From: Candidatus Sericytochromatia bacterium | GTDB taxonomy: Bacteria; Cyanobacteriota; Sericytochromatia; S15B-MN24; UBA4093 | DNA length: 64,000 nucleotides | Assembly: GCA_036676455.1 (NCBI GenBank) | Contig: JAKFCW010000021.1 | Span: 21,367-85,366 of the forward strand | Direction: 5' to 3' | Shown: one piece after another, positions 1 to 64,000 of the stretch | How the letters are laid out: every line of letters begins with the position of its first letter | Position numbering within the stretch: the stretch's first letter is position 1 | Translations under genes and position numbers: made by a program | The notes under the pieces: generated by a model | The model's input: the letters and a program-made list of their open reading frames with translations, nothing else | Told to the model about the DNA's origin: nothing | Database searches by the model: none

Positions 1-499
1 CGTCGCCCGTTACCCCGAAGACCAGCGCCAGGCGGCGCTGCTGCCCACCCTCTGGCTCGCCCAGGAAGAATGGGGCTGGCTCAGCCCTGAGACCATGCGT
101 TACGTGGCCCAGCGGATCGGCGTGACTCCCGCGCACGTCCTGGGAGTCGCCACCTTCTACACCATGTTCCTCACCGAGAAGCCCGGCGAGCACCTGCTCG
201 AGGTCTGCACCTCGGTCAGCTGCTGCATGACCGGCGGCCGCGAGACCCTGCGCTCGCTCTGCGACAAGCTCGGCATCGAGCCCGGCCAGACCACGCCCGA
301 CGGCAAGTTCACCGTGCGTGCGGCCGAGTGCCTCGGATCGTGCGACACCTCGCCGATGATGCAGGTCGACAACGACGCCTACGTCGAGAACCTCAACGAG
401 GAGAAGCTGGTCGCCCTGATCTCGGAGCTCTCGGACAAGCCCTGGGGCACCCGTACCAAGCTGGCCAGCTTCACCGCCGCCGGCGATAGGAGGCTGTAA
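1..499 (+). CDS. nuoE: NADH-quinone oxidoreductase subunit E (NuoE), 5' end cut by window edge
   Basis: The frame of ORF 95..499 stays open upstream to base 2 (VARYPEDQRQAALLPTLWLAQEEWGWL...). 2Fe-2S Cys motifs CTSVSC and CLGSC are present. nuoF follows directly. Confidence 0.9.
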   Translation, partial: VARYPEDQRQAALLPTLWLAQEEWGWLSPETMRYVAQRIGVTPAHVLGVATFYTMFLTEKPGEHLLEVCTSVSCCMTGGRETLRSLCDKLGIEPGQTTPDGKFTVRAAECLGSCDTSPMMQVDNDAYVENLNEEKLVALISELSDKPWGTRTKLASFTAAGDRRL

Positions 500-1798
500 A
501 TGGCGTTCCAGAAAGTCGTTTCCCGCCACTTCGACGTCCCCAACGCGCATGACATCGCGGTTTACGAGTCGCTCGGAGGCTATCAGGCCGCCCGTAAGGC
601 GCTCGCCATGGAGCCCGGGGCCATCATCGAGGAAGTCAAGACCTCCGGCCTGCGCGGCCGCGGCGGCGCCGGCTTCCCCGCGGGCATGAAGTGGAGCTTC
701 ATCCCCAAGGATTCGCCCAAGCCCAAGTACCTGGTCGTCAACTCGGACGAGTCCGAGCCCGGCACCTTCAAGGACCGCAAGCTCATCGAGTGCGATCCCC
801 ACAGCCTGATCGAGGGTGTGATCATCTCCTGCTTCGCCTTCGGCTCGCACCAGGCCTACATCTACATCCGCGGCGAGTTCAACCAGCAGCGGATCCACCT
901 CAACGACGCCATCCAGCAGGCCTACGACAAGGGCTACCTGGGCGACAACGTCTTCGGCACCGGCTACACGATCCACCTCAGCACCCACCGCGGCGCGGGC
1001 GCGTACATCTGCGGCGAGGAAACCGCCCTGCTGGAGTCGCTGGAAGGCAAGAAGGGCCAGCCCCGGCTGAAGCCTCCCTTCCCCGCGACCCACGGCCTCT
1101 TCCAGTCGCCGACGGTGGTCAACAACGTCGAGACCATCGCCACCGTGCCCTGGATCATCGCCAACGGCGGCGCGGCCTACGCCGCGATGGGCACCGAGAA
1201 GGCCAAGGGCACCCGCCTGATGTCCGTCTCGGGCCACATCAACAAGCCCGGCGTCTACGAGATCGAGATGGGCATGCCGTTCAAGGACTTCCTGGCCGAG
1301 AACCTCGGGGGCGTCTGGAAGGGCCGCACGCTCAAGGCCGTCATCCCCGGCGGCTCGTCCTGCCCGATCCTGACGGCCGAAGAGGCGATGAACCTGACCC
1401 TGGATCCCGAGGCGATCGCCGCCATCGGCTCCATGGCCGGCTCCGGCGGCATGATGGTCATCGACGACCAGACCTGCATGGTCGACCTCCTGGAGGACCT
1501 CACGCACTTCTACGCGCACGAGTCCTGCGGCCAGTGCACTCCCTGCCGGGAAGGCACCGACTGGCTCTACAAGATCATCCGCCGGATCGAGTCCGGGCGC
1601 GGCACCGCCCAGGACCTGGACGACATCCTGGACATCGCGGACAACATGGAGGGCAAGACCATCTGCGCCCTCGCCGCCGCCGCGACCATGCCCACCCGCT
1701 CCTACATCAAGAAGTTCCGCGACGAGTTCGTCGCTCACTTCGAGCACCGGGGTTGCCCCTACAAGCAGGCCAAAGTCCCTGCCGGCGCCGGCGCCTAG
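500..1798 (+). CDS. nuoF: NADH-quinone oxidoreductase subunit F (NuoF)
   Basis: 432 aa with the FMN/NADH-site motif GLRGRGGAGFPAGMKW and the 4Fe-4S motif ESCGQCTPCREG. The start abuts the nuoE stop. Confidence 0.95.
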   Translation: MAFQKVVSRHFDVPNAHDIAVYESLGGYQAARKALAMEPGAIIEEVKTSGLRGRGGAGFPAGMKWSFIPKDSPKPKYLVVNSDESEPGTFKDRKLIECDPHSLIEGVIISCFAFGSHQAYIYIRGEFNQQRIHLNDAIQQAYDKGYLGDNVFGTGYTIHLSTHRGAGAYICGEETALLESLEGKKGQPRLKPPFPATHGLFQSPTVVNNVETIATVPWIIANGGAAYAAMGTEKAKGTRLMSVSGHINKPGVYEIEMGMPFKDFLAENLGGVWKGRTLKAVIPGGSSCPILTAEEAMNLTLDPEAIAAIGSMAGSGGMMVIDDQTCMVDLLEDLTHFYAHESCGQCTPCREGTDWLYKIIRRIESGRGTAQDLDDILDIADNMEGKTICALAAAATMPTRSYIKKFRDEFVAHFEHRGCPYKQAKVPAGAGA

Positions 1799-1814
1799 CG
1801 AGGAATGACAATCA

Positions 1815-3401
<1,587 letters not shown>

Positions 3402-3407
3402 GAGGAC

Positions 3408-4724
3408 ATGATGACCGGCAACACGGCACTCGACATCACCATCATCGTCCTTCGGGCCATCGTCGCGCTCCTCCTGGTGCTCGGCCCCGTGCCCATCCTG
3501 ATCTACTTCGAGCGCAAGGTCTCGGCCCTGATCCAGGACCGGACCGGCCCGAACCGCGCCCACATCGGACCCTTCCGCCTCGCGGGCATGGTCTTCTTCC
3601 TGGCGGACGCCGTGAAGCTCCTCTTCAAGGAAGACCTCACCCCCCGGGCGGTCAACAAGTTCTACTTCTACCTGGCCCCCTTCATCATCGTCACGGTCGC
3701 CTTCTCGACCTTCGCGATCATCCCCTGGGCCGACACGCTGAACGTGGGCGGCGCCTCGATCCCGATGCAGGCCCTCACGCTCAACGCCGGCATCCTCTGG
3801 TTCCTCGCCCTGACCTCGCTTTCGGTCTACGGCGTGGTGCTGGCCGGCTGGGCCAGCAACACCAAGTACTCGCTGCTCGGCTCGATCCGCGCCACCTCGC
3901 AGATGGTCTCCTACGAGATCCCGATGGGCCTCAGCCTCATCGGCCTCCTGATGACCTTCGGCACCTTGCAGCTCAACGAGATGGTCGTGCAGCAGGGGCG
4001 CATGATCGAGGTCCTTGGCGTGACCCTGCCGATTCCGGCCTGGGGCATCCTCCTGCAGCCGCTGGGCTTCCTGATCTTCCTGATTGCGGCCTTCGCCGAG
4101 ACCAACCGCAACCCCTTCGACCTCGCCGAGGACGAAGGCTCGCTGGTCGCCGGCTTCCACACCGAGTACTCCTCGATGAAGTTCGCCCTGATCTTCCTGG
4201 GTGAGTACGCGGCCATCATGGTGTCCTCGGGCATCATCTCCACGCTCTTCCTGGGCGGCTGGCAGATCCCGTACCTGCCGACCGAGGCCCTCATCGCCCA
4301 CGCTCCGCTGCTGATCCAGATCTCGCTCGCGATCGGCGTCGTGGTCCTCGCGCTCACGACGGCTCGCCTCTACAAGTGGTACCGCGACATGCAGGGTCAG
4401 TTCGGAGACATCCGCGACCAGGAAGGTCTCTGGCTGGCGGTCATCACCGGCGGCCTGGCCGTCGTCTGCGCCGCCGCGCTCGGCTTCTTCCTGGCCGTTC
4501 CGCTGCCCGAATGGGGGCCTGCGGTCTTCGCGATGCTCGCGCAGTTCGGCATCTTCATGGCCAAAGTCATGTTCATCGCCTTCGTCTTCATCTGGGTCCG
4601 CTGGACGCTCCCGCGCTTCCGCTACGACCAGCTGATGAACCTGGGCTGGAAAACGCTGCTGCCCCTGGCCCTCGCCAACATCCTGCTCACCGGGATTGGC
4701 CTGGTCCTCGTGCAGCGCCTGTAA
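3408..4724 (+). CDS. nuoH: NADH-quinone oxidoreductase subunit H (NuoH), with internal insertion
   Basis: 438 aa polytopic protein with FAETNRNPFDLAEDEGSLVAGFHTEYS and LPRFRYDQLMNLGWK motifs. An extra hydrophobic segment sits between LFLGGW and the FIWVRWTLPR helix. Confidence 0.93.
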   Translation: MMTGNTALDITIIVLRAIVALLLVLGPVPILIYFERKVSALIQDRTGPNRAHIGPFRLAGMVFFLADAVKLLFKEDLTPRAVNKFYFYLAPFIIVTVAFSTFAIIPWADTLNVGGASIPMQALTLNAGILWFLALTSLSVYGVVLAGWASNTKYSLLGSIRATSQMVSYEIPMGLSLIGLLMTFGTLQLNEMVVQQGRMIEVLGVTLPIPAWGILLQPLGFLIFLIAAFAETNRNPFDLAEDEGSLVAGFHTEYSSMKFALIFLGEYAAIMVSSGIISTLFLGGWQIPYLPTEALIAHAPLLIQISLAIGVVVLALTTARLYKWYRDMQGQFGDIRDQEGLWLAVITGGLAVVCAAALGFFLAVPLPEWGPAVFAMLAQFGIFMAKVMFIAFVFIWVRWTLPRFRYDQLMNLGWKTLLPLALANILLTGIGLVLVQRL

Positions 4725-4733
4725 GGGGGCCTT

Positions 4734-5231
4734 ATGAAAGTCGCTCGTCCACAAAACGATTTCGCCGAGAGGCTCTACCTGCCGGCGGTCGTGAAGGGAA
4801 TGGGGATCACCATCCGCCACTTCCTGAGAAACCTCGTCCGTCCCAGCGGGATGGAGACGCTGCAATATCCGGAACAGACCAAGAACATGCCCGCGGGCTA
4901 CCGCGGCAAGCACCGCCTCACCAAGCGTGAGGACGGCTCGGTCCGCTGCGTCGCCTGCTTCATGTGCGCGACCGCCTGCCCCGCCGACTGCATCCACATC
5001 GTCGCCGAGGACGTCGGCAAGCACGACGTCGAGAAGGCTCCCAAGAGCTTCGACATCGACCTGCTGAAGTGCGTCTTCTGCGGCATGTGCGTCGAGGCCT
5101 GCCCGGTGGACGCCATCCGCATGGATTCCGGTCAGTACACCATCGCCGACTTCAACCGCAAGGACTTCGTCATCAGCAAGGAACAGCTGATGGCCGTGGA
5201 ACCCGCCTTGCCCAAGCAGCAGCAGAAGTAG
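4734..5231 (+). CDS. nuoI: NADH-quinone oxidoreductase subunit I (NuoI)
   Basis: Two 4Fe-4S ferredoxin motifs, CVACFMCATACP and CVFCGMCVEACP. Position in the operon supports the call. Confidence 0.93.
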   Translation: MKVARPQNDFAERLYLPAVVKGMGITIRHFLRNLVRPSGMETLQYPEQTKNMPAGYRGKHRLTKREDGSVRCVACFMCATACPADCIHIVAEDVGKHDVEKAPKSFDIDLLKCVFCGMCVEACPVDAIRMDSGQYTIADFNRKDFVISKEQLMAVEPALPKQQQK

Positions 5232-5244
5232 GAGCCCCGACGCA

Positions 5245-5778
5245 ATGGAACCCACAGCCTTCCAAACTGGCCTCCAGTCCGTCCTCTTCGGCATCCTATC
5301 GCTGGTTGCCGTCGTGGGCGCCCTGGTGACCATCACCCGCCGGCATCCGCTGCCGGCCGCCCTCTCGCTCGTCGTGACCTTCATCGGCCTCGCGGGCCTG
5401 TACGCCCTCTTATCCGCGCCCCTGCTAGCCGTCCTCCAGATCCTGGTCTACGCGGGCGCCATCATGGCCCTGGTCGTCTTCGTCATCATGTTGCTGAACG
5501 TCCAGGAGCAGGACCTGCCCATCAACGAGAACGTCGGCAAGTCCGTCTCCCTGGCACTGGCCGCGATCGCCCCGGTCTTCCTGATCTTCTGGGCCGTCCT
5601 CGGCAAGCTACCCGGTGACCAGACGCTCGCCAACACCCCGGTGCCTGCCGACTTCGGCACCATCGAGGTCCTGGGCAAGTTCCTCTACACCAACTACCTC
5701 TTCGCTTTCGAGTCCGTCGCCATCCTCCTGACCGTCGCTCTGGTCGGAGTGGTGATTCTCGCAAAGCGCCGAATCTAG
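5245..5778 (+). CDS. nuoJ: NADH-quinone oxidoreductase subunit J (NuoJ)
   Basis: 177 aa hydrophobic protein lying between nuoI and nuoK. Confidence 0.88.
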   Translation: MEPTAFQTGLQSVLFGILSLVAVVGALVTITRRHPLPAALSLVVTFIGLAGLYALLSAPLLAVLQILVYAGAIMALVVFVIMLLNVQEQDLPINENVGKSVSLALAAIAPVFLIFWAVLGKLPGDQTLANTPVPADFGTIEVLGKFLYTNYLFAFESVAILLTVALVGVVILAKRRI

Positions 5779-5787
5779 GAGGCTCTG

Positions 5788-6090
5788 ATGCTCACCATGT
5801 CCCATTTCCTCCTCGTGAGCGCCGCCCTCTTCAGCGTCGGCGTCGCGGGAGTCCTGAGCCGGAAGAACCTGTTCATCGTGTTCCTCAGCATCGAATTGAT
5901 GCTCAACGCCGTGAACCTGAGCTTCGTGACCTTCGCTCGCTTCCTGGGGCAGCTCGACGGCCAGATCTTCACCTTCCTGGTGATGGCCGTCGCCGCCGCT
6001 GAGGCCGCGATCGGTCTGGCCATCGTGATCCTCCTGTTCAAGAACAAGGAGTCGTTGAGCGTCGACGACTTCAAGCTGATGAAGGAATAG
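5788..6090 (+). CDS. nuoK: NADH-quinone oxidoreductase subunit K (NuoK)
   Basis: 100 aa three-helix protein (SIELMLNAVNLSF, AAAEAAIGLAIV), typical of NuoK/ND4L. Confidence 0.9.
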   Translation: MLTMSHFLLVSAALFSVGVAGVLSRKNLFIVFLSIELMLNAVNLSFVTFARFLGQLDGQIFTFLVMAVAAAEAAIGLAIVILLFKNKESLSVDDFKLMKE

Positions 6091-6098
6091 ACCGCGCC

Positions 6099-8117
<2,019 letters not shown>

Positions 8118-8127
8118 GGATGCACCG

Positions 8128-9687
8128 ATGAGCCACCTACTCTCGATTCTCATCCTGCTTCCGGTCATGGCGAGCTTGGGCATGCTGCTCATCCCCGCCG
8201 ACCGGAAGCCGGTGATCAAAACCTGGGCCCTCGGCGCCAGCCTTCTCAACCTGGCGCTGGGACTCGGCCTCTGGTTCGGGTTCAAGCCCGAGGCCGGCTT
8301 CCAGTTCGCCGAAAAGGCCGACTGGCTGCCCTCCCTCGGCATCTCCTACCACATCGGCGTCGACGGCCTCTCGCTGCTGATCGCGATGCTCACCCTGATC
8401 CTCACCCCGGTCGCCATCCTGGCCTCCTGGAACCGGATCCAGCACAAGCTGCGCGGCTACTACGCCTGCATGCTGCTGCTCGGCAGCGGCATGCTCGGCG
8501 CCGTCGTCGCCCGCGACCTCTTCCTGTTCTACGTCTTCTGGGAAGTCATGCTCCTGCCGATGTTCTTCATGATCGGCGTCTGGGGCGGCGAGAAGCGCGT
8601 CTTCGCCACGACGAAGTTCGTCGTCTACACCCTCGTCGGCTCGCTGCTGATGTTCCTGGCGATCCTCTACGTCTACTTCAAGCACCAGGCCCTCAACGGC
8701 ACCTGGACCTTCGACATCCCCTCGCTGTACGCCCTGTCGTACAGCCCCACCGAGATGTGGCTGCTTTTCGGCGCGTTCTTCCTGGCCTTCGCCATCAAGA
8801 CGCCCGTCTGGCCCTTCCACAGCTGGCTGCCCGACGCCTACACCCAGGCCCCGACCCCCGCGACCTTCATGCTCTCGGCGGTCATGGCCAAGATCGGCGC
8901 CTACGGCTTCCTGCGCTTCCTCATCCCGATGTTCCCGGAGGCCACCCGGACGGCGGCTCCCTTCATCATGCTCCTCGGCATGTTCGGGCTCCTTTACGGC
9001 GCCTGGATCGCCCTCGTGCAGACCGACGCCAAGCGCCTCATCGCCTACTCGTCCTTGTCGCACATGTCGATCATCGTCATGGGCATCTTCGCCCTCAACC
9101 AGTTCGGCATCACGGGCTCGGTGTTCTACTTCATGGCCCACGCCATGGCCACCGGCGCCCTGTTCCTACTGGTCATGATGCTCGCCGAGCGGCGCGGCAC
9201 CCGCGAGATCGCCCAGTTCGGCGGCATCGCGAAGGCCGCTCCCTGGCTGACCGTCGCCTTCATCTTCATCACGATGGCCTCGGTGGGCCTGCCCGGCCTC
9301 AACGGCTTCGTCGGCGAGTTCCTCATGCTGATGGGCGCCTACGGCGCCGCCAACCCCATCGGCGTCATCGCCACCACCGGCGTCATCTGGAGCGCCTGCT
9401 ACATGCTCTGGCTGGTCTCGCGGATCTTCTTCGGCGAGATCACCCGCCCCGAGAACCAGGGCTTCAAGGACCTCACCCTCCGCGAAGCGTTCATCATCCT
9501 GCCCTTGGCCGCCCTCATCGCCTGGACCGGTTTCTACCCCCAGACGGTGCTGTCCAAGGTCGAGCCCTCGGTGCAGGCCTTCCTGCAGCAGACCGGCTTC
9601 GCCGCGGCCGTCGAGGCCAAGGCCGCCCCTGCCGACGGCGAGTCCCACACCCCCGCTGCCCCCGCCGCTCACGCGGACGGGCACTAG
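8128..9687 (+). CDS. nuoM: NADH-quinone oxidoreductase subunit M (NuoM)
   Basis: 519 aa antiporter-like subunit (FAIKTPVWPFHSWLPDAYTQAPTP, LIAYSSLSHM). Confidence 0.93.
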   Translation: MSHLLSILILLPVMASLGMLLIPADRKPVIKTWALGASLLNLALGLGLWFGFKPEAGFQFAEKADWLPSLGISYHIGVDGLSLLIAMLTLILTPVAILASWNRIQHKLRGYYACMLLLGSGMLGAVVARDLFLFYVFWEVMLLPMFFMIGVWGGEKRVFATTKFVVYTLVGSLLMFLAILYVYFKHQALNGTWTFDIPSLYALSYSPTEMWLLFGAFFLAFAIKTPVWPFHSWLPDAYTQAPTPATFMLSAVMAKIGAYGFLRFLIPMFPEATRTAAPFIMLLGMFGLLYGAWIALVQTDAKRLIAYSSLSHMSIIVMGIFALNQFGITGSVFYFMAHAMATGALFLLVMMLAERRGTREIAQFGGIAKAAPWLTVAFIFITMASVGLPGLNGFVGEFLMLMGAYGAANPIGVIATTGVIWSACYMLWLVSRIFFGEITRPENQGFKDLTLREAFIILPLAALIAWTGFYPQTVLSKVEPSVQAFLQQTGFAAAVEAKAAPADGESHTPAAPAAHADGH

Positions 9688-9699
9688 GGAGGAGACCCC

Positions 9700-11202
9700 A
9701 TGTCATTTGACCTCAATCAACTCGTCCAGATCCTGCCCCTGCTGATGGTGGTGGTCTTCGGACTCTTCCTGCCCCTGGTCGCCCCCGTCCTCCCCGCGGA
9801 GAAGAAGGGCTACTTCATGGGCTGGATCTCGTTCGTCGCCCTGTTGCTCACCGCCGGCGTGGCCTTGGCCCAGCTGGCGGGCAAGCCCTCGGGCGAGCCC
9901 ATCTTCCACGGCCTCTTCGCCATGGACACCTACGCGCTGTTCTTCACGCTGCTGTTCCTGGCCTGCGGCGCCATCACCGCCATCGTCACCACCTACTACC
10001 TGCCGCGCGAGCAGATGGGCCATGAGGAGTTCTACGCCCTCATGTTCTTCTCCATCGCCGGCATGATCGTCCTGGCGGGTGGCACCAGCCTCATCTCGCT
10101 CTTCCTGGGCGTGGAGATCATGTCGATGGCGGTCTACGCCCTCGCGGGCTTCCGCCGCTGGTCGCTGCGCTCCAACGAGTCGGTCCTGAAGTACTTCTTC
10201 CTCGGCTCGTTCTCGTCGGCCATCCTCCTGTTCGGCGTCGCCCTGATCTACGGCGCCACCGGCACCACCCAGCTGGCCGGCATCGCCGACTGGCTGACCG
10301 CTGGCGGCGGTGCCTTGATGCCCCTGTTCATCATGGGCATGGGCCTCGCCATCATCGGCATGGGCTTCAAGGTCGCCGCGGCGCCCTTCCACACCTGGAC
10401 GCCCGACGTCTACGAGGGCGCCCCGGCTCCCGTCACCGGCTTCATGGCCACCGCCGTGAAGGCCGCCTCCTTCGCCTTCTTCCTGCGCGTCATGCAGACG
10501 GGCTTCATGCCCGCCAAGGCGGAGTGGGTCCAGGTCCTCGCGGCCCTGGCCGTGCTCACCATGTTCACGGGCAACATCCTCGCCTTCGTGCAGCCCAACA
10601 TCAAGCGCATGCTGGCCTACTCGAGCATCGCCCACACCGGCTACATGCTCATGGGCCTGGTCGCCCTGTCGCCTAGCGCCGAGAACGCCGCCGGCAGCGC
10701 GATCCTCTACTACCTGGTCGCCTACTCGCTCACCAACCTCGGCATCTTCGCCTGCATCTCGTTCCTCTCCAAGCAGGGCGAGAAGCTGGTCAACATCGAG
10801 GACTACGCGGGCGTCGCCCAGAAGTACCCCTGGATCGCCCTGGCCATCGCGATCTGCATGTTCTCGCTGATCGGTCTGCCGCCCACCGCTGGCTTCTTCG
10901 GGAAGTACTACCTCTTCACCGCCGTCGTCCAGCAGGGCTACGCCTGGCTCGCCATCATCGGCATCATCAACTCGATCCTGAGCGTCTACTACTACCTCCG
11001 GGTCGTCGTCACGATGTACATGAAGGAGCCGACGGCCGACTGGACCGGCGTCTCCGGCCTCAAGCTCACCCGGCTGGCCGTCACCATCTGCGTGGTCGCC
11101 ATCCTCTGGGCGGGCATCGGCTCGTTCAACCTGCTCGCCGTCTTCCCCGGCGCCGAGCCCCTGCTGAGCGCCGCGCGCGACTCGGTCAGCTCGTTGTTCT
11201 AG
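9700..11202 (+). CDS. nuoN: NADH-quinone oxidoreductase subunit N (NuoN)
   Basis: 500 aa antiporter-like subunit (FKVAAAPFHTWTPDVYEGAPAPVTGF, MLAYSSIAHTGYM). It is the last gene of the block. Confidence 0.93.
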   Translation: MSFDLNQLVQILPLLMVVVFGLFLPLVAPVLPAEKKGYFMGWISFVALLLTAGVALAQLAGKPSGEPIFHGLFAMDTYALFFTLLFLACGAITAIVTTYYLPREQMGHEEFYALMFFSIAGMIVLAGGTSLISLFLGVEIMSMAVYALAGFRRWSLRSNESVLKYFFLGSFSSAILLFGVALIYGATGTTQLAGIADWLTAGGGALMPLFIMGMGLAIIGMGFKVAAAPFHTWTPDVYEGAPAPVTGFMATAVKAASFAFFLRVMQTGFMPAKAEWVQVLAALAVLTMFTGNILAFVQPNIKRMLAYSSIAHTGYMLMGLVALSPSAENAAGSAILYYLVAYSLTNLGIFACISFLSKQGEKLVNIEDYAGVAQKYPWIALAIAICMFSLIGLPPTAGFFGKYYLFTAVVQQGYAWLAIIGIINSILSVYYYLRVVVTMYMKEPTADWTGVSGLKLTRLAVTICVVAILWAGIGSFNLLAVFPGAEPLLSAARDSVSSLF

Positions 11203-11215
11203 TCCCAAACCCAAT

Positions 11216-11250
11216 CAGGCCCCTGAGCGAACGCTCAGGGGCCTGTTCTC
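11216..11250. terminator. Hairpin terminator between convergent nuoN and the hdeD-like gene
   Basis: Perfect inverted repeat caggcccctgagcg / cgctcaggggcctg (11216..11229 and 11232..11245), followed by gttctc. Confidence 0.6.
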
Positions 11251-11257
11251 ATGCGGA

Positions 11258-11884
11258 TCACTTCTCAATCCGCTCGCGCCGCTCCTCGGGAATCATCGTC
11301 GCGACCAGCCGCGGCTCGGCAACCGCCTTGAGGCTGCGCAGCCTCATGCCCATGGCAATCGAGGCGGCTCCCATGGCGATCGCGAAGACACCAATCAGCC
11401 ACGCGATCGCCAGCGCGCCGATCCCGGGGTTCAGCATGACCCCGAAGCCGAACAGGGCCGCGATCGCCCCGGTGATGCCCAGGGCCAGCGCCCCGTCATG
11501 CTGGCGCTGCACGATGGCCGCGACGATCTGCGCCACGCCGATCACCAGGGCGTAGGCGGCGATGAAGGCCAGAAGCACGATGCTGGTGATACCCGGGTAG
11601 AAGAGCGTGGTCAGACCGGCGGCGACCCCCGCGAGGCCCACCACGAGCTGAAGCCACCAGGGCGTTGCATTCGCCCGCCGCGGCCCCGCCGTCACCTGCC
11701 GGCCGCCGCGCGATCTCCACAGCCCCACCAGGGCGACCACGCCGTCCGTCAGGGCGAAGACTCCGAACAGGATCACCATGGTGGCCAGCGCCAGTCCCGG
11801 CCAGAGAATGGCCAGGAAGCCGAACGCGATGGCCAGAACCCCGCGCAGCGTCGGAACCCACCAGCGATCCGCGATTGCGAGCAT
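11258..11884 (-). CDS. HdeD-family (DUF308-like) membrane protein
   Basis: 208 aa with repeated glycine-rich TM helices. The N-terminus WWVPTLRGVLAIAFGFLAILWPG is typical of the HdeD family. Confidence 0.7.
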   Translation of the reverse strand: MLAIADRWWVPTLRGVLAIAFGFLAILWPGLALATMVILFGVFALTDGVVALVGLWRSRGGRQVTAGPRRANATPWWLQLVVGLAGVAAGLTTLFYPGITSIVLLAFIAAYALVIGVAQIVAAIVQRQHDGALALGITGAIAALFGFGVMLNPGIGALAIAWLIGVFAIAMGAASIAMGMRLRSLKAVAEPRLVATMIPEERRERIEK

Positions 11885-12060
11885 GAGGCCGCCTCCTTTC
11901 GCGTCATTGACGTGTCTCGCGAAGGAGTCTAGTCCAATCCGATCCCGATGACACCACGCAACGAGAGGACAGCGCTCAGGAAAGGGCTGACAGCCACTCC
12001 CGGCCGCTGTCCACTCCTCGAACGCCCAAGCTCAACCTCGGCGCTCGCCAAGCTCCAGGG

Positions 12061-14130
12061 TTACGCGTCGTCCGTCGCGCGCGGCAAGTAGAGCCGGAAG
12101 GTCGCCCCCGCCCCCTCACGGCTCTCGACCTCGATACGCCCCCCCTGGGCCTCGACGATGCCTTTCACGTAAGCGAGACCGATGCCGCTTCCCTTCTCTC
12201 GTTGCACCTCCGGACGATCCGATCGATAGAACTGCTCGAAGAGATGCCGCTTGTCCTCTGGGGTGAGGCCGATGCCTGAATCCTGCACCTCGATGACGAC
12301 GAAACCACCTTCCACGAAGCCGCGAAGGGCGACACTCCCGCCGGATGGCGTGTACTTGATCGCGTTCGAGACAAGGTTGTTCATGATTTGCTGGAAGCGA
12401 TCGGGATCCACCAGGACCGGTGGCAACTCAGATGGCTGGGCGTAGCCGATGCGCAGGCCCTTGTGTTCGGCCAGCGGTTGAAAGAAGGCCACCACGGCGG
12501 GAATCGCCTCCCCCAGGTCAACGGGCGCGAGGTTCAGCTTGATGTGGCCGGTCTGAAGGCGGGCATACTCGAGCAGCTCCTCGAGCATCGTCTGCATCTG
12601 GGAGCAAGCGGCCAGGATCTGCTGGATATAGGTGTTCTCGGCCTCGCTCAGGGGATGATCGGTATCCTGGAGCAGCTCGGCGTACCCCATGATGGCCGTC
12701 ATGGGAATCCTCAAGTCATGGCTGATCACGTTCAAGAAGTTGGCCCGCAGTTGATCGAGACGCTGCAGATTCTCGACCGTCGACTCCATGTCTTGATTGG
12801 CCAGGTAGAGCTCGTTGCGCTTCGTCTCGAGTTGCTGAATGGTGCGGGAAATCGTTTGAACGTACAGTTTCAATGCCTGACCGAAACGGTCCTGAGGTCC
12901 CCGCGGAGCGATCGAGACCGTGAGGTCTCCCTTGGCGATGCGCGCGAAGGCCTCAGACATGGCCTCCAGGTAGTCCCTGGCTTCCTGGAAGGCTCTCGTC
13001 ATCCGGGCGAACTCATCCTCACCCCGGACGGGGTCCGTCGCGGGAAGGAGGTCCCGGAGCCCGTCGACGTTCCCCTCCGAGATCGCTTTGCCAGCCATGG
13101 CCAAGCGTTCGATGGGCTGGATGGCCGAGGCGATGAGCGAGTAGAGCAAGATCGCGATCATGACCAGCCCCAACGCCCCGATGACGGCCAGCAGCTGCAC
13201 CAAGCGGAATACGGGCGTGAGGATCTCGGCACGATCCACCAGCATCGCGAGCGTCCACCCACCGGGTTGGATCGGGACCGAGAACATCCAGCTCTGATGC
13301 TGGTTGAAGGGATTGGTCACGACCTGGAACGCGGGGGTTGAAGCGCCCACCAGGCGAGTGAAGACACGCGCCTGATCGGGGAATTCGGAGAGGGGGCGCG
13401 TCAGAAAGCGTTCCTCGGGAGCCGTCACGTAGCGCCCCTGCGGGCTCAACATGACGAACATGGACGAGGCAAAGGGCTTGCTGTTTCGCAGGTTGCGCTC
13501 GAAGAGGCTCAGACTGCGGTCGACCCCCGCGATGCCCTTGAACTGACCGTCGATCAGGATGGGGCAGCCGTAAGAGCTCTGCAACTCATTGTTGTAGAAG
13601 TAGGGCTCAGTAACGAGGCATTCCGCCTGCCCCTTCAAGGAGTGCCAAAGCCCGATATCAAGGGTCTCGATATCGGTCGCGACGCCCAGCTTCAGGCCCT
13701 CAGGGCTCGGATTCCAGTAAGGAAGGAAGCGCCCGGTCTCGGGATCCGCTCCGGGCTTTCCTCTCGATCGATGATCCTGGCCGTCCGCATCGGGGGCGTA
13801 GAGCACCCACGTGCCGAAAAACTGCGGGTGGGAGACCTTCAGGTCGTAGAGGTACTTGAGGGTATCTTCGCGTTTCCCGAAGCCCACCGATTCTTGATAG
13901 ACGGTCAGGCTTCGGGCGAGCGTGAGCGACTCCTGGTTGATGGCCGCCACCTGCTCGGCCAAGGTGTCCACGGCGGCCTGGGCGTAGCGAATCGTGTCCT
14001 GCACCTTCGCCGCCAGGACGCTCAGCCCGACGACCAGGATCAACGCGAGGATCAGGAGGCTGACGGCGGCGCCGACCCTCAGGGTGATCTTGGACTTGAC
14101 GCTGCGCATGACCATGGCATCGATACCCAT
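12061..14130 (-). CDS. Sensor histidine kinase (TM, Cache-like periplasmic domain, HAMP, HisKA, HATPase)
   Basis: H-box NVISHDLRIPMTAIMGYAELL and ATPase boxes NLVSNAIKYTPSGG, DSGIGL, GSGIGLAYVKGIV. An N-terminal TM helix precedes a ~270-aa extracytoplasmic region, then a second TM helix. The start codon is ambiguous (M1, M6 or M8). Confidence 0.85.
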   Translation of the reverse strand: MGIDAMVMRSVKSKITLRVGAAVSLLILALILVVGLSVLAAKVQDTIRYAQAAVDTLAEQVAAINQESLTLARSLTVYQESVGFGKREDTLKYLYDLKVSHPQFFGTWVLYAPDADGQDHRSRGKPGADPETGRFLPYWNPSPEGLKLGVATDIETLDIGLWHSLKGQAECLVTEPYFYNNELQSSYGCPILIDGQFKGIAGVDRSLSLFERNLRNSKPFASSMFVMLSPQGRYVTAPEERFLTRPLSEFPDQARVFTRLVGASTPAFQVVTNPFNQHQSWMFSVPIQPGGWTLAMLVDRAEILTPVFRLVQLLAVIGALGLVMIAILLYSLIASAIQPIERLAMAGKAISEGNVDGLRDLLPATDPVRGEDEFARMTRAFQEARDYLEAMSEAFARIAKGDLTVSIAPRGPQDRFGQALKLYVQTISRTIQQLETKRNELYLANQDMESTVENLQRLDQLRANFLNVISHDLRIPMTAIMGYAELLQDTDHPLSEAENTYIQQILAACSQMQTMLEELLEYARLQTGHIKLNLAPVDLGEAIPAVVAFFQPLAEHKGLRIGYAQPSELPPVLVDPDRFQQIMNNLVSNAIKYTPSGGSVALRGFVEGGFVVIEVQDSGIGLTPEDKRHLFEQFYRSDRPEVQREKGSGIGLAYVKGIVEAQGGRIEVESREGAGATFRLYLPRATDDA

Positions 14131-14201
14131 AACTGCTTCAGACTACCACCGTCGATGGGGGCGCGCAGGGCTTCAGAAACCTCGGCGATCGGCAGAACAC
14201 C

Positions 14202-15098
14202 TCAGGCGTGGGCGGTCAACCACCCGGGGTTGCGGACGGTCCCATCGTGCGTCGGCGTGGTCTTGTACGCCTCGAAGCGGCCGTCCGAAGCGAATTCCGC
14301 GACCTTGCGCCGGAAGAACTCGGCCTCATCGGGTTCCATGGGCTCGAACGCCTCGAGGAGGTGCGCGGCCAGCTCGACCTCGCGCATGGACGGGCAGCCG
14401 ACGATCACGGACGTGACGGGCAGGCTCATGGCGTAGCGCAGGGCGTCCAGGGCCTTGATCCGGCCGGTTTCCAGCAGCTTGCCGTCCGCCAGGGGCCGCA
14501 TGCCGATCGCGCCGATGCCGCGCTCGACCAGAACGGGCAGCACCTGCTGCTCGAAGGAGCGGAACTGCGCGTCGAGGAGGTTGAGGGGCATGGCGACGGC
14601 GTCGAAGGGGAAGCCCATGTCTAGCATGCGCAGGTGGATGGCGGGGTCCTTGTGGCCTGCGAAGCCGATGTAGCGGATCTTGCCGGCCTTGCGGGCCTCG
14701 ACCAGGGCCTCCATGGCGCCGTCGGGTCCGAAGACGACGTCGGGGTCCTCGGGCCGGATGATCTCGTTGAGCAGCAGGAGGTCGAGGTGGTCGGTGCGGA
14801 GGCGCTTGAGACTCTGGTCCATCTGGGCGATCGCCGCCTTGCGGGTCTGGCCGTCTATTTTGGACATCAGGAAGACCCGGTCCCGGTAGCTGCCGCGCAG
14901 CGCCTCTCCCATCACGCGCTCGGACTCGCCCTCGTGGTAGTCCCAGGAATTGTCCATGAAGGTGAGTCCCGCCTCGACGGCCGCATGGATCATGCGCTGG
15001 CTCTCGCGGGACTCGCGGGGGAGGCCCAGGTGATAGCCGCCTAGCGCGAGCGCGCTGACGCGCTCGCCGGTGCTTCCCAGCGTTCGCGTGGTCTGCAT
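14202..15098 (-). CDS. Aldo/keto reductase family oxidoreductase
   Basis: 298 aa with LGSTGERVSALALGGYHLG, DNSWDYHEGESERVMGEAL and HLDLLLLNEI. Its ATG follows the cheB stop with a 0-nt spacer. Confidence 0.85.
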   Translation of the reverse strand: MQTTRTLGSTGERVSALALGGYHLGLPRESRESQRMIHAAVEAGLTFMDNSWDYHEGESERVMGEALRGSYRDRVFLMSKIDGQTRKAAIAQMDQSLKRLRTDHLDLLLLNEIIRPEDPDVVFGPDGAMEALVEARKAGKIRYIGFAGHKDPAIHLRMLDMGFPFDAVAMPLNLLDAQFRSFEQQVLPVLVERGIGAIGMRPLADGKLLETGRIKALDALRYAMSLPVTSVIVGCPSMREVELAAHLLEAFEPMEPDEAEFFRRKVAEFASDGRFEAYKTTPTHDGTVRNPGWLTAHA

Positions 15099-16154
15099 CT
15101 AACTGGGCCGGAAGATCCGCGCGAGCTCGGGCGCGATCCGCGGCAGGGGAAGGACCTTGTCGACCACGCCGGACTCGAAGACCGCGCGCGGCATGCCGTA
15201 GACCACGCACGATTCCTCGTCCTGGGCCCAGATGGGCGATCCGGCGCGCTTCATGGCGCCAGCACCGGCCGTCCCGTCATTGCCCATGCCGGTCATGATC
15301 AGGCCCAGGGCCCGCGGGCCGTAGCTCATGGCCACCGAAGCCATCATGACGTCGACCGAGGGCTTGTGCCAGGTCTTGGAATCCGAGGAATCAATCAGCT
15401 GCACGAACGACCCGCGCGGGTCCACCTTCACGGTGAGGTGCCAGCCGGCCGGGGCGATGTAGACGGTCGCGGGCTCCAGCTTCTCGCCTTGCTCGGCTTC
15501 CTTGACGCGGACGCAGCAGAGCTTGTCGAGGCGTTCGGCGAGCGAGCGCGTGAAGCCCGGAGGCATGTGCTGGACCACCAGGACCGGCACCGGGAAATCC
15601 GCGGGCAGCTGCGGCAACATGGCCTGAAGGGCCGGGGGGCCGCCGGTGGAGATGCCGATGGCGACCAGGTCCACCTTCTGGGTCAGGCGCGGCTCGCCGA
15701 TCCTGGGCGGCGGGGCGGTGGGCGTCGGCAAGGGCGGCAAGGGGCCGGTCCGGCGAGGACGGCTCGCTTCCTTGATCTTGGAGGTGAGCTCGTGCTGGAC
15801 CGTGAAGACGTCCAGCATCGAGGTCTCGGGCTTCGGCACGAAGTCGAAGGCACCCAGTTCCAGGGCCTGCAGGGTGGCGGAAGAGCCGTTCTGGGTGAGG
15901 GTACTCATCATGATGACCGGCACGGGGCGCTCGAGCATGATCCGCTTCAAGGCGGTCAAGCCATCCATCACCGGCATCTCGATGTCCATGGTGACGACGT
16001 CGGGGCGCAGCGCGGCGATCTGCTGGATGGCCTCGGCGCCGTTGGAGGCTTGGCCGACGATCTCGATTTCAGGCTCGGAGGTGATCATGCGCGTGATGGC
16101 CCGCCGCATGAACGGCGAGTCATCGACCACCAGCACCTTGATGGGCCTAGCCAT
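15099..16154 (-). CDS. cheB: Protein-glutamate methylesterase CheB (REC + methylesterase)
   Basis: REC domain (VLVVDDSPFMRR ... DVVTMDIEMPVMDG) plus esterase motifs GISTGGP, HMPPGFT and GMGNDG. Confidence 0.92.
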   Translation of the reverse strand: MARPIKVLVVDDSPFMRRAITRMITSEPEIEIVGQASNGAEAIQQIAALRPDVVTMDIEMPVMDGLTALKRIMLERPVPVIMMSTLTQNGSSATLQALELGAFDFVPKPETSMLDVFTVQHELTSKIKEASRPRRTGPLPPLPTPTAPPPRIGEPRLTQKVDLVAIGISTGGPPALQAMLPQLPADFPVPVLVVQHMPPGFTRSLAERLDKLCCVRVKEAEQGEKLEPATVYIAPAGWHLTVKVDPRGSFVQLIDSSDSKTWHKPSVDVMMASVAMSYGPRALGLIMTGMGNDGTAGAGAMKRAGSPIWAQDEESCVVYGMPRAVFESGVVDKVLPLPRIAPELARIFRPS

Positions 16155-17001
16155 GGCTGACCTTCTTCGCGGGGTCGAGCGCTTCGTAGTAGATGGCCTG
16201 CTTGTTGGATTTAAGCATGAAGTCCACCTCCAGGGACAAGAGTGACTCCGAGTGACCGATCAAGAGGTAGCCTCCGGGGGCCATGGCGCGATGGAAGATC
16301 TCGACCATGCGCTTCTGGGTGGCCTTGTCGAAGTAGATGAGCATGTTCCGGCAGAAGATCACGTCGAACGCCGAGAACCCGGGCCACTTCGCCATCTCGA
16401 AAAGGTTGCCCTGCTTGAACTTGACCCGGCCTGCCAGGCGGCTGCCCGCCCGGTACAGATCCCCCTCGGGGGTGAAGTACTTGGACAGGTACTTGCCGTC
16501 CGTGGCCCGGAACGCCGAGCGCGGGTAGAGACCCGTCTGGGCTTTCTGGATGACCGGCCCGTCGATGTCGACTCCCCAGATCTCCACCTGCCACCCGGCA
16601 AGCGAGACCGGCGCCTCGTCCATCAACATGGCTATCGTATAGGGTTCCTCCCCCGAAGAGCAAGGTGCGCTGAGGATTCTCAGCGTCCGGTTGGCCTTGC
16701 GCTTGACGATCTCGGGCAAGAGCTCGTTCTTGAAAAGCTCGAGCTGGTTCATCTCGCGGAAGAAGTAGGTCTCGTTGATGGTCACCAGCGGCATCAGATC
16801 GTTCCAGGCCTTGATGGATCCGAAGGCCATCTCCTTGAGCAGCATCTGGCTGAAAGCCGCCATCGAGGAGGCCCCATGCGAGCGGGCCACGGGAATCAAG
16901 CGGTCCTTGAGGAACTCGAGCTTGCTCTCCTCGAGCCGAATGCCGCAATAGCCCTGGATGACATCCCTGAGCTGCAGCAACTCGCCACGCGAGATTTCCA
17001 T
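16147..17001 (-). CDS. cheR: Chemotaxis protein methyltransferase CheR (copy 2)
   Basis: NETYFFRE, SAPCSSGEEPYTIAML and IFCRNMLIYF. Overlaps the cheB start by 8 nt. Confidence 0.9.
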   Translation of the reverse strand: MEISRGELLQLRDVIQGYCGIRLEESKLEFLKDRLIPVARSHGASSMAAFSQMLLKEMAFGSIKAWNDLMPLVTINETYFFREMNQLELFKNELLPEIVKRKANRTLRILSAPCSSGEEPYTIAMLMDEAPVSLAGWQVEIWGVDIDGPVIQKAQTGLYPRSAFRATDGKYLSKYFTPEGDLYRAGSRLAGRVKFKQGNLFEMAKWPGFSAFDVIFCRNMLIYFDKATQKRMVEIFHRAMAPGGYLLIGHSESLLSLEVDFMLKSNKQAIYYEALDPAKKVSHG

Positions 17002-17004
17002 GGA

Positions 17005-17841
17005 TCACTCCTTCATCGGGCGCCGGTAAAGCAAAGCTCCGGCAAGAGGTTGGGTTTCGAACGGATGGGGAACGAGGTGAAGCGTCTCACCTTCCCCGAC
17101 GAAGAGCAGGCCACCGGGGGCCAAGGCGTCGTGAAGCCGCTGCAGCAGGGCCTCGCGGAAGGCGTTGTCGAAGTAGATCATGACGTTGCGGCAGAAGATC
17201 ACGTCCCACGGGCCCGGAGGCGGCGGGGCCTTCAGGTTGTGGGGCATGAAGCGCACCAAGGCCTTGACGGCGGGCTTGACCCTGAGGGTGAGACCTTCCG
17301 ACTCGAAGTACGCCTCCCGGTAGCCCAGCGGCAGGTTCTCCAGCCGCCAGTCGCTGTAGATGCCGCTGCGGGCCTTCGCCAGAGCCTGCGTCGAGAGATC
17401 TGTGGCCAGGATCTCGGCATCGAAGCCCCGCGGTTGCTGCGCCAGGACGGTCATGGCGAGGGAGTAGGGCTCTTCGCCCGTCGAGCATGCCGCACTCCAG
17501 ATGCGCAGGCGGGGGCGGTCCAGGATGCCCGTTCGGCGGCGCGCCGCCAGCTCCGGCAACAAGCCGGCCAGGGCCTCGAACTGGGCCGGCATGCGGAAGA
17601 AGCTGGTCTCGTTGATGGTCATGCCGTCGACGACGGAGACTTTCACCTCGGGCGAAGTCCGGCACAGGCTCCAGAGCGCTCCCAGGTCCGCAGCCCCCCA
17701 TTCCTGGGCGAGCGCCTCGAGGCGGCGCTCCAGGAACGCGCGCTTGCTCTCAGGGTAGGCGAGGCCCGCTTCCTGGTAGAGCCAGTCGCGAATCGCCTGA
17801 AGCGCCAGCGCGTCAGACGGCGTGGTACGCCCCGGATTCAT
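17005..17841 (-). CDS. cheR: Chemotaxis protein methyltransferase CheR (copy 1)
   Basis: NETSFFRM, SAACSTGEEPYSLAMT and IFCRNVMIYF. Separated from CheR copy 2 by a 3-nt gap. Confidence 0.9.
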   Translation of the reverse strand: MNPGRTTPSDALALQAIRDWLYQEAGLAYPESKRAFLERRLEALAQEWGAADLGALWSLCRTSPEVKVSVVDGMTINETSFFRMPAQFEALAGLLPELAARRRTGILDRPRLRIWSAACSTGEEPYSLAMTVLAQQPRGFDAEILATDLSTQALAKARSGIYSDWRLENLPLGYREAYFESEGLTLRVKPAVKALVRFMPHNLKAPPPPGPWDVIFCRNVMIYFDNAFREALLQRLHDALAPGGLLFVGEGETLHLVPHPFETQPLAGALLYRRPMKE

Positions 17842-19972
17842 GGCGCTCCTTGCCCTCTCCCTCGTCGATCAGGGTCGCGATATCCAGGATCAGGGCCACT
17901 CGGCCATCTCCCAGGATGGTCGCGCCGGCCACCCCGCGAATCTCGCCCAGGTAGTCGCCCATCGACTTGATGACCACGTCCTGCTCGCCCTCGAGCGAAT
18001 CGACCACGAGGCCGATCTGCTTGTTCTCGCCCCCGACGATCACCACCGGCGAGTAGCGGCTGGCGCGCGGCTGGGAAGCGAGCCCGAAGGCGTTGGTCAG
18101 GCGGAACAGCGGCACCACCCGGTCGCGCAGCTGGATCACCTCGCGCTGGTTCACGGTCTTGATGTCCGAGTTCGCCACGCGGATGGATTCCTTGACGGCG
18201 TCCAGGGGAATCGCGAAGAAGTCACCGCCGGCCTTGATGAGGAGGGCCTTGGTGATGGCCAGGGTCAGCGGCAGCTTGATGATGAACTTCGAGCCCTCGC
18301 CGACCTTGGAGACCACCTGGATGGTGCCCTTGATCTTGCGGATATTCTGGTTGACCACGTCCATGCCGACGCCGCGGCCCGAGACGTCCGTGACCTTCTC
18401 GGCGGTGCTGAAGCCCGGGTGGAAGATGAACTGGAGGACGTCCATGTCGGAGTAGGTGCCGTCGGCCGTGGCGATGCCCATCTTGCGGGCCTTGGCGAGG
18501 ATCGTCTCGGGGTTGATGCCGCCGCCGTCGTCCGCGATGCTGATTACGATGTGGTTGCCCTCGCGGTGCGCGCCGAGGCGGATGGTGCCGAGGCGGGGCT
18601 TGCCGGCGGCCTCGCGGACGTCCGGGGCCTCGACGCCATGGTCGGCGGCGTTGCGCAGGAGGTGAACCAAGGGATCCTCCAGCTCCTCGACGACCGTCTT
18701 GTCGAGCTCGGTGTCCTGGCCGAAGATCTCCAGCTTGATTTCCTTGTTCATGGACTTGGCGAGATCGCGGATCAGGCGGGGGAACTTGCTGAAGACCCGT
18801 TCGACGGGGATCATGCGCACGCGCATGACCGTGAGCTGAAGCTCGCTCATGAGGCGGGCCACCTGGGCCACGGTCTCGTTGAGGGTGCCGACCAGCGGCT
18901 CGCGGTCGTAGCGGTTCTCGAGCTCGTTGCCCAGCCGCGCGAGGCGGGTATTGCCGATGACCAGCTCACCGACGACCTCCATGAGGAGATCCAGGCGCTC
19001 GACGTCGACGCGGATGCTCTGGGCCACGGCCGGGACCGCCTTCTTGGCAGGAGGCTCCTTTGCCGCCGGGACTGCCGCGGCGGCAGCTGGGGCGGCAGCC
19101 GGGGAAGCAGCCGGGGCCATGGCGGGCGCAGTCGTCGGAGCGGCCGCGCTCGCGCCTGGTGCCTCGGCGGCAGGCGGGGTGGGGTGGGCGGGACCGGGTG
19201 CATGCAGCACCATGATTGCATCGCTGCTGAAGGGCAGCAGGATGCTCAGGATGGGGGGTTCCGCGGTGGTGACGAACAGGGCGGTGCCGGAGACCGGGAA
19301 GGGGCCTGCGCCGGGCGCGTGCGGGGGAATCGGGGGGTCCGAGAGGATGCCGATGACCTCACCGAGGGAGTAGAGTTTCTCCATGACGGCGTGGTCGAGC
19401 ATCTCGTCGCCCCAGCGGCAGTCCGCGAGGTCGAGGGCGATCTCGTAGAGGTAGCGGGACTCGGCGTCCAGCTTGCCGAGGAGGGCCTGGTGCTTGGCGC
19501 TCATGCCCGCCATGTAGGCGGGGTCGAAGGGGTAGGGAGGGGCCTGGGTGCCGGAGGCCTCCGGGGTGGGCTCACCGTCGAGAATCTCCTTGAGCGCCTC
19601 GACGGTGGGGGTGATGTCGAGGCCGTTGCCGACGGTGCCGCCACCGAGTTCGACGAGCAGGGTTCCCAGGGCGTCGACGGACTCGAAGAGGACCTCGACC
19701 CCGCGTAGGGTCAGGGTGTGCTTGCCTGCGCGGATGGCTCCGAGCAGGTTCTCCATCTGGTGGGTGAGGGTGGCCACGGTCTTGAGACCGAGCATGCCGG
19801 CCGCCCCCTTGATGGAGTGGGCGCCCCGGAACATCTCGTTGAGCAGCTCGATGTCGAGCGACTCGCCGACCATGCCCTCGAGGGTCATGAGGCCCTGTTC
19901 GAGGGTGTCGAGGTGGCTGCGGGCCTCTTCGAGGAAGGCCTGGAAATCTTCCGCGTCGAACTCGAGACTCAC
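17813..19972 (-). CDS. cheA: Chemotaxis histidine kinase CheA
   Basis: HPt motif FRGAHSIKGAAGMLGL, a long Ala/Pro linker, kinase boxes HLLRNAADHGVE, DDGGGI and GRGVGMDVV, and a C-terminal CheW-like P5 domain. I place the start at a GTG that overlaps the cheY stop (GTGA). The ORF-track ATG at 20095 would run 127 nt into cheY with Arg-rich junk. Confidence 0.9.
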   Translation of the reverse strand: MSLEFDAEDFQAFLEEARSHLDTLEQGLMTLEGMVGESLDIELLNEMFRGAHSIKGAAGMLGLKTVATLTHQMENLLGAIRAGKHTLTLRGVEVLFESVDALGTLLVELGGGTVGNGLDITPTVEALKEILDGEPTPEASGTQAPPYPFDPAYMAGMSAKHQALLGKLDAESRYLYEIALDLADCRWGDEMLDHAVMEKLYSLGEVIGILSDPPIPPHAPGAGPFPVSGTALFVTTAEPPILSILLPFSSDAIMVLHAPGPAHPTPPAAEAPGASAAAPTTAPAMAPAASPAAAPAAAAAVPAAKEPPAKKAVPAVAQSIRVDVERLDLLMEVVGELVIGNTRLARLGNELENRYDREPLVGTLNETVAQVARLMSELQLTVMRVRMIPVERVFSKFPRLIRDLAKSMNKEIKLEIFGQDTELDKTVVEELEDPLVHLLRNAADHGVEAPDVREAAGKPRLGTIRLGAHREGNHIVISIADDGGGINPETILAKARKMGIATADGTYSDMDVLQFIFHPGFSTAEKVTDVSGRGVGMDVVNQNIRKIKGTIQVVSKVGEGSKFIIKLPLTLAITKALLIKAGGDFFAIPLDAVKESIRVANSDIKTVNQREVIQLRDRVVPLFRLTNAFGLASQPRASRYSPVVIVGGENKQIGLVVDSLEGEQDVVIKSMGDYLGEIRGVAGATILGDGRVALILDIATLIDEGEGKERHESGAYHAV

Positions 19973-20334
19973 TTGGCCATGGCTCCTTCGATCGCCGCGA
20001 TGACCCGGTCCTTCTGGAAGGGCTTGACGATGAAGTCCTTGGCCCCGGAGCGGACGGCTTCGACGATCATGTCCTGCTGGCCGACGGCGGAGCACATCAC
20101 GACGCGGGCCTGGGGGTTGGCGGCGACGATGGCCTTGACGGCTGCGATCCCATCCATCTCGGGCATCGTGATGTCCATGGTGACGACGTCGGGCTTGACC
20201 GCGGCGAACTGCTCGATCGCCTCGAGGCCGTTGCCCGCCTCACCGGCGACTTCCCAGCCTTTCTCGGCGATGATCTTGGCGAGGTTCTTCCGCATGAAGG
20301 GGGCGTCATCGACGATGAGGACCCGGATGCTCAT
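19969..20334 (-). CDS. cheY: Single-domain response regulator CheY
   Basis: 121 aa: MSIRVLIVDDAPFMRK ... DVVTMDITMPEMDG ... KDFIVKPF. It is the in-frame tail of ORF 19969..21177, and its ATG overlaps the cheX stop (TAATG). Confidence 0.92.
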   Translation of the reverse strand: MSIRVLIVDDAPFMRKNLAKIIAEKGWEVAGEAGNGLEAIEQFAAVKPDVVTMDITMPEMDGIAAVKAIVAANPQARVVMCSAVGQQDMIVEAVRSGAKDFIVKPFQKDRVIAAIEGAMAK

Positions 20335-20819
20335 TACTTGCTCTCCTTGGCGCGAATGCCGACGGTCAGGTGGATGGTGCCCGCCCCGAGGGCGAGCGGG
20401 ACGCTCATGGCGCGAACATGGGCCCAGGTGCCGCTGATCGAGGCGCCCATGAGGACCGAGGGGGGGGTGATGTCCGAGAAGCCGGCGAGCTGGTTGAGGA
20501 AGGTGCGGGCGTTCCCGGCGATCATGTTGGCGAGCTCGGACAGGGCGGAGATGGCCATGTCGTCGAGCTCGGAGACCTCTTCCATCATCATGATGCCGGC
20601 GATCGCCTTGGCCGTGTACATGTTCATGCCGAAGTTGACATGCCCGGTCAGGTCGCCGGTGACACCCACCTGCACGTTGACCTCTTGGAGGGGGATGGTG
20701 GGACCCATTTGGAAGGTCGGTGCCCCGCGGGTGGGGGTCTCGCTCAGCACCTCTTGCAGGACCTGCTCGGCGGCCTGCCCGAAGGCGCGGACGAAATCGA
20801 GACCGGTGGAAGTCGACAT
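20334..20819 (-). CDS. cheX: CheX-like CheY-P phosphatase
   Basis: 161 aa from M15, which has an AAGGA Shine-Dalgarno just upstream. It carries one near-match to the CheC/CheX/FliY site S-x3-E-x2-N-x(~21)-P (SALSELANMIAGNARTFLNQLAGFSDITPP). Confidence 0.75.
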   Translation of the reverse strand: MSTSTGLDFVRAFGQAAEQVLQEVLSETPTRGAPTFQMGPTIPLQEVNVQVGVTGDLTGHVNFGMNMYTAKAIAGIMMMEEVSELDDMAISALSELANMIAGNARTFLNQLAGFSDITPPSVLMGASISGTWAHVRAMSVPLALGAGTIHLTVGIRAKESK

Positions 20820-20897
20820 AGGCTTTCCTTTCACTCCTCGCCACCCTGCCCCGGATGGCAAACAGGCGGTTTCCCGCCCCGAATTTGCTCCGCGGAC

Positions 20898-22793
20898 CTA
20901 ATCCAGGCTTTGGCCTTGTTCGGCCTTGGCGATGACCTGTTCGATCATCTGGGTGAGGGCCGGGTTGCGATCGACGTCGTTGAGATGGCGGGCGCCGAGG
21001 CTCTTTCCGACCATGGCCATGACGGAGGCGCGCTGGTCGGTGGTGGCCAGGGCGATCGCCAGGTAGTCGAGGCCGAGCCAAGAGCCCTGCAGGTTCTGGA
21101 TGGCCGTCTTGTAGCGCTGGACGCCTGCGCGCCCCGGGAAGGCCTCCATGAGGCGGCGGATGTCGGGGGCCGTGCATTCACCCTGGCGGCCCCAGTCGGA
21201 CAGGGCCTCCATCAGGAAGGCCAGCGCCTGCTCTTCGTCCAGGACGGCGTCGAAGGCGATGTCCTCGAACTCCGCTTGCGAGATCAAGGTGAACTCGTCG
21301 AAGATCTTGCGCAGGCGGAAGTAGCGGTAGATGTGGGTGACCTCCGGGCAGCGCTCGCGGATGTGGAACAGTTCGAGGCGCTCGACGGCGCGCGAGATCT
21401 CGGCGCTGTTGCGCACGAAGGCCTCCAGCCAGATGGCGTCGTCGGTGGTCCGGGCGAACTCGGGGGCCAGCACCTCGATGTCGACCTGTCGCAGGCCGGC
21501 CTCGCGCAGGAGCTGCACGGCCTGCTCGTAGCGCTTGACCGCCGCTCGTTCGGGCAGGACTTCCATCAGCTTCTGGGCCTTGGGCAGGGTGAGGCGACCC
21601 TCGAAGACCCGGCTGCCCAGCTCGCCGATCATGGAGGCGACGGCGGCGTCGGACTCGGATTCCATGTGGGGAAGCAGGAACTGGTCGACTTCCTCTCCCT
21701 TGAGGCCGGAGTCCATGAAGGCGCGCACGCCGCGCACGTAGCGCTTGAGAGCGGCGGTGGTGGGGGCCCATTCGCGCAGTTGCACCAGGGTCAGGCGGGT
21801 GACGACCCTGCCGGCCTCCTGGAGGCCTTGAACGGCCTCGTTCAGCCACTCGAGGTCCTCGGAGTGGCGGGCGAAGGAGGTGACGAAGGCGTCGAACTCG
21901 TCGAAGCGGATCTGGCGCTCGTCGAGGATCTTGAAGGCCTGGAGGTAGCGTTTGACCGCGGTCCGGGTGGCGAGCTCGCTGAAGAGGAAGTCGAGGTCGG
22001 CGCTCTTGTAGCCCTCGCGGCCCCGCTGGGCCAGCAGGGCCCCGATCTCGCCGATGGTGGCGGCGGATTCCTCGTCCTTGGCGAAGCGCACGATCACCGC
22101 GTCCAGGTCGTCCCAGGAGAGGTGGTCGTTGGCGCGGAAGGCGCGGATGGCCTGCAGGAAGCATTCGCAGGCGTTGTGATCGCGCAGGCTCAGCGTCAGG
22201 TTCGAGAGCGAGGCCAGGGAGAGGGGGCGCTGCAAGGGGGCGAGGCCGTCGGCGAGCTGGAAGATCAGCTCGAAGGCAGGATGGCCCCAATTGGTGCGCA
22301 GGAGGGTGTAAAGGCCGGTCCATTCCTCGTCGGTTTCCGGGGAGACGAGGTCGAGGAGCTGCTCGAAGCAGCCGAGCAGGCGGATCGTGGAGGCCATGGA
22401 GCCCCAGCCGGCCAGCATCTCGGAGCTGCACGGGCAGCCCTTGCGGCTCAGCAGGGCGAAGAGCTCGGCGAGGAGGTTGAAGGCCTGGGGCGTGGAGGCC
22501 AGCGGGAGCAAGGGGTCCAGGGAGAGGCCCGCGGGCATGCGCTCGCCGAAGGTTCGGGTCAGGAGGTCCTGGAGGGCCAGGGCGCGCTGGCTGCTGTCGC
22601 GCAGGACGGCTTCCAGGGACTCCGAGGTGGAGACCTTGGGGGCTTCGTGGAAGACAGGTGCCTGCTTACGTCCTCCGCGCGGCGGCTTCGGCGTGGCGGG
22701 CGGGGTTTCGGATAACCATTCCGAGGCGCTCTTGAGGACCTCGTTCATTTGCTGAGGAACGTTTGACAGCCACTCGCTGAAACCTTGCCGCAT
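20898..22793 (-). CDS. Unrecognised 631-aa cytoplasmic protein built from ~70-residue tandem repeats; first gene of Che-I operon
   Basis: The motif [AG][VL][KQ]RY or HIYRY has its Tyr at residues 283, 352, 422, 491 and 561, a 69-70 aa period. Degenerate copies lie at F212 and F143. No TM helix or signal peptide is visible. The amino-acid composition is normal, unlike the antisense ORF 20370..22715. Confidence 0.75.
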   Translation of the reverse strand: MRQGFSEWLSNVPQQMNEVLKSASEWLSETPPATPKPPRGGRKQAPVFHEAPKVSTSESLEAVLRDSSQRALALQDLLTRTFGERMPAGLSLDPLLPLASTPQAFNLLAELFALLSRKGCPCSSEMLAGWGSMASTIRLLGCFEQLLDLVSPETDEEWTGLYTLLRTNWGHPAFELIFQLADGLAPLQRPLSLASLSNLTLSLRDHNACECFLQAIRAFRANDHLSWDDLDAVIVRFAKDEESAATIGEIGALLAQRGREGYKSADLDFLFSELATRTAVKRYLQAFKILDERQIRFDEFDAFVTSFARHSEDLEWLNEAVQGLQEAGRVVTRLTLVQLREWAPTTAALKRYVRGVRAFMDSGLKGEEVDQFLLPHMESESDAAVASMIGELGSRVFEGRLTLPKAQKLMEVLPERAAVKRYEQAVQLLREAGLRQVDIEVLAPEFARTTDDAIWLEAFVRNSAEISRAVERLELFHIRERCPEVTHIYRYFRLRKIFDEFTLISQAEFEDIAFDAVLDEEQALAFLMEALSDWGRQGECTAPDIRRLMEAFPGRAGVQRYKTAIQNLQGSWLGLDYLAIALATTDQRASVMAMVGKSLGARHLNDVDRNPALTQMIEQVIAKAEQGQSLD

Positions 22794-23138
22794 GGTGATC
22801 CCCTAATCGACGCGCGAATGTCCCTCGACCCAGTATAGGACCCGGCGAGACGGGCCAGGTAGGGACAAATATCCCTTTCTACATACCCCGAAAGCCGGCG
22901 TCCAACCGCTCCTGCCCCGAATCATCAGGGTTTCCCCGATCCTAGGGGGCTGCGAAGCGCTCCGAACGGGCATGACGCCGCATTTCCAGATCTCTACCCC
23001 TACATCGTGCGGGTAAACCTTAAAGTTAGCATCCGGGGGAAATACGGAACACGCCAGGGGGCTAGCCCCCCATTTTCGCCCATGCGGCCGAAGGCAAAAC
23101 GGACGTTCCTACGTAGGATGGACACGGAGGTGGTCGCG

Positions 23139-24482
23139 ATGCAAGAGAACGAGCCGTATCCCTTCGTCGAGGCGTTTGGGCGGGTGCGCGCGCGGACCGA
23201 GGCGATCGCCGCCATGGTCCACCCGGACGCCTACCGCGCGAGGCCGATTCCCCTGAGGCTGCCGTTCGTCTTCTACGACGGGCACCTGTCGGCCTTCAAC
23301 TGGAACACGCTCTTCCGCAAGACGCTGGGCGTGCCCAGCTTCAACCCGGCGTTCGATGCGCGCTTCGGGCGCGGCATCGACCCCGAGGCGCAGGGCGCCG
23401 GGGCCCAGGGGGCCGATCCGGGCGAGGCCGGCTGGCCGTCGCGCGCGGAGATCCAGGCCTACAAGCTCGAAGTCGACGCCCGGCTGCTGGCCTTCCTCGA
23501 GGACTTCGACCCGCGGCGCCCACCGCATCCATGGCTCTCTGAGGGCCGGGTGCTGCACATCATGCTCGAGCACGAGCTGATGCACCAGGAGACCCTGCTC
23601 TACATGGTGCATCAGCTTCCCGCCGAGCATAAGATTCCGCCTTCCGGGTGGGGCACCGGCCCCCGGACGGCGGAGTCCGGGGCAGCCACTACGGGCGAGT
23701 CCCTTTCGGTCGCGATCCCCGTGGGCCCCGCTTGCCTCGGAATCCATTCGAGCGACGTGCCCTTCGCCTGGGACAACGAGCGGCCATGTCACCTGGTCGA
23801 CGTCCCGGCCTTCGCGATCGACGCGACGCCCTGCACCAACGGTCAATTCCTGGAGTTCGTGGAGGCCGGCGGCTACCAGCGCCCCGAGTTCTGGCGGCCC
23901 GCCGCATGGGAGCGGCTGCCGCGCGAATCGTCCGCGCATCCGCATTTCTGGCGGCAAAGCGACAGCGGCTGGGTTTTCCGCGGGCTCTTCGGTGACCTGC
24001 CCTTGCCGCTCGACTGGCCCGTGCTGGTCAGCCAGGCCGAGGCCGAGGCCTACGCCCGCTTCAAGGGCAAGCGCCTGCCCACCGAAGCCGAATGGCAGCG
24101 CGCCGCTTTTGGCGACGACATGGTGCGGCCCTATCCATGGGGCTGGGAGGCCCCCACGCCCGAACATGGCAACTTCGACTTCCAGCAGCTCTCCCCGGCT
24201 CCCGTGGGCACCCACCCCAGAGGCGCCACTCCTCTGGGCGTCCATGACCTGCTGGGCAACGGCTGGGAATGGACCTGCACTCCGTTCGCCCCCTTCGAGG
24301 GCTTCGAGGCCGATCCCAGCTACCCCGGCTACTCCGCCGACTTCTTCGACGGCAAGCACGTCGTCATGAAGGGCGGCTCATGGGCCACGGACGCCAAGCT
24401 GCTGCGGAGATCCTTCCGCAACTGGTTCTACGGCCACTACCCCTACGCCTACGCCACCTTCCGCTGCGTCACGTCCGGCTGA
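23139..24482 (+). CDS. egtB: EgtB-type sulfoxide synthase (DinB_2 + FGE-sulfatase domains), ergothioneine biosynthesis
   Basis: EHELMHQETLLYM motif in the N-terminal domain. The C-terminal domain carries FAWDNERPCHLVDVPAFAID, TNGQFLEFVEAGGY, GNGWEWT and KGGSWAT. The start is placed at the ATG preceded by GGAGG (23126..23130). egtD lies nearby. Confidence 0.8.
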   Translation: MQENEPYPFVEAFGRVRARTEAIAAMVHPDAYRARPIPLRLPFVFYDGHLSAFNWNTLFRKTLGVPSFNPAFDARFGRGIDPEAQGAGAQGADPGEAGWPSRAEIQAYKLEVDARLLAFLEDFDPRRPPHPWLSEGRVLHIMLEHELMHQETLLYMVHQLPAEHKIPPSGWGTGPRTAESGAATTGESLSVAIPVGPACLGIHSSDVPFAWDNERPCHLVDVPAFAIDATPCTNGQFLEFVEAGGYQRPEFWRPAAWERLPRESSAHPHFWRQSDSGWVFRGLFGDLPLPLDWPVLVSQAEAEAYARFKGKRLPTEAEWQRAAFGDDMVRPYPWGWEAPTPEHGNFDFQQLSPAPVGTHPRGATPLGVHDLLGNGWEWTCTPFAPFEGFEADPSYPGYSADFFDGKHVVMKGGSWATDAKLLRRSFRNWFYGHYPYAYATFRCVTSG

Positions 24483-24487
24483 TCCCC

Positions 24488-26956
24488 TCAAACGCCCGAG
24501 CCCAGCCGGGCGCGCGGCGCGGCTTCGCGCTCCACAAGGAGCGCGTCGGCGCGCCCCTCTTGAAAGAAGGCCATCACCGCAATCAGGCCATGGGCCTGCT
24601 GCTGCAAGTCCCGCGACATCTGCCCCAGCTGCCCGACCGCCTGCACGATTTGCTCGGCCGCCTTTCTCTGCTCGGCCGTCGCGGTCGAAACCTGATGGGT
24701 CATCCCGTTCATGGTGCCCACGGCGGTCATGATCTGCGACGAGCCCAGCGCTTGCTCGCGCGTCGCCAGCGTCACCTGCTGCGTGAGCTGATTCATGGAG
24801 GCCACGGCCCCGGTGATCTGCCGCGCGACGGCGCTCTGCTCACTCGTCCCATGGGCGATCTGCCCCATGAGCTGCGTCACGGCTCCCACGGAGCTGACGA
24901 TCTCGTTGAGGGCCTCACCGGCCGTCCTGGCCAGGCTCATGCCCTCCCGGATGGCAGCATCCCCTTGATACGTCCGCGTGACGGCCTGCTCGGTCTCCTG
25001 CTGGATGCCCCTGATGAGCCCGGCAATCTCGCCCGTGGCCTTCGCGGAACGCTCGGCCAGCTTGCGCACCTCGTCGGCGACCACGGCGAAGCCCCGCCCA
25101 TGTTCACCGGCCCGCGCCGCCTCGATCGCGGCGTTGAGGGCCAGCAGGTTGGTCTGGTCGGCGATGTCGTCGATCACCGCGACGATGGCGCCGATCTCTT
25201 CCGAGCTGCGGCCCAGACGCTCCATGACGTGGACCACGCCCTGCATGGCCTCGGAAATGGTACCCATGCCGTCGACCGTCTTCGAGACCGCGCTACGCCC
25301 ACCTTGAGCCACCTCCGTCGCCCGCTCGGTCAGTCGGCTGGCCTCGGTGACCGTGAGCGCGACCTGCTGGACCGATGCCGCCATCTGCTCGATGGACGCC
25401 GACGTCTGGCTGACGGCATCCGACAGGACGCCGACGTTGCCCGCCACCTGCTGGATGCTCGTGCCCATCTCCTCGATGCTCGACGAGGTCTCGTCCACCG
25501 ACGCGGCCAGCGTCAAGGAATTCCCCGACACCTGGGCCAGCGAGGCCGCCATCTCCTCGATGCTCGACGAGGTGGACTGGGTGGCCGCGTCCGCCTGCTC
25601 GGCGGCCGCGGCCACCGACTGGGCCGACGCGCGGACCTGGGTGATGACCTGGCGCCATTTCCGCGCCATCTCCGAGATCGCCACGCCGAACTGATCCCGC
25701 TCGCTCTGAGGCACGATGTCGCGCGACAGGTCTCCCCGGCTCATGGAGGCGGCCACGTCCGCGACGTCATGCAGGTAACGCCGCATCTGCTCGAAGGAAT
25801 GGGCCAATTCCCCGAGTTCGTCCTGCCGGCGAAGGGTGATCGCACGGTCCAGCACGCCTTCCGCGATCACGTGGGACGCCTCGGTCAGCTGCATGAGCGG
25901 AGCCAGGACCCGCCGGTGGATGGTCAAGGCGGCGAAGACCACGATCGCCACGCTCAAGAGGCCGCCGAGCATGACCAGCGCCATGTCCCGCATCCCCTCG
26001 CGCTCCGCGGCTGCCGCCGAGGCAACCGTCTCGGCGCTGACCGCATCGGCGATCGCCAGGATGGAATCGATCCCCCGGGTGGCCTCCGCAACCCAGCTCG
26101 TCCCGTCGAGGGGGTAGGCAGTCCCGGCATTGCCTGCCGCGTAGACCGAGGTTCGGATCTGCTGGAAATGCCCCAGGAACTCGCGCTGCATCACCTCGAT
26201 CGCTTGCTTCGTGGGCGAATCCGCGGGCAGGTCCCGGGTCAGCAGCATCAAGGTTTCCAGGTTGCGATCGACGATCCCCCGGAAAGCCACCAGGTTCAGC
26301 TCGACCTGGCCCGAGATGGGCTGCTTGCCGGCAACCAGGGTGCCGATGGTCGCGCGCTCCCGGCCCGCGAACTCGCTGGCCTGGAAGACGATCTCCTTGA
26401 TCTGGAGGTTGTTGCGGTAGGCCTCGTCCAGAGGGGACGAAGCCACGAAGGCATCCCGGCGCATCTGGGCGAGCGCATCGATGAAGGACGACATCGTCGC
26501 CACCCACTTGGGTCCCGTGAGAGTCCCGCCACCCGTCTCGAACTTGCGATCGGCCTCACGGCGAGCCTGCTCTAGCGCTTCGCGCTGGCGCTCCACCTCG
26601 GCCAGGCTGATGGCCAGCGGATGGACCGTGCGCGCTCCGCGGATCCGACGGGCCCGCTCGAGTGCCTCGGCGAAGTGCCGGTCGCCCGTCTCGCGCAGCG
26701 TCGCGATGCGCCGCCGCGTCTCCGTGGTGACCGCCGTCGACTGGGACAGGGCCGTGGCCGTCACCCCGCGCTCGACGGCTTCGGCCGCGTTCGCCTGGAT
26801 GACCGCATCCGCCAGATCGTTCGCCTCGCGGATCCAGGCGGCCTTCTGGTAGCTCCTGACCGTCACGACGCCCCCTTGCAGCAGCGCCGCGAAGGTGACG
26901 ACGGCCATCATGCCGAACAAGAGCAGTAGCAGGTAACGGATCTTCAATCGTGACAT
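24488..26956 (-). CDS. Methyl-accepting chemotaxis protein with large NIT-like periplasmic sensor and HAMP
   Basis: 822 aa from [15 protein letters not shown]. Order is TM1, a ~280-aa helical sensor with two ER-G-containing half-repeats ([13 protein letters not shown] and [13 protein letters not shown]), TM2, HAMP, then a signalling hairpin [41 protein letters not shown]. Confidence 0.88.
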
Positions 26957-27090
26957 GGCGTTCCCCCCTAGGCGTTGCGTCAGCCTTCCCGGCCTGAGCG
27001 GCAAGCGAGCCGTTCGTATGACATACAGCTTTACCTTAGGGGACGGCCGAGGGGGGAGGATAGCGTAGTTCCCACGCACCTTTCGTTGCG

Positions 27091-28152
27091 TCAGCTCAGC
27101 ACCGGTGCGTCGTCGGCGCGCCGCAAGAGCATGAGCCCGAAGGACTCGGCGGGATCCATCCAGCAGGCCTGCAAGGCGAAGCCGCGCGAGGCCAGCCATG
27201 CGCCTAGCTCGAGGGGATCGAACTTCCGGGAGATCTCGGTTAATATCCCCTCGCCCTGCCGGAAGCGGAAGCGCTCGCCGGCCACGTTCACGACCTGATC
27301 CTCCCGGCTGACCAGCACCATCTCGATCTGGTGCTCCGGCAAGACGTACTCCGCCCGGTGCCGCCAGTGCTCCAGGCGAAAATCCGCTCCCAGCTCGCGG
27401 TTCAGGCGTCGCAGGAGGTTGAGGTTGAACGCGGCTGTCACCTCCTGCGCATCGTTGTAAGCGGCATGGATGATCGGCGCGGGTTTGCCGGCATGCGCCC
27501 GGCGGTCGAAGCCCAGGAGCAGGTGGTTTCCCGGGGACATCGCGCCGCGCAGGCCTGCGAAGAAGGCTTCTTGCTGGATCGGCGCGAGGTTGCCGAGCGT
27601 GCCGCCCAGGAAGATCACAAGCCTCTCCGTGCAATCGGGCAGCAAGCCGAGCGCCTCGTCGAAGCTTGCGGCCAAGCCCAGCACGCGCATGCCGGGGTAG
27701 CTGGAAGCAAGCGACTGGGCCGTCTGAGCGAGCATGCTTCGGCTGATGTCGATGGGGATGTAGGTGAGGGGGCGATCGCCCGCATGAAAGGCATCCAGCA
27801 GCAAGCGGGTCTTCACCGAGGAGCCGCTGCCCAGCTCGACCAGCTGCCTCACCTCAAGGCTATCCGCGAGCAAGGGGGCGAGCTGACGCAGCAGGGCCGT
27901 CTCGGTCCGCGCGGGGTAGTACTCGCTCAGAGCGGTGATCTGCTCGTAAAGCGCGGAGCCGCGCGCGTCGTAGAGGTAAGCTGGGGGAATCGAGCGCCGC
28001 ACGGGGTCACAGAGCCCCTCGAGGACCTCGCGGCGCATCCTCTCGCGCAGGTCCTCTCCCGGAACGGCGATCAGGTCCAGCTGGCAGCTTCCTTCCAGGA
28101 AGTCCCGCACGGCCCTGCGAAGCGAGCTTTCGGTGATTCGTGAGACAGCCAT
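27091..28152 (-). CDS. egtD: L-histidine N-alpha-methyltransferase EgtD
   Basis: [56 protein letters not shown] and FLGGTLGNL. The true start may be internal (M39). Confidence 0.82.
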
Positions 28153-28177
28153 CTCCCCTCCTCTCGCGTGAGCGCGC

Positions 28178-29188
28178 TCAGCGTCGCGTGCGCGCGCCGA
28201 TCAGCGACATGGTGGCGAGGGCCGCGCCGGCCATGGTCGCCCGGGGATGCTCGCGCATCCAGGTCACCCAGCTGAGCCTCCAGCCCCGGTGCTTGCCCCG
28301 CGTTCGCGGCGCCCCGTCCAGGGGCTGGTAGAGGTTGGAAGGCGCCTCGAGCGGCTTGGCGATATCCGTCTGCTGGGACGACTCCCCCATCCGGCTCTGC
28401 TGCCAGTCGAGCATGCGCGGCGAGACGCGTTCCATGAGCGAGAAGAACTCGCCGCTGCCGCCGACCAGCAGCTCGCGCTCCGGATGCTCGGCGCAGTGCG
28501 CGATGGCGCGGGCGACCACGACCGGGTCGTACATGGGAGGAACGCCCCGGGGCTCGACGCCGAGGTGCGTCCGGGCATGTTCGAAGAGGGGCGTATCGAT
28601 GGACGAGGGCTTGATCAGGGTGACGTGAATGGGCGCCTTCTCCTGCATCAGCTCCTGGCGAACCGATCCGGCGAGACCCTTGATGGCGTGCTTGGCCGCC
28701 ACGTAGGCGCTCTGCAGGGGCACGGCGGCGTCGGAAAGCACGGAGCCGACGCAGATGATCGTGCCGCCGCCGGAGGCCTTCATGCGGGGCAAGGCCGCCT
28801 TGAAGGAGTGAACCGTGCCCCAGAGGTGGACGTCGATGATCCGGCGCATCTCGTCAAGGGGAGCGTCCTCGAAGCGGGAGTACAGGGCGACTCCGGCGTT
28901 GCTGACCCAGGTGTCGATCCGGCCGAACTGCTCCACGGCCGCTTCGGCGAGGCGTTGCACGGCCTCGGGATCGCTCACGTCGGTGGGGATGGCAACGGCC
29001 CGGCCGCCCTCGCGGCGGATCTCGGAGGCCAGGCTCTCCAGGCTGTCGCGGCTGCGGGCGGCCAGCACGAGGCGGGCTCCGCGCCGGGAGAGCAGCTGGG
29101 CGGTCTCGCGGCCGATGCCGCTGGAGGCTCCGGTGATCACCACGACCTGGTCGGCGAGGGGACGCGGCATGGCGCGCTCCTTTCTCAA
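28178..29188 (-). CDS. Short-chain dehydrogenase/reductase (SDR) family oxidoreductase
   Basis: VVITGASSGIGRE (the TGxxxGxG motif) and the catalytic YVAAKHAIKG (YxxxK). Confidence 0.88.
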   Translation of the reverse strand: MRKERAMPRPLADQVVVITGASSGIGRETAQLLSRRGARLVLAARSRDSLESLASEIRREGGRAVAIPTDVSDPEAVQRLAEAAVEQFGRIDTWVSNAGVALYSRFEDAPLDEMRRIIDVHLWGTVHSFKAALPRMKASGGGTIICVGSVLSDAAVPLQSAYVAAKHAIKGLAGSVRQELMQEKAPIHVTLIKPSSIDTPLFEHARTHLGVEPRGVPPMYDPVVVARAIAHCAEHPERELLVGGSGEFFSLMERVSPRMLDWQQSRMGESSQQTDIAKPLEAPSNLYQPLDGAPRTRGKHRGWRLSWVTWMREHPRATMAGAALATMSLIGARTRR

Positions 29189-29196
29189 GGGTGGAT

Positions 29197-31446
29197 CTAA
29201 TGAGGAAGCAGGGACTCGACGAGATCCCCCAGGCGGTTGAAGAGGCCCACCGAGAGCGAGTTGGCGGGGGGTTGCCTGAGCACGTGGGGATGCCCGTGGG
29301 AGTCGAGGATCCGGTAATCGGTCTCACCCGAGGCGTCGCGCCAGAAGTGCAGGCTCACGCGCGAGTCTCCGACCGGGATGTTGGAGAGGCTCAATTCGGG
29401 TAGCCAGTCGGGCAGGGACGGGTCGATCAGGATGGCGTTGAGCGGGGCGTAGGCGCGGATGCCCAGGAAGGCCTGGATCAGCATGGGAATGGCGCTGGCG
29501 GACCAGGCTTGGGGGGCGTTGGAGCGCGGGTAGATGCCGGGGTGGGGGTGGCGGCGATCGCGCGCATGTCCGCCCATCGCCTCGGGCAGGCGGTTCTCGT
29601 CGAAGATCGTGGTGGCCTCGAAGAGGCCGCGCGCGAGGTCATGCACCAGCCCGTTCAACCCATAACGCTTGAATCCAAAGGCGATCGACCCATTCTCCGA
29701 GGGCCAAACCGAGCCCAGGTGGTAGGCGAAGGGATTGTAGGCGGGGTGAAGGCTGGACAGGGTGCGGATTCCCCAGCCCGTGAACATGTCCGGAGCCATC
29801 AGGCGTCCGGCCACGGCGGCGGCCTTGTCCTGGTCGACGATGCCGCAGGCGAGGCAGTGGCCCATGTTGGAGCCGATGGTGGGGACCTGGCGTTTTTCCG
29901 GGTCCAGGGCCAGGGCCAGGGCGCCTTCTTCTTCCAGCCAGAAGGCCTGGTTGAAGCGGGTCTTGAGGTCCTCGGCCTGGCGGATGAGGTCGAGGCCGCG
30001 CGCGACGTCTCCCAGGGCGAGAAAGGTCTGCCCGATCAGCTGCTTGGCGACGAAGTAGTAGCCCTGGATCTCGACGGAGGCGATGGGGTTGGGGACGCAG
30101 GCACCGTCCACGTAAAGGACGGCTTCGTCGGAGTCCTTCCAGCCTTGGTTCTTGGTGCCCCAGTCGCCGGCGCGGGTGTCGTACTCGTAGAAGCCGTCCC
30201 CGTCGCGGTCGCCCTCGCGGTCCATCCACTCGAGGACGCGCAGGGCATGGGGCTTCATGCGGCGCTGGAAATCGCGATCGCCCGTGAGCATGAAGTCCCA
30301 GCCCAGGCCGATCAGGAAGAGGCCGGGGCCGGCGTAGTCGCCGTAGTAGCGCAGGAAAGGGGTTATGCCCAGCAAGGCGAGGGGGCTGAGCTGGTGCTGG
30401 TGGATCACGCGGCCGACTTGCTCGTCGTAGCGGTCGTCGCGCTTGCTTCCGAGCCAGCGCGCGATGGTCTCCAGGGTACCGCGCAGCATCAGGGGGCTGA
30501 CGAGGCCGGCTTGCCAGACGGTGGTGAGGGTGTCGCGGCCGAACAGGGCCTGGTAAATCGGGATGCCGGCGGCGGGCGTGTAGATCTCGGGGCCCTTGCC
30601 GTCATAAAGGGGCAGTGAGCCGAGATCCGAGACGGCTCGGTCCCAGGCGTCCTGGACCATGCTCGAGGGCACTTCCAGGCGGGGGACTTGCCGGAACCAG
30701 TCGTCACGCGCCTGGTCCCAGCGCGTATCGCGCGAGCGAAAGGAGTCGCAGTCGTAGATGGGGTCATGGCGTTCGCCGCAGAAGGCCGGATGCAGGGACA
30801 TGCAGAATCGCAGGGGCTTCTGGGGCTCGAGGAGCAAGCGATAGCAGACCTTGTCATTCTCCCAGGTGGGCGAGCCCTGGACGGCCGGGAAGCGCATCAG
30901 GGTTTCATGGCAAAGGTCGGCGTGAGTATAGCGGAAGCTCAGCTCGCGCGGGTCGTCGCCGTCGAGCCAGGTCCGGATGACGGGGGCCTCTTGCAGGCGG
31001 CGGCCCTCCACGGCCTCGGTGAGGTCCGCGAAGTCGGCGGAGAAGTCCCAGGCGAGCGTGAGCGTGGTGGGGACGAGGCCGTGGTTGGTCAGGTAGACGT
31101 CCAGGTGGAGGCCGTCTCCGACGAAGCCGTTGAGCTGGATCTCGATGGCCTTTTCCATGATCTCGCCGCCGCGATCGGGCGGGGGGCCGGCGCGTTCGCC
31201 GGCGGGACTGGGGGCCAGGTAGTAGGAGATGAACGAGTACGCGTCGACCGGGTTGGCCGAGACGAAGGTGAGGGGTAGGCCGTCCACCGAGAGGTCCATG
31301 CGCTGGAGGAAGCGGGTCTGGTGGTGGTAGAAGCCCTCGATGCCCTGGCGGATCTGGCCATGGACCCCGGTGATCAGGAGCGAGTGGCCCTGGTACGCGA
31401 TCAGGGCCTCCGGAAACATCTTGAAGCGGTTGATGTCCTTGAGCAT
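29197..31446 (-). CDS. Amylo-alpha-1,6-glucosidase / glycogen-debranching-enzyme family protein
   Basis: 749 aa from MLKDINRF, with GGAGG upstream. It has an N-terminal GDE_N-like region and a C-terminal (alpha/alpha)6-type region (IYQALFGRDTLTT, DGDGFYEYD, GWKDS). Confidence 0.75.
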   Translation of the reverse strand: MLKDINRFKMFPEALIAYQGHSLLITGVHGQIRQGIEGFYHHQTRFLQRMDLSVDGLPLTFVSANPVDAYSFISYYLAPSPAGERAGPPPDRGGEIMEKAIEIQLNGFVGDGLHLDVYLTNHGLVPTTLTLAWDFSADFADLTEAVEGRRLQEAPVIRTWLDGDDPRELSFRYTHADLCHETLMRFPAVQGSPTWENDKVCYRLLLEPQKPLRFCMSLHPAFCGERHDPIYDCDSFRSRDTRWDQARDDWFRQVPRLEVPSSMVQDAWDRAVSDLGSLPLYDGKGPEIYTPAAGIPIYQALFGRDTLTTVWQAGLVSPLMLRGTLETIARWLGSKRDDRYDEQVGRVIHQHQLSPLALLGITPFLRYYGDYAGPGLFLIGLGWDFMLTGDRDFQRRMKPHALRVLEWMDREGDRDGDGFYEYDTRAGDWGTKNQGWKDSDEAVLYVDGACVPNPIASVEIQGYYFVAKQLIGQTFLALGDVARGLDLIRQAEDLKTRFNQAFWLEEEGALALALDPEKRQVPTIGSNMGHCLACGIVDQDKAAAVAGRLMAPDMFTGWGIRTLSSLHPAYNPFAYHLGSVWPSENGSIAFGFKRYGLNGLVHDLARGLFEATTIFDENRLPEAMGGHARDRRHPHPGIYPRSNAPQAWSASAIPMLIQAFLGIRAYAPLNAILIDPSLPDWLPELSLSNIPVGDSRVSLHFWRDASGETDYRILDSHGHPHVLRQPPANSLSVGLFNRLGDLVESLLPH

Positions 31447-31612
31447 GGCGCCCTCCTTCCCGTTCCTCCTGCCGTGGAGGGACGCGTCGAGGCAAGCCGC
31501 CCTTGCGCCGGCTCTCAACTTATTAACACATGTGAAGGAGCCCTGGAAACGCTCGTTGGTTAACAGGCGTCTGGCTCAGGGGTTTCGGGGCTTGCGTTGG
31601 GGAGGTTTCAAC

Positions 31613-32764
31613 ATGAACAAGGCGTTGGCGGTACTCACTGGACTGGGGGTCGGGGCGGGCCTCACCTACCTGGCCGATCCGGAGCGGGGAAAGCGGCGGC
31701 GGGCCCTCATTCGCGACAAGGCGATCCACGCGTCGCGCGTGAGCCGCGACGGGCTGGACGTGGCGCGCCGGGATCTCGGCAACCGGGCGTCGGGCTGGGT
31801 GGCGGCGACCTCCAGCCGCCTGCGCGCGGAAGCGGTCGACGACGCGATCCTGGTGGCCCGGGTCCGGGCCAAGCTGGGGCGTCACTGCGCGCAGCCGCAT
31901 GCCGTCGAGGTGGCTGCCCACGAGGGGCGGGTGGTGCTCGCGGGGGCGATCCTGGCCTCGGAGGCGGGGGTCGTGCTCGACGCGATCCGGCGGGTAGCGG
32001 GGGTGGAGGGCATCGAGGACCGGCTCGTCCGGCGCGAAGGGGCGGGACGGCCCGGTGAGGGCGTCGAACCCAGCGCGGACGAGATCCGCCTGCGCCAGGC
32101 GTACTGGTCGCCGGCATATCGGCTGGTGGTCGGTGTCGGCGGTGGCAGTCTGGTCCTCTGGGGGCTGGCAAGGCGGGGGTTCTTGGGCACGGGCCTTGGC
32201 TTGCTGGGGGCGGGGCTGCTGGGGCGGGCGATCGCCAACCAAGAATTGCGCGGCCTCTTGGGTCTCGGCACGGCGGGGCAGGGGTTCACGGTGCAGAAGA
32301 CCCTGACGGTGGAGGCCGCGATCGATCAGGTCTTCGCGTTCTGGAGCCAGCCCGCGAACTTCCCGCGCTTCATGCGCCATGTCCGGGAGGTGCGCGACCT
32401 GGGCGCGGGACGCTCGCACTGGGTGGTGAGCGGGCCGGCGGGGATCGCCGTGGAGTGGGAGGCCGAGACGACGCGCGTGATCCCGAACCGCCTGATCGCC
32501 TGGCGCAGCGTGCCCGGCTCGACCGTCGCTCACGAGGGAACGGTCCACCTCCAGGAGACGGCGGAGGGCGGCACCCGGCTGCACATCCAGCTTTGCTACC
32601 ACCCGCCGGCCGGGATCGTGGGGCATGCGGTGGCGACGCTCTTCGGGGCGGACCCCAAGCATGAGATGGACGAGGACCTGGCCCGCATGAAGCTCTTGAT
32701 CCCGCGCGAGGCCATCAGCGGGTCGGCTCCGACCCGGAAGCCGGTGACGCTGGGCCCGCATTGA
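31613..32764 (+). CDS. Membrane protein with YtxH-like N-terminus, BON domain, TM segment and SRPBCC (cyclase/dehydrase-like) domain
   Basis: 383 aa from MNKALAV, with GGAGG 7 nt upstream. BON-like stretch: DDAILVARVRAKL ... VVLAGAILASEAGVVLDAIRRVAGVEGIEDRL. Gly-rich TM region. SRPBCC-like stretch: FTVQKTLTVEAAIDQVFAFWSQPANFPRFM. Confidence 0.6.
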   Translation: MNKALAVLTGLGVGAGLTYLADPERGKRRRALIRDKAIHASRVSRDGLDVARRDLGNRASGWVAATSSRLRAEAVDDAILVARVRAKLGRHCAQPHAVEVAAHEGRVVLAGAILASEAGVVLDAIRRVAGVEGIEDRLVRREGAGRPGEGVEPSADEIRLRQAYWSPAYRLVVGVGGGSLVLWGLARRGFLGTGLGLLGAGLLGRAIANQELRGLLGLGTAGQGFTVQKTLTVEAAIDQVFAFWSQPANFPRFMRHVREVRDLGAGRSHWVVSGPAGIAVEWEAETTRVIPNRLIAWRSVPGSTVAHEGTVHLQETAEGGTRLHIQLCYHPPAGIVGHAVATLFGADPKHEMDEDLARMKLLIPREAISGSAPTRKPVTLGPH

Positions 32765-33419
32765 GGCGGAAGGCGTTGGACGCGAGGTGGGCCTGCCGGG
32801 TCGGCTCGGGCAGGCGGTAGCCGCGGGCGCCGTCGAGGACCCAGCGTACGGCGGTTTCCGCGGAGATCCGGTGCCCGCATGAGACGTAGACCGGGTTGAC
32901 CTTGTTCTTGGTGCGCACGGCGTACCCGACCACCTCGGAGCGGTGGATCAGGGGCGCCGTGCTGCCGCGTTCGGGGGGCAGCGCGTCGTGCGTGCCCACC
33001 AGCAGGGACTTGGCGCAGCCGAGGGTGGGCTTGTCGAGCAGGATGCCGAGGTGGCAGGCGACGCCGATGCGGCGGGGATGGGCGCGCCCGTGCCCGTCGA
33101 CCATGATCAGGTCGGGCGGGATCGTCAGGCGTTCGTAGGCGGCCAGCGCCAGGGGCACCTCCCGGAAGGAAAGCAGGCCCGGGATGTAGGGCATGGGCAG
33201 GCGCATGCGGGCGTGGGCGACGTCGACGATCTCGAGGTCGGGCCAGCTCAGCACGACGATGGCCGCGTCGCCCTCCGCGCTGCCGCGCGTGGTGGAGACG
33301 TCGACTCCCGCGACGGTCCGCACGTTCGCAAAGTCGTCCTCGCAGCGCACGCGCGCGGCGAGGACGCGCTGCATGGCGATCGCCTCGGACGGCGTGAGAT
33401 CCCAGCGAAGCGTGGTCAT
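32715..33419 (-). CDS. nfi: Endonuclease V
   Basis: 234 aa with VAGVDVS, YIPGLLSFREVP and MVDGHGRAHPRRIGVACHLG. The 3' end overlaps the convergent gene by 50 nt. Confidence 0.9.
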   Translation of the reverse strand: MTTLRWDLTPSEAIAMQRVLAARVRCEDDFANVRTVAGVDVSTTRGSAEGDAAIVVLSWPDLEIVDVAHARMRLPMPYIPGLLSFREVPLALAAYERLTIPPDLIMVDGHGRAHPRRIGVACHLGILLDKPTLGCAKSLLVGTHDALPPERGSTAPLIHRSEVVGYAVRTKNKVNPVYVSCGHRISAETAVRWVLDGARGYRLPEPTRQAHLASNAFRLNAGPASPASGSEPTR

Positions 33420-33729
33420 GCCGCCATCCTACCAAGGATTGCGCGCCCCGGGCGGGACGATTCGGCCCAAGCTTTTTGGCCACGCCCCCACCAAGGCCCG
33501 ATCGGCCCCTCGCCGCGAGCCCGGCCGGGCCCCGGCCCCCGCCGAGTGGGCAGGGGTTGGGACCCACCGCGCGGCGGGCCTCTCAGGCAGCAGAGGGAGC
33601 GTTGTCGCAGGACAGGGGAAGCGATAAGTTATGCCCCATAGGCGACAGGCCGTCAAAACGGCAAGGGCACTCCCGATAGGGCGCCCAAGGGAAGCCGCGA
33701 AGACGGACACGTAAAGGAGGTCACTCCGC

Positions 33730-34344
33730 ATGAAAGCGACTCGGATTTTTGGCCTGGCCGTGGCAACCACCTTGGCGGGCACGCTCGGTTGCGCGCAGAA
33801 CGTCCCCAGCGTCCCCGCTGCCCAGACCCCGGACATCCCGCAGGTGCAAGCCGCGGCGAACGGGCCCGTCGCGCCCGAAAACCTCCTGGTCGGTAACTTC
33901 CAGACCATGGTCAACGGCCAGGCGATGAGCGTCGACGAGATCCGCAAGCAGCTTCCCTCCCGCATCTCCGCGGCCGATGCGGCCAAGATGCTGGTCAAGA
34001 TCGACATCGACAAGGTCGTTCAGGACGGTGAGTACGACACCCAGCAGTTCCGGCGCGGCTTCGGTGGCCGCGGCTTCGGTGGCCGCGGCTTCATCGGCCG
34101 GGGCTTCGGCGGCCGGGGCTTCTTCGGGCGCGGCTTCTACGGCGGCTACGGCTTCCGCAGCCGCTTCTTCAACCGGGGCTTCTACGGCGGCCTGGGCTTC
34201 TACCCCTACTCCAGCTACTACTTCCCGTACTACTACAACGCGGGCTACTACTACCCGTACACCTACAGCTACGCCAACACCCTCTGCTCGCCTTACCTGT
34301 ACGGCTACGGCGGCAGCTATTACCCCTACACCTGGGGCTGGTAG
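33730..34344 (+). CDS. Lipoprotein with RGF-repeat and Tyr-rich low-complexity tail (paralog 1)
   Basis: Signal peptide plus lipobox (LAGTLGC), with GGAGG upstream. The conserved block MVNGQAMSVDEIRKQLPSRISAADAAKMLV is shared with paralog 2 and differs mostly at third codon positions. The tail holds 22 Tyr in the last 70 residues. Confidence 0.75.
   Translation: MKATRIFGLAVATTLAGTLGCAQNVPSVPAAQTPDIPQVQAAANGPVAPENLLVGNFQTMVNGQAMSVDEIRKQLPSRISAADAAKMLVKIDIDKVVQDGEYDTQQFRRGFGGRGFGGRGFIGRGFGGRGFFGRGFYGGYGFRSRFFNRGFYGGLGFYPYSSYYFPYYYNAGYYYPYTYSYANTLCSPYLYGYGGSYYPYTWGW
34054..34143 (+). repeat. Six tandem 15-bp units encoding (R/G)GF-x-G repeats inside paralog 1
   Basis: cgcggcttcggtggc x2, then cgcggcttcatcggc, cggggcttcggcggc, cggggcttcttcggg, cgcggcttctacggc. 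Confidence 0.9.
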
Positions 34345-34357
34345 CCCTGAAACCCTG

Positions 34358-34395
34358 GGGTCGCCGGGAATTCCCGGCGACCCTTTCCGTTTCTC
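34358..34395 (+). terminator. Hairpin terminator after lipoprotein paralog 1
   Basis: Perfect 26-nt palindrome gggtcgccgggaa/ttcccggcgaccc, followed by tttccgtttc. Confidence 0.6.
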
Positions 34396-34684
34396 CACCT
34401 CCCGCGCGCATGACCACCCCTTGGCCAGGATGACGAGACTTTTCATCAGGTCCGACCAAAAGCCAGCTCGCCCGCAAGCGCGACGCGCCCGCGTCACCGG
34501 AGCATCGGACGGCTCGGCGGGCCTTCGGGCCTCCCGCCGTCAGGGGCTTTGAGCCAGCGAAGTATGCGTTGATCGAATCCCGACCGGGGGGTAGCTTGTG
34601 AACCGTAGTCGACGGGGCGCCGCGAAGTCCGACTCAGCGTCGGCTTTCCTTCGCTGGCCACGTGAAAAGGGAGGTAACCTCCGT

Positions 34685-35224
34685 ATGAATGCGACTCGAT
34701 GGCTTGGCCTGGCACTTTCCGCAGGGCTCGTCGGTGGGACGCTGGGCTGCGCCCAGTCCATGCCCGCCACCTCGACCCAGGCTCCCGCGGTCATCCCGCA
34801 GGCCCAGAGCGTTGCCGGTGGTGACGCGGCTCCCGAGAGCCTCTTCACCGGCGAACGGCAGATCATGGTCAACGGCAACGCCATGAACTTCGACGAGATC
34901 CGCAAGCAACTGCCCGCCCGCATCTCCGAAGCCGACGCCGCCAAGATGCTCGTCACGCTCAACCCCAACGAGGTCATGAACTCGGGCTCGGACTCCGAGC
35001 TGCAGCAGTGGCGCGGCCGCCGCTTCTTCCGCAGAGGCTTCTCGCCCTACTTCCGCACCCGCTTCCGCCGCTTCTCCTACTTCCCGTACCGGAACTTCTA
35101 CTTCCCGTACTACTACAACCTCGGCTACTACTACCCGTACACCTATCCCTTCTACTCGTACTCCTATTACCCGTTCTTCTACCGCCACAGCTACCGCTAC
35201 TGGCCGTACGCCTACCGCTGGTAG
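34685..35224 (+). CDS. Lipoprotein with Arg/Phe/Tyr-rich low-complexity tail (paralog 2)
   Basis: 179 aa from MNATRWLGL with lipobox VGGTLGC and GGAGG upstream. It shares MVNGNAMNFDEIRKQLPARISEADAAKMLV and FYFPYYYNLGYYYPYTY with paralog 1. Confidence 0.75.
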   Translation: MNATRWLGLALSAGLVGGTLGCAQSMPATSTQAPAVIPQAQSVAGGDAAPESLFTGERQIMVNGNAMNFDEIRKQLPARISEADAAKMLVTLNPNEVMNSGSDSELQQWRGRRFFRRGFSPYFRTRFRRFSYFPYRNFYFPYYYNLGYYYPYTYPFYSYSYYPFFYRHSYRYWPYAYRW

Positions 35225-35236
35225 TAACCCCGCCCA

Positions 35237-35270
35237 GGGCCGCCGGGAAATCCCGGCGGCCCTTTCGCGT
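35237..35270 (+). terminator. Hairpin terminator after lipoprotein paralog 2
   Basis: gggccgccggga-aa-tcccggcggccc followed by tttcgcg. The hairpin is homologous to the one after paralog 1. Confidence 0.55.
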
Positions 35271-35322
35271 TGCGGCCATGCGCGGTAAACTGGACTCTTC
35301 CAGTGAAAGGGAGGGACGACCC

Positions 35323-36375
35323 ATGCCCAAGCGCGTGGCCATGGCCCTCTCCGGGGGAGTCGACTCCGGGGTGGCCGCCTATCTACTGCAATCCAAGGGA
35401 TTCGACCTGGTGGGAGTCACCTCCCTCAACTACCCCGAGTCCCGCTGCTGCGACATGAAGTCCGTCTTCGACGCCGCCCGCATCGCCAAGCAGCTCGGCT
35501 TCCCCTACCACACGATCGACGTCCTCCAGTCCTTCAAGGAGAAGGTGATCGACGCCTTCACCGAAGGCTACAAGCTAGGCATCACGCCGAACGTCTGCAC
35601 CATCTGCAACTCCGAGGTCCGCTTCGAGGAACTCTTCGAGGAAGCCGCCTGGCGCTACGACGTCGACGCCATCGCCTCGGGCCACTACGCCCGCAACCGC
35701 TTCGATCCCGAGACCCGGCGCTGGCAACTGCTGCGTGGCATCGACCCCACCAAGGACCAGTCGTACATGCTCTACCGGCTGCGCCAGGAGCAGCTCGAAC
35801 GCTGCCTCTTCCCCCTGGGCGAAAAGACCAAGGAAGAGGTCCGGGCGATCGCCCGCGAGATCCCCCTCGAGGTCTCCCGCAAGCCCGACAGCCAGGACAT
35901 CTGCTTCGCCAACGGCGACACCCGCCAGTTCCTGGAGGATCGCATCGGCACGCAGCTCGCGCCGGGCCCCATCGTCGACGTCTCCGGCAAGACCCTCGGC
36001 ACGCACCAGGGCATCGCCTACTACACCGTCGGCCAGCGCCGCGGGCTCGGCATCGCGCATCCGCACCCCCTTTACGTGGTCCGGATCGACGCGAGCAGCA
36101 ACACCGTGGTCGTGGGCCCGATCGCGGCCGCCCACGGGCAAGCCGCCACCGTGCGTGACGTCCGCTGGGTCTCGGTCGCCGCGCCCGAGGCGCCCATGCG
36201 GGTCGAAGCCCAGGTGCGCTACCGGTCGCAGGCCATGCCGGCGCTGCTCACGCCACTATCGGATGGGCGCGTCCAGCTGGAGTTCGAGGAGCCGATCTTC
36301 GCCATCACGCCGGGGCAAGTCGCCGCCTTCTACCAGGGCGACCTGCTGCTGGGCGGCGGCGTTCTGGAGCGATAG
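35323..36375 (+). CDS. mnmA: tRNA 2-thiouridine(34) synthase MnmA
   Basis: 350 aa from MPKRVAMALSGGVDSGVAAYLL (PP-loop SGGxDS), with CNSEVRFEELF, KDQSYMLY and the family's catalytic Cys residues. Confidence 0.9.
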   Translation: MPKRVAMALSGGVDSGVAAYLLQSKGFDLVGVTSLNYPESRCCDMKSVFDAARIAKQLGFPYHTIDVLQSFKEKVIDAFTEGYKLGITPNVCTICNSEVRFEELFEEAAWRYDVDAIASGHYARNRFDPETRRWQLLRGIDPTKDQSYMLYRLRQEQLERCLFPLGEKTKEEVRAIAREIPLEVSRKPDSQDICFANGDTRQFLEDRIGTQLAPGPIVDVSGKTLGTHQGIAYYTVGQRRGLGIAHPHPLYVVRIDASSNTVVVGPIAAAHGQAATVRDVRWVSVAAPEAPMRVEAQVRYRSQAMPALLTPLSDGRVQLEFEEPIFAITPGQVAAFYQGDLLLGGGVLER

Positions 36376-36395
36376 CCGCGGACGCATGCACGAAC

Positions 36396-36449
36396 GTCAC
36401 TCCCGCGAAAGCGGGAGTCCAGGGGATTCCCGCTTTCGCGGGAATGACG
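36396..36449. repeat. REP-like double-hairpin intergenic element, copy 1
   Basis: gtcaCTCCCGCgaaaGCGGGAGtccaggggATTCCCGCtttcGCGGGAATgacg: two stem-loops with tetraloops that are inverted copies of each other. A near-identical copy lies at 46531..46584. Confidence 0.85.
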
Positions 36450-36502
36450 ACGGAAGGTGAGTCTCGACGTCTGAGACGGCCTGCCTTGATTTAGAAGGAA
36501 GC

Positions 36503-37009
36503 TCAGGCCTGGGGACCGCGCGAGATCGCATCCGCCGAGGATGGGGCGGGCTTCGGCGAATCGCTCGCAGGCAAGACCCCCAGCTCGCGGAGCATCTCGG
36601 CGCCTTGCTCGACGGTCTCGCGCTCCGACTTGTACGTGAGGACCTTGAGGGCCTCGTCGAGGGGCCACCAGCGGGCCTCGTCCACCTCGGACGAGTCGTT
36701 GGAGGTCTCGCCCTCGAGGTGGCGGATCAGGAAGAAGTGGACGGTCTTGTGGATCTTGACCCCCTCTTCCTTGGCGTAGAACCAGTAGGAGATCTCGCCG
36801 ATCCGACGCAGGACCTCACCGATCAGGCCGGTTTCCTCCATGACTTCACGACAGGCCGCCTGTTCGAGGGTTTCCCCCTCCTCGAGACGTCCCTTGGGCA
36901 GCGCCCAGATTCGACCGCCACGCAGGGCGATGAGACCGATCTCGACGGTGCCGGATTGCTGGCGAAAGATCACTCCGCCGGATGAAACCTGATTCTTGAC
37001 CTTGGACAC
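36503..37009 (-). CDS. NUDIX hydrolase
   Basis: Nudix box GGRIWALPKGRLEEGETLEQAACREVMEETG. Confidence 0.88.
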   Translation of the reverse strand: MSKVKNQVSSGGVIFRQQSGTVEIGLIALRGGRIWALPKGRLEEGETLEQAACREVMEETGLIGEVLRRIGEISYWFYAKEEGVKIHKTVHFFLIRHLEGETSNDSSEVDEARWWPLDEALKVLTYKSERETVEQGAEMLRELGVLPASDSPKPAPSSADAISRGPQA

Positions 37010-37089
37010 GGGGCCTCCACTCTACTTCCTTCATCTTAGCACTCCCAGCGAATTCGAACACCCCAAACAAGCGCCCGCGCGGCGAAGAT

Positions 37090-37118
37090 TTGACGACCCT
37101 CTGGAACTTTGTTAGGGT
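37090..37118 (+). promoter_or_regulatory. Possible sigma70-type promoter for the MFS gene
   Basis: TTGACG (37090..37095), a 17-nt spacer, then TAGGGT (37113..37118), about 65 nt upstream of the GTG start. Pattern match only. Confidence 0.25.
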
Positions 37119-37183
37119 GAAGTCGCTTTTTTCATCGGCCTCCGCAGCCCTTCCGCCTGCGGCTCCACGCATCAGGAGTTCCC

Positions 37184-38389
37184 GTGTCACGTAAGCCGCT
37201 CTTCGTTCTTTTCATCGCGATCTTCACCGTGATGATGGGCTTCGGCGTGGTCATCCCCGCCATGCCCTACTACGCCCGCACCCTGCATGGCGATGCCGTC
37301 TTCATCGGGGCCATGATGGCCTCGTACTCGCTCGCGCAGTTCCTAGTGGCCCCCTTCTGGGGACGCCTCTCGGATCGCTACGGCCGCAAGCCGTTCCTGA
37401 TCCTCGGACTGGTCGGGTTCGCCGTCTCGTTCCTCTGGTTCGGCCTCGCCAACAGCCTGCCCGGCCTCATGGCCGCCCGCACGCTGGGCGGCCTGCTCTC
37501 GGCGGCGGCGCTGCCGGCGGCCTTCGCCACCGTCTCCGACGTCACCACCGAGGAGAACCGGGCCAAGGGCATGGGCGTGGTCGGCGCCGCCATGGGACTC
37601 GGCATGGTCTTCGGGCCGGCCATCGGCGGATGGCTCGGGCATTACGGGCTCTCCACGCCGTTCTTCGTGGCCTCGGCGATCGCACTTCTGGCCGCCCTCC
37701 TCACCTTCGTGATGCTGCCCGAGTCGCTGCCCAAGCAGAACGCCGATAGCGCCGCGCCCGCCCGCGCCGGCTTCTTCCAGAACCTCAGGGAAACCCCGTC
37801 CGCGGCCTGGGGCCTCCTGGCGGTCACGTTCCTCTCCACCTTCGCCTTCGCCGGCTTCGAGACCGTCTTCGCGCTCTTCGTGCAGGACCGCCTCGTGCTC
37901 GACCCGCAATCGAGCGCCCACACCGTCGGCATGCTGCTCGCCGTCATGGGCCTGGTCTCGGCCCTGGTCCAGGGCGGCCTGGTCGGGCGCCTCATCAAGC
38001 AGACGGGGGAGCGCACGGTGCTCGCCTTGGGCCTCGGATTGATGGCCCTTACGATGATCTCGGTCAGCGCCACCTCCGCCTCGGCCTTCGCCTTCGCCTG
38101 CATCCTCGCTGTCATGGGCATCGCCCACGGCGTCATGCGGCCCGCCATCTCCTCGGGCATCTCCAAGGGAGCCGGCTCGGCCCAGGGATCGGCCCTTGGC
38201 ATGATGAGCTCCTTCGACAGCCTGGCCCGGGTGCTTGGGCCGCTGCTGGCCGGCGTCCTCTACGCCATGCAAGTCTCGCTGCCCTTCTACGCCTCGGCCC
38301 TGGCCCTCTTCGTCGGCGTCGCCGTCGTGCTCACGCTGGTGGCGCGCCCCAAGCCGCTGGCCGCCGCGCAACCCGAACCCGAAGCCTAA
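37184..38389 (+). CDS. MFS transporter (drug-efflux/TCR-like)
   Basis: 401 aa with about 12 TM helices and MFS motif A (GRLSDRYGRKP). GTG start. Confidence 0.85.
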   Translation: MSRKPLFVLFIAIFTVMMGFGVVIPAMPYYARTLHGDAVFIGAMMASYSLAQFLVAPFWGRLSDRYGRKPFLILGLVGFAVSFLWFGLANSLPGLMAARTLGGLLSAAALPAAFATVSDVTTEENRAKGMGVVGAAMGLGMVFGPAIGGWLGHYGLSTPFFVASAIALLAALLTFVMLPESLPKQNADSAAPARAGFFQNLRETPSAAWGLLAVTFLSTFAFAGFETVFALFVQDRLVLDPQSSAHTVGMLLAVMGLVSALVQGGLVGRLIKQTGERTVLALGLGLMALTMISVSATSASAFAFACILAVMGIAHGVMRPAISSGISKGAGSAQGSALGMMSSFDSLARVLGPLLAGVLYAMQVSLPFYASALALFVGVAVVLTLVARPKPLAAAQPEPEA

Positions 38390-38405
38390 GCCTGACACGC
38401 AACTC

Positions 38406-38442
38406 GCCTCCCCCTCCCGCCCGGGAGGGGGAGGCTTTTTCT
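38406..38442 (+). terminator. Rho-independent terminator after MFS gene
   Basis: 13-bp perfect stem gcctccccctccc / gggagggggaggc, 4-nt loop, then TTTTTCT. Confidence 0.8.
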
Positions 38443-38550
38443 CGCATCCCGAAAAAATACCGAAACAAACGTCGGGTAACGTGAAGCGAGGGCCCTCCCT
38501 CGCGCAGGCGACGGGATGGCCGCGTTCCGCATCACCACAGGCTCAGGCAC

Positions 38551-38579
38551 TTGACGCTGCTAACCGGCAATGCTACGTT
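38551..38579 (+). promoter_or_regulatory. Possible sigma70-type promoter for merR-efflux unit
   Basis: TTGACG (38551..38556), a 17-nt spacer, then TACGTT (38574..38579), 35 nt upstream of the merR ATG. Pattern match only. Confidence 0.3.
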
Positions 38580-38614
38580 GAGGAGTCTGAACTTCCACTT
38601 CAACTTCAGGTTCG

Positions 38615-39391
38615 ATGTCAGAGACTACTTACTCCATCGGCGAGGTCGTGCGCCTCCTCCATCCGGACTGCGAACTCACGGAGTCCACCCTGCGCTTCTG
38701 GGAGAAGATGGGCCTGATCGCGTCCCAGCGGACGCCCGGCGGCCATCGCGTCTTCACCCAGGACGATCTCCGGCGCATCCGGATCATCAAGAAGCTGCAA
38801 ACGCAGCGCGACATGCCGCTGGAGAAGATCCGCCGGCTCTGCCAGTCGGTCCCTTCCACCGACGAGCTGGAGGCGATCGCCGAGTTCAACGAGCACTTCT
38901 ACCGCCCCCTGCGCTACGACCCCGATTTCGAGCCGCTCACCCGCAGCGAGCTCGCCGCGCGCACCGGCATCGCCCCCCAGACCCTGCAGGCCCTGCAAGA
39001 GGCCGGCGCCCTGCGGCCCGTGTCGCGCTCCGGCCCGAGCGATCCTGCCGCTCGGGCCGAAGATCCCCACTTCGACGAGGATGGCCTGCGGGTCGCCGAG
39101 ATCTACCACGAGCTCTCCTTGTACGGGATCGAGCCGGGGGATTTCCGCGAGACCTGCGAGCTGACCACGCGCCTGATCGAGCTGCAGTACCGCTACTACT
39201 TAGAGAAGCTCTACCCCCGGATTCCTCCTCAGCAGCAAGGCTCGAAGGTCAAGCTACTCAGCGAACTGGGCCAGGAGCTTTTCCGCATCATCTACCACCA
39301 GACCTACCTCGCCGTGGGCGACCGCCTTGCGCGCGACGGAGCGTTCGAAACGGCAGAAGCCACCCATACCGAGAAAGCGAAGAACTCATGA
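38615..39391 (+). CDS. MerR-family transcriptional regulator with long uncharacterised C-terminal domain
   Basis: N-terminal HTH YSIGEVVRLLHPDCELTESTLRFWEKMGLIASQRTPGGHRVFTQDDLRRIRIIKKLQ. About 190 further residues follow without a motif I recognise. Confidence 0.8.
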   Translation: MSETTYSIGEVVRLLHPDCELTESTLRFWEKMGLIASQRTPGGHRVFTQDDLRRIRIIKKLQTQRDMPLEKIRRLCQSVPSTDELEAIAEFNEHFYRPLRYDPDFEPLTRSELAARTGIAPQTLQALQEAGALRPVSRSGPSDPAARAEDPHFDEDGLRVAEIYHELSLYGIEPGDFRETCELTTRLIELQYRYYLEKLYPRIPPQQQGSKVKLLSELGQELFRIIYHQTYLAVGDRLARDGAFETAEATHTEKAKNS

Positions 39392-39774
39392 AACGCATTG
39401 CACCGTTCCTTCTCGCGGGATCCCTCGTCTCCGCCGGGCTCCTGGCAGGCTGCGACTCCCAGGCCTCGCTGATCGCCAACCCCGCCACCGCCGGCAAGGT
39501 TCCGACGGTCCCCGCCTCCGTGGTGACCTCGGGCACGACCATGCTGCTCAACATCCAGGAGGCCAACCTGACCCCGGAGATGAAGGCCGCCGGTAGCCTC
39601 AAGATCCTCTTCGGACAGGCCCCGATCCCCATGGCGAAGGCCACCGCCCCCGCCACCGGCCTGGTCGCGCCCATCCCCCAGACGGGCGGCTTCGACCCGG
39701 ACCTGAGCGGCAAGCAGCGCTTCACCTTCATCCTCGACCGGAACAAGACCCAAGTGGTCGATGTCCAGCTCTAG
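39388..39774 (+). CDS. Small lipoprotein, unknown function
   Basis: 128 aa from MKRIAPFLLAGSLVSAGLLAGC (lipobox). The ATG overlaps the merR stop (ATGA). Confidence 0.6.
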   Translation: MKRIAPFLLAGSLVSAGLLAGCDSQASLIANPATAGKVPTVPASVVTSGTTMLLNIQEANLTPEMKAAGSLKILFGQAPIPMAKATAPATGLVAPIPQTGGFDPDLSGKQRFTFILDRNKTQVVDVQL

Positions 39775-39801
39775 CGCGGACGCAGTAAGGATAGAGTAAC
39801 C

Positions 39802-40833
39802 ATGCATCTCAACCGCCATCTCCCCGCCGCCCTCATCCTCACGGTGCTCGCCACCCCCATCCTGCTCCAGGCCCCTGCGGAGGCCCAGACCAAGGTCACC
39901 GGTCGCATCGTCGGTGAGAAGGGCCAGGCCCTCTCGAAGGTCTTCGTCCAGCAGCAAGGCTCGCTGGCCACCGCCTTCACCGACGATCAGGGCCGCTTCA
40001 CCCTCTCGCTGGACGCCAACGGCCAGCGCTCGATCGAGATCAGCGCCGTCGGCTACCAGTCCAAGGTCGTCGCCGTCGACGGTCTCGCCGCGCGCCCGGT
40101 CAAGCTCGACCCGATCCCCACCTACCAGCCGACCTACGCGCCGGTCCTGCCCTCGCGCGTCGCCCCCAGCATTCCACCGCTGGACACCCAGGTGGGCCTC
40201 TCCTACCAGCTCCACAACCCCCGCCTCACTCAGGGCGGCCAGGCCGTCGAGGGCTGGGTGGACAACGCGCTCGCCGGCCACGGCCAGCTGCGCCGCGGCG
40301 ACGTCCTCGTCGGCCTGGAAGCGTCGCGCTACAAGGCCCCCATGGACCTGCCCAACACCCCCACCACCGCGTCGGTCGCCACCCCCGAGGTGACGGAGGT
40401 CAAGATCCGCGGCGGCATGGCCTTCGGCAACGCCACCTGGGAAGTCGGCCCCTCCCTCTCGGTCTTCCAGACCAACGTCACGCCCAACAACAACGGCGTG
40501 CCCTACTCCGGCACCCTCATGGACTACACCCACACCCGCCGGGGCATCGGCCTCGCCGTGCCGGCCATCTTCACCCTGGGCCGCGTCGAGCTGCTGGGAG
40601 AAGGCGCGTATTATCCCTGGACCAGCACGACCCTGGAAGGCGCCCCGGCCCCCATCACCTCCGGCCAGCGCGCCGACCTGAAACTGGGCGTAGGCTACCG
40701 CGTGATGCCCACCCTCCGCGCGGAGCTGACCTTCACCAACCAGCTGTGGCGCCGCGGCGACTTCCGCGAGGACACCACCATCTGGGGCCTGGGCGTCACC
40801 TACCGTCCCGAGCGCACGGAGGAAGGGAAATGA
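39802..40833 (+). CDS. Outer-membrane-type protein: signal peptide, carboxypeptidase-regulatory-like domain, predicted beta-rich C-terminal domain
   Basis: Signal peptide ending APAEAQ. CarboxypepD_reg-like stretch VTGRIVGEKGQALSKVFVQQQGSLATAFTDDQGRFTLSL ... IEISAVGYQSKVV. The C-terminal half shows an alternating-hydrophobic strand pattern. Confidence 0.55.
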   Translation: MHLNRHLPAALILTVLATPILLQAPAEAQTKVTGRIVGEKGQALSKVFVQQQGSLATAFTDDQGRFTLSLDANGQRSIEISAVGYQSKVVAVDGLAARPVKLDPIPTYQPTYAPVLPSRVAPSIPPLDTQVGLSYQLHNPRLTQGGQAVEGWVDNALAGHGQLRRGDVLVGLEASRYKAPMDLPNTPTTASVATPEVTEVKIRGGMAFGNATWEVGPSLSVFQTNVTPNNNGVPYSGTLMDYTHTRRGIGLAVPAIFTLGRVELLGEGAYYPWTSTTLEGAPAPITSGQRADLKLGVGYRVMPTLRAELTFTNQLWRRGDFREDTTIWGLGVTYRPERTEEGK

Positions 40834-42236
40834 GCCGGCGGATCCTCATCTCGGGCCTCACGGCCCTCAGTCTGAGCCCGCTCGGAGTCATGCTCGCCCC
40901 CGCCCTGCCAGCCGCGGCCCAGGTGGGCGATCGCCTGACCTTCAGTGAGGCCCTTACGATCGCCGAGCGCAACGCGCCCACGGTCCGCTCCGCCCAGGCC
41001 GGCCTCGAAGGGGCCGAAGCCCGCGTCAGCGAGGTCACGGGCGGCGCCTTCCCGCAGCTCAGCCTCAGCGCCAACGCCTTCAACTTCAACATGCTCGGCT
41101 CCGGCGCGAGCGCCGGCCTGGGCCTGGGCGGCTTTGGGGGCATGGGCGGCCTCGGAGGCCTCGGGGGCCTCGGAGGCCTGAGCAGCCTGAGCATGATGGG
41201 CGGCGCGGGGGGAGGCAGCATCTCCACCCAGGTGCAGCTCAGCGCCAACCAGGTCCTGTTCGACGCCTTCCGGACCCAGGACGGCCTCAAGATCGCCGAC
41301 TCCACCCGGGATCTGGCCCGCCTCGAGATCGTCAACGCCAAGCGCCGCGCCCAGTTCGAGGCGGCCAACGCCTACCTGGGAGTGCTGCGCTCAGAGAGCC
41401 TGCTGGAGGTTTCCCGCGTGGCCCTCGTTCAGTCCCGCGCCCACGTCGAGCAGGCGCAGCTGCGCGAGCGCAGCGGCGTCGGCACCCGCTTCGAGGTCCT
41501 GCAGGCGCAGACCCAGCTCGCCAACACCCAGGGGCAGTTCTCGCAGGCGCAGAACCGCGTCGAGCTGGCCCGCCTCGCGCTCGGCACCGCCCTGGGCGTC
41601 TCGGCCATGAACGCGCAGCTGGATTCCAGCCTGCCCCTGCCCCAGGCGCAGGTGAGCGCCAGCAGCTACGAGTCGGCGATCGCCAACCGCCTGGAAGTCC
41701 TGCAGGTCGGCTTGAAGCATGAGATGGACGAGACCGCCGTGACGCTGCAGAGCCGGGCCTACCTGCCCACCGTGGCGGGTATCGGCATGCTCTCGTACCA
41801 GCCGGGCTCGACGAGCTACTACCTCCTGGGCGCCTCGGTGAGCTGGACGCTGTTGAACGGCAACCAGACCGAGGCCAAGATCGCGCAGGCCAAGTCCGAG
41901 GTGGCCAAGGACCAGGCCCAGCTGGAGTCGGTGCGCCGCCAGGTGGCCCTCGACATCCAGAACGCCCTCTCGGCGCGCTCCGAGGCCGTCGACCGGGTGG
42001 CGATCGCCCAGCAGGGCGTCGCTGCTGCGGCGGAAGGCTACCGTCTCGCCCAGGTCCGGTTCCAGGCCGGCATGGGCACCGGGCTCGAAGTAATCGACGC
42101 CCAGACCTCCCTTGCCCAGGCGCAGAGTAATCTCGTCCAGGCTCAGTATGATGTTCAAGCCGCGGAGTTGCGGGTGACTCAGGCCCTCGGTCTGGAGCTC
42201 CAAACCGTGTTAGCCAAGAAAGGAAGCGAGTCGTGA
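40830..42236 (+). CDS. TolC-family outer membrane efflux protein with Gly-rich loop insertion
   Basis: 468 aa from MSRRILISG, with the ATG overlapping the upstream stop. It has two OEP-type coiled-coil repeats (LTFSEALTIAERNAPTVRSAQAGLEGAEARV ... LVQAQYDVQAAELRVTQALG). Confidence 0.85.
   Translation: MSRRILISGLTALSLSPLGVMLAPALPAAAQVGDRLTFSEALTIAERNAPTVRSAQAGLEGAEARVSEVTGGAFPQLSLSANAFNFNMLGSGASAGLGLGGFGGMGGLGGLGGLGGLSSLSMMGGAGGGSISTQVQLSANQVLFDAFRTQDGLKIADSTRDLARLEIVNAKRRAQFEAANAYLGVLRSESLLEVSRVALVQSRAHVEQAQLRERSGVGTRFEVLQAQTQLANTQGQFSQAQNRVELARLALGTALGVSAMNAQLDSSLPLPQAQVSASSYESAIANRLEVLQVGLKHEMDETAVTLQSRAYLPTVAGIGMLSYQPGSTSYYLLGASVSWTLLNGNQTEAKIAQAKSEVAKDQAQLESVRRQVALDIQNALSARSEAVDRVAIAQQGVAAAAEGYRLAQVRFQAGMGTGLEVIDAQTSLAQAQSNLVQAQYDVQAAELRVTQALGLELQTVLAKKGSES
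41148..41192 (+). repeat. Five tandem 9-bp units inside the TolC Gly-rich loop
   Basis: ggcctcgga ggcctcggg ggcctcgga ggcctgagc agcctgagc, encoding GLGGLGGLGGLSSLS. Confidence 0.85.
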
Positions 42237-43306
42237 AGCGTGTCGCTTGGGGTCTCGTCCCGATGCTGGTGATCGGCATGGCCGGTTGCCAGAAGGGAGA
42301 ACCCAAAAATACGGACGCCCCCAAGGCGCAGGGGCAGGGCATCTCCGTCGCCGTCGCAACGGCCGAGCAGGGTGAGATCGCCCGCCCGCTGGTGGTAGAG
42401 GGCACCGTGGCCGCCCGCTCCGAGGTCAAGATCCTGCCCAAGATGACCGGGCGCCTGCTCGAGGTCCTCGTGGACGAAGGCTCCGCCGTCAAGGCGGGCC
42501 AGAAGCTCGCCATGATCGAGAGCCCCGAGCTGGAGTGGCAGATGCAGCAGCAGAAGGCCTCCTTGCTGACCGCCCAGGCGAACCTCTCGAACGCCCAGAG
42601 CAACCTGGACCGCATGCGCATGCTGGTCGACCAGGGCGCGGTCTCGCAGCAGCAGTACGAGGGAGCCCTGACGCAGCTCAAGGTCTCCGAGGCCCAGGTC
42701 AAGCAGATCAAGGCCGCCATCCGGCTGATCGAGACCCAGAGCTCCAACGCCACGATCACGTCGCCCATCACGGGCATCGTGATCGACCGCTCCGCCGAGA
42801 TCGGCGTCATGGCCATGCCCTCCAGCCCCCTGTTCACCATCGCCGAGGCCGGCCCGCTGGAAGTCCAGGTCAACGTCCCCGAGCAGGAGATGGCCCACCT
42901 CAAGGTCGGAGCCAGCGTCAAGGTCGCCTCCGCGGCCTTCCCCGGCGAGACCTTCGCCGGCAAGATCCGCGAGGTCAGCCCCTCGGTCGATCCGCAGACC
43001 CGCCAGATCAAGGCCAAGATCGACCTCGGCAAGGGCGGCCCCCTCAAGGTCGGCATGTTCGTCAGCGGCACCATCCAGACCCAGAGCCGCAAGAGCCTGC
43101 TCGTGCCCACCGCCGCGATCCAGAACGACGGCATCCAGGCGTTCGTCTACCTCGAGGAGAGCGGCAAGGCCAAGCGCGTCGACGTCCAGACCGGCATCCG
43201 CAACGGCGCGCAGGTCGAGGTCCTCGAAGGGCTCAGCGTCGGAGCGCCGATCGTGATCGAGGGGGGCGCCTTCCTGAAGGATGGCTCCGCCATCGTGCGG
43301 AGATAA
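42233..43306 (+). CDS. RND efflux periplasmic adaptor (MFP) lipoprotein
   Basis: Lipobox VIGMAGC, a coiled-coil hairpin region and a beta-barrel domain (ITSPITGIVIDRSAEIG). The start overlaps the tolC stop by 4 nt. Confidence 0.88.
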   Translation: MKRVAWGLVPMLVIGMAGCQKGEPKNTDAPKAQGQGISVAVATAEQGEIARPLVVEGTVAARSEVKILPKMTGRLLEVLVDEGSAVKAGQKLAMIESPELEWQMQQQKASLLTAQANLSNAQSNLDRMRMLVDQGAVSQQQYEGALTQLKVSEAQVKQIKAAIRLIETQSSNATITSPITGIVIDRSAEIGVMAMPSSPLFTIAEAGPLEVQVNVPEQEMAHLKVGASVKVASAAFPGETFAGKIREVSPSVDPQTRQIKAKIDLGKGGPLKVGMFVSGTIQTQSRKSLLVPTAAIQNDGIQAFVYLEESGKAKRVDVQTGIRNGAQVEVLEGLSVGAPIVIEGGAFLKDGSAIVRR

Positions 43307-43313
43307 TGAGACG

Positions 43314-46300
43314 ATGAACTTCTCCGAACTCTTCATTCGCCGGCCCGTCACCACCACCATGCTGATGACCCTCCTGGTCATCCTGGGGATGATGGGCTTC
43401 AGCAAGCTCCCCATGGACCTCTTCCCCGACGTGGACTTCCCGGTGGTCGTGGTCTCCACGGTCTACCCGGGCGCGGCCCCCGCCGAGGTCGAGGAGCTGC
43501 TGTCGAAGCCGATCGAGGAGGCCATCTCCTCGATCAACGGCCTCGACACGATCCACTCCTACTCCAACGAGGGAGTCTCGACCGTCGTCGCGCAGTTCGA
43601 CCTGGAGATCGACAACAAGGTCGCCTCGCAGGACGTCCGCGAGAAGGTCTCGATGATCCGCGGCAAGCTGCCCGAGGGCATCATCGAGCCGAGCATCCTC
43701 CTGTTCGACCCGGCCAGCGCCCCCATCGCGGCCTTCGCCATCAACGGCCCCCAGACCCCCATGGAACTCACCGACTACGTCGAGGACGTGCTCAAGCCCA
43801 AGCTCGAGCGCATCAACGGCGTCGGCTCGGTCGATCTCCTGGGATCGCGGGTCCGCGAGATCCACATCGACCTCGACCCGACCCGCCTCAAGACCTACGG
43901 GCTCTCCGTGGCGGGCCTCTACCAGACCCTAAAGGCCGACGGCATGAACCTGCCCGGCGGCCGCATTACCGAGCACGGCCAGGAGCTGTCGCTGCGCGCC
44001 ATGGGCAAGTTCCAGACCGTCTCCGACATCTCCAGCTTCCAGGTTGCCACTCCCTCTGGCGCGCGCGTGCGCATCGGCGACCTCGGCAAGGTCTGGCAGT
44101 CGATCGAGGATCCCCGCTCCCTGGGCTTCGTGAACAACCAGCCCGCGGTCATGTTCAACATCTTCAAGCAGTCCGGGGCGAACACCGTCGCGGTGGTCGA
44201 CGAGATCAAGAAGGAATTCAAGAAGCTCGAGGCCACCCTGCCCGCCGGCGCGTCCTTCACCACCGTCCAGGACTCGTCCAAGTTCATCAAGGAATCCAAC
44301 CACTCGGTCTGGGAACACCTGATCATCGGCGGCTTGCTGGCGGTCGCGATCCTCTTCGCCTTCCTGCGGAACTGGCGCGCCACCCTGATCGGCGGCATGG
44401 CCATCCCCATCTCGCTGGTCGCCACGTTCTGGGCGATGCAGTTCATGGGCTTCTCGTTCAACATGCTCACCACCCTGGCCCTGACCCTGGTGGTCGGCAT
44501 CGTGGTCGATGACGCGGTCGTCGACCTCGAGAACATCTACCGCCACATGGAAAAGGGCGAGCCGCCCCTGCGCGCCGCCATCAACGCCACCGGCGAGATC
44601 CAGCTGGCGGTCACCGCCTGTACCCTCACGATCGTGGCGGTCTTCGTGCCCGTCGCCTTCATGACGGGCATGATCGGCCAGTTCTTCAAGCAATTCGGCC
44701 TCACGGTCGCGTTCGCAGTCCTCTTCTCCCTGCTGGTCGCCCGGACCATCACCCCGATGATCTCGGCGCGCTTCCTCAAGGTCTCCAAGGGCAAGGGCGG
44801 CATGAGCGCGGACGCCGAGCACTCCTTCCCGCTCGCCAAGCCGTACCGCAAGGTCCTGGAGTGGTCGCTGAAGAACCGCTGGAAGGTCATGGGCATCGCC
44901 ACCGCCTCCTTCGTCTTCGGCATGGCCCTGGTCCCCTTCATCCCCAAGACCTTCATGACGTCGGCTGACCGCGGGGAATTCCACCTCAAGGTGCAGCTGC
45001 CCAAGGGCGCGACCCTGGAGGAGACCGGAGCGATGTCCAAGCGCGTCGTCGACGTGATCAAGCAGCACCCCGAGGTGGAGAACGTCTTCACCACCATCGG
45101 CGGCCGCGAGGAGATCGACTTCGCCTCCCTGGGCATCATCCTCGTGGACAAGGCCAAGCGCAACATCAAGGACACCGAGCTGGCCGAGAAGATCCGCAAC
45201 GAGGTCGGGGCCATCCCCGGCATCCGCGCCAAGGTCATGATCTCCGGCATGATCGGCGGCGCCAGCGAGATGAACACGCCCATCAACATCTCGCTGCGCG
45301 GCAGCGACCTCGAGGAGCTGCGCGTCTACGGAGAGAAGATGGCCGACCTGCTGCGCAGCCGGTCCGACCTCTTCGCCGACGTCGACACCTCGCTCGCTCT
45401 CAACCGTCCCGAGGTCCAGCTCCAGATCGACCGCGCCCGCGCGGCGGCCGAGGGAGTCTCCTCCGCCAATCTGGCCAACACCCTGCGCATCGCCACCACC
45501 GGCGAGGTCGTGGGCACCATGATCCAGGGAGATGACGAGCTGGACATCCGCCTGCAGGTCGCTCCCGACTCCCGCCAGAGCCTGACGTCGGTCAAGGCCC
45601 TCTCCGTGCCCGGCAACCGCGGCCTGGTCCCGGTCTCGGCCGTGGTCACCGAGCAGGTCGGCTCCGGCGTCTCGAGCATCCGGCGCGAGGACCGCGAGCG
45701 CGTGGTGAACGTGCTCTCCAACCTCATGCCCGGCGCCTCGACCGGCGAAGCCTTCGGCGTCGTCGAGAAGCTCAAGAAGGAACTCGCCCTGCCCGACAGC
45801 ATCGAGTTCGTCCAGGGCGGCGAGGCCGAGCAGATGCAGGAGGCCTTCACGGGTCTCCTGCAAGCCCTGGGGCTGGCCATCGTCTTCGTCTACATCATCC
45901 TGGCGGTCCAGTTCGAGAGCTTCATCCACCCGTTCACCATCATGTTCTCGCTGCCCCTGTCCATCGCCGGCGCGTTCCTCGCGCTGCTGCTGACCCAGTC
46001 GGAACTTGGCATGATGGCCATGATCGGCGTGATCATGCTGATGGGTATCGTCACCAAGAACGCCATCTTGGTGGTCGACTTCACCCTCCAGTTGAAAGAT
46101 CAGGGCTACGGCACCCTGGAAGCCCTGCTCGAGGCCGCTCCGGTCCGACTGCGGCCGATCCTCATGACCACCGCCGCGATGGTCATGGGCATGCTGCCGA
46201 TGGCGGCGGGCATCGGCGCGGGCGCCGAGTTCCGCTACCCCATGGCCGTGGTCGTGGTCGGAGGTCTCATCACCTCGACCCTGCTCACGCTGATCGTGGT

Positions 46301-46418
46301 TCCGGTGGGCTTCTCGCTCATGGACGACTTCCAGACCTGGTACCGCAGGAAGTTCTTCCACAGCGAAGGCCCCAAGACCCGCACCGCGCAGGTCGAAGCC
46401 GTCGAAGCCTCGGCCTAG
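43314..46418 (+). CDS. RND (AcrB/HAE1-like) efflux permease
   Basis: 1034 aa from MNFSELFIRRPVTTTMLM, with 12 TM helices and two large periplasmic loops. Confidence 0.93.
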   Translation: MNFSELFIRRPVTTTMLMTLLVILGMMGFSKLPMDLFPDVDFPVVVVSTVYPGAAPAEVEELLSKPIEEAISSINGLDTIHSYSNEGVSTVVAQFDLEIDNKVASQDVREKVSMIRGKLPEGIIEPSILLFDPASAPIAAFAINGPQTPMELTDYVEDVLKPKLERINGVGSVDLLGSRVREIHIDLDPTRLKTYGLSVAGLYQTLKADGMNLPGGRITEHGQELSLRAMGKFQTVSDISSFQVATPSGARVRIGDLGKVWQSIEDPRSLGFVNNQPAVMFNIFKQSGANTVAVVDEIKKEFKKLEATLPAGASFTTVQDSSKFIKESNHSVWEHLIIGGLLAVAILFAFLRNWRATLIGGMAIPISLVATFWAMQFMGFSFNMLTTLALTLVVGIVVDDAVVDLENIYRHMEKGEPPLRAAINATGEIQLAVTACTLTIVAVFVPVAFMTGMIGQFFKQFGLTVAFAVLFSLLVARTITPMISARFLKVSKGKGGMSADAEHSFPLAKPYRKVLEWSLKNRWKVMGIATASFVFGMALVPFIPKTFMTSADRGEFHLKVQLPKGATLEETGAMSKRVVDVIKQHPEVENVFTTIGGREEIDFASLGIILVDKAKRNIKDTELAEKIRNEVGAIPGIRAKVMISGMIGGASEMNTPINISLRGSDLEELRVYGEKMADLLRSRSDLFADVDTSLALNRPEVQLQIDRARAAAEGVSSANLANTLRIATTGEVVGTMIQGDDELDIRLQVAPDSRQSLTSVKALSVPGNRGLVPVSAVVTEQVGSGVSSIRREDRERVVNVLSNLMPGASTGEAFGVVEKLKKELALPDSIEFVQGGEAEQMQEAFTGLLQALGLAIVFVYIILAVQFESFIHPFTIMFSLPLSIAGAFLALLLTQSELGMMAMIGVIMLMGIVTKNAILVVDFTLQLKDQGYGTLEALLEAAPVRLRPILMTTAAMVMGMLPMAAGIGAGAEFRYPMAVVVVGGLITSTLLTLIVVPVGFSLMDDFQTWYRRKFFHSEGPKTRTAQVEAVEASA

Positions 46419-46434
46419 TCGGAAACCCATCAAC

Positions 46435-46474
46435 GGGGCTGTCTCACACGCGTGAGGCAGCCCCGTTTTCTTTC
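46435..46474 (+). terminator. Rho-independent terminator after RND gene
   Basis: 13-bp stem ggggctgtctcac / gtgaggcagcccc (one G-U pair), loop acgc, then GTTTTCTTTC. Confidence 0.75.
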
Positions 46475-46530
46475 GTCACTCCCGATTTCCCCGTCACTCC
46501 CCCATTTCCCCGTCACTCCCCCATTTCCCC
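46475..46530. repeat. Three tandem 18-19 bp repeats (gtcactccc[cc/g]atttcccc) leading into the REP-like element
   Basis: gtcactcccgatttcccc, gtcactcccccatttcccc, gtcactcccccatttcccc. Each begins with the same gtcactccc as the REP-like element. Confidence 0.9.
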
Positions 46531-46584
46531 GTCACTCCCGCGAAAGCGGGAGTCCAGTGGATTCCCGCCTGCGCGGGAATGACG
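46531..46584. repeat. REP-like double-hairpin intergenic element, copy 2
   Basis: gtcaCTCCCGCgaaaGCGGGAGtccagtggATTCCCGCctgcGCGGGAATgacg. It matches copy 1 except in the spacer and the second loop. Confidence 0.85.
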
Positions 46585-46594
46585 TCCAGGGCGT

Positions 46595-48217
46595 CTAGCG
46601 AATCGAGAGGTTCCAGGGGCGGTCGGCGGGCAGCGGATCGGCGGGCTTGAACTTGCCAAGCCTCAGGCCCACCGCCTCGTACTCGGCCGAAAGATAAGCC
46701 TTGCCGCCGACGAAGGGACCGAGGCCCATGCCGATCCAGCCACCGACCTGCATGCGGCTGTCGTGGTACGACATCGCCCGGGTGAGCCCGAAGCGGTCTT
46801 TCGACGCGAAGATCTTGGGAAGCTCCTTCTCCAGCGACTCCTGACCCGCCCCCTTGAGCAAGTCGAGCTGGTGGGGCTTCAGCGAGTAGGTCAGCACCAG
46901 ATCGTCCCAGGCCTGGCTCTTGGGCAGCAGGCCCTCAATCTGGGGCATCTGCTTCTTCAGGCCATCGACTTCCTTCAGCGCATCCTTGATGAGCAACTTC
47001 ACCGAGTAATCGACTCCCTTGAGGCCCTCGGGACCGTAGGTCACCGCGTAACGGTGGCCCGTGCCGAACTCCCGGTCGATGGAAGGGCCCCAGGCGCCGG
47101 CGCCGGCGTAGAGCGCACGGTCGGAGTTGAGCGCCACGGTGGTCTGCAAGTACTTGCCCCGGTCGAAGTCCAGCGTGCGCTCGATGCCGACGTCGAAGGC
47201 GCCGCCCACCCGGGCGCTGGGCGGGAAGAGGGCGTTGATGAGATCGGTGCCGACCCCGGCGCTCTTCTGCCAGCCCTGGGCCGCCAGCTCGTCGACCTTG
47301 ATGATCTCCTTCTTGAGATCGAGGCCCATGCCAAAAGCATTGCCGCCAATACCCTTCACGCCGTCGCGGTTGAAGCCGACCCCGGCGCTGCCGGAGGCCC
47401 GACCGCCGACCCGGACGCCCTGGTAGAAAGAAGCCTGGCTGAGGTGCTTGCGGGCGAACTCCGAGGTGAGCTGCGAGGGGGCTTCAGGCCGCTTGGCCAG
47501 GGCCTTCTGACCCTTGAAGCGCTCGACGAGGCTCTCGATCAGGCCGGGACGCATCTCGGCGGCGGCCTCGCGGGCATCGGAAAAAATCTGACCCTTGAGC
47601 TGCTTGCCCAGGGAGAACATCTCTTCCTTGACCTTGGGGTTGACCTCGTAAACGAGCATCATCCGCTCCAGGGCCTTGGCCTCAGCGCCAGCCTGGGCGA
47701 TCGCCCCCGCCTGGAGGTTGACCTGGCCTAGCGAGAAGCCCGCCGAAAGTCCTGCGCGCAGCTCGGCTGCGGCGCCCGCGCCCAGCTCGGTCGCGTAAAC
47801 CAGCTCGAGCAGGCCCTTTGGGTTGCGGCGCAGGGTCGCCTCGGTCGAGGCATCCGCCAGCAGGGTCAGGCCGGGAAGCGGGGTGGGAAGCTGCGCGCCT
47901 GCGCGGACCTTGAGGCCGATGCCCTCGTACTTGCGACCATCCAGGCGCTGGGTGAGGCGCTTGAGCCAGTTGGGGCCCTGGTCGGCGATGTTCTGGGGCA
48001 GCGGGCTGCGGGTGAGGAAGTTGCCGAGATCCTTGCCCAACAGCAACTGGAGAACCGACTCGCCCTTCGAGGCGACCTCGGAGAGGGCCTTCTCGGACAG
48101 GGCCTTGCCGGCTTGACGCTGCACGGCGCCGGCGCCCGATTCGGCGGCCTGGCGCGCGAGCTTGCGGGCGGCCTCCTCCTGGAGCGTCTTGATGGCCTGT
48201 GCTGCGACGATCTGCAT
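46595..48217 (-). CDS. Hypothetical 540-aa protein, no family recognised
   Basis: Long ORF with balanced composition, whereas the antisense ORFs are Arg/Gly/His-skewed. It has a helical Lys/Glu/Ala-rich N-terminus and then Gly-rich strand-like segments. No signal peptide or TM helix is seen. Confidence 0.6.
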   Translation of the reverse strand: MQIVAAQAIKTLQEEAARKLARQAAESGAGAVQRQAGKALSEKALSEVASKGESVLQLLLGKDLGNFLTRSPLPQNIADQGPNWLKRLTQRLDGRKYEGIGLKVRAGAQLPTPLPGLTLLADASTEATLRRNPKGLLELVYATELGAGAAAELRAGLSAGFSLGQVNLQAGAIAQAGAEAKALERMMLVYEVNPKVKEEMFSLGKQLKGQIFSDAREAAAEMRPGLIESLVERFKGQKALAKRPEAPSQLTSEFARKHLSQASFYQGVRVGGRASGSAGVGFNRDGVKGIGGNAFGMGLDLKKEIIKVDELAAQGWQKSAGVGTDLINALFPPSARVGGAFDVGIERTLDFDRGKYLQTTVALNSDRALYAGAGAWGPSIDREFGTGHRYAVTYGPEGLKGVDYSVKLLIKDALKEVDGLKKQMPQIEGLLPKSQAWDDLVLTYSLKPHQLDLLKGAGQESLEKELPKIFASKDRFGLTRAMSYHDSRMQVGGWIGMGLGPFVGGKAYLSAEYEAVGLRLGKFKPADPLPADRPWNLSIR

Positions 48218-48353
48218 ATCCCCTCCATCGACCTGACGGCTTCTTAACAGTATCGGCCGATCGGAAGGAGAGATTCTTATCTCAGGGTTAGAGGAGAGTA
48301 AAATTCAGCTCCGAGCCCGAAAGGGCTGGCTGAAGGGACGGCGATCGCCTAGC

Positions 48354-48965
48354 ATGGACCCCATGCGTTACCTGATGATCAACAAGCCCTACGGGGTCCA
48401 GTCCCAGTTCTCGGGAGACGATCCCGCCAAGACCCTGAAGGGCTACGTGCCGGTTCCCGACGTCTACCCGGTCGGAAGGCTCGATCAGGACTCCGAGGGC
48501 CTGCTGCTTTTGACCGACGACGGTCCCCTGGCGCACCGGCTCACGGATCCCCGCTACGAGCACCCCAAGACCTACCTCGTGCAGGTCGAGCGCATCCCCG
48601 ACGAGCAAGCCCTCTCGCGCCTGCGGCAGGGAGTGGAGATCCAAGGCGTGATGACCCGCCCCGCCGAGGTCCGGCTGCTGGACGTCGAGCCCGACCTGCC
48701 GGAGCGGCCCGTGCCGGTGCGCTTCCGCAAGAACGTGCCGACCGCCTGGCTGGAGATTCGGCTGCGCGAGGGGCGCAACCGCCAGATCCGCCGCATGACC
48801 GCCGCGGTGGGCTACCCCACCCTGCGAATCTACCGCATGGCCTTGGGGCCGGTCTCGCTGGGCGACCTGCCTCCGGGGCAGTGGCGGGAGCTCGGCACCG
48901 ACGAGGTCGCGGCGCTCAAAACGCTCGCGGGCAAGCCCCGGCGCGCTAGGCCTGGGGGGAAATGA
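48354..48965 (+). CDS. rluE: RsuA/RluE-family rRNA pseudouridine synthase
   Basis: 203 aa with NKPYGVQSQF and the catalytic motif VGRLDQDSEGLLLLTDDG. Size and lack of an S4 domain fit RluE. Confidence 0.8.
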   Translation: MDPMRYLMINKPYGVQSQFSGDDPAKTLKGYVPVPDVYPVGRLDQDSEGLLLLTDDGPLAHRLTDPRYEHPKTYLVQVERIPDEQALSRLRQGVEIQGVMTRPAEVRLLDVEPDLPERPVPVRFRKNVPTAWLEIRLREGRNRQIRRMTAAVGYPTLRIYRMALGPVSLGDLPPGQWRELGTDEVAALKTLAGKPRRARPGGK

Positions 48966-49428
48966 CGGCGTCGCCCTTGAACTCGGCGGGCCGGGTGGAA
49001 TCCGGGGAGAGGCCCGCGTCGGCGATCGCCTTGCGCAGCGCGTCCGGCAGCGGAATCGGCCGGCCCTCGCGGTTCACCACCACGTGCGCCGTCCACCCCG
49101 AAGCAATCGTCGTTTCCGGATCGGAGCCGCGGGCGCCCCGCGTGACCTTGTAGGCGAAGCGCATGCTGCGGGTGCGGACCTCGTCCAGCCAAGTATGCAC
49201 CACCAGCTCGTCGTCGTAGCGAGCAGGCGCGTGGTAGCGAACGTTGGCTTCCACCACCACCACGAAGGCGCCCGACGCCTCCATCGCGTTGTAGTCCACG
49301 CCCACCGCGCGCAGGAAGTCGCCTCGCCCGACCTCGAAGTAGACCAGGTAATTCGAGTGGTAGACCACCTGCTGGGCATCGGTCTCGGCGTAGCGGACCC
49401 GAAGGGGAGAGAGAATCGCGTTTGGCAT
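48946..49428 (-). CDS. YbgC/4HBT-family acyl-CoA thioesterase
   Basis: 160 aa hot-dog fold with VRYAETDAQQVVYHSNYLVYFEVGR. Confidence 0.85.
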   Translation of the reverse strand: MPNAILSPLRVRYAETDAQQVVYHSNYLVYFEVGRGDFLRAVGVDYNAMEASGAFVVVVEANVRYHAPARYDDELVVHTWLDEVRTRSMRFAYKVTRGARGSDPETTIASGWTAHVVVNREGRPIPLPDALRKAIADAGLSPDSTRPAEFKGDAVISPQA

Positions 49429-49560
49429 GCCGTCCTACCTTTCTGGCTCCATGCTCGCAGGACCGGCTGCGCGACGCAAGCCATCGGCAGGTAGTTTGAC
49501 AAAAAGCCGCTCGCCCCTCAGGCTTATCGTGACGCTCAAGGATGATTTGGAGGTGCCTCG

Positions 49561-50451
49561 ATGGATACCACGACGAACCCGAGCCAGGCCAAGCGCGACA
49601 TCCCCATCAACCTCTTCCGGCCCCAGGCTCCCCTGGCCATGACCCTGGTCGCCAAGCGGCATCTCACTCCCGAGGGCCATCCCAGCGACGTCCAGCACAT
49701 GGTCCTGCGGTACCCCGAGGGCGCGTTCCGCTACCTCGAAGGCCAGAGCATCGGCGTGCTGCCTCCCGGCCAAAACGAAGCAGGCAAGCCCCACCAGCTG
49801 CGCCTCTACTCCGTGGCCTCCCGGCGCGCCGGCGACGACGGCATGGGCGACACCATCTCGCTCTGCGTCAAGCGCGTCCGATACACCGATCCCGAGACCG
49901 GCGAGGAGCGCCTGGGCGTCGCAACCAACTACCTCTGCGACCTCCAGCCCGGCGCCGAGATTCAAACCACCGGTCCGGTGGGCCGCACCTTCCTCCTGCC
50001 GGAGGACCCGGCGGTCCCGCTGATCATGATCGCCACCGGCACCGGCATCGCCCCCTTCCGCGCCTTCTGGGAGCAACTCGCCGCGACGCAGGCCCCCACG
50101 GAGGCCTGGCTCTTCTTCGGCGTCCCCACCACGCCCGAGATCCTCTACCACGACGAGCTGAGGCCCCTGGCCGACGCCGGCGCCCTGAAAGTCTCGCTCG
50201 CCATCAGCCGGGAGCAGCAAACCTCCGACGGGAAGAAGGTCTACGTCCAGCACCGCCTGGCGGAGCACGCCGACGCCCTCTGGCCCCTGATTGCCGATAA
50301 GCAAGCCGTGGTCTACATGTGCGGGATCAAGAGCATGGAAAAGGGCGTCGAGGAGGCCTTTGCCGCCATGGCCCAGCGGCATGGAGCGAACTGGGACGAG
50401 TTGCTGCCGCAATTGAAGAAGGCGCATCGCTGGCATGCCGAGACCTACTGA
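49561..50451 (+). CDS. Plant-type ferredoxin-NADP+ reductase
   Basis: RLYSVAS (the FAD RxYS motif), MIATGTGIAPFRAF, VYMCGIKSMEKGV and a C-terminal aromatic ...HAETY. Confidence 0.88.
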   Translation: MDTTTNPSQAKRDIPINLFRPQAPLAMTLVAKRHLTPEGHPSDVQHMVLRYPEGAFRYLEGQSIGVLPPGQNEAGKPHQLRLYSVASRRAGDDGMGDTISLCVKRVRYTDPETGEERLGVATNYLCDLQPGAEIQTTGPVGRTFLLPEDPAVPLIMIATGTGIAPFRAFWEQLAATQAPTEAWLFFGVPTTPEILYHDELRPLADAGALKVSLAISREQQTSDGKKVYVQHRLAEHADALWPLIADKQAVVYMCGIKSMEKGVEEAFAAMAQRHGANWDELLPQLKKAHRWHAETY

Positions 50452-50593
50452 GTCAGCGCAAGGCGTGCCCACACGGAAGGGTGACCCTGCGACTCCACCG
50501 AGGCCTCGCCTGGGAAGAGCACAAGGTCACCCATCGTCACGGTGACGTCGCCTCGAGGCGGATGCGGCAGGCCCTGGGCGCCTGTTCTAGCGC

Positions 50594-51970
50594 CTAGTCC
50601 TCGCTTTCCTCGATGATCCCGGCCTCGATCGGCGTATCGTCGGGGCTTTCCACGCCGGCGGGCCTCATGCGGCCGCCTTTGCCGTGGTCGCGGGCCTTCT
50701 GCCCGCCGCCACGCCTCGCCTGCTGGCCTTCGCCCCCGCGCCTCACATGCCGGTTCTCTCCGTCATTCCGGCGAACCTGACGGTTGGGGCGGTCCCGTTC
50801 GGGGCGATCGCCTCGTACGCGCTCCCTCCCCTCGCCGCCATCCCCCTCACGGACCTGGCCCTCGTTGCCCTGGCGCTCATGCCCCTCCGAGCGGTGGCGC
50901 TTGCCCTGGTTGTAATCGGGGCGCTCCTCGCCCTGGTGCGGTCGGGGACGGTTGCCCTGGTTGTAATCCGGCCGATCCGGCCGGTCGTAGCGATCCGGCC
51001 GTTCGTGCCGGTCGCCGCGATCCGGGCGGTTCCCCTGCGGGTTGCCGGGACGATCGTTCCAGTCGGGGCGATTGCCGTGCTGGTTCCCCGGACGGTTGCC
51101 CTGATTGTAGTCCGGCCGGTTGGGCCGGTCGCCGCGATCCCGGCGGTAATCGCGGGCCCGCTCGCGCCAGTTCTCCTGGTGGCGGTCACGCCGGCGGTCA
51201 TCTAGCCAGCCCTTGAAGTGGCGCGAGCCCCAGCGACCGCGGTAGTGCCGGAAGTCGTCGTCGTAGCGATGGCGATACTTCGAGCGGTAGGTGGGCCAGT
51301 AGTACTCCCAGTCCAGGTAGCCGTAGCGGTAGCGCGACGACAGGAAGTAGTACGGGTAGCAGTAGTCGCCGTAGCTGTAGAAGAGCGGGTAGGCGTACAG
51401 GCCGCTCAGGGCCGCGTTGTAGTAGGGCGAGTAGGCGTAAGGGTAATAGCAGTTGCCCACCAGGAAGTAGGGAACCCAGAAGTTCATGTAGCGGAAGTAC
51501 ATGCAGCGCGCGAGCGCGTTGTAGGTCAAGAGGTCGGGGATGATGCCGGGATAGGCTCCGTAGCCGCCAGGACCGAAGGAATCAGGACCGATCCCGCCCG
51601 GCACCCCCTGGCCGAAGCCCTCGGGAATCGCACCCGGCATGGGGCTCAGCCAATCACCGGCTTCCTCCTGGGGAATGGAGGATGGCAGATCCTCGTAGAG
51701 CTGATCCAGGCTGACGTTTCCGCCGGTCGGCAGGACAAGGCCCCGCTCGTTGACGGAGAGCGGCGGCTGAGGAGCTTGCGGAGCCGTCTGGAGCGGCTGC
51801 ACATCGCCGGGGAAGGCCGGGGCGAGGTCCTCGGGGAAGGCTTCGCCGGCGAAGGGCGCCAGCGGATGCGCGGGACCATCGGTCGGCGGAGTGGTCATCG
51901 CCGGGGTACAGGCGGAAATCAGAAGCGTCGCAGCAAGTCCGAGAGATCCGTAGCGCAGCACCTTTTGCAT
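50594..51970 (-). CDS. Large lipoprotein with Tyr-rich core and Arg/Asp/Asn/Pro-rich repeat tail (distant relative of 33730 and 34685 genes)
   Basis: Signal peptide plus lipobox LLISAC, with GAGGAGG upstream. Tyr-rich block: CYYPYAYSPYYNAALSGLYAYPLFYSYGDYCYPYYFLSSRYRYGY. The tail carries RPDYNQG(N/K)R three times. Confidence 0.65.
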   Translation of the reverse strand: MQKVLRYGSLGLAATLLISACTPAMTTPPTDGPAHPLAPFAGEAFPEDLAPAFPGDVQPLQTAPQAPQPPLSVNERGLVLPTGGNVSLDQLYEDLPSSIPQEEAGDWLSPMPGAIPEGFGQGVPGGIGPDSFGPGGYGAYPGIIPDLLTYNALARCMYFRYMNFWVPYFLVGNCYYPYAYSPYYNAALSGLYAYPLFYSYGDYCYPYYFLSSRYRYGYLDWEYYWPTYRSKYRHRYDDDFRHYRGRWGSRHFKGWLDDRRRDRHQENWRERARDYRRDRGDRPNRPDYNQGNRPGNQHGNRPDWNDRPGNPQGNRPDRGDRHERPDRYDRPDRPDYNQGNRPRPHQGEERPDYNQGKRHRSEGHERQGNEGQVREGDGGEGRERVRGDRPERDRPNRQVRRNDGENRHVRRGGEGQQARRGGGQKARDHGKGGRMRPAGVESPDDTPIEAGIIEESED

Positions 51971-52236
51971 GATCTTACCTCCTCAGCAGGGGAAGCCCGG
52001 TGACGTAAGCGGGCGCTCGGCCAGCTTTCCAAGGGCTCGCTCTTGCTCTGCTGAAGTGGAGTGTATGCAGGCCGTCGGGCGTCTGCAATCGTCGCTCCGT
52101 TGCTCCAAGCCTCGCTCGAACGCCCCGACCCTCCCTCGGAAGCCAGGCGGGATCCGCGTCGGACGCGGCATGGACCGGGGCGAGCAAGACTTGGTCCGGG
52201 AAGCGGAGAATGAATTGCTCGATCGCCTCTTGATGA

Positions 52237-52265
52237 TTGAACATTGGGCGTCCGGGCATTACACT
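52237..52265 (+). promoter_or_regulatory. Possible sigma70-type promoter for Che-II operon
   Basis: TTGAAC (52237..52242), a 17-nt spacer, then TACACT (52260..52265), in a locally AT-richer stretch about 85 nt upstream of cheW. Pattern match only. Confidence 0.3.
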
Positions 52266-52347
52266 GTGGGGAGAGGACACTCCCACGTGAGCAAACCGTG
52301 AGGCCCATCGCTTGACCGCCCTCCGGCACGCCTAGAAAGTTCCCCTG

Positions 52348-52821
52348 ATGCCCCCTTCGGCTCCCCTTCGTGCGCTGATCGTCAAGACCCAGGCCCATAC
52401 CTGCGCGCTGCCACTGGAAGAAATCATCGAGACCATGCGCCCCCTGCCGGTCCGACCGCTCGCCGGAACCCCACCCTTCGTGCGGGGCGTCGCCCTGGTC
52501 CGCGGCACGGGCTTGCCCGTCCTTGACCTGGGCGCCCTCCTCGGAGAGCCGGCATCCGAAGCGCCAGCCTTTCATGGCCTGACCCGTTTCGTGACCATTC
52601 GGGCAGGCGGTCGTTGCGCAGCGCTCGCCGTGGCCTCCGTCACGGGCATCGTCGCGTTCGCCGAGACGGACTTCGAGGCCCTGCCCCCGTTGCTCGCCGG
52701 AGCGGACGGGGTCGCCACCATGGGCGTCTCGGACGACCAGCTGATCCTGGCGCTGCAGGCCGCTCGGCTGATCCCGGCAGACCTCTGGCCCTTGCTGATT
52801 CCAGACGAGGAGGGGTCTTGA
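52348..52821 (+). CDS. cheW: CheW-like coupling protein (Che-II, copy a)
   Basis: 157 aa single CheW-like domain (CALPLEEIIETMRPLPVRPLAGTPPFVRGVALVRGTGLPVLDLGALLG). Confidence 0.78.
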   Translation: MPPSAPLRALIVKTQAHTCALPLEEIIETMRPLPVRPLAGTPPFVRGVALVRGTGLPVLDLGALLGEPASEAPAFHGLTRFVTIRAGGRCAALAVASVTGIVAFAETDFEALPPLLAGADGVATMGVSDDQLILALQAARLIPADLWPLLIPDEEGS

Positions 52822-54302
52822 CCGTTTCGATCGAGTCCTTCCACATCGATCGCTTCAAGGAACTGATCACCGACGGACTCGGCTTCCAGGTCGAGGACGA
52901 CGGCACGGTGCACCTGCATGCGCTGCTGCAGGAGCGCCTTCGCGACACCGGCAACCGGACCGCCGATGCCTACCTGGACGACCTCCACGATCCCGAGCGG
53001 CGTCACGCGGAGCTGCAGGCGATCGCCCAGCACCTCACCGTCGGCGAAACCTATTTCTTCCGGATTCCCGAGCAGTACCGCGCCCTCGCGGAGGCCGCCC
53101 TTCCCGATCGCCTGCGCGTGCGCCAGGGCCAAGGCCCCGTCCGGATCCTCTCGGCCGGCTGCGCCAGCGGCGAAGAGGCCTATACCGTGGCCCTGCTGCT
53201 GCGCGAGGCCATGCCCAACCTCGACCCACAGGACGTCTCGATCCTGGGCGTCGATGTCAATCCCGCCTTCCTAGCGAAGGCCCGCAAGGCACAGTTCTCG
53301 CCCTGGTCGCTGCGCGGCCTCGCCCCCGAACTTCGCGAGCGCTATTTCCGCGAGGAGAACCGGACCTTCCACCTCGACCCGACCGTCACGGCCATGGTCC
53401 GCTTCGAAGCGCGAAACCTCATGGCGGACGACGGCTGGGAGCGCGAAGCCTTCGACATCATCTTCTGCCGCAACGTCTTCATCTACTTCTCGCCGGAAGC
53501 CACCCGCAAGGCCCTTTCTCGCCTCACTCGGGCCATCGCCCCCGGAGGCTACCTCTTCCTGGGCCCCGCCGAGACGCTGCGCGGCATCTCCCGCGCGTTT
53601 CGCCTGATTCACACCCATGAGACCTTCTATTACCAGCAGGTTCACGCCGCCCAGGCCCCGCCGCCCGACGAGGCCCCCGCCCGTCCTGATGCCTCCTGGG
53701 TCGACGCGGTGCATCGCGCCTCCGAGCGCATCTCCACCCTCACCGCCGCTGGCGCCAAGCGCCTCACGCCCGACGCTCCCCTCTCCAAGGGCCGTCCGGC
53801 CTGGGAGCTCATGCCCGCACTCGAGCTCTTCAAGGAGGAACGCTACACCGAGGCCCTGGCCTCTCTTCGGGCGCTGCCGCCGGAGGCCCTCCGCGATGCC
53901 GACGTCCTCCTGCTGCTCGCCGCCATCCTGACGAACGCGGGCGATCGCCCCGAGGCGGAACGCGTCTGCCATGAGGTCCTGGCCCTGGACGCGTTCTCGG
54001 CGGGCGCCCACTACCTCCTGGCCCTCTGCAGCGAGCAGGCCGGTGACTTCGAGGCCGCGCGTCGCCACAACGAGACGGCCACCACCCTGGACCCGAGTTT
54101 CGCGATGCCGCGCCTTCACCTCGGCCTGCTGGCCAAGCGCAGCGGATCGTTCGAAAAGGCGCGCCGCGAGCTCGAACGTGCCCAGGCGCTACTCTCTCGC
54201 GAGGAGGCGCCACGCATGCTGCTCTTCGGAGGGGGCTTCAACCGTGAGGCCCTCATGGGACTTTGCGCCGCCGAGATCCGGCGCTGCCAGGAGGCGCCAT
54301 GA
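52818..54302 (+). CDS. cheR: CheR methyltransferase with C-terminal TPR-like domain
   Basis: The TTG start overlaps the cheW stop (TTGA). Motifs: [38 protein letters not shown]. The C-terminal ~170 aa form TPR-like helical repeats ([34 protein letters not shown]). Confidence 0.85.
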
Positions 54303-54802
54303 CAAAACCCGGAATCGACGCCAAGCTCGCCGAGCTGCGCTCCGCCTTCGACGAAAGCTTCGCCCAAGCGGCGGCTCCGCTGGAGGACGCGGGGGAACGC
54401 CTCCTGGCCATCCGGATCGGCGACGAAGGCTACGCCCTGCGTCTCAGCGAGATCACGGGCATCCAGGCCCTCCGCCGGGTCGTGCCGTTACCCGGAGGGC
54501 CCGAGGGCTTCCGTGGGCTCGCGGGCATCCGCGGACGGCTGGTCGCGGTGTACGGCCTCGCGGCCCTGCTCGGCATCCGCGGGGCGGGCGAGGAGAATTG
54601 GTTGGTCTTGACGCAGGGAGCCGAGCCCATCGGGCTCTCCTTCCCGGCGTTCGAAGGATTCCTCGAGGAATCCGCGCTCCACCCGGCGCAGGAACGGGAG
54701 TCGGAGCATGTTCGGGAAGTCCTGCGCACCGGATCCGTCGTCCGCGGGGTGATTCACCTCCCCTCGGTGTCCGACGCGATCATGAGGAGAACGAGGCCAT
54801 GA
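54299..54802 (+). CDS. cheW: CheW-like coupling protein (Che-II, copy b)
   Basis: 167 aa ([53 protein letters not shown]). ATGA overlaps occur at both ends. Confidence 0.78.
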
Positions 54803-56262
54803 TTCGTTGGACGTTCGGGCAGAAGATCACCGCGGGCTTCGCGGTCACATTGGCCCTCACCCTGTTGATCGGCGGCGTGACCATCGCCACCCTTCACCAT
54901 GTGGTCGAGAAGAAGGATCGGCTCGTCACGCAGTATGCCGAGAACCTGATCTCCGCCCAGCTGCTGGATAGCCTGTATGCGAAGCAAAGCGCCCAGAACC
55001 GCGCCTTCCTCCTCACCGGGGATCAAACCTACCTGGTGGCAGCCCAGGAATTCCGAAAGGACTTCACCGGGACCGTCCTGGCGATCGACGCGAACCTCAC
55101 GAACCCCGATGCGCGCCGCCAGGTCGAACGCATCCAGACCGCCGAGGCCAGCTACCAGGCGGGCGCGAGGACGCTTCTCCAGGCCCGTGCGGTCGGCACG
55201 ACCAGCGAAACCATCATGCGCCGCTTCGAGTCGGAACTCGCGCCCCAGGCCGAGGCCCTCAGCCGGGAAATCGAGACCTTCAAGCGCCTGGAGCGCGACC
55301 TGCTCGAGAAGGCCAAGGAGCACTCCACGCAAGACGCCGAGCAGGGAAGCTTCTTGGTCTTGCTCATCGCGGCCCTGGCCTTGGGGATCGCCTCGGCGAC
55401 GGCCGTCGTGCTCACCCGTTCGCTCTCGCGCCAGATCGGCTCGACCATCCAGCACCTCCAGAGCTCGTCGAGCGAGCTTCACGCGGCCGCCAACCAGCAG
55501 GCCACCGGCTCCGGCGAGCAGGCTGCCGCGATGACCGAGGTCTCCACCACCATGAAGGAGCTGCTCTCCACCTCGCGCCAGATTGCGGACAGCGCCCAGC
55601 AGGTGGCCCGCATCGCCGAGGAAACCGCGACGGCCGCCCGCTCGGGCGATCGCAGCGTCGTGAAAGCCCAGGAGGCGGTCGCCATCATCAAGCGGCAGGT
55701 GGACCAGATCGTCCTCCACATGCTCGACCTGGGCCGCAAGTCCCAGCAGGTCGGCGGCATCCTGGAGATCATCAAGGAGCTGGCCGAGCAAACCAACATC
55801 CTGGCCATCAACGCCACCATCGAGGCAGCCGGTGCCGGAGAGTCGGGCAAGCGCTTCGCGGCCGTCGCCGACGAGATCCGCAAGCTGGCCGACCGCGTCT
55901 CCGGCTCGACGGGCGACATCCGCATGCTGATCGACGAGATCCGCACCGCCGCCAACACCACGGTCATGACCACCGAGGACGGCAGCAAGGCCGTGGAGAT
56001 GGGAGCCCAGCAGTTCGGCGAGCTGGCGGCCGCCTTCAACCAGATCGCGAGCCTGGTGGCCACCACGGCGGAGGCCGCCCGCGAGATCGAGCTGAGCACC
56101 AAGCAGCAGTCCACCGCCGTCGAGCAGGTCAACATCGCCATCTCCGACGCCGCCCAGGCCGCCAAGGAGACCGAGGCCAGCTCGCGGCAGACCCTGCAAA
56201 CGTCCTCCCAGCTGGCCGGCGTCTCGCGTGAGCTGGCCCAGATCGTCCGCGCGAGCCGATGA
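54799..56262 (+). CDS. Methyl-accepting chemotaxis protein (short, helical-bundle sensor, no obvious HAMP)
   Basis: 487 aa with two TM helices flanking a ~170-aa helical periplasmic domain. Signalling hairpin: [41 protein letters not shown]. Confidence 0.88.
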
Positions 56263-58259
56263 AGCGGGACCAGTTCAAATACTTCCGGATCGAGGCCCGG
56301 GAGCTGGTCGACGGCATGACCCAGCTGCTGCTGGAGATCGAGCGTTCCGGCCCCGCGGAGGGGCGCGTATCGACGCTGTTGCGGCTGGCGCATACCCTCA
56401 AGGGGGCCGCGCGCGTGGTCGGGCTGGGGGCGATCGCCGAGGACGCCCACGCCATCGAAGACCTGCTCGAACCTTTCCGCGGCGGGACCGTTCCTCTCGA
56501 CCAGGATGCCATCGAGAAGGTCCTCTTCCGGCTGGACGCTATCAGCGCCGGGGTCGCGGGCGTCTCGGCCCCCGGCAGCAGGCCTGCCAGCTCAACTGAC
56601 AGCCCTGCTGTCGGAGAGGCCTTCGAGACCGTCCGGGTCGAGCTTGGCGCGCTCGACGACCTGCAAGAAGGCCTCATCGAGTCCGGCATCCAGCTGGATG
56701 GCTTGCGCCGCCACGTCAGCACGATCGCTCGCCTGCGCTCTCAACTGGACTCCCTCGGAGAGCTTGCGGCCCATCCCGCCGTGCAAGACCTGGAGGTCTC
56801 GCTCGTTGCGCTGAGACAAGCGCTCGACGACGGGCTCGAACGAACTGCGGCCGCTCTGGGGGACAGCCGCGAGAAGGCCAATGCCTTGCGGCTCGTGCCA
56901 GCGAGCCGCGTTTTCTCCCAGCTGGAGCGCGCCGTCCGCGATGCCGCCGAATCGCTGGGCAAGCGCGTCGCCTTCGAGACCCTCGGCGGCAGCGCCCGCC
57001 TGGAGGGCCATGTCCTCCAGCCGATGCGCGACGCCCTCCTGCACATGGTGCGCAATGCCGTCGACCACGGCATCGAGCCCGAAGCCGAGCGCTTGGTGAA
57101 CGGAAAGCCCGCCGAAGGCCAGGTCCATGTATCCCTCGTGCGGAAGGGAAGCCGTCTCGTCTTCACCTGCGTGGACGATGGGCGCGGCATCGACCTGGAA
57201 GCGGTTCGCCAAGCCGCCTTGCAGCGCGGCGAGATCGGAGCGGCCGACGCGCTCAGCCATGACGCCCTCATCCAGCTGATCCTGCGCGCCGGCGTGAGCA
57301 CCACGTCCGCGGTCACCCCCTTCTCGGGGCGCGGCATCGGCCTCGACGTCGTCCGAGAGACCGTCGCCAAGCTCGATGGGGAACTGACCATCCAGAGCAG
57401 CCCCGGCCAGGGAACGACCCTTTCGATCAGCGTGCCCCTTTCCCTCTCGTCCATCCCCACGCTGGTGGTGCAGGCGGGAGAGAGCGCCGCCGCCATTCCC
57501 CTGAGCGCCGTCCGCCAGGCCCTGCGGATCGACGCGAGCGAGATCTCGCTGACGGCCCGCGGGGCCACCGTACTCCACGACGGCGTCGAACTGCCTTTCC
57601 GAGCGCTCTGCGAGATCGTGAATCAGCCCGCGGCTTTCGAACCCAGTTCCTGGAGCGTGATCGTCGTCGAGGCCCAATCGACCCGCGCCGCGTTCGGCGT
57701 GGACCGCATCATCGGCGTAGCGGAGGTGGTGCTGAGGCCCCTTCCCGCTGCCGCCGGCGCGATCCCGCTGGTGGCGGGGGCCAGCTTCGACGCGGAGGGC
57801 CACCCGCAGCCGATTCTCGACCCCCGAAGCCTGGTCAATGCTGCCCGCATGCAGCCGAGCCCCCCGAAGCCCACCCGTCGCAAGCCGAAGGTGCTGGTGA
57901 TTGACGACTCGCTCACGACCCGGATGCTGGAGCAGAGCATCCTGGAGTCCGCGGGCTACGCGGTCGAGTTGGCCACCAACGCCGAGGAGGGCCTAGCGAT
58001 GGCCCAAGCACAGGCCTACGACCTCTTCCTGGTGGACGTCGAGATGCCCAGGATGGACGGCTTCGCGTTCCTGGGGCGCGTCCGGGCCGATGCCAAGCTG
58101 AGCCGGGTCCCCGCCGTCATGGTAACGAGCCGCAACGCACCGGAGGATCGCCTACGCGGCCTGGAGGCGGGCGCCCGGGCCTACCTCGTGAAGTCCGAGT
58201 TCCACCAGGGGCGCTTCCTGAGGACCATCGAATCGCTGCTGAGGGAGGCTCATGACTAA
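56259..58259 (+). CDS. cheA: CheA-REC hybrid chemosensory histidine kinase
   Basis: HPt motif [16 protein letters not shown]. Kinase boxes [18 protein letters not shown] and [10 protein letters not shown] CheW-like P5 domain is followed by a C-terminal REC ([12 protein letters not shown] ... [14 protein letters not shown] ... LVKSEF). Confidence 0.9.
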
Positions 58260-59310
58260 GATTCGCGTGCTGGTCGTCGACGACTCGATCACCGTGCGCA
58301 AGCGGCTGATCGAGATCCTGAATCGCGACGAGAAGCTGGAAGTGGTCGGCGAGGCCGTCGACGGCCGCCAGGCCATCGAGCTCTGCGAGCGGCTGCGCCC
58401 CGACGTCGTGACCCTCGACCTGGTCATGCCCGTCCTCAACGGGCTAGCGGTCACCGAGCACCTCATGGCCTACTGCCCGACACCCATCTTGATTGTCTCC
58501 GCCGCCACGAACCGCGGGGAACACTTCGACACGTACGAGGCCTTGGCCGCCGGAGCCCTCGATGTCCTGGACAAACCGCCCGGCGCCGAAAACCGGGCCT
58601 GGGAGCAGCAGTTCATCGCCACCGTGAAGCGGGCGTCTCGCATCAAGGTGATTCCCCATCCCCGGGCGAAGCTGAGCCGCCGACGCCCCGTGAACGCGCC
58701 AGTCCTTCCGGTCGAGCCGGCAGGCCCATCCACGGGCCCTCACGAGCTCGTGGTGATCGGGGCGTCGACCGGAGGCCCCTCGGCCATCCGCGAGATCCTC
58801 GCAGGCCTGCCTCCAAACTTCCCGCTGCCGATCCTGATCGTCCTGCATATCGGGGAATCGTTCGCCGGAACCTTCGCCGAGTGGCTCGACGGCGTCTCGC
58901 CCATCCCTGTGAGACCTGCCCGGGACGGAGAGCCCTTACCCAAGCCCGGCAGCGCGAGCGTCCTCGTGGCTGCGGCCGACCGCCACCTCGAGCTCCGGAA
59001 CGGGTGCCTGCACCTCGTTCACGGACCCGAGCGCCATGCCTGCCGGCCGTCGATCGATGCGCTCTTCGAGACGGTCGCCCGTGACGCCGGCCCCCGCGCC
59101 ATCGCGCTGCTGCTAACCGGCATGGGCAAGGACGGAGCGTCAGGCCTCAAGGATATCCGTGACGCCGGCGGCCTGACTGTGGCCCAGGATGAAGCCAGTT
59201 GCGTGGTTTTCGGCATGCCGCGCGAGGCCATCCGCCTCGGAGCGGCATCCCACGTGCTCCCCCTGGGAGAGATAGCCCCCTTCCTGCGATCCCTCGCCCG
59301 GAGGACCTGA
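58252..59310 (+). CDS. cheB: Protein-glutamate methylesterase CheB (Che-II)
   Basis: REC domain ([12 protein letters not shown] ... [14 protein letters not shown]) plus esterase motifs GASTGGP and GMGKDG. Confidence 0.9.
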
Positions 59311-62048
59311 TGACGAAGCACATTCTCATTCTCGACGACAGCCTAACCGTACGCATGGACCTTCACGAGGCCCTCGAGGAAGCAGGCTTCCGCACCACCC
59401 TTTGCGCCACCGTCGCCGCGGCCCGCGACGCCCTGGCGACAAGCCAGCTCGACCTGCTCTTGCTGGACGTCTTGCTTCCCGACGGCGACGGCATCACCCT
59501 GCTGCATGACCTCAAGCGCCATCGCGAGACGGCGCAGCTTCCCGTCATGCTGCTCTCCTCGGAAGCCGCGGTCCAGGACCGCCTCCGGGGCATGGCCACC
59601 GGCGCCGACGACTACGTCGCAAAGCCCTACGATCGCGCTTACGTCGTCGCGCGAGCCCGCGAGCTGCTGAAGCCTCCCGCCGAGCCCCGAGATGGCCCCC
59701 TCGTCCTGGTGATCGACGACAGCCGCACGTTTCAGCATGCCCTGAGGCGCGTCCTGGAGGACGCGGGCTACACCGTCCTCCCGGCCCTGTCGGGTGAAGA
59801 GGGCCTGCGCTTGGCGGCGAGCACCCGTCCCGACGCGGCCATCATCGACGGCACGCTGCCGGGCATCGACGGCGCGACCGTACTGCGCCGCATTCGCATG
59901 GACGCCGCCCTGCGCCGCACGCCTTGCCTGCTGCTCACGGCCGCGGAAAGGCCTGAGGACGAGCTTGCCGCGCTCGAAGCGGGAGCGGATGCCTACCTGC
60001 GAAAGAGCGAGACGCTGGAGATCGTCCTGGCCCGTCTCTCGGCGCTGCTTCGCGGAGCCGGGGAGCCATTGCCCGTCGGTGCGGATCCCAGCGGCCTCGG
60101 TCCCAAGCGCATCCTGGCCGTCGACGACTCCGAGACCTACCTCCAGGACCTCGCCCGCCACCTGCGAGAGGAAGGCTATGACGTGGCCCTGGCACATTCC
60201 GGCGAGGAAGCCCTCGAGGTGCTGGCCGTGCAGGCCTTCGATGGCATCCTGCTGGACCTTTTGATGCCGGGCATGTCCGGGTCCGAGGCCTGCCGGCTTA
60301 TCAAGCAAAACCCCGCATGGCGGGAGATCCCCTTGGCCATCCTCTCGGTGTCCGACTCACCGGAGGTGATGATCGAGGGCCTCAACGCCGGCGCCGACGA
60401 CTACATCGTCAAGGACTCCGACTTCGACATCGTCAAGGGGAGGCTGCGCGCCCAGCTGCGCCGCAAGCACTTCGAGGAGGAGAACCGCCGGATCCGCGAG
60501 GAGCTGCTGCGCAAGGAGCTGCAAGCCACCGAGAGCCGGGCCGCCCGCGAGCTGGCCGAGACGCGCGCCACGCTGCTGGCGAACCTGGCGCGAAACAACG
60601 CCGAGCTGAAGAAGGCCAAGGAGCAGGCCGAGGCCGCGACGGCCGCCAAGTCGGAGTTCCTCTCCAACATGAGCCACGAGATCCGCACGCCCCTCAACGC
60701 GATCCTGGGCATGGCGGACCTCCTGGCCGAAACCGCGCTCACGCCCGAGCAAAGCCAGTACGTGCGCATCTTCCAGCGGGCGGGCGACACCCTGCTGGAG
60801 CTGGTCAACGACATCCTGGATCTCGCCAAGATCGAGGCGGGGCAGTACGAGCTCGAGCACATCCCGTTCGATCTGGCCGACCTGGTCGAGCGGACGGTCA
60901 GCCTCCACGTGGCCCGCGCCGAGGAGAAAGCGCTCGAATTGAGAGCCGAACTCACTCCCGACGTCCCCACGCGCCTGCTCGGCTCACCCCACTCGCTGGG
61001 CCAGGTGCTGAGAAATCTCCTGAGCAACGCCCTGAAGTTCACCGAGCAGGGGAGCGTGAGCCTGCGGGTCGAGACGGCCCCGGGCATGATGCTGCGCCTC
61101 ACGGTCTCGGACACGGGCATCGGCATCTCCCCCGAGAAGCGGGACCTCATCTTCGAGTCCTTCACCCAGGCGGATGCCTCCACCACCCGCAAGTTCGGGG
61201 GGACCGGACTGGGGCTCGCCATCTCGAAGCAGCTGGTCGACCGGCTGGGAGGCAGGCTCAGCGTGGAGAGCCGGCTGGGCGAAGGCAGCGACTTCCACGT
61301 CGAGTTGCCCTACGAGGTCGATCCCCATCCGGCCTCGCACGAGGCTGGCGTCGAGCCCCAGAGCGCCCAAGAGCCGGAGTCCCTGCGCATCCTGATAGCC
61401 GAAGACTCCGAGGACAACCGCCTGGTGCTCGAGGCCTACCTGAGCCAGACTCCGCATCAGGTGATCATGGAGGAGAACGGGGCGCTGGCGCTGGCGCGCT
61501 TCAAGGCCGAGCCGTTCGACCTGGTGCTCATGGACATGCAGATGCCGGAGATGGACGGCTATGCGGCGACCCGGGCCATCCGGCGCTGGGAGGAGCAGAT
61601 AGGGCGCGAGCGGACTCCGATCATCGCGCTGACGGCCTTTGCTCTCAAGCAAGAAACGGACCGCAGCCTGGAAGCAGGTTGCGACCTGCACCTCACCAAG
61701 CCGTTCAAACGGGCCCAGTTGCTGAAGGCGATCGCCGAGGTCGCGGCCCAACGGGACCCCCTCGACGAGGCCTTCGAGGAGGCCATGAAGCAGCTCGTTC
61801 CCGGCTACCTGAAGAAACGCGCCCAGGACCTGGAAATACTGCGAAATGCCCTGCGGCAAGAGGCCTTCGCCGACATCCAGGATATCGGGCACCGCATGGC
61901 GGGTTCGGGGGCGTCTTACGGCTTCGCGTCGCTGACGGAGATCGGTCGAGGCCTCGAGGCCGCCGCCCGGGACGGGGAGTCCCCGGCGATCGCCCGCCTC
62001 CTCGATGAGCTGGAGGCGGTGCTCGCCGCGGCGCAAGCGGAAAGCTAG
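59310..62048 (+). CDS. Hybrid sensor kinase: REC-REC-REC-coiled coil-HisKA-HATPase-REC-HPt
   Basis: 912 aa from [11 protein letters not shown]. There are three N-terminal REC domains ([48 protein letters not shown]). H-box [21 protein letters not shown] and G-box [14 protein letters not shown] follow. A fourth REC ([16 protein letters not shown]) precedes a C-terminal HPt-like [14 protein letters not shown]. The ATG shares 1 nt with the cheB stop. Confidence 0.88.
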
Positions 62049-64000
62049 ACGGGCAAGGGGCCCCCGACCGGCAGCGAGAACCAGGCGGTGACGCCTTCCT
62101 CCTGGCTGAGTACGCCAAGATTCCCGCCATGGGCCTCGGCGAGCGCCCTGCTGAGCCCAAGGCCAAGGCCCAGGCCTTTCTGGCCGTTGCCGGGGCGGTC
62201 CACCGCGGTGAACAAGTCCGGAAGCTTTTCCGGCGGAATCCGGCTTCCCGAGTTGAAGACCTCGCAGAGCAGGCGATCCGCCTCGATCCGGGCGCTGATC
62301 GTGACCGTCGCCCCCTGCGGGGCGTACTGAACGGCATTGGAGACGAGGTTGAGGCCAATCTGCGCCAGGCGCCGCCGGTCGGCCATCACCCGGGGGAGAT
62401 CCGCCGCGATCCCGTCGCGCACCTGGATGCCCTTCAGGATGGCCGAGGCGGCGAGTTCGGCCACCACGTCGCGCATGATCGTCTCGAAAGCCAGGGGCTC
62501 CGGGTATAGCTCGAGCTGCCCGGAGCGCAAGAGGTTGGATTCCAGGACATTGTTGACGAGCCGCGTGAGCTCACGGCCGTTGCGGATCAGCTTCGCGACG
62601 TAGAGGCGCTGCTTCTCGGTGAGGGGCCCGAGCGCCTCGCCCTGGAACAACAGGGCCGCTCCCAGGATCACCGTGAGCGGAGAGCGGATCTCGTGGGTGA
62701 GCGTGTTGAGGTAATGATCCTTGAGCTTCTCGGAGGCTTCGAGGGTCTTGATCTGCATCTCCTGGAGCTTTTCCTTCTCGATGCGATCCGTGACCTCGCG
62801 CGCGAACGCCAAGAGCCCTTCGTGCTCGCCTTCGGGCGAGCGACACGGAATGAGGCTGTAATCCCAGTAGGTCAGCTGCTCGAGGCCATTCTGGCGCAGC
62901 GTCAGAGGGATGCCTCGCTCACGGTAGGGCTCTCCAGCGGCCATCACGGCCTCGAAACGCTCGGCGCTGTGCCCTAAGAGGGGAACATCCTCGGCCGAGA
63001 GCATGCTGACCTGCTCGGCGGAGAATCCGAATCGCGCCAGGGCCTCGGGGCTCATCCACTGACACGCGCCGTCATCGTCGAAGTAGGCGACCGCCGCGGG
63101 CACGTGGTTCAGGATGCGCCGGAACAAGCGATCGCGCGCCTGCAGGTCCTGGTCACGTTCGGCAAGCTGGCGCACCGCCTCGGCATTTCGCAAACTCAGC
63201 AGGTCGCGGGCCTCCCGGCATTCCTCGGCTTGGTGCAAGACGTCATCCAGCGCGTGCCGACTTTCGGTGACGTCTTGCACCGAGCCATGTAGCCGCAGCG
63301 CCTGCCCTTGAGTTCCCACCTCCACGGCTCCCCGCACGAGCACGATTCGTTGCTCCCCGCCCTGCTGCAGGATGCGCTGCTCGATGGAAAACGGGAGGTG
63401 ATCCTGCTGGGCCTGCTCGAGAGAGGAGCGGATGAGCTCGCGGTCCTCGGGATGAACGCAGCTCAGGTAACTCTCCAGGTGTGGCTCGAAGGCGTGCGGA
63501 TCCCGGCCGAAGACCTGGTACGTCGACTCGGACCACGTGACCGTGTCCGTGCTCAAGTCCCACTCCCAGCTCGCAAGCTTGGAAAGCGCCGTGGTCTTCG
63601 TGAGGAGGCGCTCCCGATGCGCGAGCGCCTCCGCCTCGCGCTTGCTCTCCGAGATCTCTTGAACCTGCACCACGCAGAAGCGAGGAAGCCCCTTCGATTC
63701 CCGGATGAGCGTGCTGGTGACGAGCGCCCAAGAGAGGTGGCCGCTGCGGTGAACGTAGCGTTTCTGCAACTGGTAGCTGCGAATCTCGCCTGCGACGAGG
63801 CGACGAAACTGAGCGACCGACTCGGCGAGATCGTCCGGGTAGGTGAGGTCTCCAAAGGACAATCCCAGCAGCGCTTGCTCGGGATAGCCCGTCAACTCGC
63901 AGAGGGCCCGGTTGACCCGCAGCAAGCGACCCTGGAGATCCAGCAGAGCCAGGCCGCTGGCGGAGCCGGTGAAGGTGGCTTCGAGGATGCGTTGCTGATC
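62045..64000 (-). CDS. Multi-PAS sensor histidine kinase, N-terminus beyond window
   Basis: The frame stays open to base 64000 (...[23 protein letters not shown]). Several PAS-like repeats are present. H-box [18 protein letters not shown] and ATPase boxes [11 protein letters not shown] and [18 protein letters not shown] follow. Confidence 0.85.

Follow-up and report, generated by a model that had tools for sequence, protein, structure and literature searches.

A chemotaxis operon on the minus strand of the analysed DNA (hereafter, the window; a stretch of 64,000 nucleotides from a Candidatus Sericytochromatia bacterium) begins with a gene, here called gene X, whose product resembles no recognised protein family. 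What kind of protein is X, and which chemotaxis component does it work with? Sericytochromatia are the basal non-photosynthetic sister class of the oxygenic cyanobacteria. A literature search found no description of their che genes, and the loci that carry gene X give a first look at their flagellar chemotaxis pathway. As described below, X represents a previously undescribed, lineage-restricted protein family, and its link to chemotaxis is real.

Gene X and the che operon of the window

Gene X (20898..22793 including the stop codon, minus strand) starts with ATG and encodes an orphan alpha-solenoid protein of 631 aa and 70 kDa, as supported by its open reading frame and translation, its homologs and an AF2 model. 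Its GC3 of 0.91 is typical for real genes of the window (67% GC). The next gene upstream is divergent, thus X heads the transcription unit here, as a preliminary description made from the sequence had proposed, and the 78 nt reported there between the X stop and the cheX ATG (20819) were found at the junction. A scan of positions 14000-24600 for sigma-70 promoters and terminators returned zero sites.

Downstream of X and on the same strand, the operon continues with cheX (20334..20819), which encodes a CheC-family CheY-P phosphatase of 161 aa (Pfam CheX, 7.8e-18; NCBIfam CheX_Thtogales, 7e-23). The CheC-family motif, which we take to be D/S-x3-E-x2-N-x22-P, was not matched with exact spacing in this protein, which has S-x3-E-x2-N only. 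The following genes, identified by their Pfam domains, are cheY (19969..20334, 121 aa, Response_reg), cheA (17813..19972, with Hpt, dimerisation, HATPase_c and CheW-like P5 domains), cheR1 (17005-17841), cheR2 (16147-17001) and cheB (15099-16154), all on the minus strand. The cheY start and the cheX stop share 1 nt (TAATG), and the GTG start of cheA overlaps the cheY stop (GTGA). The window CheY and CheA score best against haloarchaeal CheY and CheA models (NCBIfam), and the two CheR proteins are 31-35% identical to each other. An aldo/keto reductase gene (14202..15098, minus strand) abuts cheB and is the conserved last gene of this operon type, being found in the same position in three related loci (L001, L005 and L009) at 66-76% identity (tblastn; Pfam Aldo_ket_red in L001).

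The preliminary description had noted that the operon encodes a CheA with a P5 domain but neither CheW nor a receptor. The P5 domain was detected by Pfam, and the absence of cheW and MCP genes holds for the operon itself but not for its surroundings. An MCP gene (24488..26956, minus strand; 822 aa with HAMP and MCPsignal domains by Pfam) lies 1.7 kb upstream of X on the same strand, separated from it by a divergent EgtB-like gene, and L005 repeats the MCP/EgtB-like/X arrangement, at 77% identity. A second che cluster, which includes two cheW genes, was found about 30 kb from X.

Repeat architecture and predicted fold of X

The tyrosines of the motifs AVKRY, ALKRY, AVKRY, HIYRY and GVQRY are at residues 283, 352, 422, 491 and 561, as originally reported, and the periodicity was statistically confirmed by BLOSUM62 autocorrelation and by hhalign comparison of the units. 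Against 500 shuffles (95th percentile of the shuffle maximum, 3.66), the autocorrelation peaked at lag 139 (z=9.6), with lags 69/70 reaching z=3.8-3.9, so the dominant period is 139 aa (U3~U5~U7). Profile-profile comparison of sub-alignments placed six ~70-aa units in register (193-263, 264-332, 333-402, 403-471, 472-541 and 542-611), with E-values of 3e-12 for U3-U5, 2e-6 for U2-U3, 4e-6 for U5-U7, 7e-6 for U2-U7 and 8e-5 for U4-U5; U6 is the weakest unit (5e-4 to U4). The repeats (residues 193-611; 20961..22217, minus strand) span about two thirds of X. They are strict in spacing, as initially described, but not in sequence (units 10-34% identical), and no tandem repeats were found in gene X at the DNA level. 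Each unit comprises four helices arranged as an A hairpin ([AG][VL][KQ]RY) and a B hairpin with an acidic/hydrophobic first helix, both ~35 aa long. An invariant Arg/Lys opens the long helix of the A hairpins, with R282, R351, R421 and R490 forming an invariant Arg ladder, residues 277-494 form the most conserved core, and 61 alignment columns are invariant between the subfamilies of X described below.

The region before the repeats (residues 57-192; 22218..22625, minus strand) is helical and hairpin-like in the AF2 model (helices at 60-187) but not detectably homologous to the repeats, as U0 and U1 matched the other units only at E>0.005 and out of register (hhalign). The degenerate repeat copy once proposed around F143 (residues 124-192) found no sequence support (all E>0.1, hhalign), although the model does continue hairpins there. 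Residues 1-56 (22626..22793, minus strand) contain one or more N-terminal amphipathic helices, in which the SEWLS motif is present twice (FSEWLS and ASEWLS) as previously noted, followed by a Pro/Lys/Arg-rich linker; this segment has pLDDT <50 and is predicted to be disordered. The linker carries the motif RGGRKQAPVFHE, nearly invariant in alignments of the homologs from window-type operons and absent from the flagellar-type subfamily. The hydrophobic moment of the N-terminal helix is 0.45-0.76 over the family; its charge differs between subfamilies, which makes a common docking target for the helix uncertain.

The AF2 model of X is an all-alpha repeat solenoid (pLDDT 84; core model pLDDT 90, pTM 0.81) of ~14 helix-turn-helix hairpins of ~35 aa, and the alternation of A and B hairpins accounts for the 70-aa period. 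X is acidic, with a computed pI of 5.07 for the whole protein and of 5.13 for its repeat array (D+E 67 vs K+R 52), and in line with the first account lacks a transmembrane segment (maximum KD19 only 1.12).

No family was recognised for X in the preliminary description, and none emerged here: when X and divergent homologs were scanned against Pfam, NCBIfam and PADLOC, no significant match appeared, and no profile or structure search placed X in a characterised family. The best scan matches, HEPN (E=0.027) and NOVOEXAE (0.057), were both short and were discarded, and Pfam detected no enzymatic domain in X. For X and five divergent homologs, hmmscan found no Pfam-A match to HEAT-type, TPR, PPR or TAL_effector families even at E≤10, and a sequence-profile search of the PDB returned a sole, non-significant match to a PPR protein (E=1.3); PPR/TPR membership was rejected on these grounds. 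The model is a bi-helical tandem solenoid like those of HEAT and HEAT_PBS proteins, a feature generic to many solenoid classes, and given the missing Pfam HEAT-type match X was not assigned to them. CheW-like membership was rejected for the all-alpha fold and the absence of PF01584, which the same scan detected in the CheA P5 domain and in the two CheW proteins of the second cluster. In Foldseek searches of the PDB, the top matches of the full model were TALE-like DNA binders (E 1.7e-4 to 3e-2; best, BurrH 4cja), considered generic hairpin-repeat similarity given TM-scores of 0.14-0.17 and rmsd >30 Å. The confident three-unit core matched designed repeat proteins at best (E 0.17), and viral structures gave no match. 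Like TALE-like proteins (BurrH/Bat and TAL effectors), X is a superhelix of tandem hairpins of ~33-35 aa, each pairing a short helix with a long one. Unlike them, it is acidic, alternates A and B hairpins that are only 10-34% identical as units rather than near-identical, lacks an RVD-like loop pattern and a Pfam match, and loses the TALE matches in the core-only search; membership in the TAL-effector-like group was thus rejected. A resemblance of the 70-aa unit to the SAM-like N-terminal domain of tyrosine recombinases (pattern T..Y...L..F) had no search support and was dropped.

Gene X is co-inherited with cheX

An exhaustive profile search of 1.84 billion proteins recovered the X family as 10 clusters at 50% identity, all traced to uncultured Candidatus Sericytochromatia-like genomes of one GC-rich lineage. 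Twelve full-length homologs are 61-98% identical, and the family reaches down to about 24% identity in its most divergent member (L014). Its members share the ~70-aa A/B double hairpins, with [AG]-[VL]-[KQR]-R-[YL] opening the long A helix, and a conserved block H-[IL]-R-E-R-C-P-[ED]...Y-R-Y-F-R-L. A word-indexed protein search with a mixed X alignment did not recover the distant members, and a metagenome scan with P0018 gave no match.

The preliminary description had called for a test of the co-occurrence of X with che genes. Of 15 distinct loci, 13 have an X homolog beside che genes; in 12 of the 15, X is immediately upstream of cheX. Five window-type loci (the window, L001, L005, L009 and L015) have the order X-cheX-cheY-cheA-cheR-cheR-cheB-AKR. 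Six flagellar-type loci (L006, L007, L008, L011, L016 and L017), which encode a sister subfamily of X about 28-31% identical, have cheW-X-cheX-cheY-cheA-cheR-cheB between flhB and flhA. All six have cheW directly upstream of X, with a gap of 3-9 nt in three of them, and an MCP gene immediately precedes cheW in L006 only. L007, L008 and L016 have a 4-nt overlap between X and cheX. The two settings are very different, a flagellar cluster vs an egtD/egtB neighbourhood.

The remaining loci are more varied. L013 carries a two-gene module, X and cheX 37 nt apart, with no cheA, cheW or cheY within 10 kb. In L012, a distance of 6 kb separates X from cheW-cheX; a 743-aa protein upstream of this cheW, considered as a second X, proved to be a standard 4HB-HAMP MCP. 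The genes that follow X on a JGI contig encode a CheY-like REC protein and a ParA-like ATPase, and no cheX was found there over 3.7 kb. The 7.6-kb contig of L014 has no che gene, cheX included. The X-cheX adjacency is kept down to about 30% X identity, the CheX proteins are 45-64% identical, and the most persistent neighbour of X is cheX, not cheA. Gene X is co-inherited, and often translationally coupled, with cheX. No cheC or cheD was found in any X locus examined, so the CheX of these loci is encoded there without a known partner.

A candidate partner of the CheX phosphatase and its alternatives

Its near-constant position immediately before cheX makes X a probable new accessory protein in bacterial chemotaxis. 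The gene order is best read as pointing to an acidic, protein-binding adaptor with the CheX phosphatase as its putative partner. Quite possibly, and as our tentative preference, X is a lineage-restricted acidic alpha-solenoid serving as a dedicated accessory of the CheX-type (F1-like) pathway, that is, a candidate CheX-binding platform placing or regulating the phosphatase. The solenoid would bind the CheX dimer, and the conserved core (277-494) together with the tethered N-terminal amphipathic helix could place or regulate the CheY-P phosphatase, perhaps at the CheA/CheW/receptor complex or at the membrane. In the window-type operon, cheW may have been lost and X kept.

Phosphatases of the CheC family usually have a localising or activating partner. 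CheD, a small alpha/beta deamidase, fills this role for CheC/CheX, as the switch complex does for FliY. CheA-short is the partner of CheZ, a phosphatase unrelated to the CheC family. The role of X may be comparable to that of CheD for CheC/CheX, or of CheA-short for CheZ, and we know of no CheX partner outside spirochaetes. In Borrelia, CheX forms a complex with CheD that enhances CheX activity (PMC5318424). CheD is a partner non-catalytic toward CheY-P and encoded beside a CheC-family phosphatase gene, and X holds the equivalent position in loci without cheD. However, X, an all-alpha solenoid of 70 kDa, resembles CheD in neither sequence nor fold, and a putative interaction with CheX is suggested by gene order only.

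Helical-repeat proteins have been found in other chemosensory regions. In haloarchaea, switching requires the HEAT_PBS protein OE2401F, which is encoded in an F1-type che/fla region and binds both CheD and CheF (Schlesner et al. 2009, PMC2666748). Like X, it has bi-helical repeats without another domain and is a lineage-restricted che-region gene product; it differs in matching Pfam HEAT_PBS/HEAT (X has no such match), in belonging to another domain of life and in neighbouring CheF rather than CheX. Myxococcus xanthus Cpc7, a HEAT-repeat protein of the Che7 cluster, is reported to bind the single-domain response regulator CheY7 (PMC11514114, citing Darnell 2014). Cpc7 is likewise an alpha-solenoid encoded in a chemosensory cluster, but it is of the HEAT/phycocyanobilin-lyase-like family and serves a non-motility output, whereas X has no HEAT signature and belongs to a flagellar-type pathway. 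As a cheX-co-inherited solenoid, X would add a new type of chemotaxis accessory component and would be the third independent recruitment of a helical-repeat protein into che operons, after OE2401F and Cpc7. The very narrow distribution of X (10 clusters from uncultured organisms) limits its impact.

These two precedents of bi-helical repeat proteins working with CheY or downstream of it also suggest that X could act on the output side, as an effector or adaptor from CheY-P to the motor or another target, which we consider unlikely. In 13 of the 15 loci, the JGI contig that lacks cheX among them, a CheY-type REC gene is 1-4 kb from X. The tethered N-terminal amphipathic peptide and flexible linker of X recall the architecture of the CheY-P-binding peptides of FliM, FliY and CheZ, but the charge of the helix is not conserved and no FliM_N pattern was matched by eye. 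Moreover, the L013 pair has no cheY within 10 kb, and the flagellar-type loci have genes of their own for the canonical targets of CheY-P, FliM and FliY/FliN.

The preliminary description had instead seen X as a candidate novel scaffold or input module for CheA; in that role, X would couple signals to the kinase in place of CheW, and perhaps of the receptor. Its view of X as an all-helical repeat protein without a family stands, but the argument from the absence of CheW and a receptor does not, and we regard this role as quite improbable. The window-type operon does combine a P5-bearing cheA with no cheW; no cheW ortholog was found within 10 kb in four such loci (the window, L001, L005 and L009) or among the called genes of the 9-kb contig of L015. 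X is kept whenever the operon has cheA, and RGGRKQAPVFHE is conserved only in the CheW-less type. However, cheW is directly upstream of X in the sister subfamily, so X occurs together with CheW rather than having arisen to replace it. L013 has X-cheX with neither cheA nor cheW nearby, X has MCP genes close by in the window, L001 and L005, and the window has two cheW genes elsewhere. X also shares operons with CheW and the CheA P5 domain but is all-alpha in the model, vs their SH3-like beta-barrels.

A long shot that joins parts of these readings is a hitherto unknown CheY-P phosphatase module made up of two proteins, X and CheX, in which the solenoid would recruit or position CheX, and possibly CheY-P via the N-terminal helix, at the signalling array, with RGGRKQAPVFHE letting X take part of CheW's coupling to CheA in the CheW-less operon type. 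If so, a chemosensory core complex would be built without an operon-encoded CheW.

It is highly unlikely that X is a passenger without a role in chemotaxis, beside cheX only by shared ancestry. As all loci come from one narrow lineage, the conserved synteny does partly reflect shared ancestry, and in two or three divergent members the adjacency to cheX is missing. Nevertheless, the adjacency survives in two very different genomic settings, through operon rearrangements (cheW lost, cheR moved) and as a stand-alone pair; overlapping stop and start codons join X to cheX, and the core is strongly conserved, including the 61 columns invariant between subfamilies.

Least probable is a TALE- or PPR-like nucleic-acid-binding solenoid regulating che/fla expression, for which the 35-aa hairpins, the invariant Arg/Lys and the BurrH and PPR matches could be cited, against the low TM-scores, a core model with nothing at E<0.1, the lack of TAL_effector or PPR matches, A and B hairpins that differ and thus give no one-repeat-one-base register, and the acidic pI of both the whole protein and its repeat array.

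Gene neighborhood of the repeat protein

The 631-aa repeat protein is encoded at 20898..22793 on the minus strand by an ORF with an ATG start and a GC3 of 0.91, the signature of real genes in the window (GC ~67%). Tightly packed downstream on the same strand are cheX (20334-20819), cheY (19969-20334, 1-nt overlap with cheX), cheA (17813-19972, GTGA overlap; Hpt, dimerisation, HATPase_c and CheW-like P5 domains), two cheR genes (17005-17841 and 16147-17001), cheB (15099-16154) and an aldo/keto reductase gene (14202-15098) that abuts cheB with no gap. A gap of 78 nt separates the stop of the repeat protein gene from the ATG of cheX, as the preliminary description stated, and the repeat protein gene heads the transcription unit, because the EgtB-like gene upstream (23139-24482, plus strand; a DinB_2 and FGE-sulfatase protein) is divergent. 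The same description noted an operon without cheW or an MCP gene, which holds for the operon itself, but an MCP gene (24488-26956, minus strand; HAMP and MCPsignal) lies 1.7 kb upstream of the repeat protein gene and a second che cluster with two CheW is present in the window.

This MCP gene is wedged between the EgtB-like gene and an EgtD-like gene (27091-28152, minus strand), both of ergothioneine type. The MCP-EgtB-repeat protein order is identical at the homologous locus L005; at L001, the EgtD-like gene directly precedes the repeat protein gene and the MCP gene is sited elsewhere. The aldo/keto reductase, which may be a redox-linked operon member, is kept abutting cheB in three other loci of the window's operon type (L001, L005 and L009; 66-76% identity), and L015 ends at cheB. 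The tandem CheR paralogs (16147-17841, minus strand) share only 31-35% identity. Downstream of the operon, a HAMP histidine kinase gene (12061-14130, minus strand) encodes a sensor part that shares 35% identity over 457 aa with the dCache MCP preceding cheW in L006 (6802-8163), so a kinase and a chemoreceptor have a sensor module in common.

The context survey covered 15 distinct loci (L007 and L010 taken as one) and revealed two operon types. In the window type (five loci: the window, L001, L005, L009 and L015), the repeat protein gene is followed by cheX-cheY-cheA-cheR-cheR-cheB, and by the aldo/keto reductase gene wherever the contig reaches that far; no cheW ortholog was detected within 10 kb, and the cluster is not flagellar and adjoins the ergothioneine genes egtD/egtB. 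In the flagellar type (six loci: L006, L007=L010, L008, L011, L016 and L017), the order is cheW, the repeat protein gene and then cheX-cheY-cheA-cheR-cheB, located between flhB and flhA of a motAB-fliLMNOPQR-flhBA cluster. The gap after cheW is 3-9 nt in three of the six, and the repeat protein stop overlaps the cheX start by 4 nt in three loci. When a CheR1-like copy is present in this type, it is upstream of cheW (L008, L016), indicating operon rearrangement.

The remaining loci are more divergent in arrangement. L013 (~30% identity; region 10001-13377) has the repeat protein-cheX pair alone (gap 37 nt), with no further che gene within 10 kb; a convergent gene for an HD-GYP and PilZ protein follows the pair, a possible link to c-di-GMP signalling. 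In L012 (31%) the gene is detached, ~6 kb from flagellin-cheY-MCP-cheW-cheX-cheA-cheR-cheB. In place of cheX, the homolog on a JGI 3300056388 contig (41% identity, a C-terminal fragment) has two tiny ORFs after it and then genes for a CheY-like REC, a ParA/CbiA-type ATPase and an Hsp70/MreB-like protein. The L014 contig (24%; 7.6 kb) carries no che genes, and the neighbors of the homolog there encode a histidine kinase and an RR-HDOD-HD protein. In general, the gene is immediately upstream of cheX (12/15 loci), and che or CheY-type genes are near it in 13/15, which confirms that homologs accompany che genes in other genomes. No cheC or cheD is encoded in any of these loci. Comparison of the two operon types shows that the repeat protein has diverged far more rapidly than the Che proteins encoded with it (~30% identity, vs 61-64% for CheX, 74-77% for CheY, 54-58% for CheA and 56-62% for CheB).

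Repeats, fold and family limits

The Tyr of the [AG][VL][KQ]RY motif recurs at residues 283, 352, 422, 491 and 561, and the proposed ~70-residue periodicity was statistically confirmed. BLOSUM62 autocorrelation peaked at lag 139 (z=9.6 vs 500 shuffles), and lags 69/70 (z=3.8-3.9) slightly exceeded the 95th percentile of the shuffle maximum (3.66). With the 13-sequence family alignment cut into units and the unit profiles compared by hhalign, six units (labelled U2-U7) were in register: 193-263, 264-332, 333-402, 403-471, 472-541 and 542-611. The matching pairs were U3-U5 (E=3e-12), U2-U3 (E=2e-6), U5-U7 (E=4e-6), U2-U7 (E=7e-6), U4-U5 (E=8e-5) and U4-U6 (E=5e-4); the 139-aa super-period reflects the likeness of U3, U5 and U7. 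The comparison supported neither the additional copy suggested around F143 (124-192) nor one at 56-123. Among the ~35-aa hairpins, odd (A) match odd and even (B) match even with no significant A-B match, so the 70-aa period is an A+B double hairpin. The repeats, described earlier as strict, are so in spacing but not in sequence. The units are only 10-34% identical and no DNA-level repeat was found in the gene, indicating an ancient array, and since homologs at 28% identity align over their full length with the same number of units, the array is older than the family divergence.

AlphaFold2 modelling on the 13-sequence alignment (mean pLDDT 84, pTM 0.56) showed residues 1-56 disordered and the remainder entirely alpha-helical, each unit being built of four helices (short-long, short-long). 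The three-unit core (264-471), modelled from 22 sequences, reached pLDDT 90.3 and pTM 0.81. Foldseek of the full model against PDB placed TALE-like proteins on top (BurrH 4cja, E=1.7e-4), with TM of just 0.14-0.17; the core matched only designed helical repeats (best E=0.17, TM 0.41), and BFVD gave no matches. The absence of a recognised family, as originally reported, was borne out by scans of Pfam (including six family members at E<=10), NCBIfam and PADLOC, and a PDB sequence profile search had a PPR protein as sole match (E=1.3). No TM segment was detected. The protein is thus a generic-looking alpha-solenoid of a class unrepresented among characterised families.

Among 5.8 billion clusters, a word-indexed search recovered 12 homologs (61-98% identity, none named), and only 10 clusters emerged when 1.84 billion 50%-identity representatives were searched exhaustively with a HMMER profile. 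The GTDB species-representative scan gave two loci (71% and 80% identity), both titled Candidatus Sericytochromatia bacterium. Distant members used as query revealed a second subfamily (P0015 plus 14 relatives), with ~28% identity to the repeat protein. Two NCBI entries of this subfamily carry the names of oxygenic cyanobacteria, 'Pantanalinema sp.' and 'Stenomitos sp.' (L006, DATNQI010000069.1; L016, DATNQJ010000434.1); these names are probably mistaken, and the MAGs are likely Sericytochromatia-like, because the contigs bear complete flagellar and che clusters. All loci have 64-68% GC. We found no mention of a similar protein in the literature on Sericytochromatia chemotaxis or flagella. The family is new and very small, and comes from a basal class of cyanobacteria that has been little studied. 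Its solenoid architecture is confidently modelled but has no match, and its link to cheX is conserved; narrow distribution and uncultured hosts limit its reach.

Candidate role in chemotaxis

The repeat protein is very probably an accessory protein dedicated to chemotaxis, whatever its exact mechanism. CheC-family phosphatases commonly have a partner or a set place of action; FliY is located in the switch complex, and CheA-short recruits CheZ. In Borrelia, a complex of CheX and CheD enhances activity (PMC5318424). Helical-repeat proteins are also already known to function in che regions: switching depends on the haloarchaeal HEAT_PBS protein OE2401F, whose binding partners are CheD and CheF (PMC2666748), and Myxococcus Cpc7 binds CheY7 (PMC11514114). 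With gene context as the main functional evidence, and on both kinds of precedent, we tentatively favor a protein-binding solenoid that would bind CheX and, at the signalling complex, position or regulate the dephosphorylation of CheY-P. The analysis establishes the fold class, the repeats, the limits of the family and the gene linkage, whereas binding to CheX is inferred; the conserved core (277-494), in which 61 columns are invariant across subfamilies, and the N-terminal amphipathic helix may both contribute. The protein belongs with the helical-repeat proteins that assist chemosensory pathways, or with the partners of CheC-family phosphatases, and is not a categorically new system.

A CheY-P effector or adaptor appears unlikely. 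The preliminary description had proposed a CheA scaffold or input module, given an operon without CheW and receptor. This did not hold, because in the sister subfamily the protein coexists with cheW, directly downstream of it, because its most constant neighbor is cheX rather than cheA, and because MCP genes are nearby. A CheW substitute is kept alive by the N-terminal motif RGGRKQAPVFHE, nearly invariant in the CheW-less operon type only; the subfamily with cheW upstream is without this motif (P-R-G-G-R-K-Q-A-P-V-F-H-E, residues ~39-51 of the disordered N-terminus; window ~22641-22679, minus strand). We regard a CheA scaffold or CheW substitute as distinctly improbable, and a passenger gene, set against the conserved linkage, as very improbable. 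The protein is acidic (pI 5.07 overall, 5.13 for the repeat array). It more likely serves as a platform for other proteins than as a binder of nucleic acids, a role for which we see hardly any prospect.

Other genes in the window

Two further minus-strand ORFs with coding-like GC3 (46595-48217, 540 aa; 50594-51970, 458 aa) had no Pfam match. The second chemosensory cluster is Wsp-like (52348-59310, plus strand) and encodes CheW (52348-52821), CheR-TPR (within 52614-54302), a second CheW (54263-54802), a CHASE3 MCP (within 53971-56262), CheA-REC (56259-58259) and CheB (58252-59310). The next gene on this strand (59199-62048) encodes a hybrid kinase of 949 aa that carries four REC domains and an Hpt.

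Follow-up and report, generated by a model that had tools for sequence, protein, structure and literature searches.

Two adjacent genes in a 64,000-nucleotide stretch of Candidatus Sericytochromatia DNA (hereafter the window) encode proteins that begin with a lipoprotein signal and end in tails rich in Tyr, Arg, Gly and Phe. A first-pass annotation read each tail as a single low-complexity sequence, and the locus therefore raises the question of how such a tail is built and what role it could serve in an exported protein. The analysis presented here points to a tail in two parts, half of it a disordered Arg-rich loop and half a conserved, apparently folded Tyr/Pro β-sheet, the latter as judged from structure prediction.

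Two tandem genes and a divergent third paralogue

Long ORFs are present antisense to the two genes, at 33721-34497(-) and 34634-35188(-), and the pair, termed ORF1 and ORF2 (Table 1), could have arisen by chance in high-GC DNA or have the antisense ORFs as the true genes. This explanation is refuted. GC content by codon position (0.57/0.49/0.91 for ORF1 and 0.53/0.48/0.89 for ORF2) confirms the forward frame, dN/dS between orthologues is 0.26-0.28, more than 100 homologues share a common architecture and a conserved lipobox, and the ribosome-binding site, promoter-like and terminator-like elements all lie on the forward strand. Both are thus real genes in the frame originally claimed. The start codon of ORF2 is the ATG at 34685; a mechanical ORF list begins this frame at a GTG at 34598.

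Expression signals are separate for the two genes: each carries a promoter-like element, a strong AGGAGG-type ribosome-binding site and a GC hairpin. When six upstream regions from paralogues and orthologues were aligned, the TTG, the TA and the last T of the promoter-like element were invariant, and it is on this conservation that the ORF1 element, uncalled by a consensus scanner, is put forward as a candidate. The mini-hairpin around the ORF1 Shine-Dalgarno sequence has no thermodynamic significance. The GC hairpin 3' of ORF2 was missed by the terminator scanner because its tail contains fewer than five T.

The ORF1 and ORF2 products are 52% identical across residues 1-109 (BLASTP, E = 9e-35), which bears out their description as tandem paralogues. 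The accompanying statement that the conserved block differs mostly at synonymous positions was only about half true, since the 30 codons of its core (MVNG..AKMLV) comprise 19 that are identical, six synonymous differences and five non-synonymous ones. The dN/dS ratio between the two paralogues is 0.62. Comparison of orthologues gave 0.28 (ORF1 versus P0008) and 0.26 (ORF2 versus P0029), and the purifying selection that had been proposed is therefore clear at this level. The syntenic slot holds one to three tandem copies in three other genomes, and three to four paralogues are kept per genome.

A third, divergent paralogue was detected in the window by tblastn (E = 1e-10 and 2e-9), and its kinship is supported by an hhalign comparison (A2 versus A4; probability 99.3%, E = 2e-20). 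It consists of a lipobox, the block, a Gly/Pro loop, an internal Tyr/Pro module and a tail of ~240 residues, an Arg/Asp/Glu/Asn/Gln/Pro polyampholyte. The order of parts is the same as in ORF1 and ORF2, but the loop is Gly/Pro-rich rather than cationic and the polyampholyte tail is an addition. This gene has its own orthologue set of 14 clusters, and orthologues of it are present on the same contigs as the tandem copies. The conserved neighbours of ORF1 and ORF2 are housekeeping genes (endonuclease V, mnmA, NUDIX and MFS) with no functional partner among them, and distant family members occur in unrelated gene contexts.

Table 1. Positions of the genes, expression signals and protein regions in the window
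Feature	Position	Strand	Description
ORF1 promoter-like element	33602..33630	+	-35 TTGTCG (33602-33607), 17-nt spacer, -10 TAAGTT (33625-33630)
ORF1 Shine-Dalgarno	33716..33727	+	GGAGG within 4-bp mini-hairpin (GGAGGTCACTCC), ATG 2 nt downstream
ORF1 gene	33730..34344	+	204 aa lipoprotein, paralogue 1, Gly-rich RGF-loop type; orthologues P0008, P0005
ORF1 signal peptide and lipobox	33730..33792	+	aa 1-21, Cys21, LAGTLGC; passes PS51257-type rule
ORF1 Pro/Ala/Gln tether	33793..33897	+	aa 22-56; read from sequence
ORF1 conserved N-terminal block	33898..34050	+	aa 57-107; β-hairpin, helix-loop-helix (LPxRISxADAxxxLVxID), QQ strand
ORF1 cationic loop	34051..34194	+	aa 108-155; 10 Arg, 20 Gly, 11 Phe, no Asp/Glu; 7 RGF motifs
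ORF1 Tyr/Pro β module	34195..34341	+	aa 156-204; 19 Tyr in 49 residues, five [YFW][YFW]P[YFW] units
Terminator-like GC hairpin 3' of ORF1	34357..34394	+	12 bp, then T-rich tail
ORF2 promoter-like element	34570..34598	+	-35 TTGATC (34570-34575), 17-nt spacer, -10 TAGCTT (34593-34598)
ORF2 Shine-Dalgarno	34670..34682	+	GGAGG within 5-bp mini-hairpin (GGAGGTAACCTCC), upstream of ATG
ORF2 gene	34685..35224	+	179 aa lipoprotein, paralogue 2, Gly-poor Arg/Phe-loop type; orthologues P0029, P0026, P0023
ORF2 signal peptide and lipobox	34685..34750	+	aa 1-22, Cys22, VGGTLGC; passes PS51257-type rule
ORF2 conserved N-terminal block	34856..35011	+	aa 58-109
ORF2 cationic loop	35012..35074	+	aa 110-130; 9 Arg, 6 Phe, no Asp/Glu
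ORF2 Tyr/Pro β module	35075..35221	+	aa 131-179; 20 Tyr, 6 Phe, 2 Trp in 49 residues
GC hairpin 3' of ORF2	35237..35262	+	GGGCCGCCGGG-aaat-CCCGGCGGCCC; near-copy of ORF1 hairpin, weak T tail; read from sequence
Third, divergent paralogue	50594..51970	-	458 aa; 16 kb away; lipobox LISAC, Cys21; block VSLDQLYEDLPSSIPQEEAGDWL

Architecture of the encoded proteins

The lipoprotein signals were examined with a PROSITE PS51257-type rule (K/R among the first seven residues, an uncharged hydrophobic stretch, Cys at position 15-35 and the lipobox pattern [LIVMFWSTAG](2)-[LIVMFYSTAGCQ]-[AGS]-C), to which the third paralogue conforms, as do ORF1 and ORF2. Among 106 relatives, 89 pass the strict form of this rule and 101 a relaxed form; the lipobox Cys is 97% conserved and the Gly at -1 is 90% conserved. 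The signals noticed at first pass are thus upheld, and the ORF1 and ORF2 products are predicted to be lipid-anchored envelope proteins, for which we infer lipidation, location and ligand from sequence. The Pro/Ala/Gln linker reported after the lipobox is also present, with a length of ~35 residues in both proteins. In ORF1 half of its columns are gapped across the family, and the AlphaFold2 pLDDT climbs from 41 to 84 along it. The block that follows contains an invariant Pro and Leu in the 106 sequences, with L76/A85 conserved to at least 92%. It carries a net charge of -4 in ORF1 and -5 in ORF2, and was predicted with a pLDDT of 75-92 in ORF1 and of 64 rising to 95 in ORF2, where the predicted helices are H69-75 and H82-88.

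Beyond the block lies the cationic loop, with a net charge of +10 in ORF1 and +9 in ORF2; the tails are entirely without Asp and Glu. Six GRGF-type repeats had been counted in ORF1. There are in fact seven RGF motifs, six of them on a strict 5-residue period, and a 15-bp tandem DNA repeat of 5.6 copies spans 34054-34137. Every RG of ORF1 (seven) is an RGF, six are spaced by three residues and the pLDDT of this part is below 50; ORF2 has only two RG. By a criterion of at least three RG or RGG units 0-4 residues apart in a disordered region, ORF1 shows a tri-RG pattern without RGG. The loop as a whole was predicted with a pLDDT below 50 at ORF1 residues 110-145 and of ~50-60 in ORF2. It is the chief site of indels in the alignment of 106 sequences, where inserted residues cluster at ORF2 positions 113-121 (mean 9.8 + 5.0 + 1.7) and past the C-terminus. 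Relatives fill it with RGF, RGY, Gly/His or Ser-rich repeats, or with a 180-residue Asp-rich insert, examples being P0127 (a DKDGKPD-repeat insert of ~180 residues), P0095 (Gly/His repeats) and P0059 (Ser/Arg). The number of RG[FY] repeats differs even between strains that are 98% identical, and P0001 is ORF1 less one GGRGF unit (one 15-bp unit). The loop flavours are preserved among orthologues from different genomes, and the RGF region of ORF1 versus P0008 has a dN/dS of 0.16, values that point to a loop under constraint rather than junk.

The Tyr/Pro module is 46-49 residues long, with five [aromatic][aromatic]-Pro-[aromatic] units, and is near indel-free across 106 sequences at ~35% identity. 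Aromatic residues occupy its fixed columns at 0.9-1.0; ORF2 positions 132-177 are almost without indels, and Pro141, 151, 163 and 174 are at least 94% conserved. The 22 Tyr previously counted in the last 70 residues of ORF1 were reproduced, and ORF2 has 21. To place these numbers, stop-free segments of at least 100 aa were taken from all six frames; their 49-residue windows (n = 62,633) contain 0.42 Tyr on average, and eight or more occur only at ORF1, ORF2 and the third paralogue, with maxima of 20, 20 and 18. The module is not always terminal, as 30 of the 106 relatives run for more than 30 residues beyond it, in four cases into a cupredoxin domain. The view of one Tyr/Arg/Gly/Phe low-complexity tail therefore stands for the RG[FY] loop, in which composition is conserved, length is variable and disorder is predicted, and does not stand for the module, with its fixed Pro/aromatic columns and predicted β-hairpins. 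Likewise, the definition of a prion-like low-complexity sequence (disordered, with composition rather than position conserved) holds for the RG loop only.

If the whole C-terminal half were a disordered Arg/Gly/aromatic sequence, the proteins could form a membrane-tethered condensate or gel through Arg-Tyr cation-π contacts, or be oxidatively cross-linked through dityrosine into an adhesive or a matrix outside the cell. The tails do contain 23-30% Tyr and 9-18% Arg with no acidic residues, ORF1 has six tandem RGF units of a kind that vary in copy number between strains, and compositional matches to Keratin_2_head (17 of 106 members), Lamprin and plant GRP recur, together with a non-significant match to the hnRNPDL low-complexity fibril chain (E = 3.7). 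Moreover, the phase separation of FUS is reported to be driven by Arg-Tyr contacts (PMC5927716). Nevertheless, the Tyr half is conserved by position, nearly free of indels, predicted as confident β-hairpins in two runs and internal in 30 of 106 relatives, and no oxidase, peroxidase or laccase is found among the conserved neighbours. We regard this explanation as unlikely, and return to a tail of two parts.

AlphaFold2 was run twice, each time on another query protein, from alignments of 41 and 106 sequences that overlap. Both runs gave the same topology, in which the module forms three β-hairpins with a pLDDT of 80-97 (pTM 0.63 and 0.65). The predicted strands are E156-160, 163-170, 173-176, 179-181, 184-193 and 196-203 in ORF1 (pLDDT 80-92), and E131-135, 138-145, 148-151, 154-156, 159-168 and 171-178 in ORF2 (pLDDT 82-97). 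The pTM values suggest that the hairpins pack with the N-terminal block into one domain. It should be borne in mind that AlphaFold2 is prone to over-predict β-hairpins in repetitive aromatic sequences, and that a Pro in nearly every predicted strand is atypical of regular sheet. Since the block and module are always found together in the family and the stretch between them is permissive, they are read as two halves of one compact aromatic domain bearing a permissive display loop. Foldseek searches with the predicted fold found no analogue (best E 0.7 and 1.6 in PDB and 2.5 in BFVD).

Both faces of the strands, as predicted, bear aromatic residues, and one of the two faces is therefore likely to be exposed. 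Hairpins from many copies might then stack into a functional amyloid or S-layer-like lattice, in the form of a lipid-anchored fibril, sheet or sheath. Hairpin units of ~21-23 residues with Gly/Asn turns and aromatic ladders would suit such a self-assembling polymer, as would the retention of three to four paralogues per genome. Set against this, no Pfam match to curlin, Fap or any other amyloid repeat family emerged, genes dedicated to secretion or nucleation are absent from the vicinity, and the module and N-terminal block fall in one monomeric model (pTM 0.63-0.65). Conserved Pro in most strands classically blocks open-ended β aggregation, and its conservation in nearly every strand here would be expected to do so. 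We consider such a polymer quite improbable. Were it to form, stacking could be edge to edge or face to face, the paralogues might be mixed, and loops and tails would decorate the surface.

The same strands, amphipathic and aromatic-rich, could instead insert into the outer membrane as an oligomeric β-barrel or interfacial anchor with the terminal aromatic residue as β-signal; the last residue is Trp in ORF1 and ORF2, and W, Y or F in 68 of 106 relatives. We judge this very unlikely, given a module of ~48 residues and only six short strands, which contain Arg in ORF2, the continuation of 30 of 106 relatives by more than 30 residues past the module (soluble cupredoxins and the 240-residue charged tail included), and a single AlphaFold2 model that contains a soluble helical block (pTM 0.63-0.65).

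Family distribution and possible function

The three paralogous genes represent an undescribed lipoprotein family. It is small, with 39 clusters in a set of 5.8 billion proteins and ~110 representatives in one of 1.84 billion, and its members are all unnamed. Most of the few sources that have a name are Candidatus Sericytochromatia or unclassified Cyanobacteriota, and judged from these the family is largely confined to them. The initial impression that no such bacterial family had been described held in Pfam, NCBIfam, PHROGs, PDB sequence profiles, Foldseek against PDB and BFVD, and full-text literature, none of which returned a match.

Four relatives (P0059, P0082, P0093 and P0105) carry at their C-terminus a cupredoxin domain above the PF00127 and PF13473 cut-offs, with amicyanin- and plastocyanin-like NCBIfam matches; no such domain, defined by a His...Cys...His...Met copper site, is present in the three window proteins. 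As cupredoxins work in the periplasm, these fusions suggest a periplasmic location. They also invite a redox role, in which the Tyr/Trp array, of extreme density, would pass on electrons or holes by hopping, or would serve as a sacrificial antioxidant, at the surface of the membrane, partnering periplasmic copper proteins and in some relatives joined directly to a type-1 copper cupredoxin. However, the fusion occurs in just four of ~110 representatives, the window proteins lack both a metal-binding motif and a His/Cys/Met pattern, and the conserved neighbours include no respiratory genes. Because lipoprotein tethers on cupredoxins are common, the fusion may reflect shared location only, and a redox role seems highly unlikely.

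With low confidence, we propose instead that the family members are structural envelope tethers or scaffolds that bind anionic envelope polymers or their own copies. The lipid would anchor the protein in an envelope membrane and the tether would hold the domain outward. A rigid Tyr-faced sheet could provide a stacking surface, to which the Arg-rich loop would contribute multivalent electrostatic and cation-π contacts, so that sheet and loop might bind an anionic polymer (peptidoglycan, lipopolysaccharide or exopolysaccharide) and/or the Tyr faces of adjacent copies. The proteins would then be abundant, and the distinct loop chemistries of the paralogues would tune the envelope layer. The loop is not cationic in the cupredoxin-fused relatives or in the third paralogue; therefore, Arg-based polyanion binding is not universal to the family. 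Taken whole, an undescribed lipoprotein family with an aromatic domain, a display loop and this structural role is a tentative proposal that we rate at somewhat under an even chance.

A bolder version, which we judge to be rather improbable, has the all-tyrosine β fold acting as a 'sticker', with the copies condensing into a gel-like periplasmic or surface phase, a membrane-tethered cohesive layer outside the cytoplasm. Multivalent cation-π and charge contacts would come from the Arg-rich loops of the ORF1 and ORF2 types together with the third paralogue's polyampholyte tail. If true, this layer would correspond to Arg/Tyr-driven condensates in a bacterial, extracellular setting, and in view of the cupredoxin fusions it might be redox-active.

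Should the prediction hold, the proteins would contain a compact domain with a β half of ~40% tyrosine, a Pro conserved in each unit and no relative detected among solved structures, a possible new fold of interest to structural biologists and protein designers. The family pairs a 'sticker-rich' low-complexity loop with an apparently folded sequence of similar composition and could, on the strength of the predictions, reveal where the boundary between low-complexity and structured sequence falls. The Sericytochromatia, uncultured and non-photosynthetic, are the sister lineage of the oxygenic cyanobacteria; to our knowledge their cell envelope is essentially unstudied. As lineage-restricted, multi-copy lipoproteins with strong translation signals, the proteins are plausible as a major envelope component and as a lineage marker.

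Comparison with known systems

Several candidate relationships were rejected. Weak matches to the ExbD/TolR periplasmic domain (PF02472) occur in 8 of 106 members, over the β-hairpin/helix part of the block (best E = 0.016). The four matches inspected score 12-13 bits, about half of the 25.4-bit gathering cut-off; the block profile, when compared by hhalign with hand-entered sequences of E. coli ExbD and TolR, gave a probability below 1%, no such chain appeared in the PDB profile search (E <= 10) and Foldseek gave no match. For curli- and Fap-type functional amyloids Pfam gave no match, and the genes are flanked by endonuclease V, mnmA, NUDIX and MFS, or in other lineages by unrelated genes. 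Kinship to Lamprin and GRP is compositional only, with scores far under the curated cut-offs.

Mycoplasma Vlp/Vsa proteins are variable surface lipoproteins with tandem-repeat regions, and share with the present family a conserved leader, repeat copy number that shifts between close strains and tandem paralogue arrays. The lineage is unrelated, however, the repeat here is an internal loop between two conserved domain halves, and neither phase-variation machinery nor homopolymer tracts were seen. The cross-linked CotC/CotU-type proteins of the Bacillus spore coat, lamprin and plant GRP show the same extreme Tyr/Gly content in an extracytoplasmic structural setting, with weak compositional matches in the case of Lamprin and GRP, but the proteins described here have a lipid anchor and a conserved, non-repetitive block. 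Near ORF1 and ORF2 the gene context shows no sign of cross-linking enzymes.

FUS, with its phase separation through Arg-Tyr cation-π contacts (PMC5927716), and the hnRNP proteins resemble this family in Arg/Gly/aromatic composition, in the close RG units of ORF1, in an RG part predicted to be disordered and in the lack of acidic residues. The window proteins differ in being bacterial, exported and lipid-anchored, in using RGF rather than RGG and in having just two RG in ORF2. Unlike prion-like domains, their Tyr part is conserved by position and predicted to be folded. Similar in form are the choline-binding (CW_binding_1, PF01473) and glucan-binding YG repeats, aromatic β-hairpin cell-wall binders such as those of CbpL (PMC5137146), which likewise have short aromatic-rich hairpins with Gly turns, an envelope location and an aromatic surface suited to stacking. 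The unit here is 10-12 residues rather than ~20 and has a conserved Pro, and there are only five units, bound to an N-terminal block. CW_binding_1 itself gave no match to ORF1 or ORF2 at E <= 1 and does not appear among the 25 families, of 30, given for the 106 members at E <= 5.

A further analogy may be made to LpoB. Envelope lipoproteins of this type consist of a lipid anchor, a long disordered tether and a small globular domain. The predicted arrangement of the window proteins would be similar, with a lipobox signal peptide, a Pro/Ala-rich tether of ~35 residues and a compact domain held off the membrane. The two differ in having no kinship of sequence or fold, and in that a cationic, hypervariable loop here splits the domain, one half of which is ~40% tyrosine.

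Tandem lipoprotein genes and their flanking signals

The first-pass annotation had described two tandem paralogous genes for lipoproteins, and both (here ORF1 and ORF2) were recovered as described, save that the start of ORF2 was corrected to the ATG at 34685. The predicted N-termini each comprise a Lys/Arg-containing n-region and an uncharged hydrophobic stretch followed by a lipobox, and each passes a PROSITE PS51257-type rule (ORF1 with Cys21, ORF2 with Cys22). BLASTP aligned the two products over residues 1-109 with 52% identity (E = 9e-35). The + strand reading frame, which had been argued from synonymous differences between the copies, is secured by the GC content at codon positions 1/2/3, which is 0.57/0.49/0.91 in ORF1 and 0.53/0.48/0.89 in ORF2 in a window of 67% GC. 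Because GC3 is high in the + frame only, the overlapping antisense ORFs at 33721-34497 (-, 258 aa) and 34634-35188 (-, 184 aa) were dismissed as high-GC artefacts.

Of the 30 codons of a core block, ORF1 and ORF2 have 19 in common, and the remainder comprises six synonymous and five non-synonymous differences. The dN/dS ratio between these paralogues is 0.62; against true orthologues from another genome it is 0.28 for ORF1 (relative P0008) and 0.26 for ORF2 (relative P0029). The Tyr-rich composition of family members is far beyond chance: at least eight Tyr per 49-residue window were found in three places only when the 64 kb were read in all six frames, against a background mean of 0.42.

Judged from their flanking sequences, ORF1 and ORF2 each appear to form their own transcription unit. 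Both are preceded by a strong GGAGG ribosome-binding site and by a sigma-70-like promoter element (TTGnnn, 17 nt, TAnnnT); the TTG and TA...T are invariant in six aligned upstream regions from paralogues and orthologues, with the two hexamers 17 nt apart, or 18 nt in a single sequence, and a consensus promoter scanner made no call for either element. The near-identity of the GC hairpins that follow the two genes indicates that the duplication took the terminator along and, together with the promoter-like elements and ribosome-binding sites present at both, that the regulatory elements were part of the duplicated unit. Seven of nine paralogue starts also carry a 4-5-bp mini-hairpin just 5' of the ATG that involves the Shine-Dalgarno sequence (GGAGGTCACTCC, GGAGGTAACCTCC, GAGGGAAACCCTC), and within the window ORF1 and ORF2 are the only true gene starts with this arrangement. 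The mini-hairpin has no thermodynamic significance (z about -0.6) and shows little covariation, and could reflect translational control or be incidental. An Rfam scan of the window returned zero RNA elements.

Features of the paralogous genes and their syntenic frame (window positions)
Feature	Position	Strand	Remarks
BON/SRPBCC-like protein	31340-32764	+	syntenic frame
Endonuclease V	32715-33419	-	syntenic frame
ORF1 promoter-like element	33602-33630	+	TTGTCG 33602-33607, TAAGTT 33625-33630
Shine-Dalgarno mini-hairpins	33716-33727, 34670-34682	+	GGAGG directly followed by its complement; equivalents in L001, L002 and L008 (loci of relatives in other contigs)
ORF1	33730-34344	+	204 aa
GC hairpin 3' of ORF1	34357-34384	+	GGGTCGCCGGGAATTCCCGGCGACCC
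ORF2 promoter-like element	34570-34598	+	TTGATC 34570-34575, TAGCTT 34593-34598
ORF2	34685-35224	+	179 aa
GC hairpin 3' of ORF2	35237-35262	+	GGGCCGCCGGGaaatCCCGGCGGCCC
mnmA, tRNA 2-thiouridylase	35300-36375	+	syntenic frame
NUDIX hydrolase	36503-37009	-	syntenic frame
MFS transporter	37184-38389	+	syntenic frame
Third paralogue	50594-51970	-	458 aa; found by tblastn with ORF1 and ORF2 as queries

Family members in this and other genomes

Among 5.8 billion clustered proteins, searched by word index, there were 39 clusters of 163-253 aa, all of them labelled 'hypothetical' and none with a Pfam domain. When 1.84 billion representatives were searched exhaustively with a profile, 115 matched at E <= 1e-3, of which 79 reached E <= 1e-10. 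Almost all align to the profile over its whole length, and some of the weakest (P0138, P0146, P0148) are false positives. The products of the window's own ORFs are represented in NCBI, where their contig measures 157,611 bp. Based on a handful of record names, the named sources are Candidatus Sericytochromatia bacterium LC028, S15B-MN24 CBMW_12, one more Sericytochromatia MAG, 'Cyanobacteria bacterium UBA8530', 'NC_groundwater_1444', compost metagenomes, one unclassified 'bacterium' and one 'Bacteroidota' MAG.

Close genomes hold one, two or three tandem paralogues in a single syntenic slot, flanked by endonuclease V and mnmA. The gene order in S15B-MN24-like genomes is glucosidase, BON/SRPBCC protein, endonuclease V, the paralogues, mnmA, NUDIX and MFS; from the BON/SRPBCC-like protein to MFS this frame is conserved in four genomes. 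Gene context was considered as a guide to function and is uninformative: the neighbours are housekeeping genes, the paralogues have their own promoter- and terminator-like elements, and the contexts of distant members are unrelated. One distant lineage (locus L006, 5648-6964 of a JGI 3300056724 contig) carries two tandem 178-aa copies beside fliD and a T2SSE-type ATPase, which indicates an independent tandem duplication. The idea that these are RiPP precursors was rejected: the syntenic locus has no modifying enzyme among its conserved neighbours, a radical-SAM gene occurs only at the distant locus L003, where it lies about 3 kb upstream and on the other strand, and the proteins measure 160-250 aa and have lipoprotein signals.

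The third, divergent paralogue has the lipobox LISAC and a recognisable copy of the conserved N-terminal block (VSLDQLYEDLPSSIPQEEAGDWL), followed by a Gly/Pro loop, an internal Tyr/Pro module and a polyampholyte tail of about 240 Arg/Asp/Glu/Asn/Gln/Pro residues. Profile-profile comparison joined it to the main family with a probability of 99.3% (E = 2e-20), and it has a separate set of 14 orthologue clusters on contigs shared with ORF1/ORF2 orthologues. The tail contains RPDYNQGNRP-like repeats, and its length varies greatly among orthologues from the same genomes (384-536 aa).

A variable loop and an almost indel-free Tyr/Pro module

Column statistics were taken from 106 aligned relatives, in ORF2 numbering. 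Indels cluster in the stretch leading from an invariant QQ strand to the Tyr region, and also after the C-terminus; the mean number of inserted residues at positions 113-121 is 9.8, 5.0 and 1.7. The loop at this site comprises 48 residues in ORF1 (10 Arg, 20 Gly, 11 Phe) and 21 in ORF2 (nine Arg, six Phe), with no Asp or Glu in either. Part of the ORF1 loop DNA is a 15-bp tandem repeat, and P0001, from a 98%-identical strain, has the ORF1 loop minus exactly one GGRGF unit. Other relatives have RGY, RGW, Gly/His or Ser/Arg loops. One (P0127) carries here an insert of about 180 residues of DKDGKPD/NKDGIPD repeats, so that the site evidently accepts large insertions; these repeats resemble calcium-binding Asp-rich repeats. 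Loop flavour is retained among orthologues, and dN/dS for the RGF stretch of ORF1 against P0008 is 0.16.

In contrast, positions 132-177 (46 residues) are essentially free of indels. Here five [aromatic][aromatic]-Pro-[aromatic] units are spaced 7, 10, 12 and 11 residues apart, with Pro141, 151, 163 and 174 at least 94% conserved and an aromatic occupancy of 0.9-1.0 in fixed columns. It is the intervening loop that makes up the truly low-complexity part of the 'tail'. The first-pass annotation had likened the tail composition to phase-separating or cross-linkable (dityrosine-type) matrix or adhesive sequences; that reading, as a disordered condensate or dityrosine matrix, survives as a rival explanation, but it fits the loop half alone and not the almost indel-free Tyr half with its fixed columns.

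AlphaFold2 modelling of ORF1 with 41 sequences gave a pTM of 0.63, with pLDDT of 75-92 over residues 31-108, below 50 over residues 110-145 and 80-92 over residues 150-204. The ORF2 model, with 106 sequences, reached a pTM of 0.65 and pLDDT of 82-97 at residues 121-179. The two models agree in topology, which runs from a beta-hairpin through two short helices on either side of an LPxRIS loop to the QQ strand, a disordered loop and finally three Tyr/Pro beta-hairpins. The N-terminal block and the Tyr/Pro module are never found apart, and the models score confidently overall even with the loop included; on these grounds block and module may be read as two halves of one domain. These are real, selected, multi-copy genes for predicted lipoproteins of an undescribed family, which combine a conserved two-part domain with a hypervariable cationic loop.

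Possible function and comparison with known families

Four relatives (P0059, P0082, P0093 and P0105) have a C-terminal cupredoxin above Pfam cut-offs, with amicyanin- and plastocyanin-like NCBIfam matches; in them the lipobox, block and Tyr module of the family are joined to a type-1 copper cupredoxin, and the loop is Ser/Arg or polar, not RGF. These fusions argue for a periplasmic location, and they also show that the Tyr module is not a C-terminal sorting signal. More than 30 residues lie beyond the module in 30 of the 106 relatives. In 72 of 89 cases, Ala or Ser directly follows the lipobox Cys.

We tentatively suggest that family members could serve the envelope as lipid-anchored structural tethers or scaffolds. 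Equally tentatively, the Tyr-faced sheet and the Arg-rich loop might bind anionic polymers, neighbouring copies or both. A self-assembling beta polymer, a redox relay and insertion into the outer membrane each still stand as rivals to the tether or scaffold reading.

Scans of the window proteins against Pfam, NCBIfam and PHROGs gave zero matches, and beyond the cupredoxin fusions, Pfam scans of the 106 relatives and an NCBIfam scan of four returned nothing but compositional matches below threshold. Likeness to ExbD/TolR, raised by recurrent weak Pfam matches, was rejected: hhalign gave a probability below 1% against approximate E. coli sequences, and the PDB profile search returned no TolR or ExbD chain. 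A resemblance of the helix-loop-helix block to SAP/HeH or EF-hand motifs received no profile support at E <= 5 and was dropped. Against PDB sequence profiles the whole family had no credible match (best E 0.017, KCMF1, 18.5 bits, judged to be chance), and the best E for the N-terminal block alone was 0.9.

Foldseek detected no similar fold for either model in the PDB (best E 0.7 and 1.6), nor for one model in BFVD (best E 2.5); its top matches were RSL/BambL lectins, with a probability of 0.15 or less. Full-text searches located no paper on the Tyr/Pro-module lipoprotein family. The original remark that no described bacterial family resembles these proteins is borne out, with no match among curated families, solved structures or the literature searched. 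Both the protein family and the fold predicted by the models are undescribed; this statement does not extend to a demonstrated new mechanism.

Follow-up and report, generated by a model that had tools for sequence, protein, structure and literature searches.

The window analysed here, a stretch of 64,000 nucleotides from Candidatus Sericytochromatia bacterium, encodes a seven-gene chemosensory cassette that is kept as a unit across several phyla and ends with a gene for a 912-aa hybrid histidine kinase carrying three receivers in front of its kinase core. Judged by domain architecture, the operon appears to have the hallmarks of the ACF ("alternative cellular function", non-motility) class of chemosensory pathways. 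We favour, with moderate confidence, the reading that the kinase is the output of this pathway: phosphorylated CheA of the operon (CheA-II) would pass phosphate to the receivers and gate the kinase, which would then feed a His-Asp-His relay. The genes of the operon and the convergent neighbour at its end are as follows.

52348–52821, forward strand: cheW-1, operon gene 1 (Pfam CheW, 2e-21), with a non-coding gap of 377 nt upstream
52818–54302, forward strand: cheR-TPR fusion (Pfam CheR, 4e-48, with TPR_2, TPR_19 and TPR_1), TTG start with AGGAGG Shine-Dalgarno
54299–54802, forward strand: cheW-2, divergent in sequence (Pfam CheW, 1.5e-9), ATGA overlap with cheR
54799–56262, forward strand: MCP with CHASE3-like sensor, 487 aa (Pfam MCPsignal, 6e-34; CHASE3, 4e-6)
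56259–58259, forward strand: cheA-REC (CheA-II) hybrid kinase (Pfam Hpt, HATPase_c, CheW-like P5 and C-terminal Response_reg)
58252–59310, forward strand: cheB with N-terminal receiver (Pfam CheB_methylest, 3e-60; NCBIfam NF009206, 349 bits against a cut-off of 342)
59310–62048, forward strand: triple-receiver hybrid kinase, 912 aa, REC-REC-REC-HisKA-HATPase-REC-HPt (from translation, Pfam and AlphaFold2)
62045–64000, reverse strand: PAS-PAS-PAS histidine kinase, 684 aa, convergent, its start at window-equivalent 64099, outside the window

The order is thus cheW, cheR-TPR, cheW, CHASE3-MCP, cheA-REC, cheB, kinase, with overlaps all of 1–8 nt (4 nt between the cheW-1 stop and the TTG start of cheR-TPR), and no promoter-like or terminator-like site exceeding shuffled expectation was found inside the operon. 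From the gene overlaps we infer that the seven genes form one operon and are co-transcribed. The second cheW occupies an equivalent position at six of the related loci described below (L001, L003, L009 and L092–L094). The start of the MCP gene was kept at 54799, and a 763-aa ORF beginning at 53971 was rejected as an over-extension, since the orthologues at L001, L003 and L009 have 487–493 aa.

CheA-II carries a C-terminal REC and gave no Pfam match to a P2 domain, CheR is fused to TPR repeats, the response regulator is multidomain, and neither CheY, CheZ nor flagellar genes occur within the operon (52348–62048), where the 912-aa kinase is the sole receiver protein besides CheA and CheB. These are the hallmarks of the ACF class of Wuichet & Zhulin (2010), in the form in which the criteria are applied in PMC3447774. 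The Wsp system of the Pseudomonas type has the order wspA(MCP)-B-C-D-E-F-R and the REC-GGDEF diguanylate cyclase WspR as its output; the operon described here contains no GGDEF domain, and its MCP is gene 4, not gene 1.

The 912-aa kinase, all on the forward strand, comprises the following parts.

59319–59669, forward strand: REC1, aa 4–120, phospho-acceptor D53 (kept in 104 of 107 homologues)
59700–60059, forward strand: REC2, aa 131–250, phospho-acceptor D180 (kept in 106 of 107)
60108–60422, forward strand: REC3, aa 267–371, phospho-acceptor D316 (kept in 104 of 107)
60423–60644, forward strand: predicted signalling helix, aa 372–445, modelled as an unbroken extension of REC3 alpha-5 into the DHp domain
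60645–61316, forward strand: kinase core, HisKA/DHp aa 446–511 (H456) and HATPase_c aa 560–669
61386–61748, forward strand: REC4, aa 693–813, phospho-acceptor D742
61758–62042, forward strand: HPt four-helix bundle, aa 817–911, H861, four helices in the AlphaFold2 model

The reading frame is open across its whole length. At its junction with cheB, GGAGGACCTGATGACG, the cheB TGA (59308–59310) and the kinase ATG (59310–59312) have one base in common, and a GGAGGA Shine-Dalgarno lies 5 nt upstream of the ATG. Pfam recognises Response_reg in four stretches (E 3e-94 overall), HisKA (E 2e-23), HATPase_c (E 3e-30) and, over its gathering score, Hpt at aa 838–910 (E 5e-9); the same search returned no sensor domain besides the receivers, no PAS and no GGDEF. 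The D-D...D...T/S...K residue set was found by alignment in all four receivers and all six phospho-sites are intact, H861 matching His in 26 of the 27 informative homologues. In the HisKA-HATPase-REC-HPt half, His, Asp and His stand in the order of an unorthodox hybrid kinase (H456, D742, H861), and AlphaFold2 models its folds with high local confidence; this half holds a complete set of parts for a multi-step relay. The sequence-only reading had given the same domain order, the base shared with the cheB stop (position 59310), three N-terminal receivers with acidic pocket and acceptor Asp, and the relay parts; these agree with the alignment and the Pfam domains, and every motif that it quoted occurs in the translation.

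Missing key residues would have made the three N-terminal receivers pseudo-receivers, as that reading itself had pointed out. For each of REC1–3, however, 88–100% of 107 homologues retain the residue at each of the five catalytic positions, and 97–99% retain the acceptor Asp. Such retention indicates purifying selection on REC1–3; on the evidence of these residues, no receiver of the kinase is a pseudo-receiver. Identity to the homologues is mostly 50–65% per domain, each receiver matching its own position.

Selection on full catalytic sets in all three receivers, more than one on/off input would call for, also suits an arrangement in which the receivers are fed by different donors (CheA-II, other kinases or feedback from the protein's own HPt), the kinase fires on a combination of signals, and the che array is one of several inputs. 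The mutual identity of REC1–3 is just 29–38%, so that different partner specificities could exist, and more than 60 HisKA-type kinases are encoded in the genome. One of the neighbours is itself a kinase, the PAS-PAS-PAS protein, whose gene is convergent with that of the triple-receiver kinase and overlaps it at the stop codon, and homologues in which PAS domains separate REC3 from the kinase indicate that extra inputs are tolerated. Nevertheless, no second kinase is conserved beside the cassette, the PAS kinase having an orthologue only at the close relative L001, and the che genes are passed on together with the receiver module, for which one donor is the simplest explanation. Feeding by several donors is therefore considered rather unlikely, and CheA-II the preferred donor.

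Among the three receivers, REC2 is weakly favoured as the first target of CheA-II. CheA's own REC most resembles REC2 in eight of nine loci, L010 being the exception, with small margins of similarity. The likeness between REC2 and the CheA-II receiver could equally reflect a phosphate sink or delay line, in which the tandem receivers mainly drain or buffer CheA-II phosphate and so determine the array's gain and timing, while the kinase core is independently regulated or constitutive. Surplus CheY proteins and receivers fused to CheA play this part in other systems, with CheA3-REC and H. pylori CheAY2 as documented cases (PMC3868531), and CheA-II already has one such fused receiver. The connection between REC3 and the DHp domain speaks for a different role. 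Residues 372–473 form a single unbroken helix (mean pLDDT 84.8) in the AlphaFold2 model, a monomer model of a protein expected to be dimeric, whose pTM of 0.36 leaves the relative domain arrangement undefined. The "coiled coil" earlier proposed to follow the receivers is modelled as this uninterrupted helix. In 93 of 95 homologues that lack PAS, the distance between the REC3 Lys and the DHp His fits one of two heptad registers. Together, the length variation in heptad steps and the unbroken modelled helix point to a regulatory connection, and the kinase core and the context of H456 are invariant across the family. Against this evidence the sink is improbable, and gating of the kinase by the receivers is preferred.

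Gene order is conserved as well. Homologues of the N-terminal receiver module were identified at 12 independent loci (L001, L002, L003, L009, L010, L012, L013, L014 and L092–L095), drawn from Beta- and Alphaproteobacteria, Acidobacteriota, Myxococcota and the lineage of the window itself, and at all 12 the che genes, with cheB adjacent, lie directly upstream of the kinase gene. Gene calls or ORFs are available for ten of these loci, and all ten show an overlap of 1 or 4 nt between the cheB stop and the start of the kinase. Some variation exists: L014 matches REC2-REC3 only and not REC1, the L002 cassette lacks an MCP gene, and L012 and L092, both verified relatives, are of the REC x3-PAS-kinase form. 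A scan of a genome collection with the family alignment keyed on a generic H-box peptide and returned mostly unrelated hybrid kinases; L012–L014 are the only family members among the scan matches listed (sorted by tblastn), which do not amount to a taxonomic census. Among the same matches, few of the module-less loci L015–L091 have any che-like match and none has the full cassette. The receiver module is rare in the window's own phylum, where 5 of 201 genomes have it, and one homologue, P0077, 56% identical, is labelled Sericytochromatia.

The distribution suggests that the receiver module travels with the che genes and not with the host lineage. It leaves chance placement of an unrelated two-component kinase after cheB very improbable: adjacency is kept at 12 of 12 loci in at least five phyla, with an overlapping start wherever this was checked, and a module this rare in its own phylum tracks the che genes. 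The view that the kinase gene closes the che operon and is dedicated to it, put forward from the window's letters together with the proposal of a survey of this architecture after cheB in other genomes, is supported by these loci. A family can accordingly be defined by orthologous REC1-REC2-REC3 at the N terminus, encoded directly after cheB of a cheW-cheR-cheW-MCP-cheA-cheB cassette, and the 912-aa kinase belongs to this triple-receiver che-linked kinase family as defined in this analysis.

Downstream of the kinase, the genes differ from locus to locus, which indicates that the cassette ends at the kinase; no gene conserved together with the cassette was found in this position at the compared loci. 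As had been stated, the window does not include the final response regulator. Two receiver proteins, a REC-GerE regulator and a single-domain REC, are encoded 100–600 bp past its end, at window-equivalent 64101–65212, with c-di-GMP genes adjoining. The PAS kinase, the single REC, the REC-GerE and the HD-PilZ/EAL genes were rejected as parts of the cassette, being kept only in the closest relative, L001. For the window's genome, the result is an ordinary annotation, that of an accessory signalling cassette with candidate targets only.

A flow in the opposite direction was also considered, in which the kinase is an input: it would autophosphorylate on some cue, and its HPt would hand phosphate to CheB-II or to the receiver of CheA-II and so tune adaptation. 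An HPt domain can have more than one receiver as its partner, CheB and CheA-REC provide two further receivers in the operon, which has no stand-alone regulator, and about half of the kinase homologues have no recognisable HPt, so that the relay end seems dispensable where the receiver module is not. A protein with receivers and no sensor domain, however, needs an upstream donor, and at L014 a gene for a REC-adenylate/guanylate cyclase, in a 4-nt overlap with the end of the kinase gene, has the look of a target further down the pathway. This reversed flow is quite improbable, and the flow from CheA-II to the kinase is retained.

In the preferred pathway, the receptor array would control CheA-II, and CheA-II phosphorylated on P1/Hpt would donate phosphate to at least one of D53, D180 and D316. 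The phosphorylation state of the receiver module, acting via REC3 and the heptad-phased helix, would toggle the core between kinase-on and kinase-off/phosphatase states, and either sign is possible. From H456, phosphate would then move to D742, next to H861 and finally to a response regulator with its gene elsewhere. This regulator is probably lineage-specific, with the REC-GerE protein and the single-domain REC beyond the window as the nearest candidates here. More speculatively, and in our opinion unlikely in this full form, the D53/D180/D316 module may be a counter or ultrasensitive gate, dependent on phosphorylation of the three sites in sequence or with cooperativity, or a three-input coincidence detector, that turns the fast adapting output of the array into a slow, switch-like relay decision, the cassette having spread horizontally between at least five phyla as a plug-in that recruits a local regulator. 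If true, the module would be a multi-site processing unit without a described counterpart in two-component signalling.

Non-motility chemosensory pathways are common, and to our knowledge only few of them have a known output. The present comparison brings out a coherent family that spans phyla, with a fixed seven-gene cassette, the kinase last and a conserved receiver module in front (three receivers in most members), which lets one ask why a kinase needs serial functional receivers and how an adapting receptor array couples to a phosphorelay. Its members include the cultured, sequenced strains Rhizobacter sp. Root1221 and Herbaspirillum sp. CF444, which makes the system tractable.

Known proteins resemble the kinase in part. 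Its C-terminal half is like BarA, ArcB, TorS and EvgS in the order HisKA-HATPase-REC-HPt; these have periplasmic or PAS sensors, lack a receiver module and lie outside che operons. Equivalog identity with any of the four was rejected, the scores being far under the cut-offs (best matches BarA, 488 bits against 890, and TorS, 480 against 676.5), and no NCBIfam model scored above its cut-off, so the protein receives no curated family name. A sequence search of the PDB returned generic kinase-core and single-receiver structures only, with no template for a multi-receiver kinase. Myxococcus xanthus RodK is a kinase with three receivers, all needed for function, as cited in PMC3868531. The RodK receivers, however, come after its kinase part, whose own kinase domain acts on them, and RodK lies outside che operons. 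Two chemosensory clusters were rejected as comparators: Comamonas Flm is of the Tfp class with single-domain regulators, and Halomonas cluster 2 ends in an HPt-REC-REC-GGDEF protein.

Further parallels exist among receiver-kinase outputs. Genetic work on Burkholderia cenocepacia (Cooper, 2014; Kessler et al., 2021, PMC8552884) concerns WspH, the REC-kinase that serves a Wsp-like ACF cluster as its output; WspH is presumed to act via the distant response regulator RowR (PMC8552884). This cluster shares CheR-TPR, two CheW, CheA-REC and CheB with the cassette, and a receiver-kinase output replaces the REC-GGDEF protein. WspH has, however, one REC (tabulated as REC-HisKA_HATPase_C), is encoded at the 5' end in a separate transcription unit and is reported only in Burkholderia, whereas here a 3'-terminal kinase gene overlaps cheB, three receivers and a REC-HPt relay are present, and the gene order is different.

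A biochemical precedent is that of Rhodospirillum centenum, where CheA3-REC phosphorylates REC1 of CheS3 and thereby controls the CheS3 kinase (He et al., 2013, PMC3868531), receiver phosphorylation being inhibitory (PMC3868531). Both systems have a CheA-REC and a second kinase that bears tandem receivers at its N terminus and has no further membrane sensor, and the output of the CheS3 cascade is non-motility, as ascribed to the cassette here. CheS3 is a REC-REC*-PAS-HWE kinase, in which REC* is a pseudo-receiver (Ala at the acceptor position), without C-terminal REC or HPt, and its cluster includes CheY3. The kinase described here, in contrast, has three intact N-terminal receivers, an acceptor Asp in every receiver, a HisKA-type core (PF00512), a REC-HPt relay and no PAS, and its operon no CheY.

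The 2012 survey of cheR-TPR clusters found HisKA+HATPase modules in about 40% of their response regulators (PMC3447774), and REC-REC-REC-PAS-kinase outputs, including one of Anaeromyxobacter Fw109-5, were tabulated there (Munoz-Martinez et al., PMC3447774, Table S2), which is exactly the form of L012 and L092. This is a bioinformatic listing without family definition, conservation analysis or experiment; the Anaeromyxobacter protein is a candidate family member by its architecture, and the exact combination of three REC, kinase, REC and HPt is absent from the table. The sequence-only reading had regarded a triple-receiver kinase as che-operon output as uncharacterised. This holds for the triple-receiver form, on which our literature search found no paper, but the novelty was overstated in view of the CheA3/CheS3 biochemistry, the WspH genetics and the 2012 listing. 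The triple-receiver form is itself an uncharacterised variant of a principle already known.

The Che-II operon consists of seven genes, all on the forward strand, which end with the gene of the 912-residue hybrid kinase:

52348-52821 (+), cheW-1, first gene
52818-54302 (+), cheR-TPR
54299-54802 (+), cheW-2
54799-56262 (+), MCP with a CHASE3-like sensor
56259-58259 (+), cheA-REC
58252-59310 (+), cheB
59310-62048 (+), kinase, last gene

Each gene overlaps the next by 1-8 nt, a gap of 377 nt lies upstream of cheW-1, and consensus scans revealed no promoter-like or terminator-like sites within the operon beyond the level of shuffled sequences. Judged from this layout, the Che-II genes are translationally coupled. 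No cheY, cheZ or motor genes are present in the operon. It carries the hallmarks of the "alternative cellular function" class of non-motility chemosensory pathways, namely a receiver-fused CheA lacking P2, CheR joined to TPR repeats, and a regulator of several domains (PMC3447774). The longest open reading frame at 53971-56262 (763 aa) is an over-extension spanning the end of cheR, cheW-2 (in another frame) and the MCP; comparison with relatives places the start of the MCP (487 aa) at 54799.

Translation bore out the kinase frame of the sequence-only reading, open through 912 codons at 59310-62048 (+), and contained all the motifs quoted there. The one-base overlap between the cheB stop TGA (59308-59310) and the kinase ATG (59310-59312) was likewise found, with GGAGGA located 5 nt upstream of the ATG. 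The proposed domain order, including the HPt-like C-terminus, agrees with Pfam, where four receiver domains and the following domains all exceed their gathering scores:

aa 446-511, HisKA
aa 560-669, HATPase_c
aa 838-910, Hpt

Alignment of the four receivers with those of CheA-II, CheB-II and CheB-I located the phospho-acceptors of the three N-terminal receivers, REC1, REC2 and REC3, at D53, D180 and D316, and that of the C-terminal receiver, REC4, at D742; the phosphorylatable histidines are H456 (H-box) and H861 (HPt). The possibility that some receivers are pseudo-receivers, also raised from the sequence, was not borne out: the acceptor Asp and the whole D-D / D / T-or-S / K set are intact in all four, and none is degenerate.

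More than 100 clusters in a search of 5.8 billion proteins share the N-terminal module (45-60% identity, with about 89% of the query covered), with named sources including Rhizobacter, Aquabacterium, Herbaspirillum, Solimicrobium, Rhodospirillaceae and Sericytochromatia. REC1, REC2 and REC3 are only 29-38% identical to one another, whereas each matches its own positional counterpart in homologues, mostly at 50-65% identity. Since the counterparts occupy the same positions, the three receivers form an orthologous unit rather than recent duplicates. In an alignment of 107 homologues, 88-100% retain each of the five catalytic positions, and the acceptor Asp is present in 104 (REC1), 106 (REC2) and 104 (REC3). 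Such conservation indicates that all three receivers are under selection and that there is no pseudo-receiver among them. Downstream of REC3 the architecture varies: one to three PAS domains precede the kinase core in some members (e.g., L012 and L092), many carry an extension of about 170 residues separating the kinase from the last receiver, and a recognisable HPt is missing in about half, while a His equivalent to H861 occurs in 26 of 27 sequences with an aligned HPt.

An AlphaFold2 model built with 38 family sequences (mean pLDDT 84.8) comprises four (beta-alpha)5 receivers, a DHp (HisKA) hairpin, the catalytic, ATP-binding CA domain and a four-helix HPt; with a pTM of only 0.36, it is uninformative about relative domain placement. 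One unbroken helix extends from alpha-5 of REC3 (residue 372) to residue 473 and includes H456. In 93 of 95 homologues without PAS inserts, the distance from the REC3 Lys to the DHp His is 57, 64 or 78 residues, or 74, 81, 88, 95 or 102, i.e., two registers offset by three residues with whole-heptad steps within each; the sequences are related, and the counts represent length classes, not independent events. This pattern would be expected if the helical phase from REC3 to the kinase has to be preserved, and together model and alignment support a helical connection of conserved phase. The linker itself (window 60423-60728 and homologues) changes length almost only in sevens.

Synteny was analysed in 12 independent loci, nine from the protein search and three from named genomes (Acidobacteriota, Polyangiaceae and betaproteobacterial MAGs). 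This survey of the architecture downstream of cheB, suggested by the sequence-only reading, showed that in all 12 the kinase gene is immediately preceded by che genes of this cassette. The complete order cheW, cheR(-TPR), cheW, CHASE3-MCP, cheA-REC, cheB is present in 10, the exceptions being L002, without an MCP, and L095, truncated where its contig ends. In 10/10 loci with gene calls or ORFs, the cheB stop and the kinase start share 1 or 4 nt. Among the matches listed in the named-genome scan, loci lacking the receiver module (L015-L091) include none with the full cassette and few with che-like matches. Chance adjacency of the kinase and che genes is contradicted by this synteny and is therefore practically excluded. 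The kinase is the fixed terminal gene of the cassette, and the che genes and receiver module are strictly co-inherited.

Some copies of the cassette are modified. In L002:4504-12811 (GCA_017744355.1), otherwise identical, the chemoreceptor gene is absent between cheW-2 and cheA, so the array must either rely on a receptor from another locus or do without one. The betaproteobacterial MAG (L014:9671-12837) has a two-receiver version missing REC1, followed with a 4-nt overlap by a REC-adenylate/guanylate cyclase gene, a possible cyclic-nucleotide output. The Polyangiaceae copy (L013:8722-12551) lacks REC4 and HPt, and an overlapping gene for a second hybrid kinase, HisKA-HATPase-REC, follows. The module occurs in five of 201 sampled genomes of the window's phylum, all in one order, and is absent in two same-genus species. 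The cassette is thus an accessory unit patchily distributed across phyla, and because of this distribution horizontal transfer is suggested.

Genes 3' of the kinase vary by locus (e.g., AraC regulators, a glycosidase). Here a convergent PAS-PAS-PAS kinase gene follows, its stop (62045-62047, -) overlapping the kinase stop TAG (62046-62048); there is no space for a terminator, and the transcripts must run into each other. The contig sequence past the window end was also examined:

beyond window (-), single-domain REC, same unit as the PAS kinase
beyond window (+), REC-GerE regulator, after the single-domain REC
beyond window, two HD(HD_5)-PilZ fusion proteins and two EAL proteins, after REC-GerE

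These genes are the nearest candidate targets of the kinase, and are kept only in the closest relative, L001 (kinase 86% identical), not in other cassette carriers. The HD-PilZ paralogues (HD_5, HD-GYP-like) flank the two stand-alone EAL proteins beside REC-GerE (L011:3403-9129, equivalent to window 65336-71062), a group also conserved in L001; fusion of a c-di-GMP hydrolase-type domain to c-di-GMP-binding PilZ is an uncommon pairing. A separate, classical cluster, Che-I, occupies 15099-20095 (-), with an unusual tandem CheR pair:

15099-16154 (-), CheB
16147-17001 and 17005-17841 (-), two CheR genes
17813-20095 (-), CheA with a P3 dimerisation domain and without fused receiver

CheA-II, under array control, would phosphorylate the receiver module, which could set the kinase/phosphatase balance of the core via the helix; phosphate would then pass from H456 to D742, H861 and a host-supplied regulator. 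REC2 is the closest of the three to the receiver fused to CheA-II (45-48% identity; top score in 8/9 loci), a weak hint that it shares CheA P1 as donor. An integration node served by several phosphate donors, a phosphate sink formed by the receivers, and reverse flow into the adaptation enzymes each rank well below phosphorylation of the module by CheA-II. The kinase as output of the array is a reasonable interpretation, strengthened by comparative genomics.

The sequence-only reading held that such an output is not known to have been characterised. This stands for the triple-receiver form, for which no description or test was found in the literature, but is too strong for the general arrangement, which is known from CheA3/CheS3 and WspH and would not surprise a specialist: a kinase module was catalogued in about 40% of cheR-TPR-cluster regulators (Munoz-Martinez et al., 2012; PMC3447774). 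The kinase is an uncharacterised variant of this catalogued output, with three live receivers and a full phosphorelay; strict conservation of three functional receivers in a portable cassette poses a clean experimental question. It scores below every cut-off of the curated kinase families and lacks the features that define Wsp/WspR, WspH and CheS3, and is therefore a member of none of them. In Burkholderia Wsp, the REC-kinase WspH replaces WspR and probably acts via the regulator RowR (PMC8552884). In R. centenum, CheA3-REC was demonstrated to phosphorylate a receiver of a second kinase, CheS3, and phosphorylation of its REC1 reduces kinase output to CheY3 (PMC3868531). REC2 of CheS3 is a pseudo-receiver, whereas REC1-3 of the present kinase all keep the acceptor Asp. 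By analogy, the kinase would work like these systems without belonging to them.
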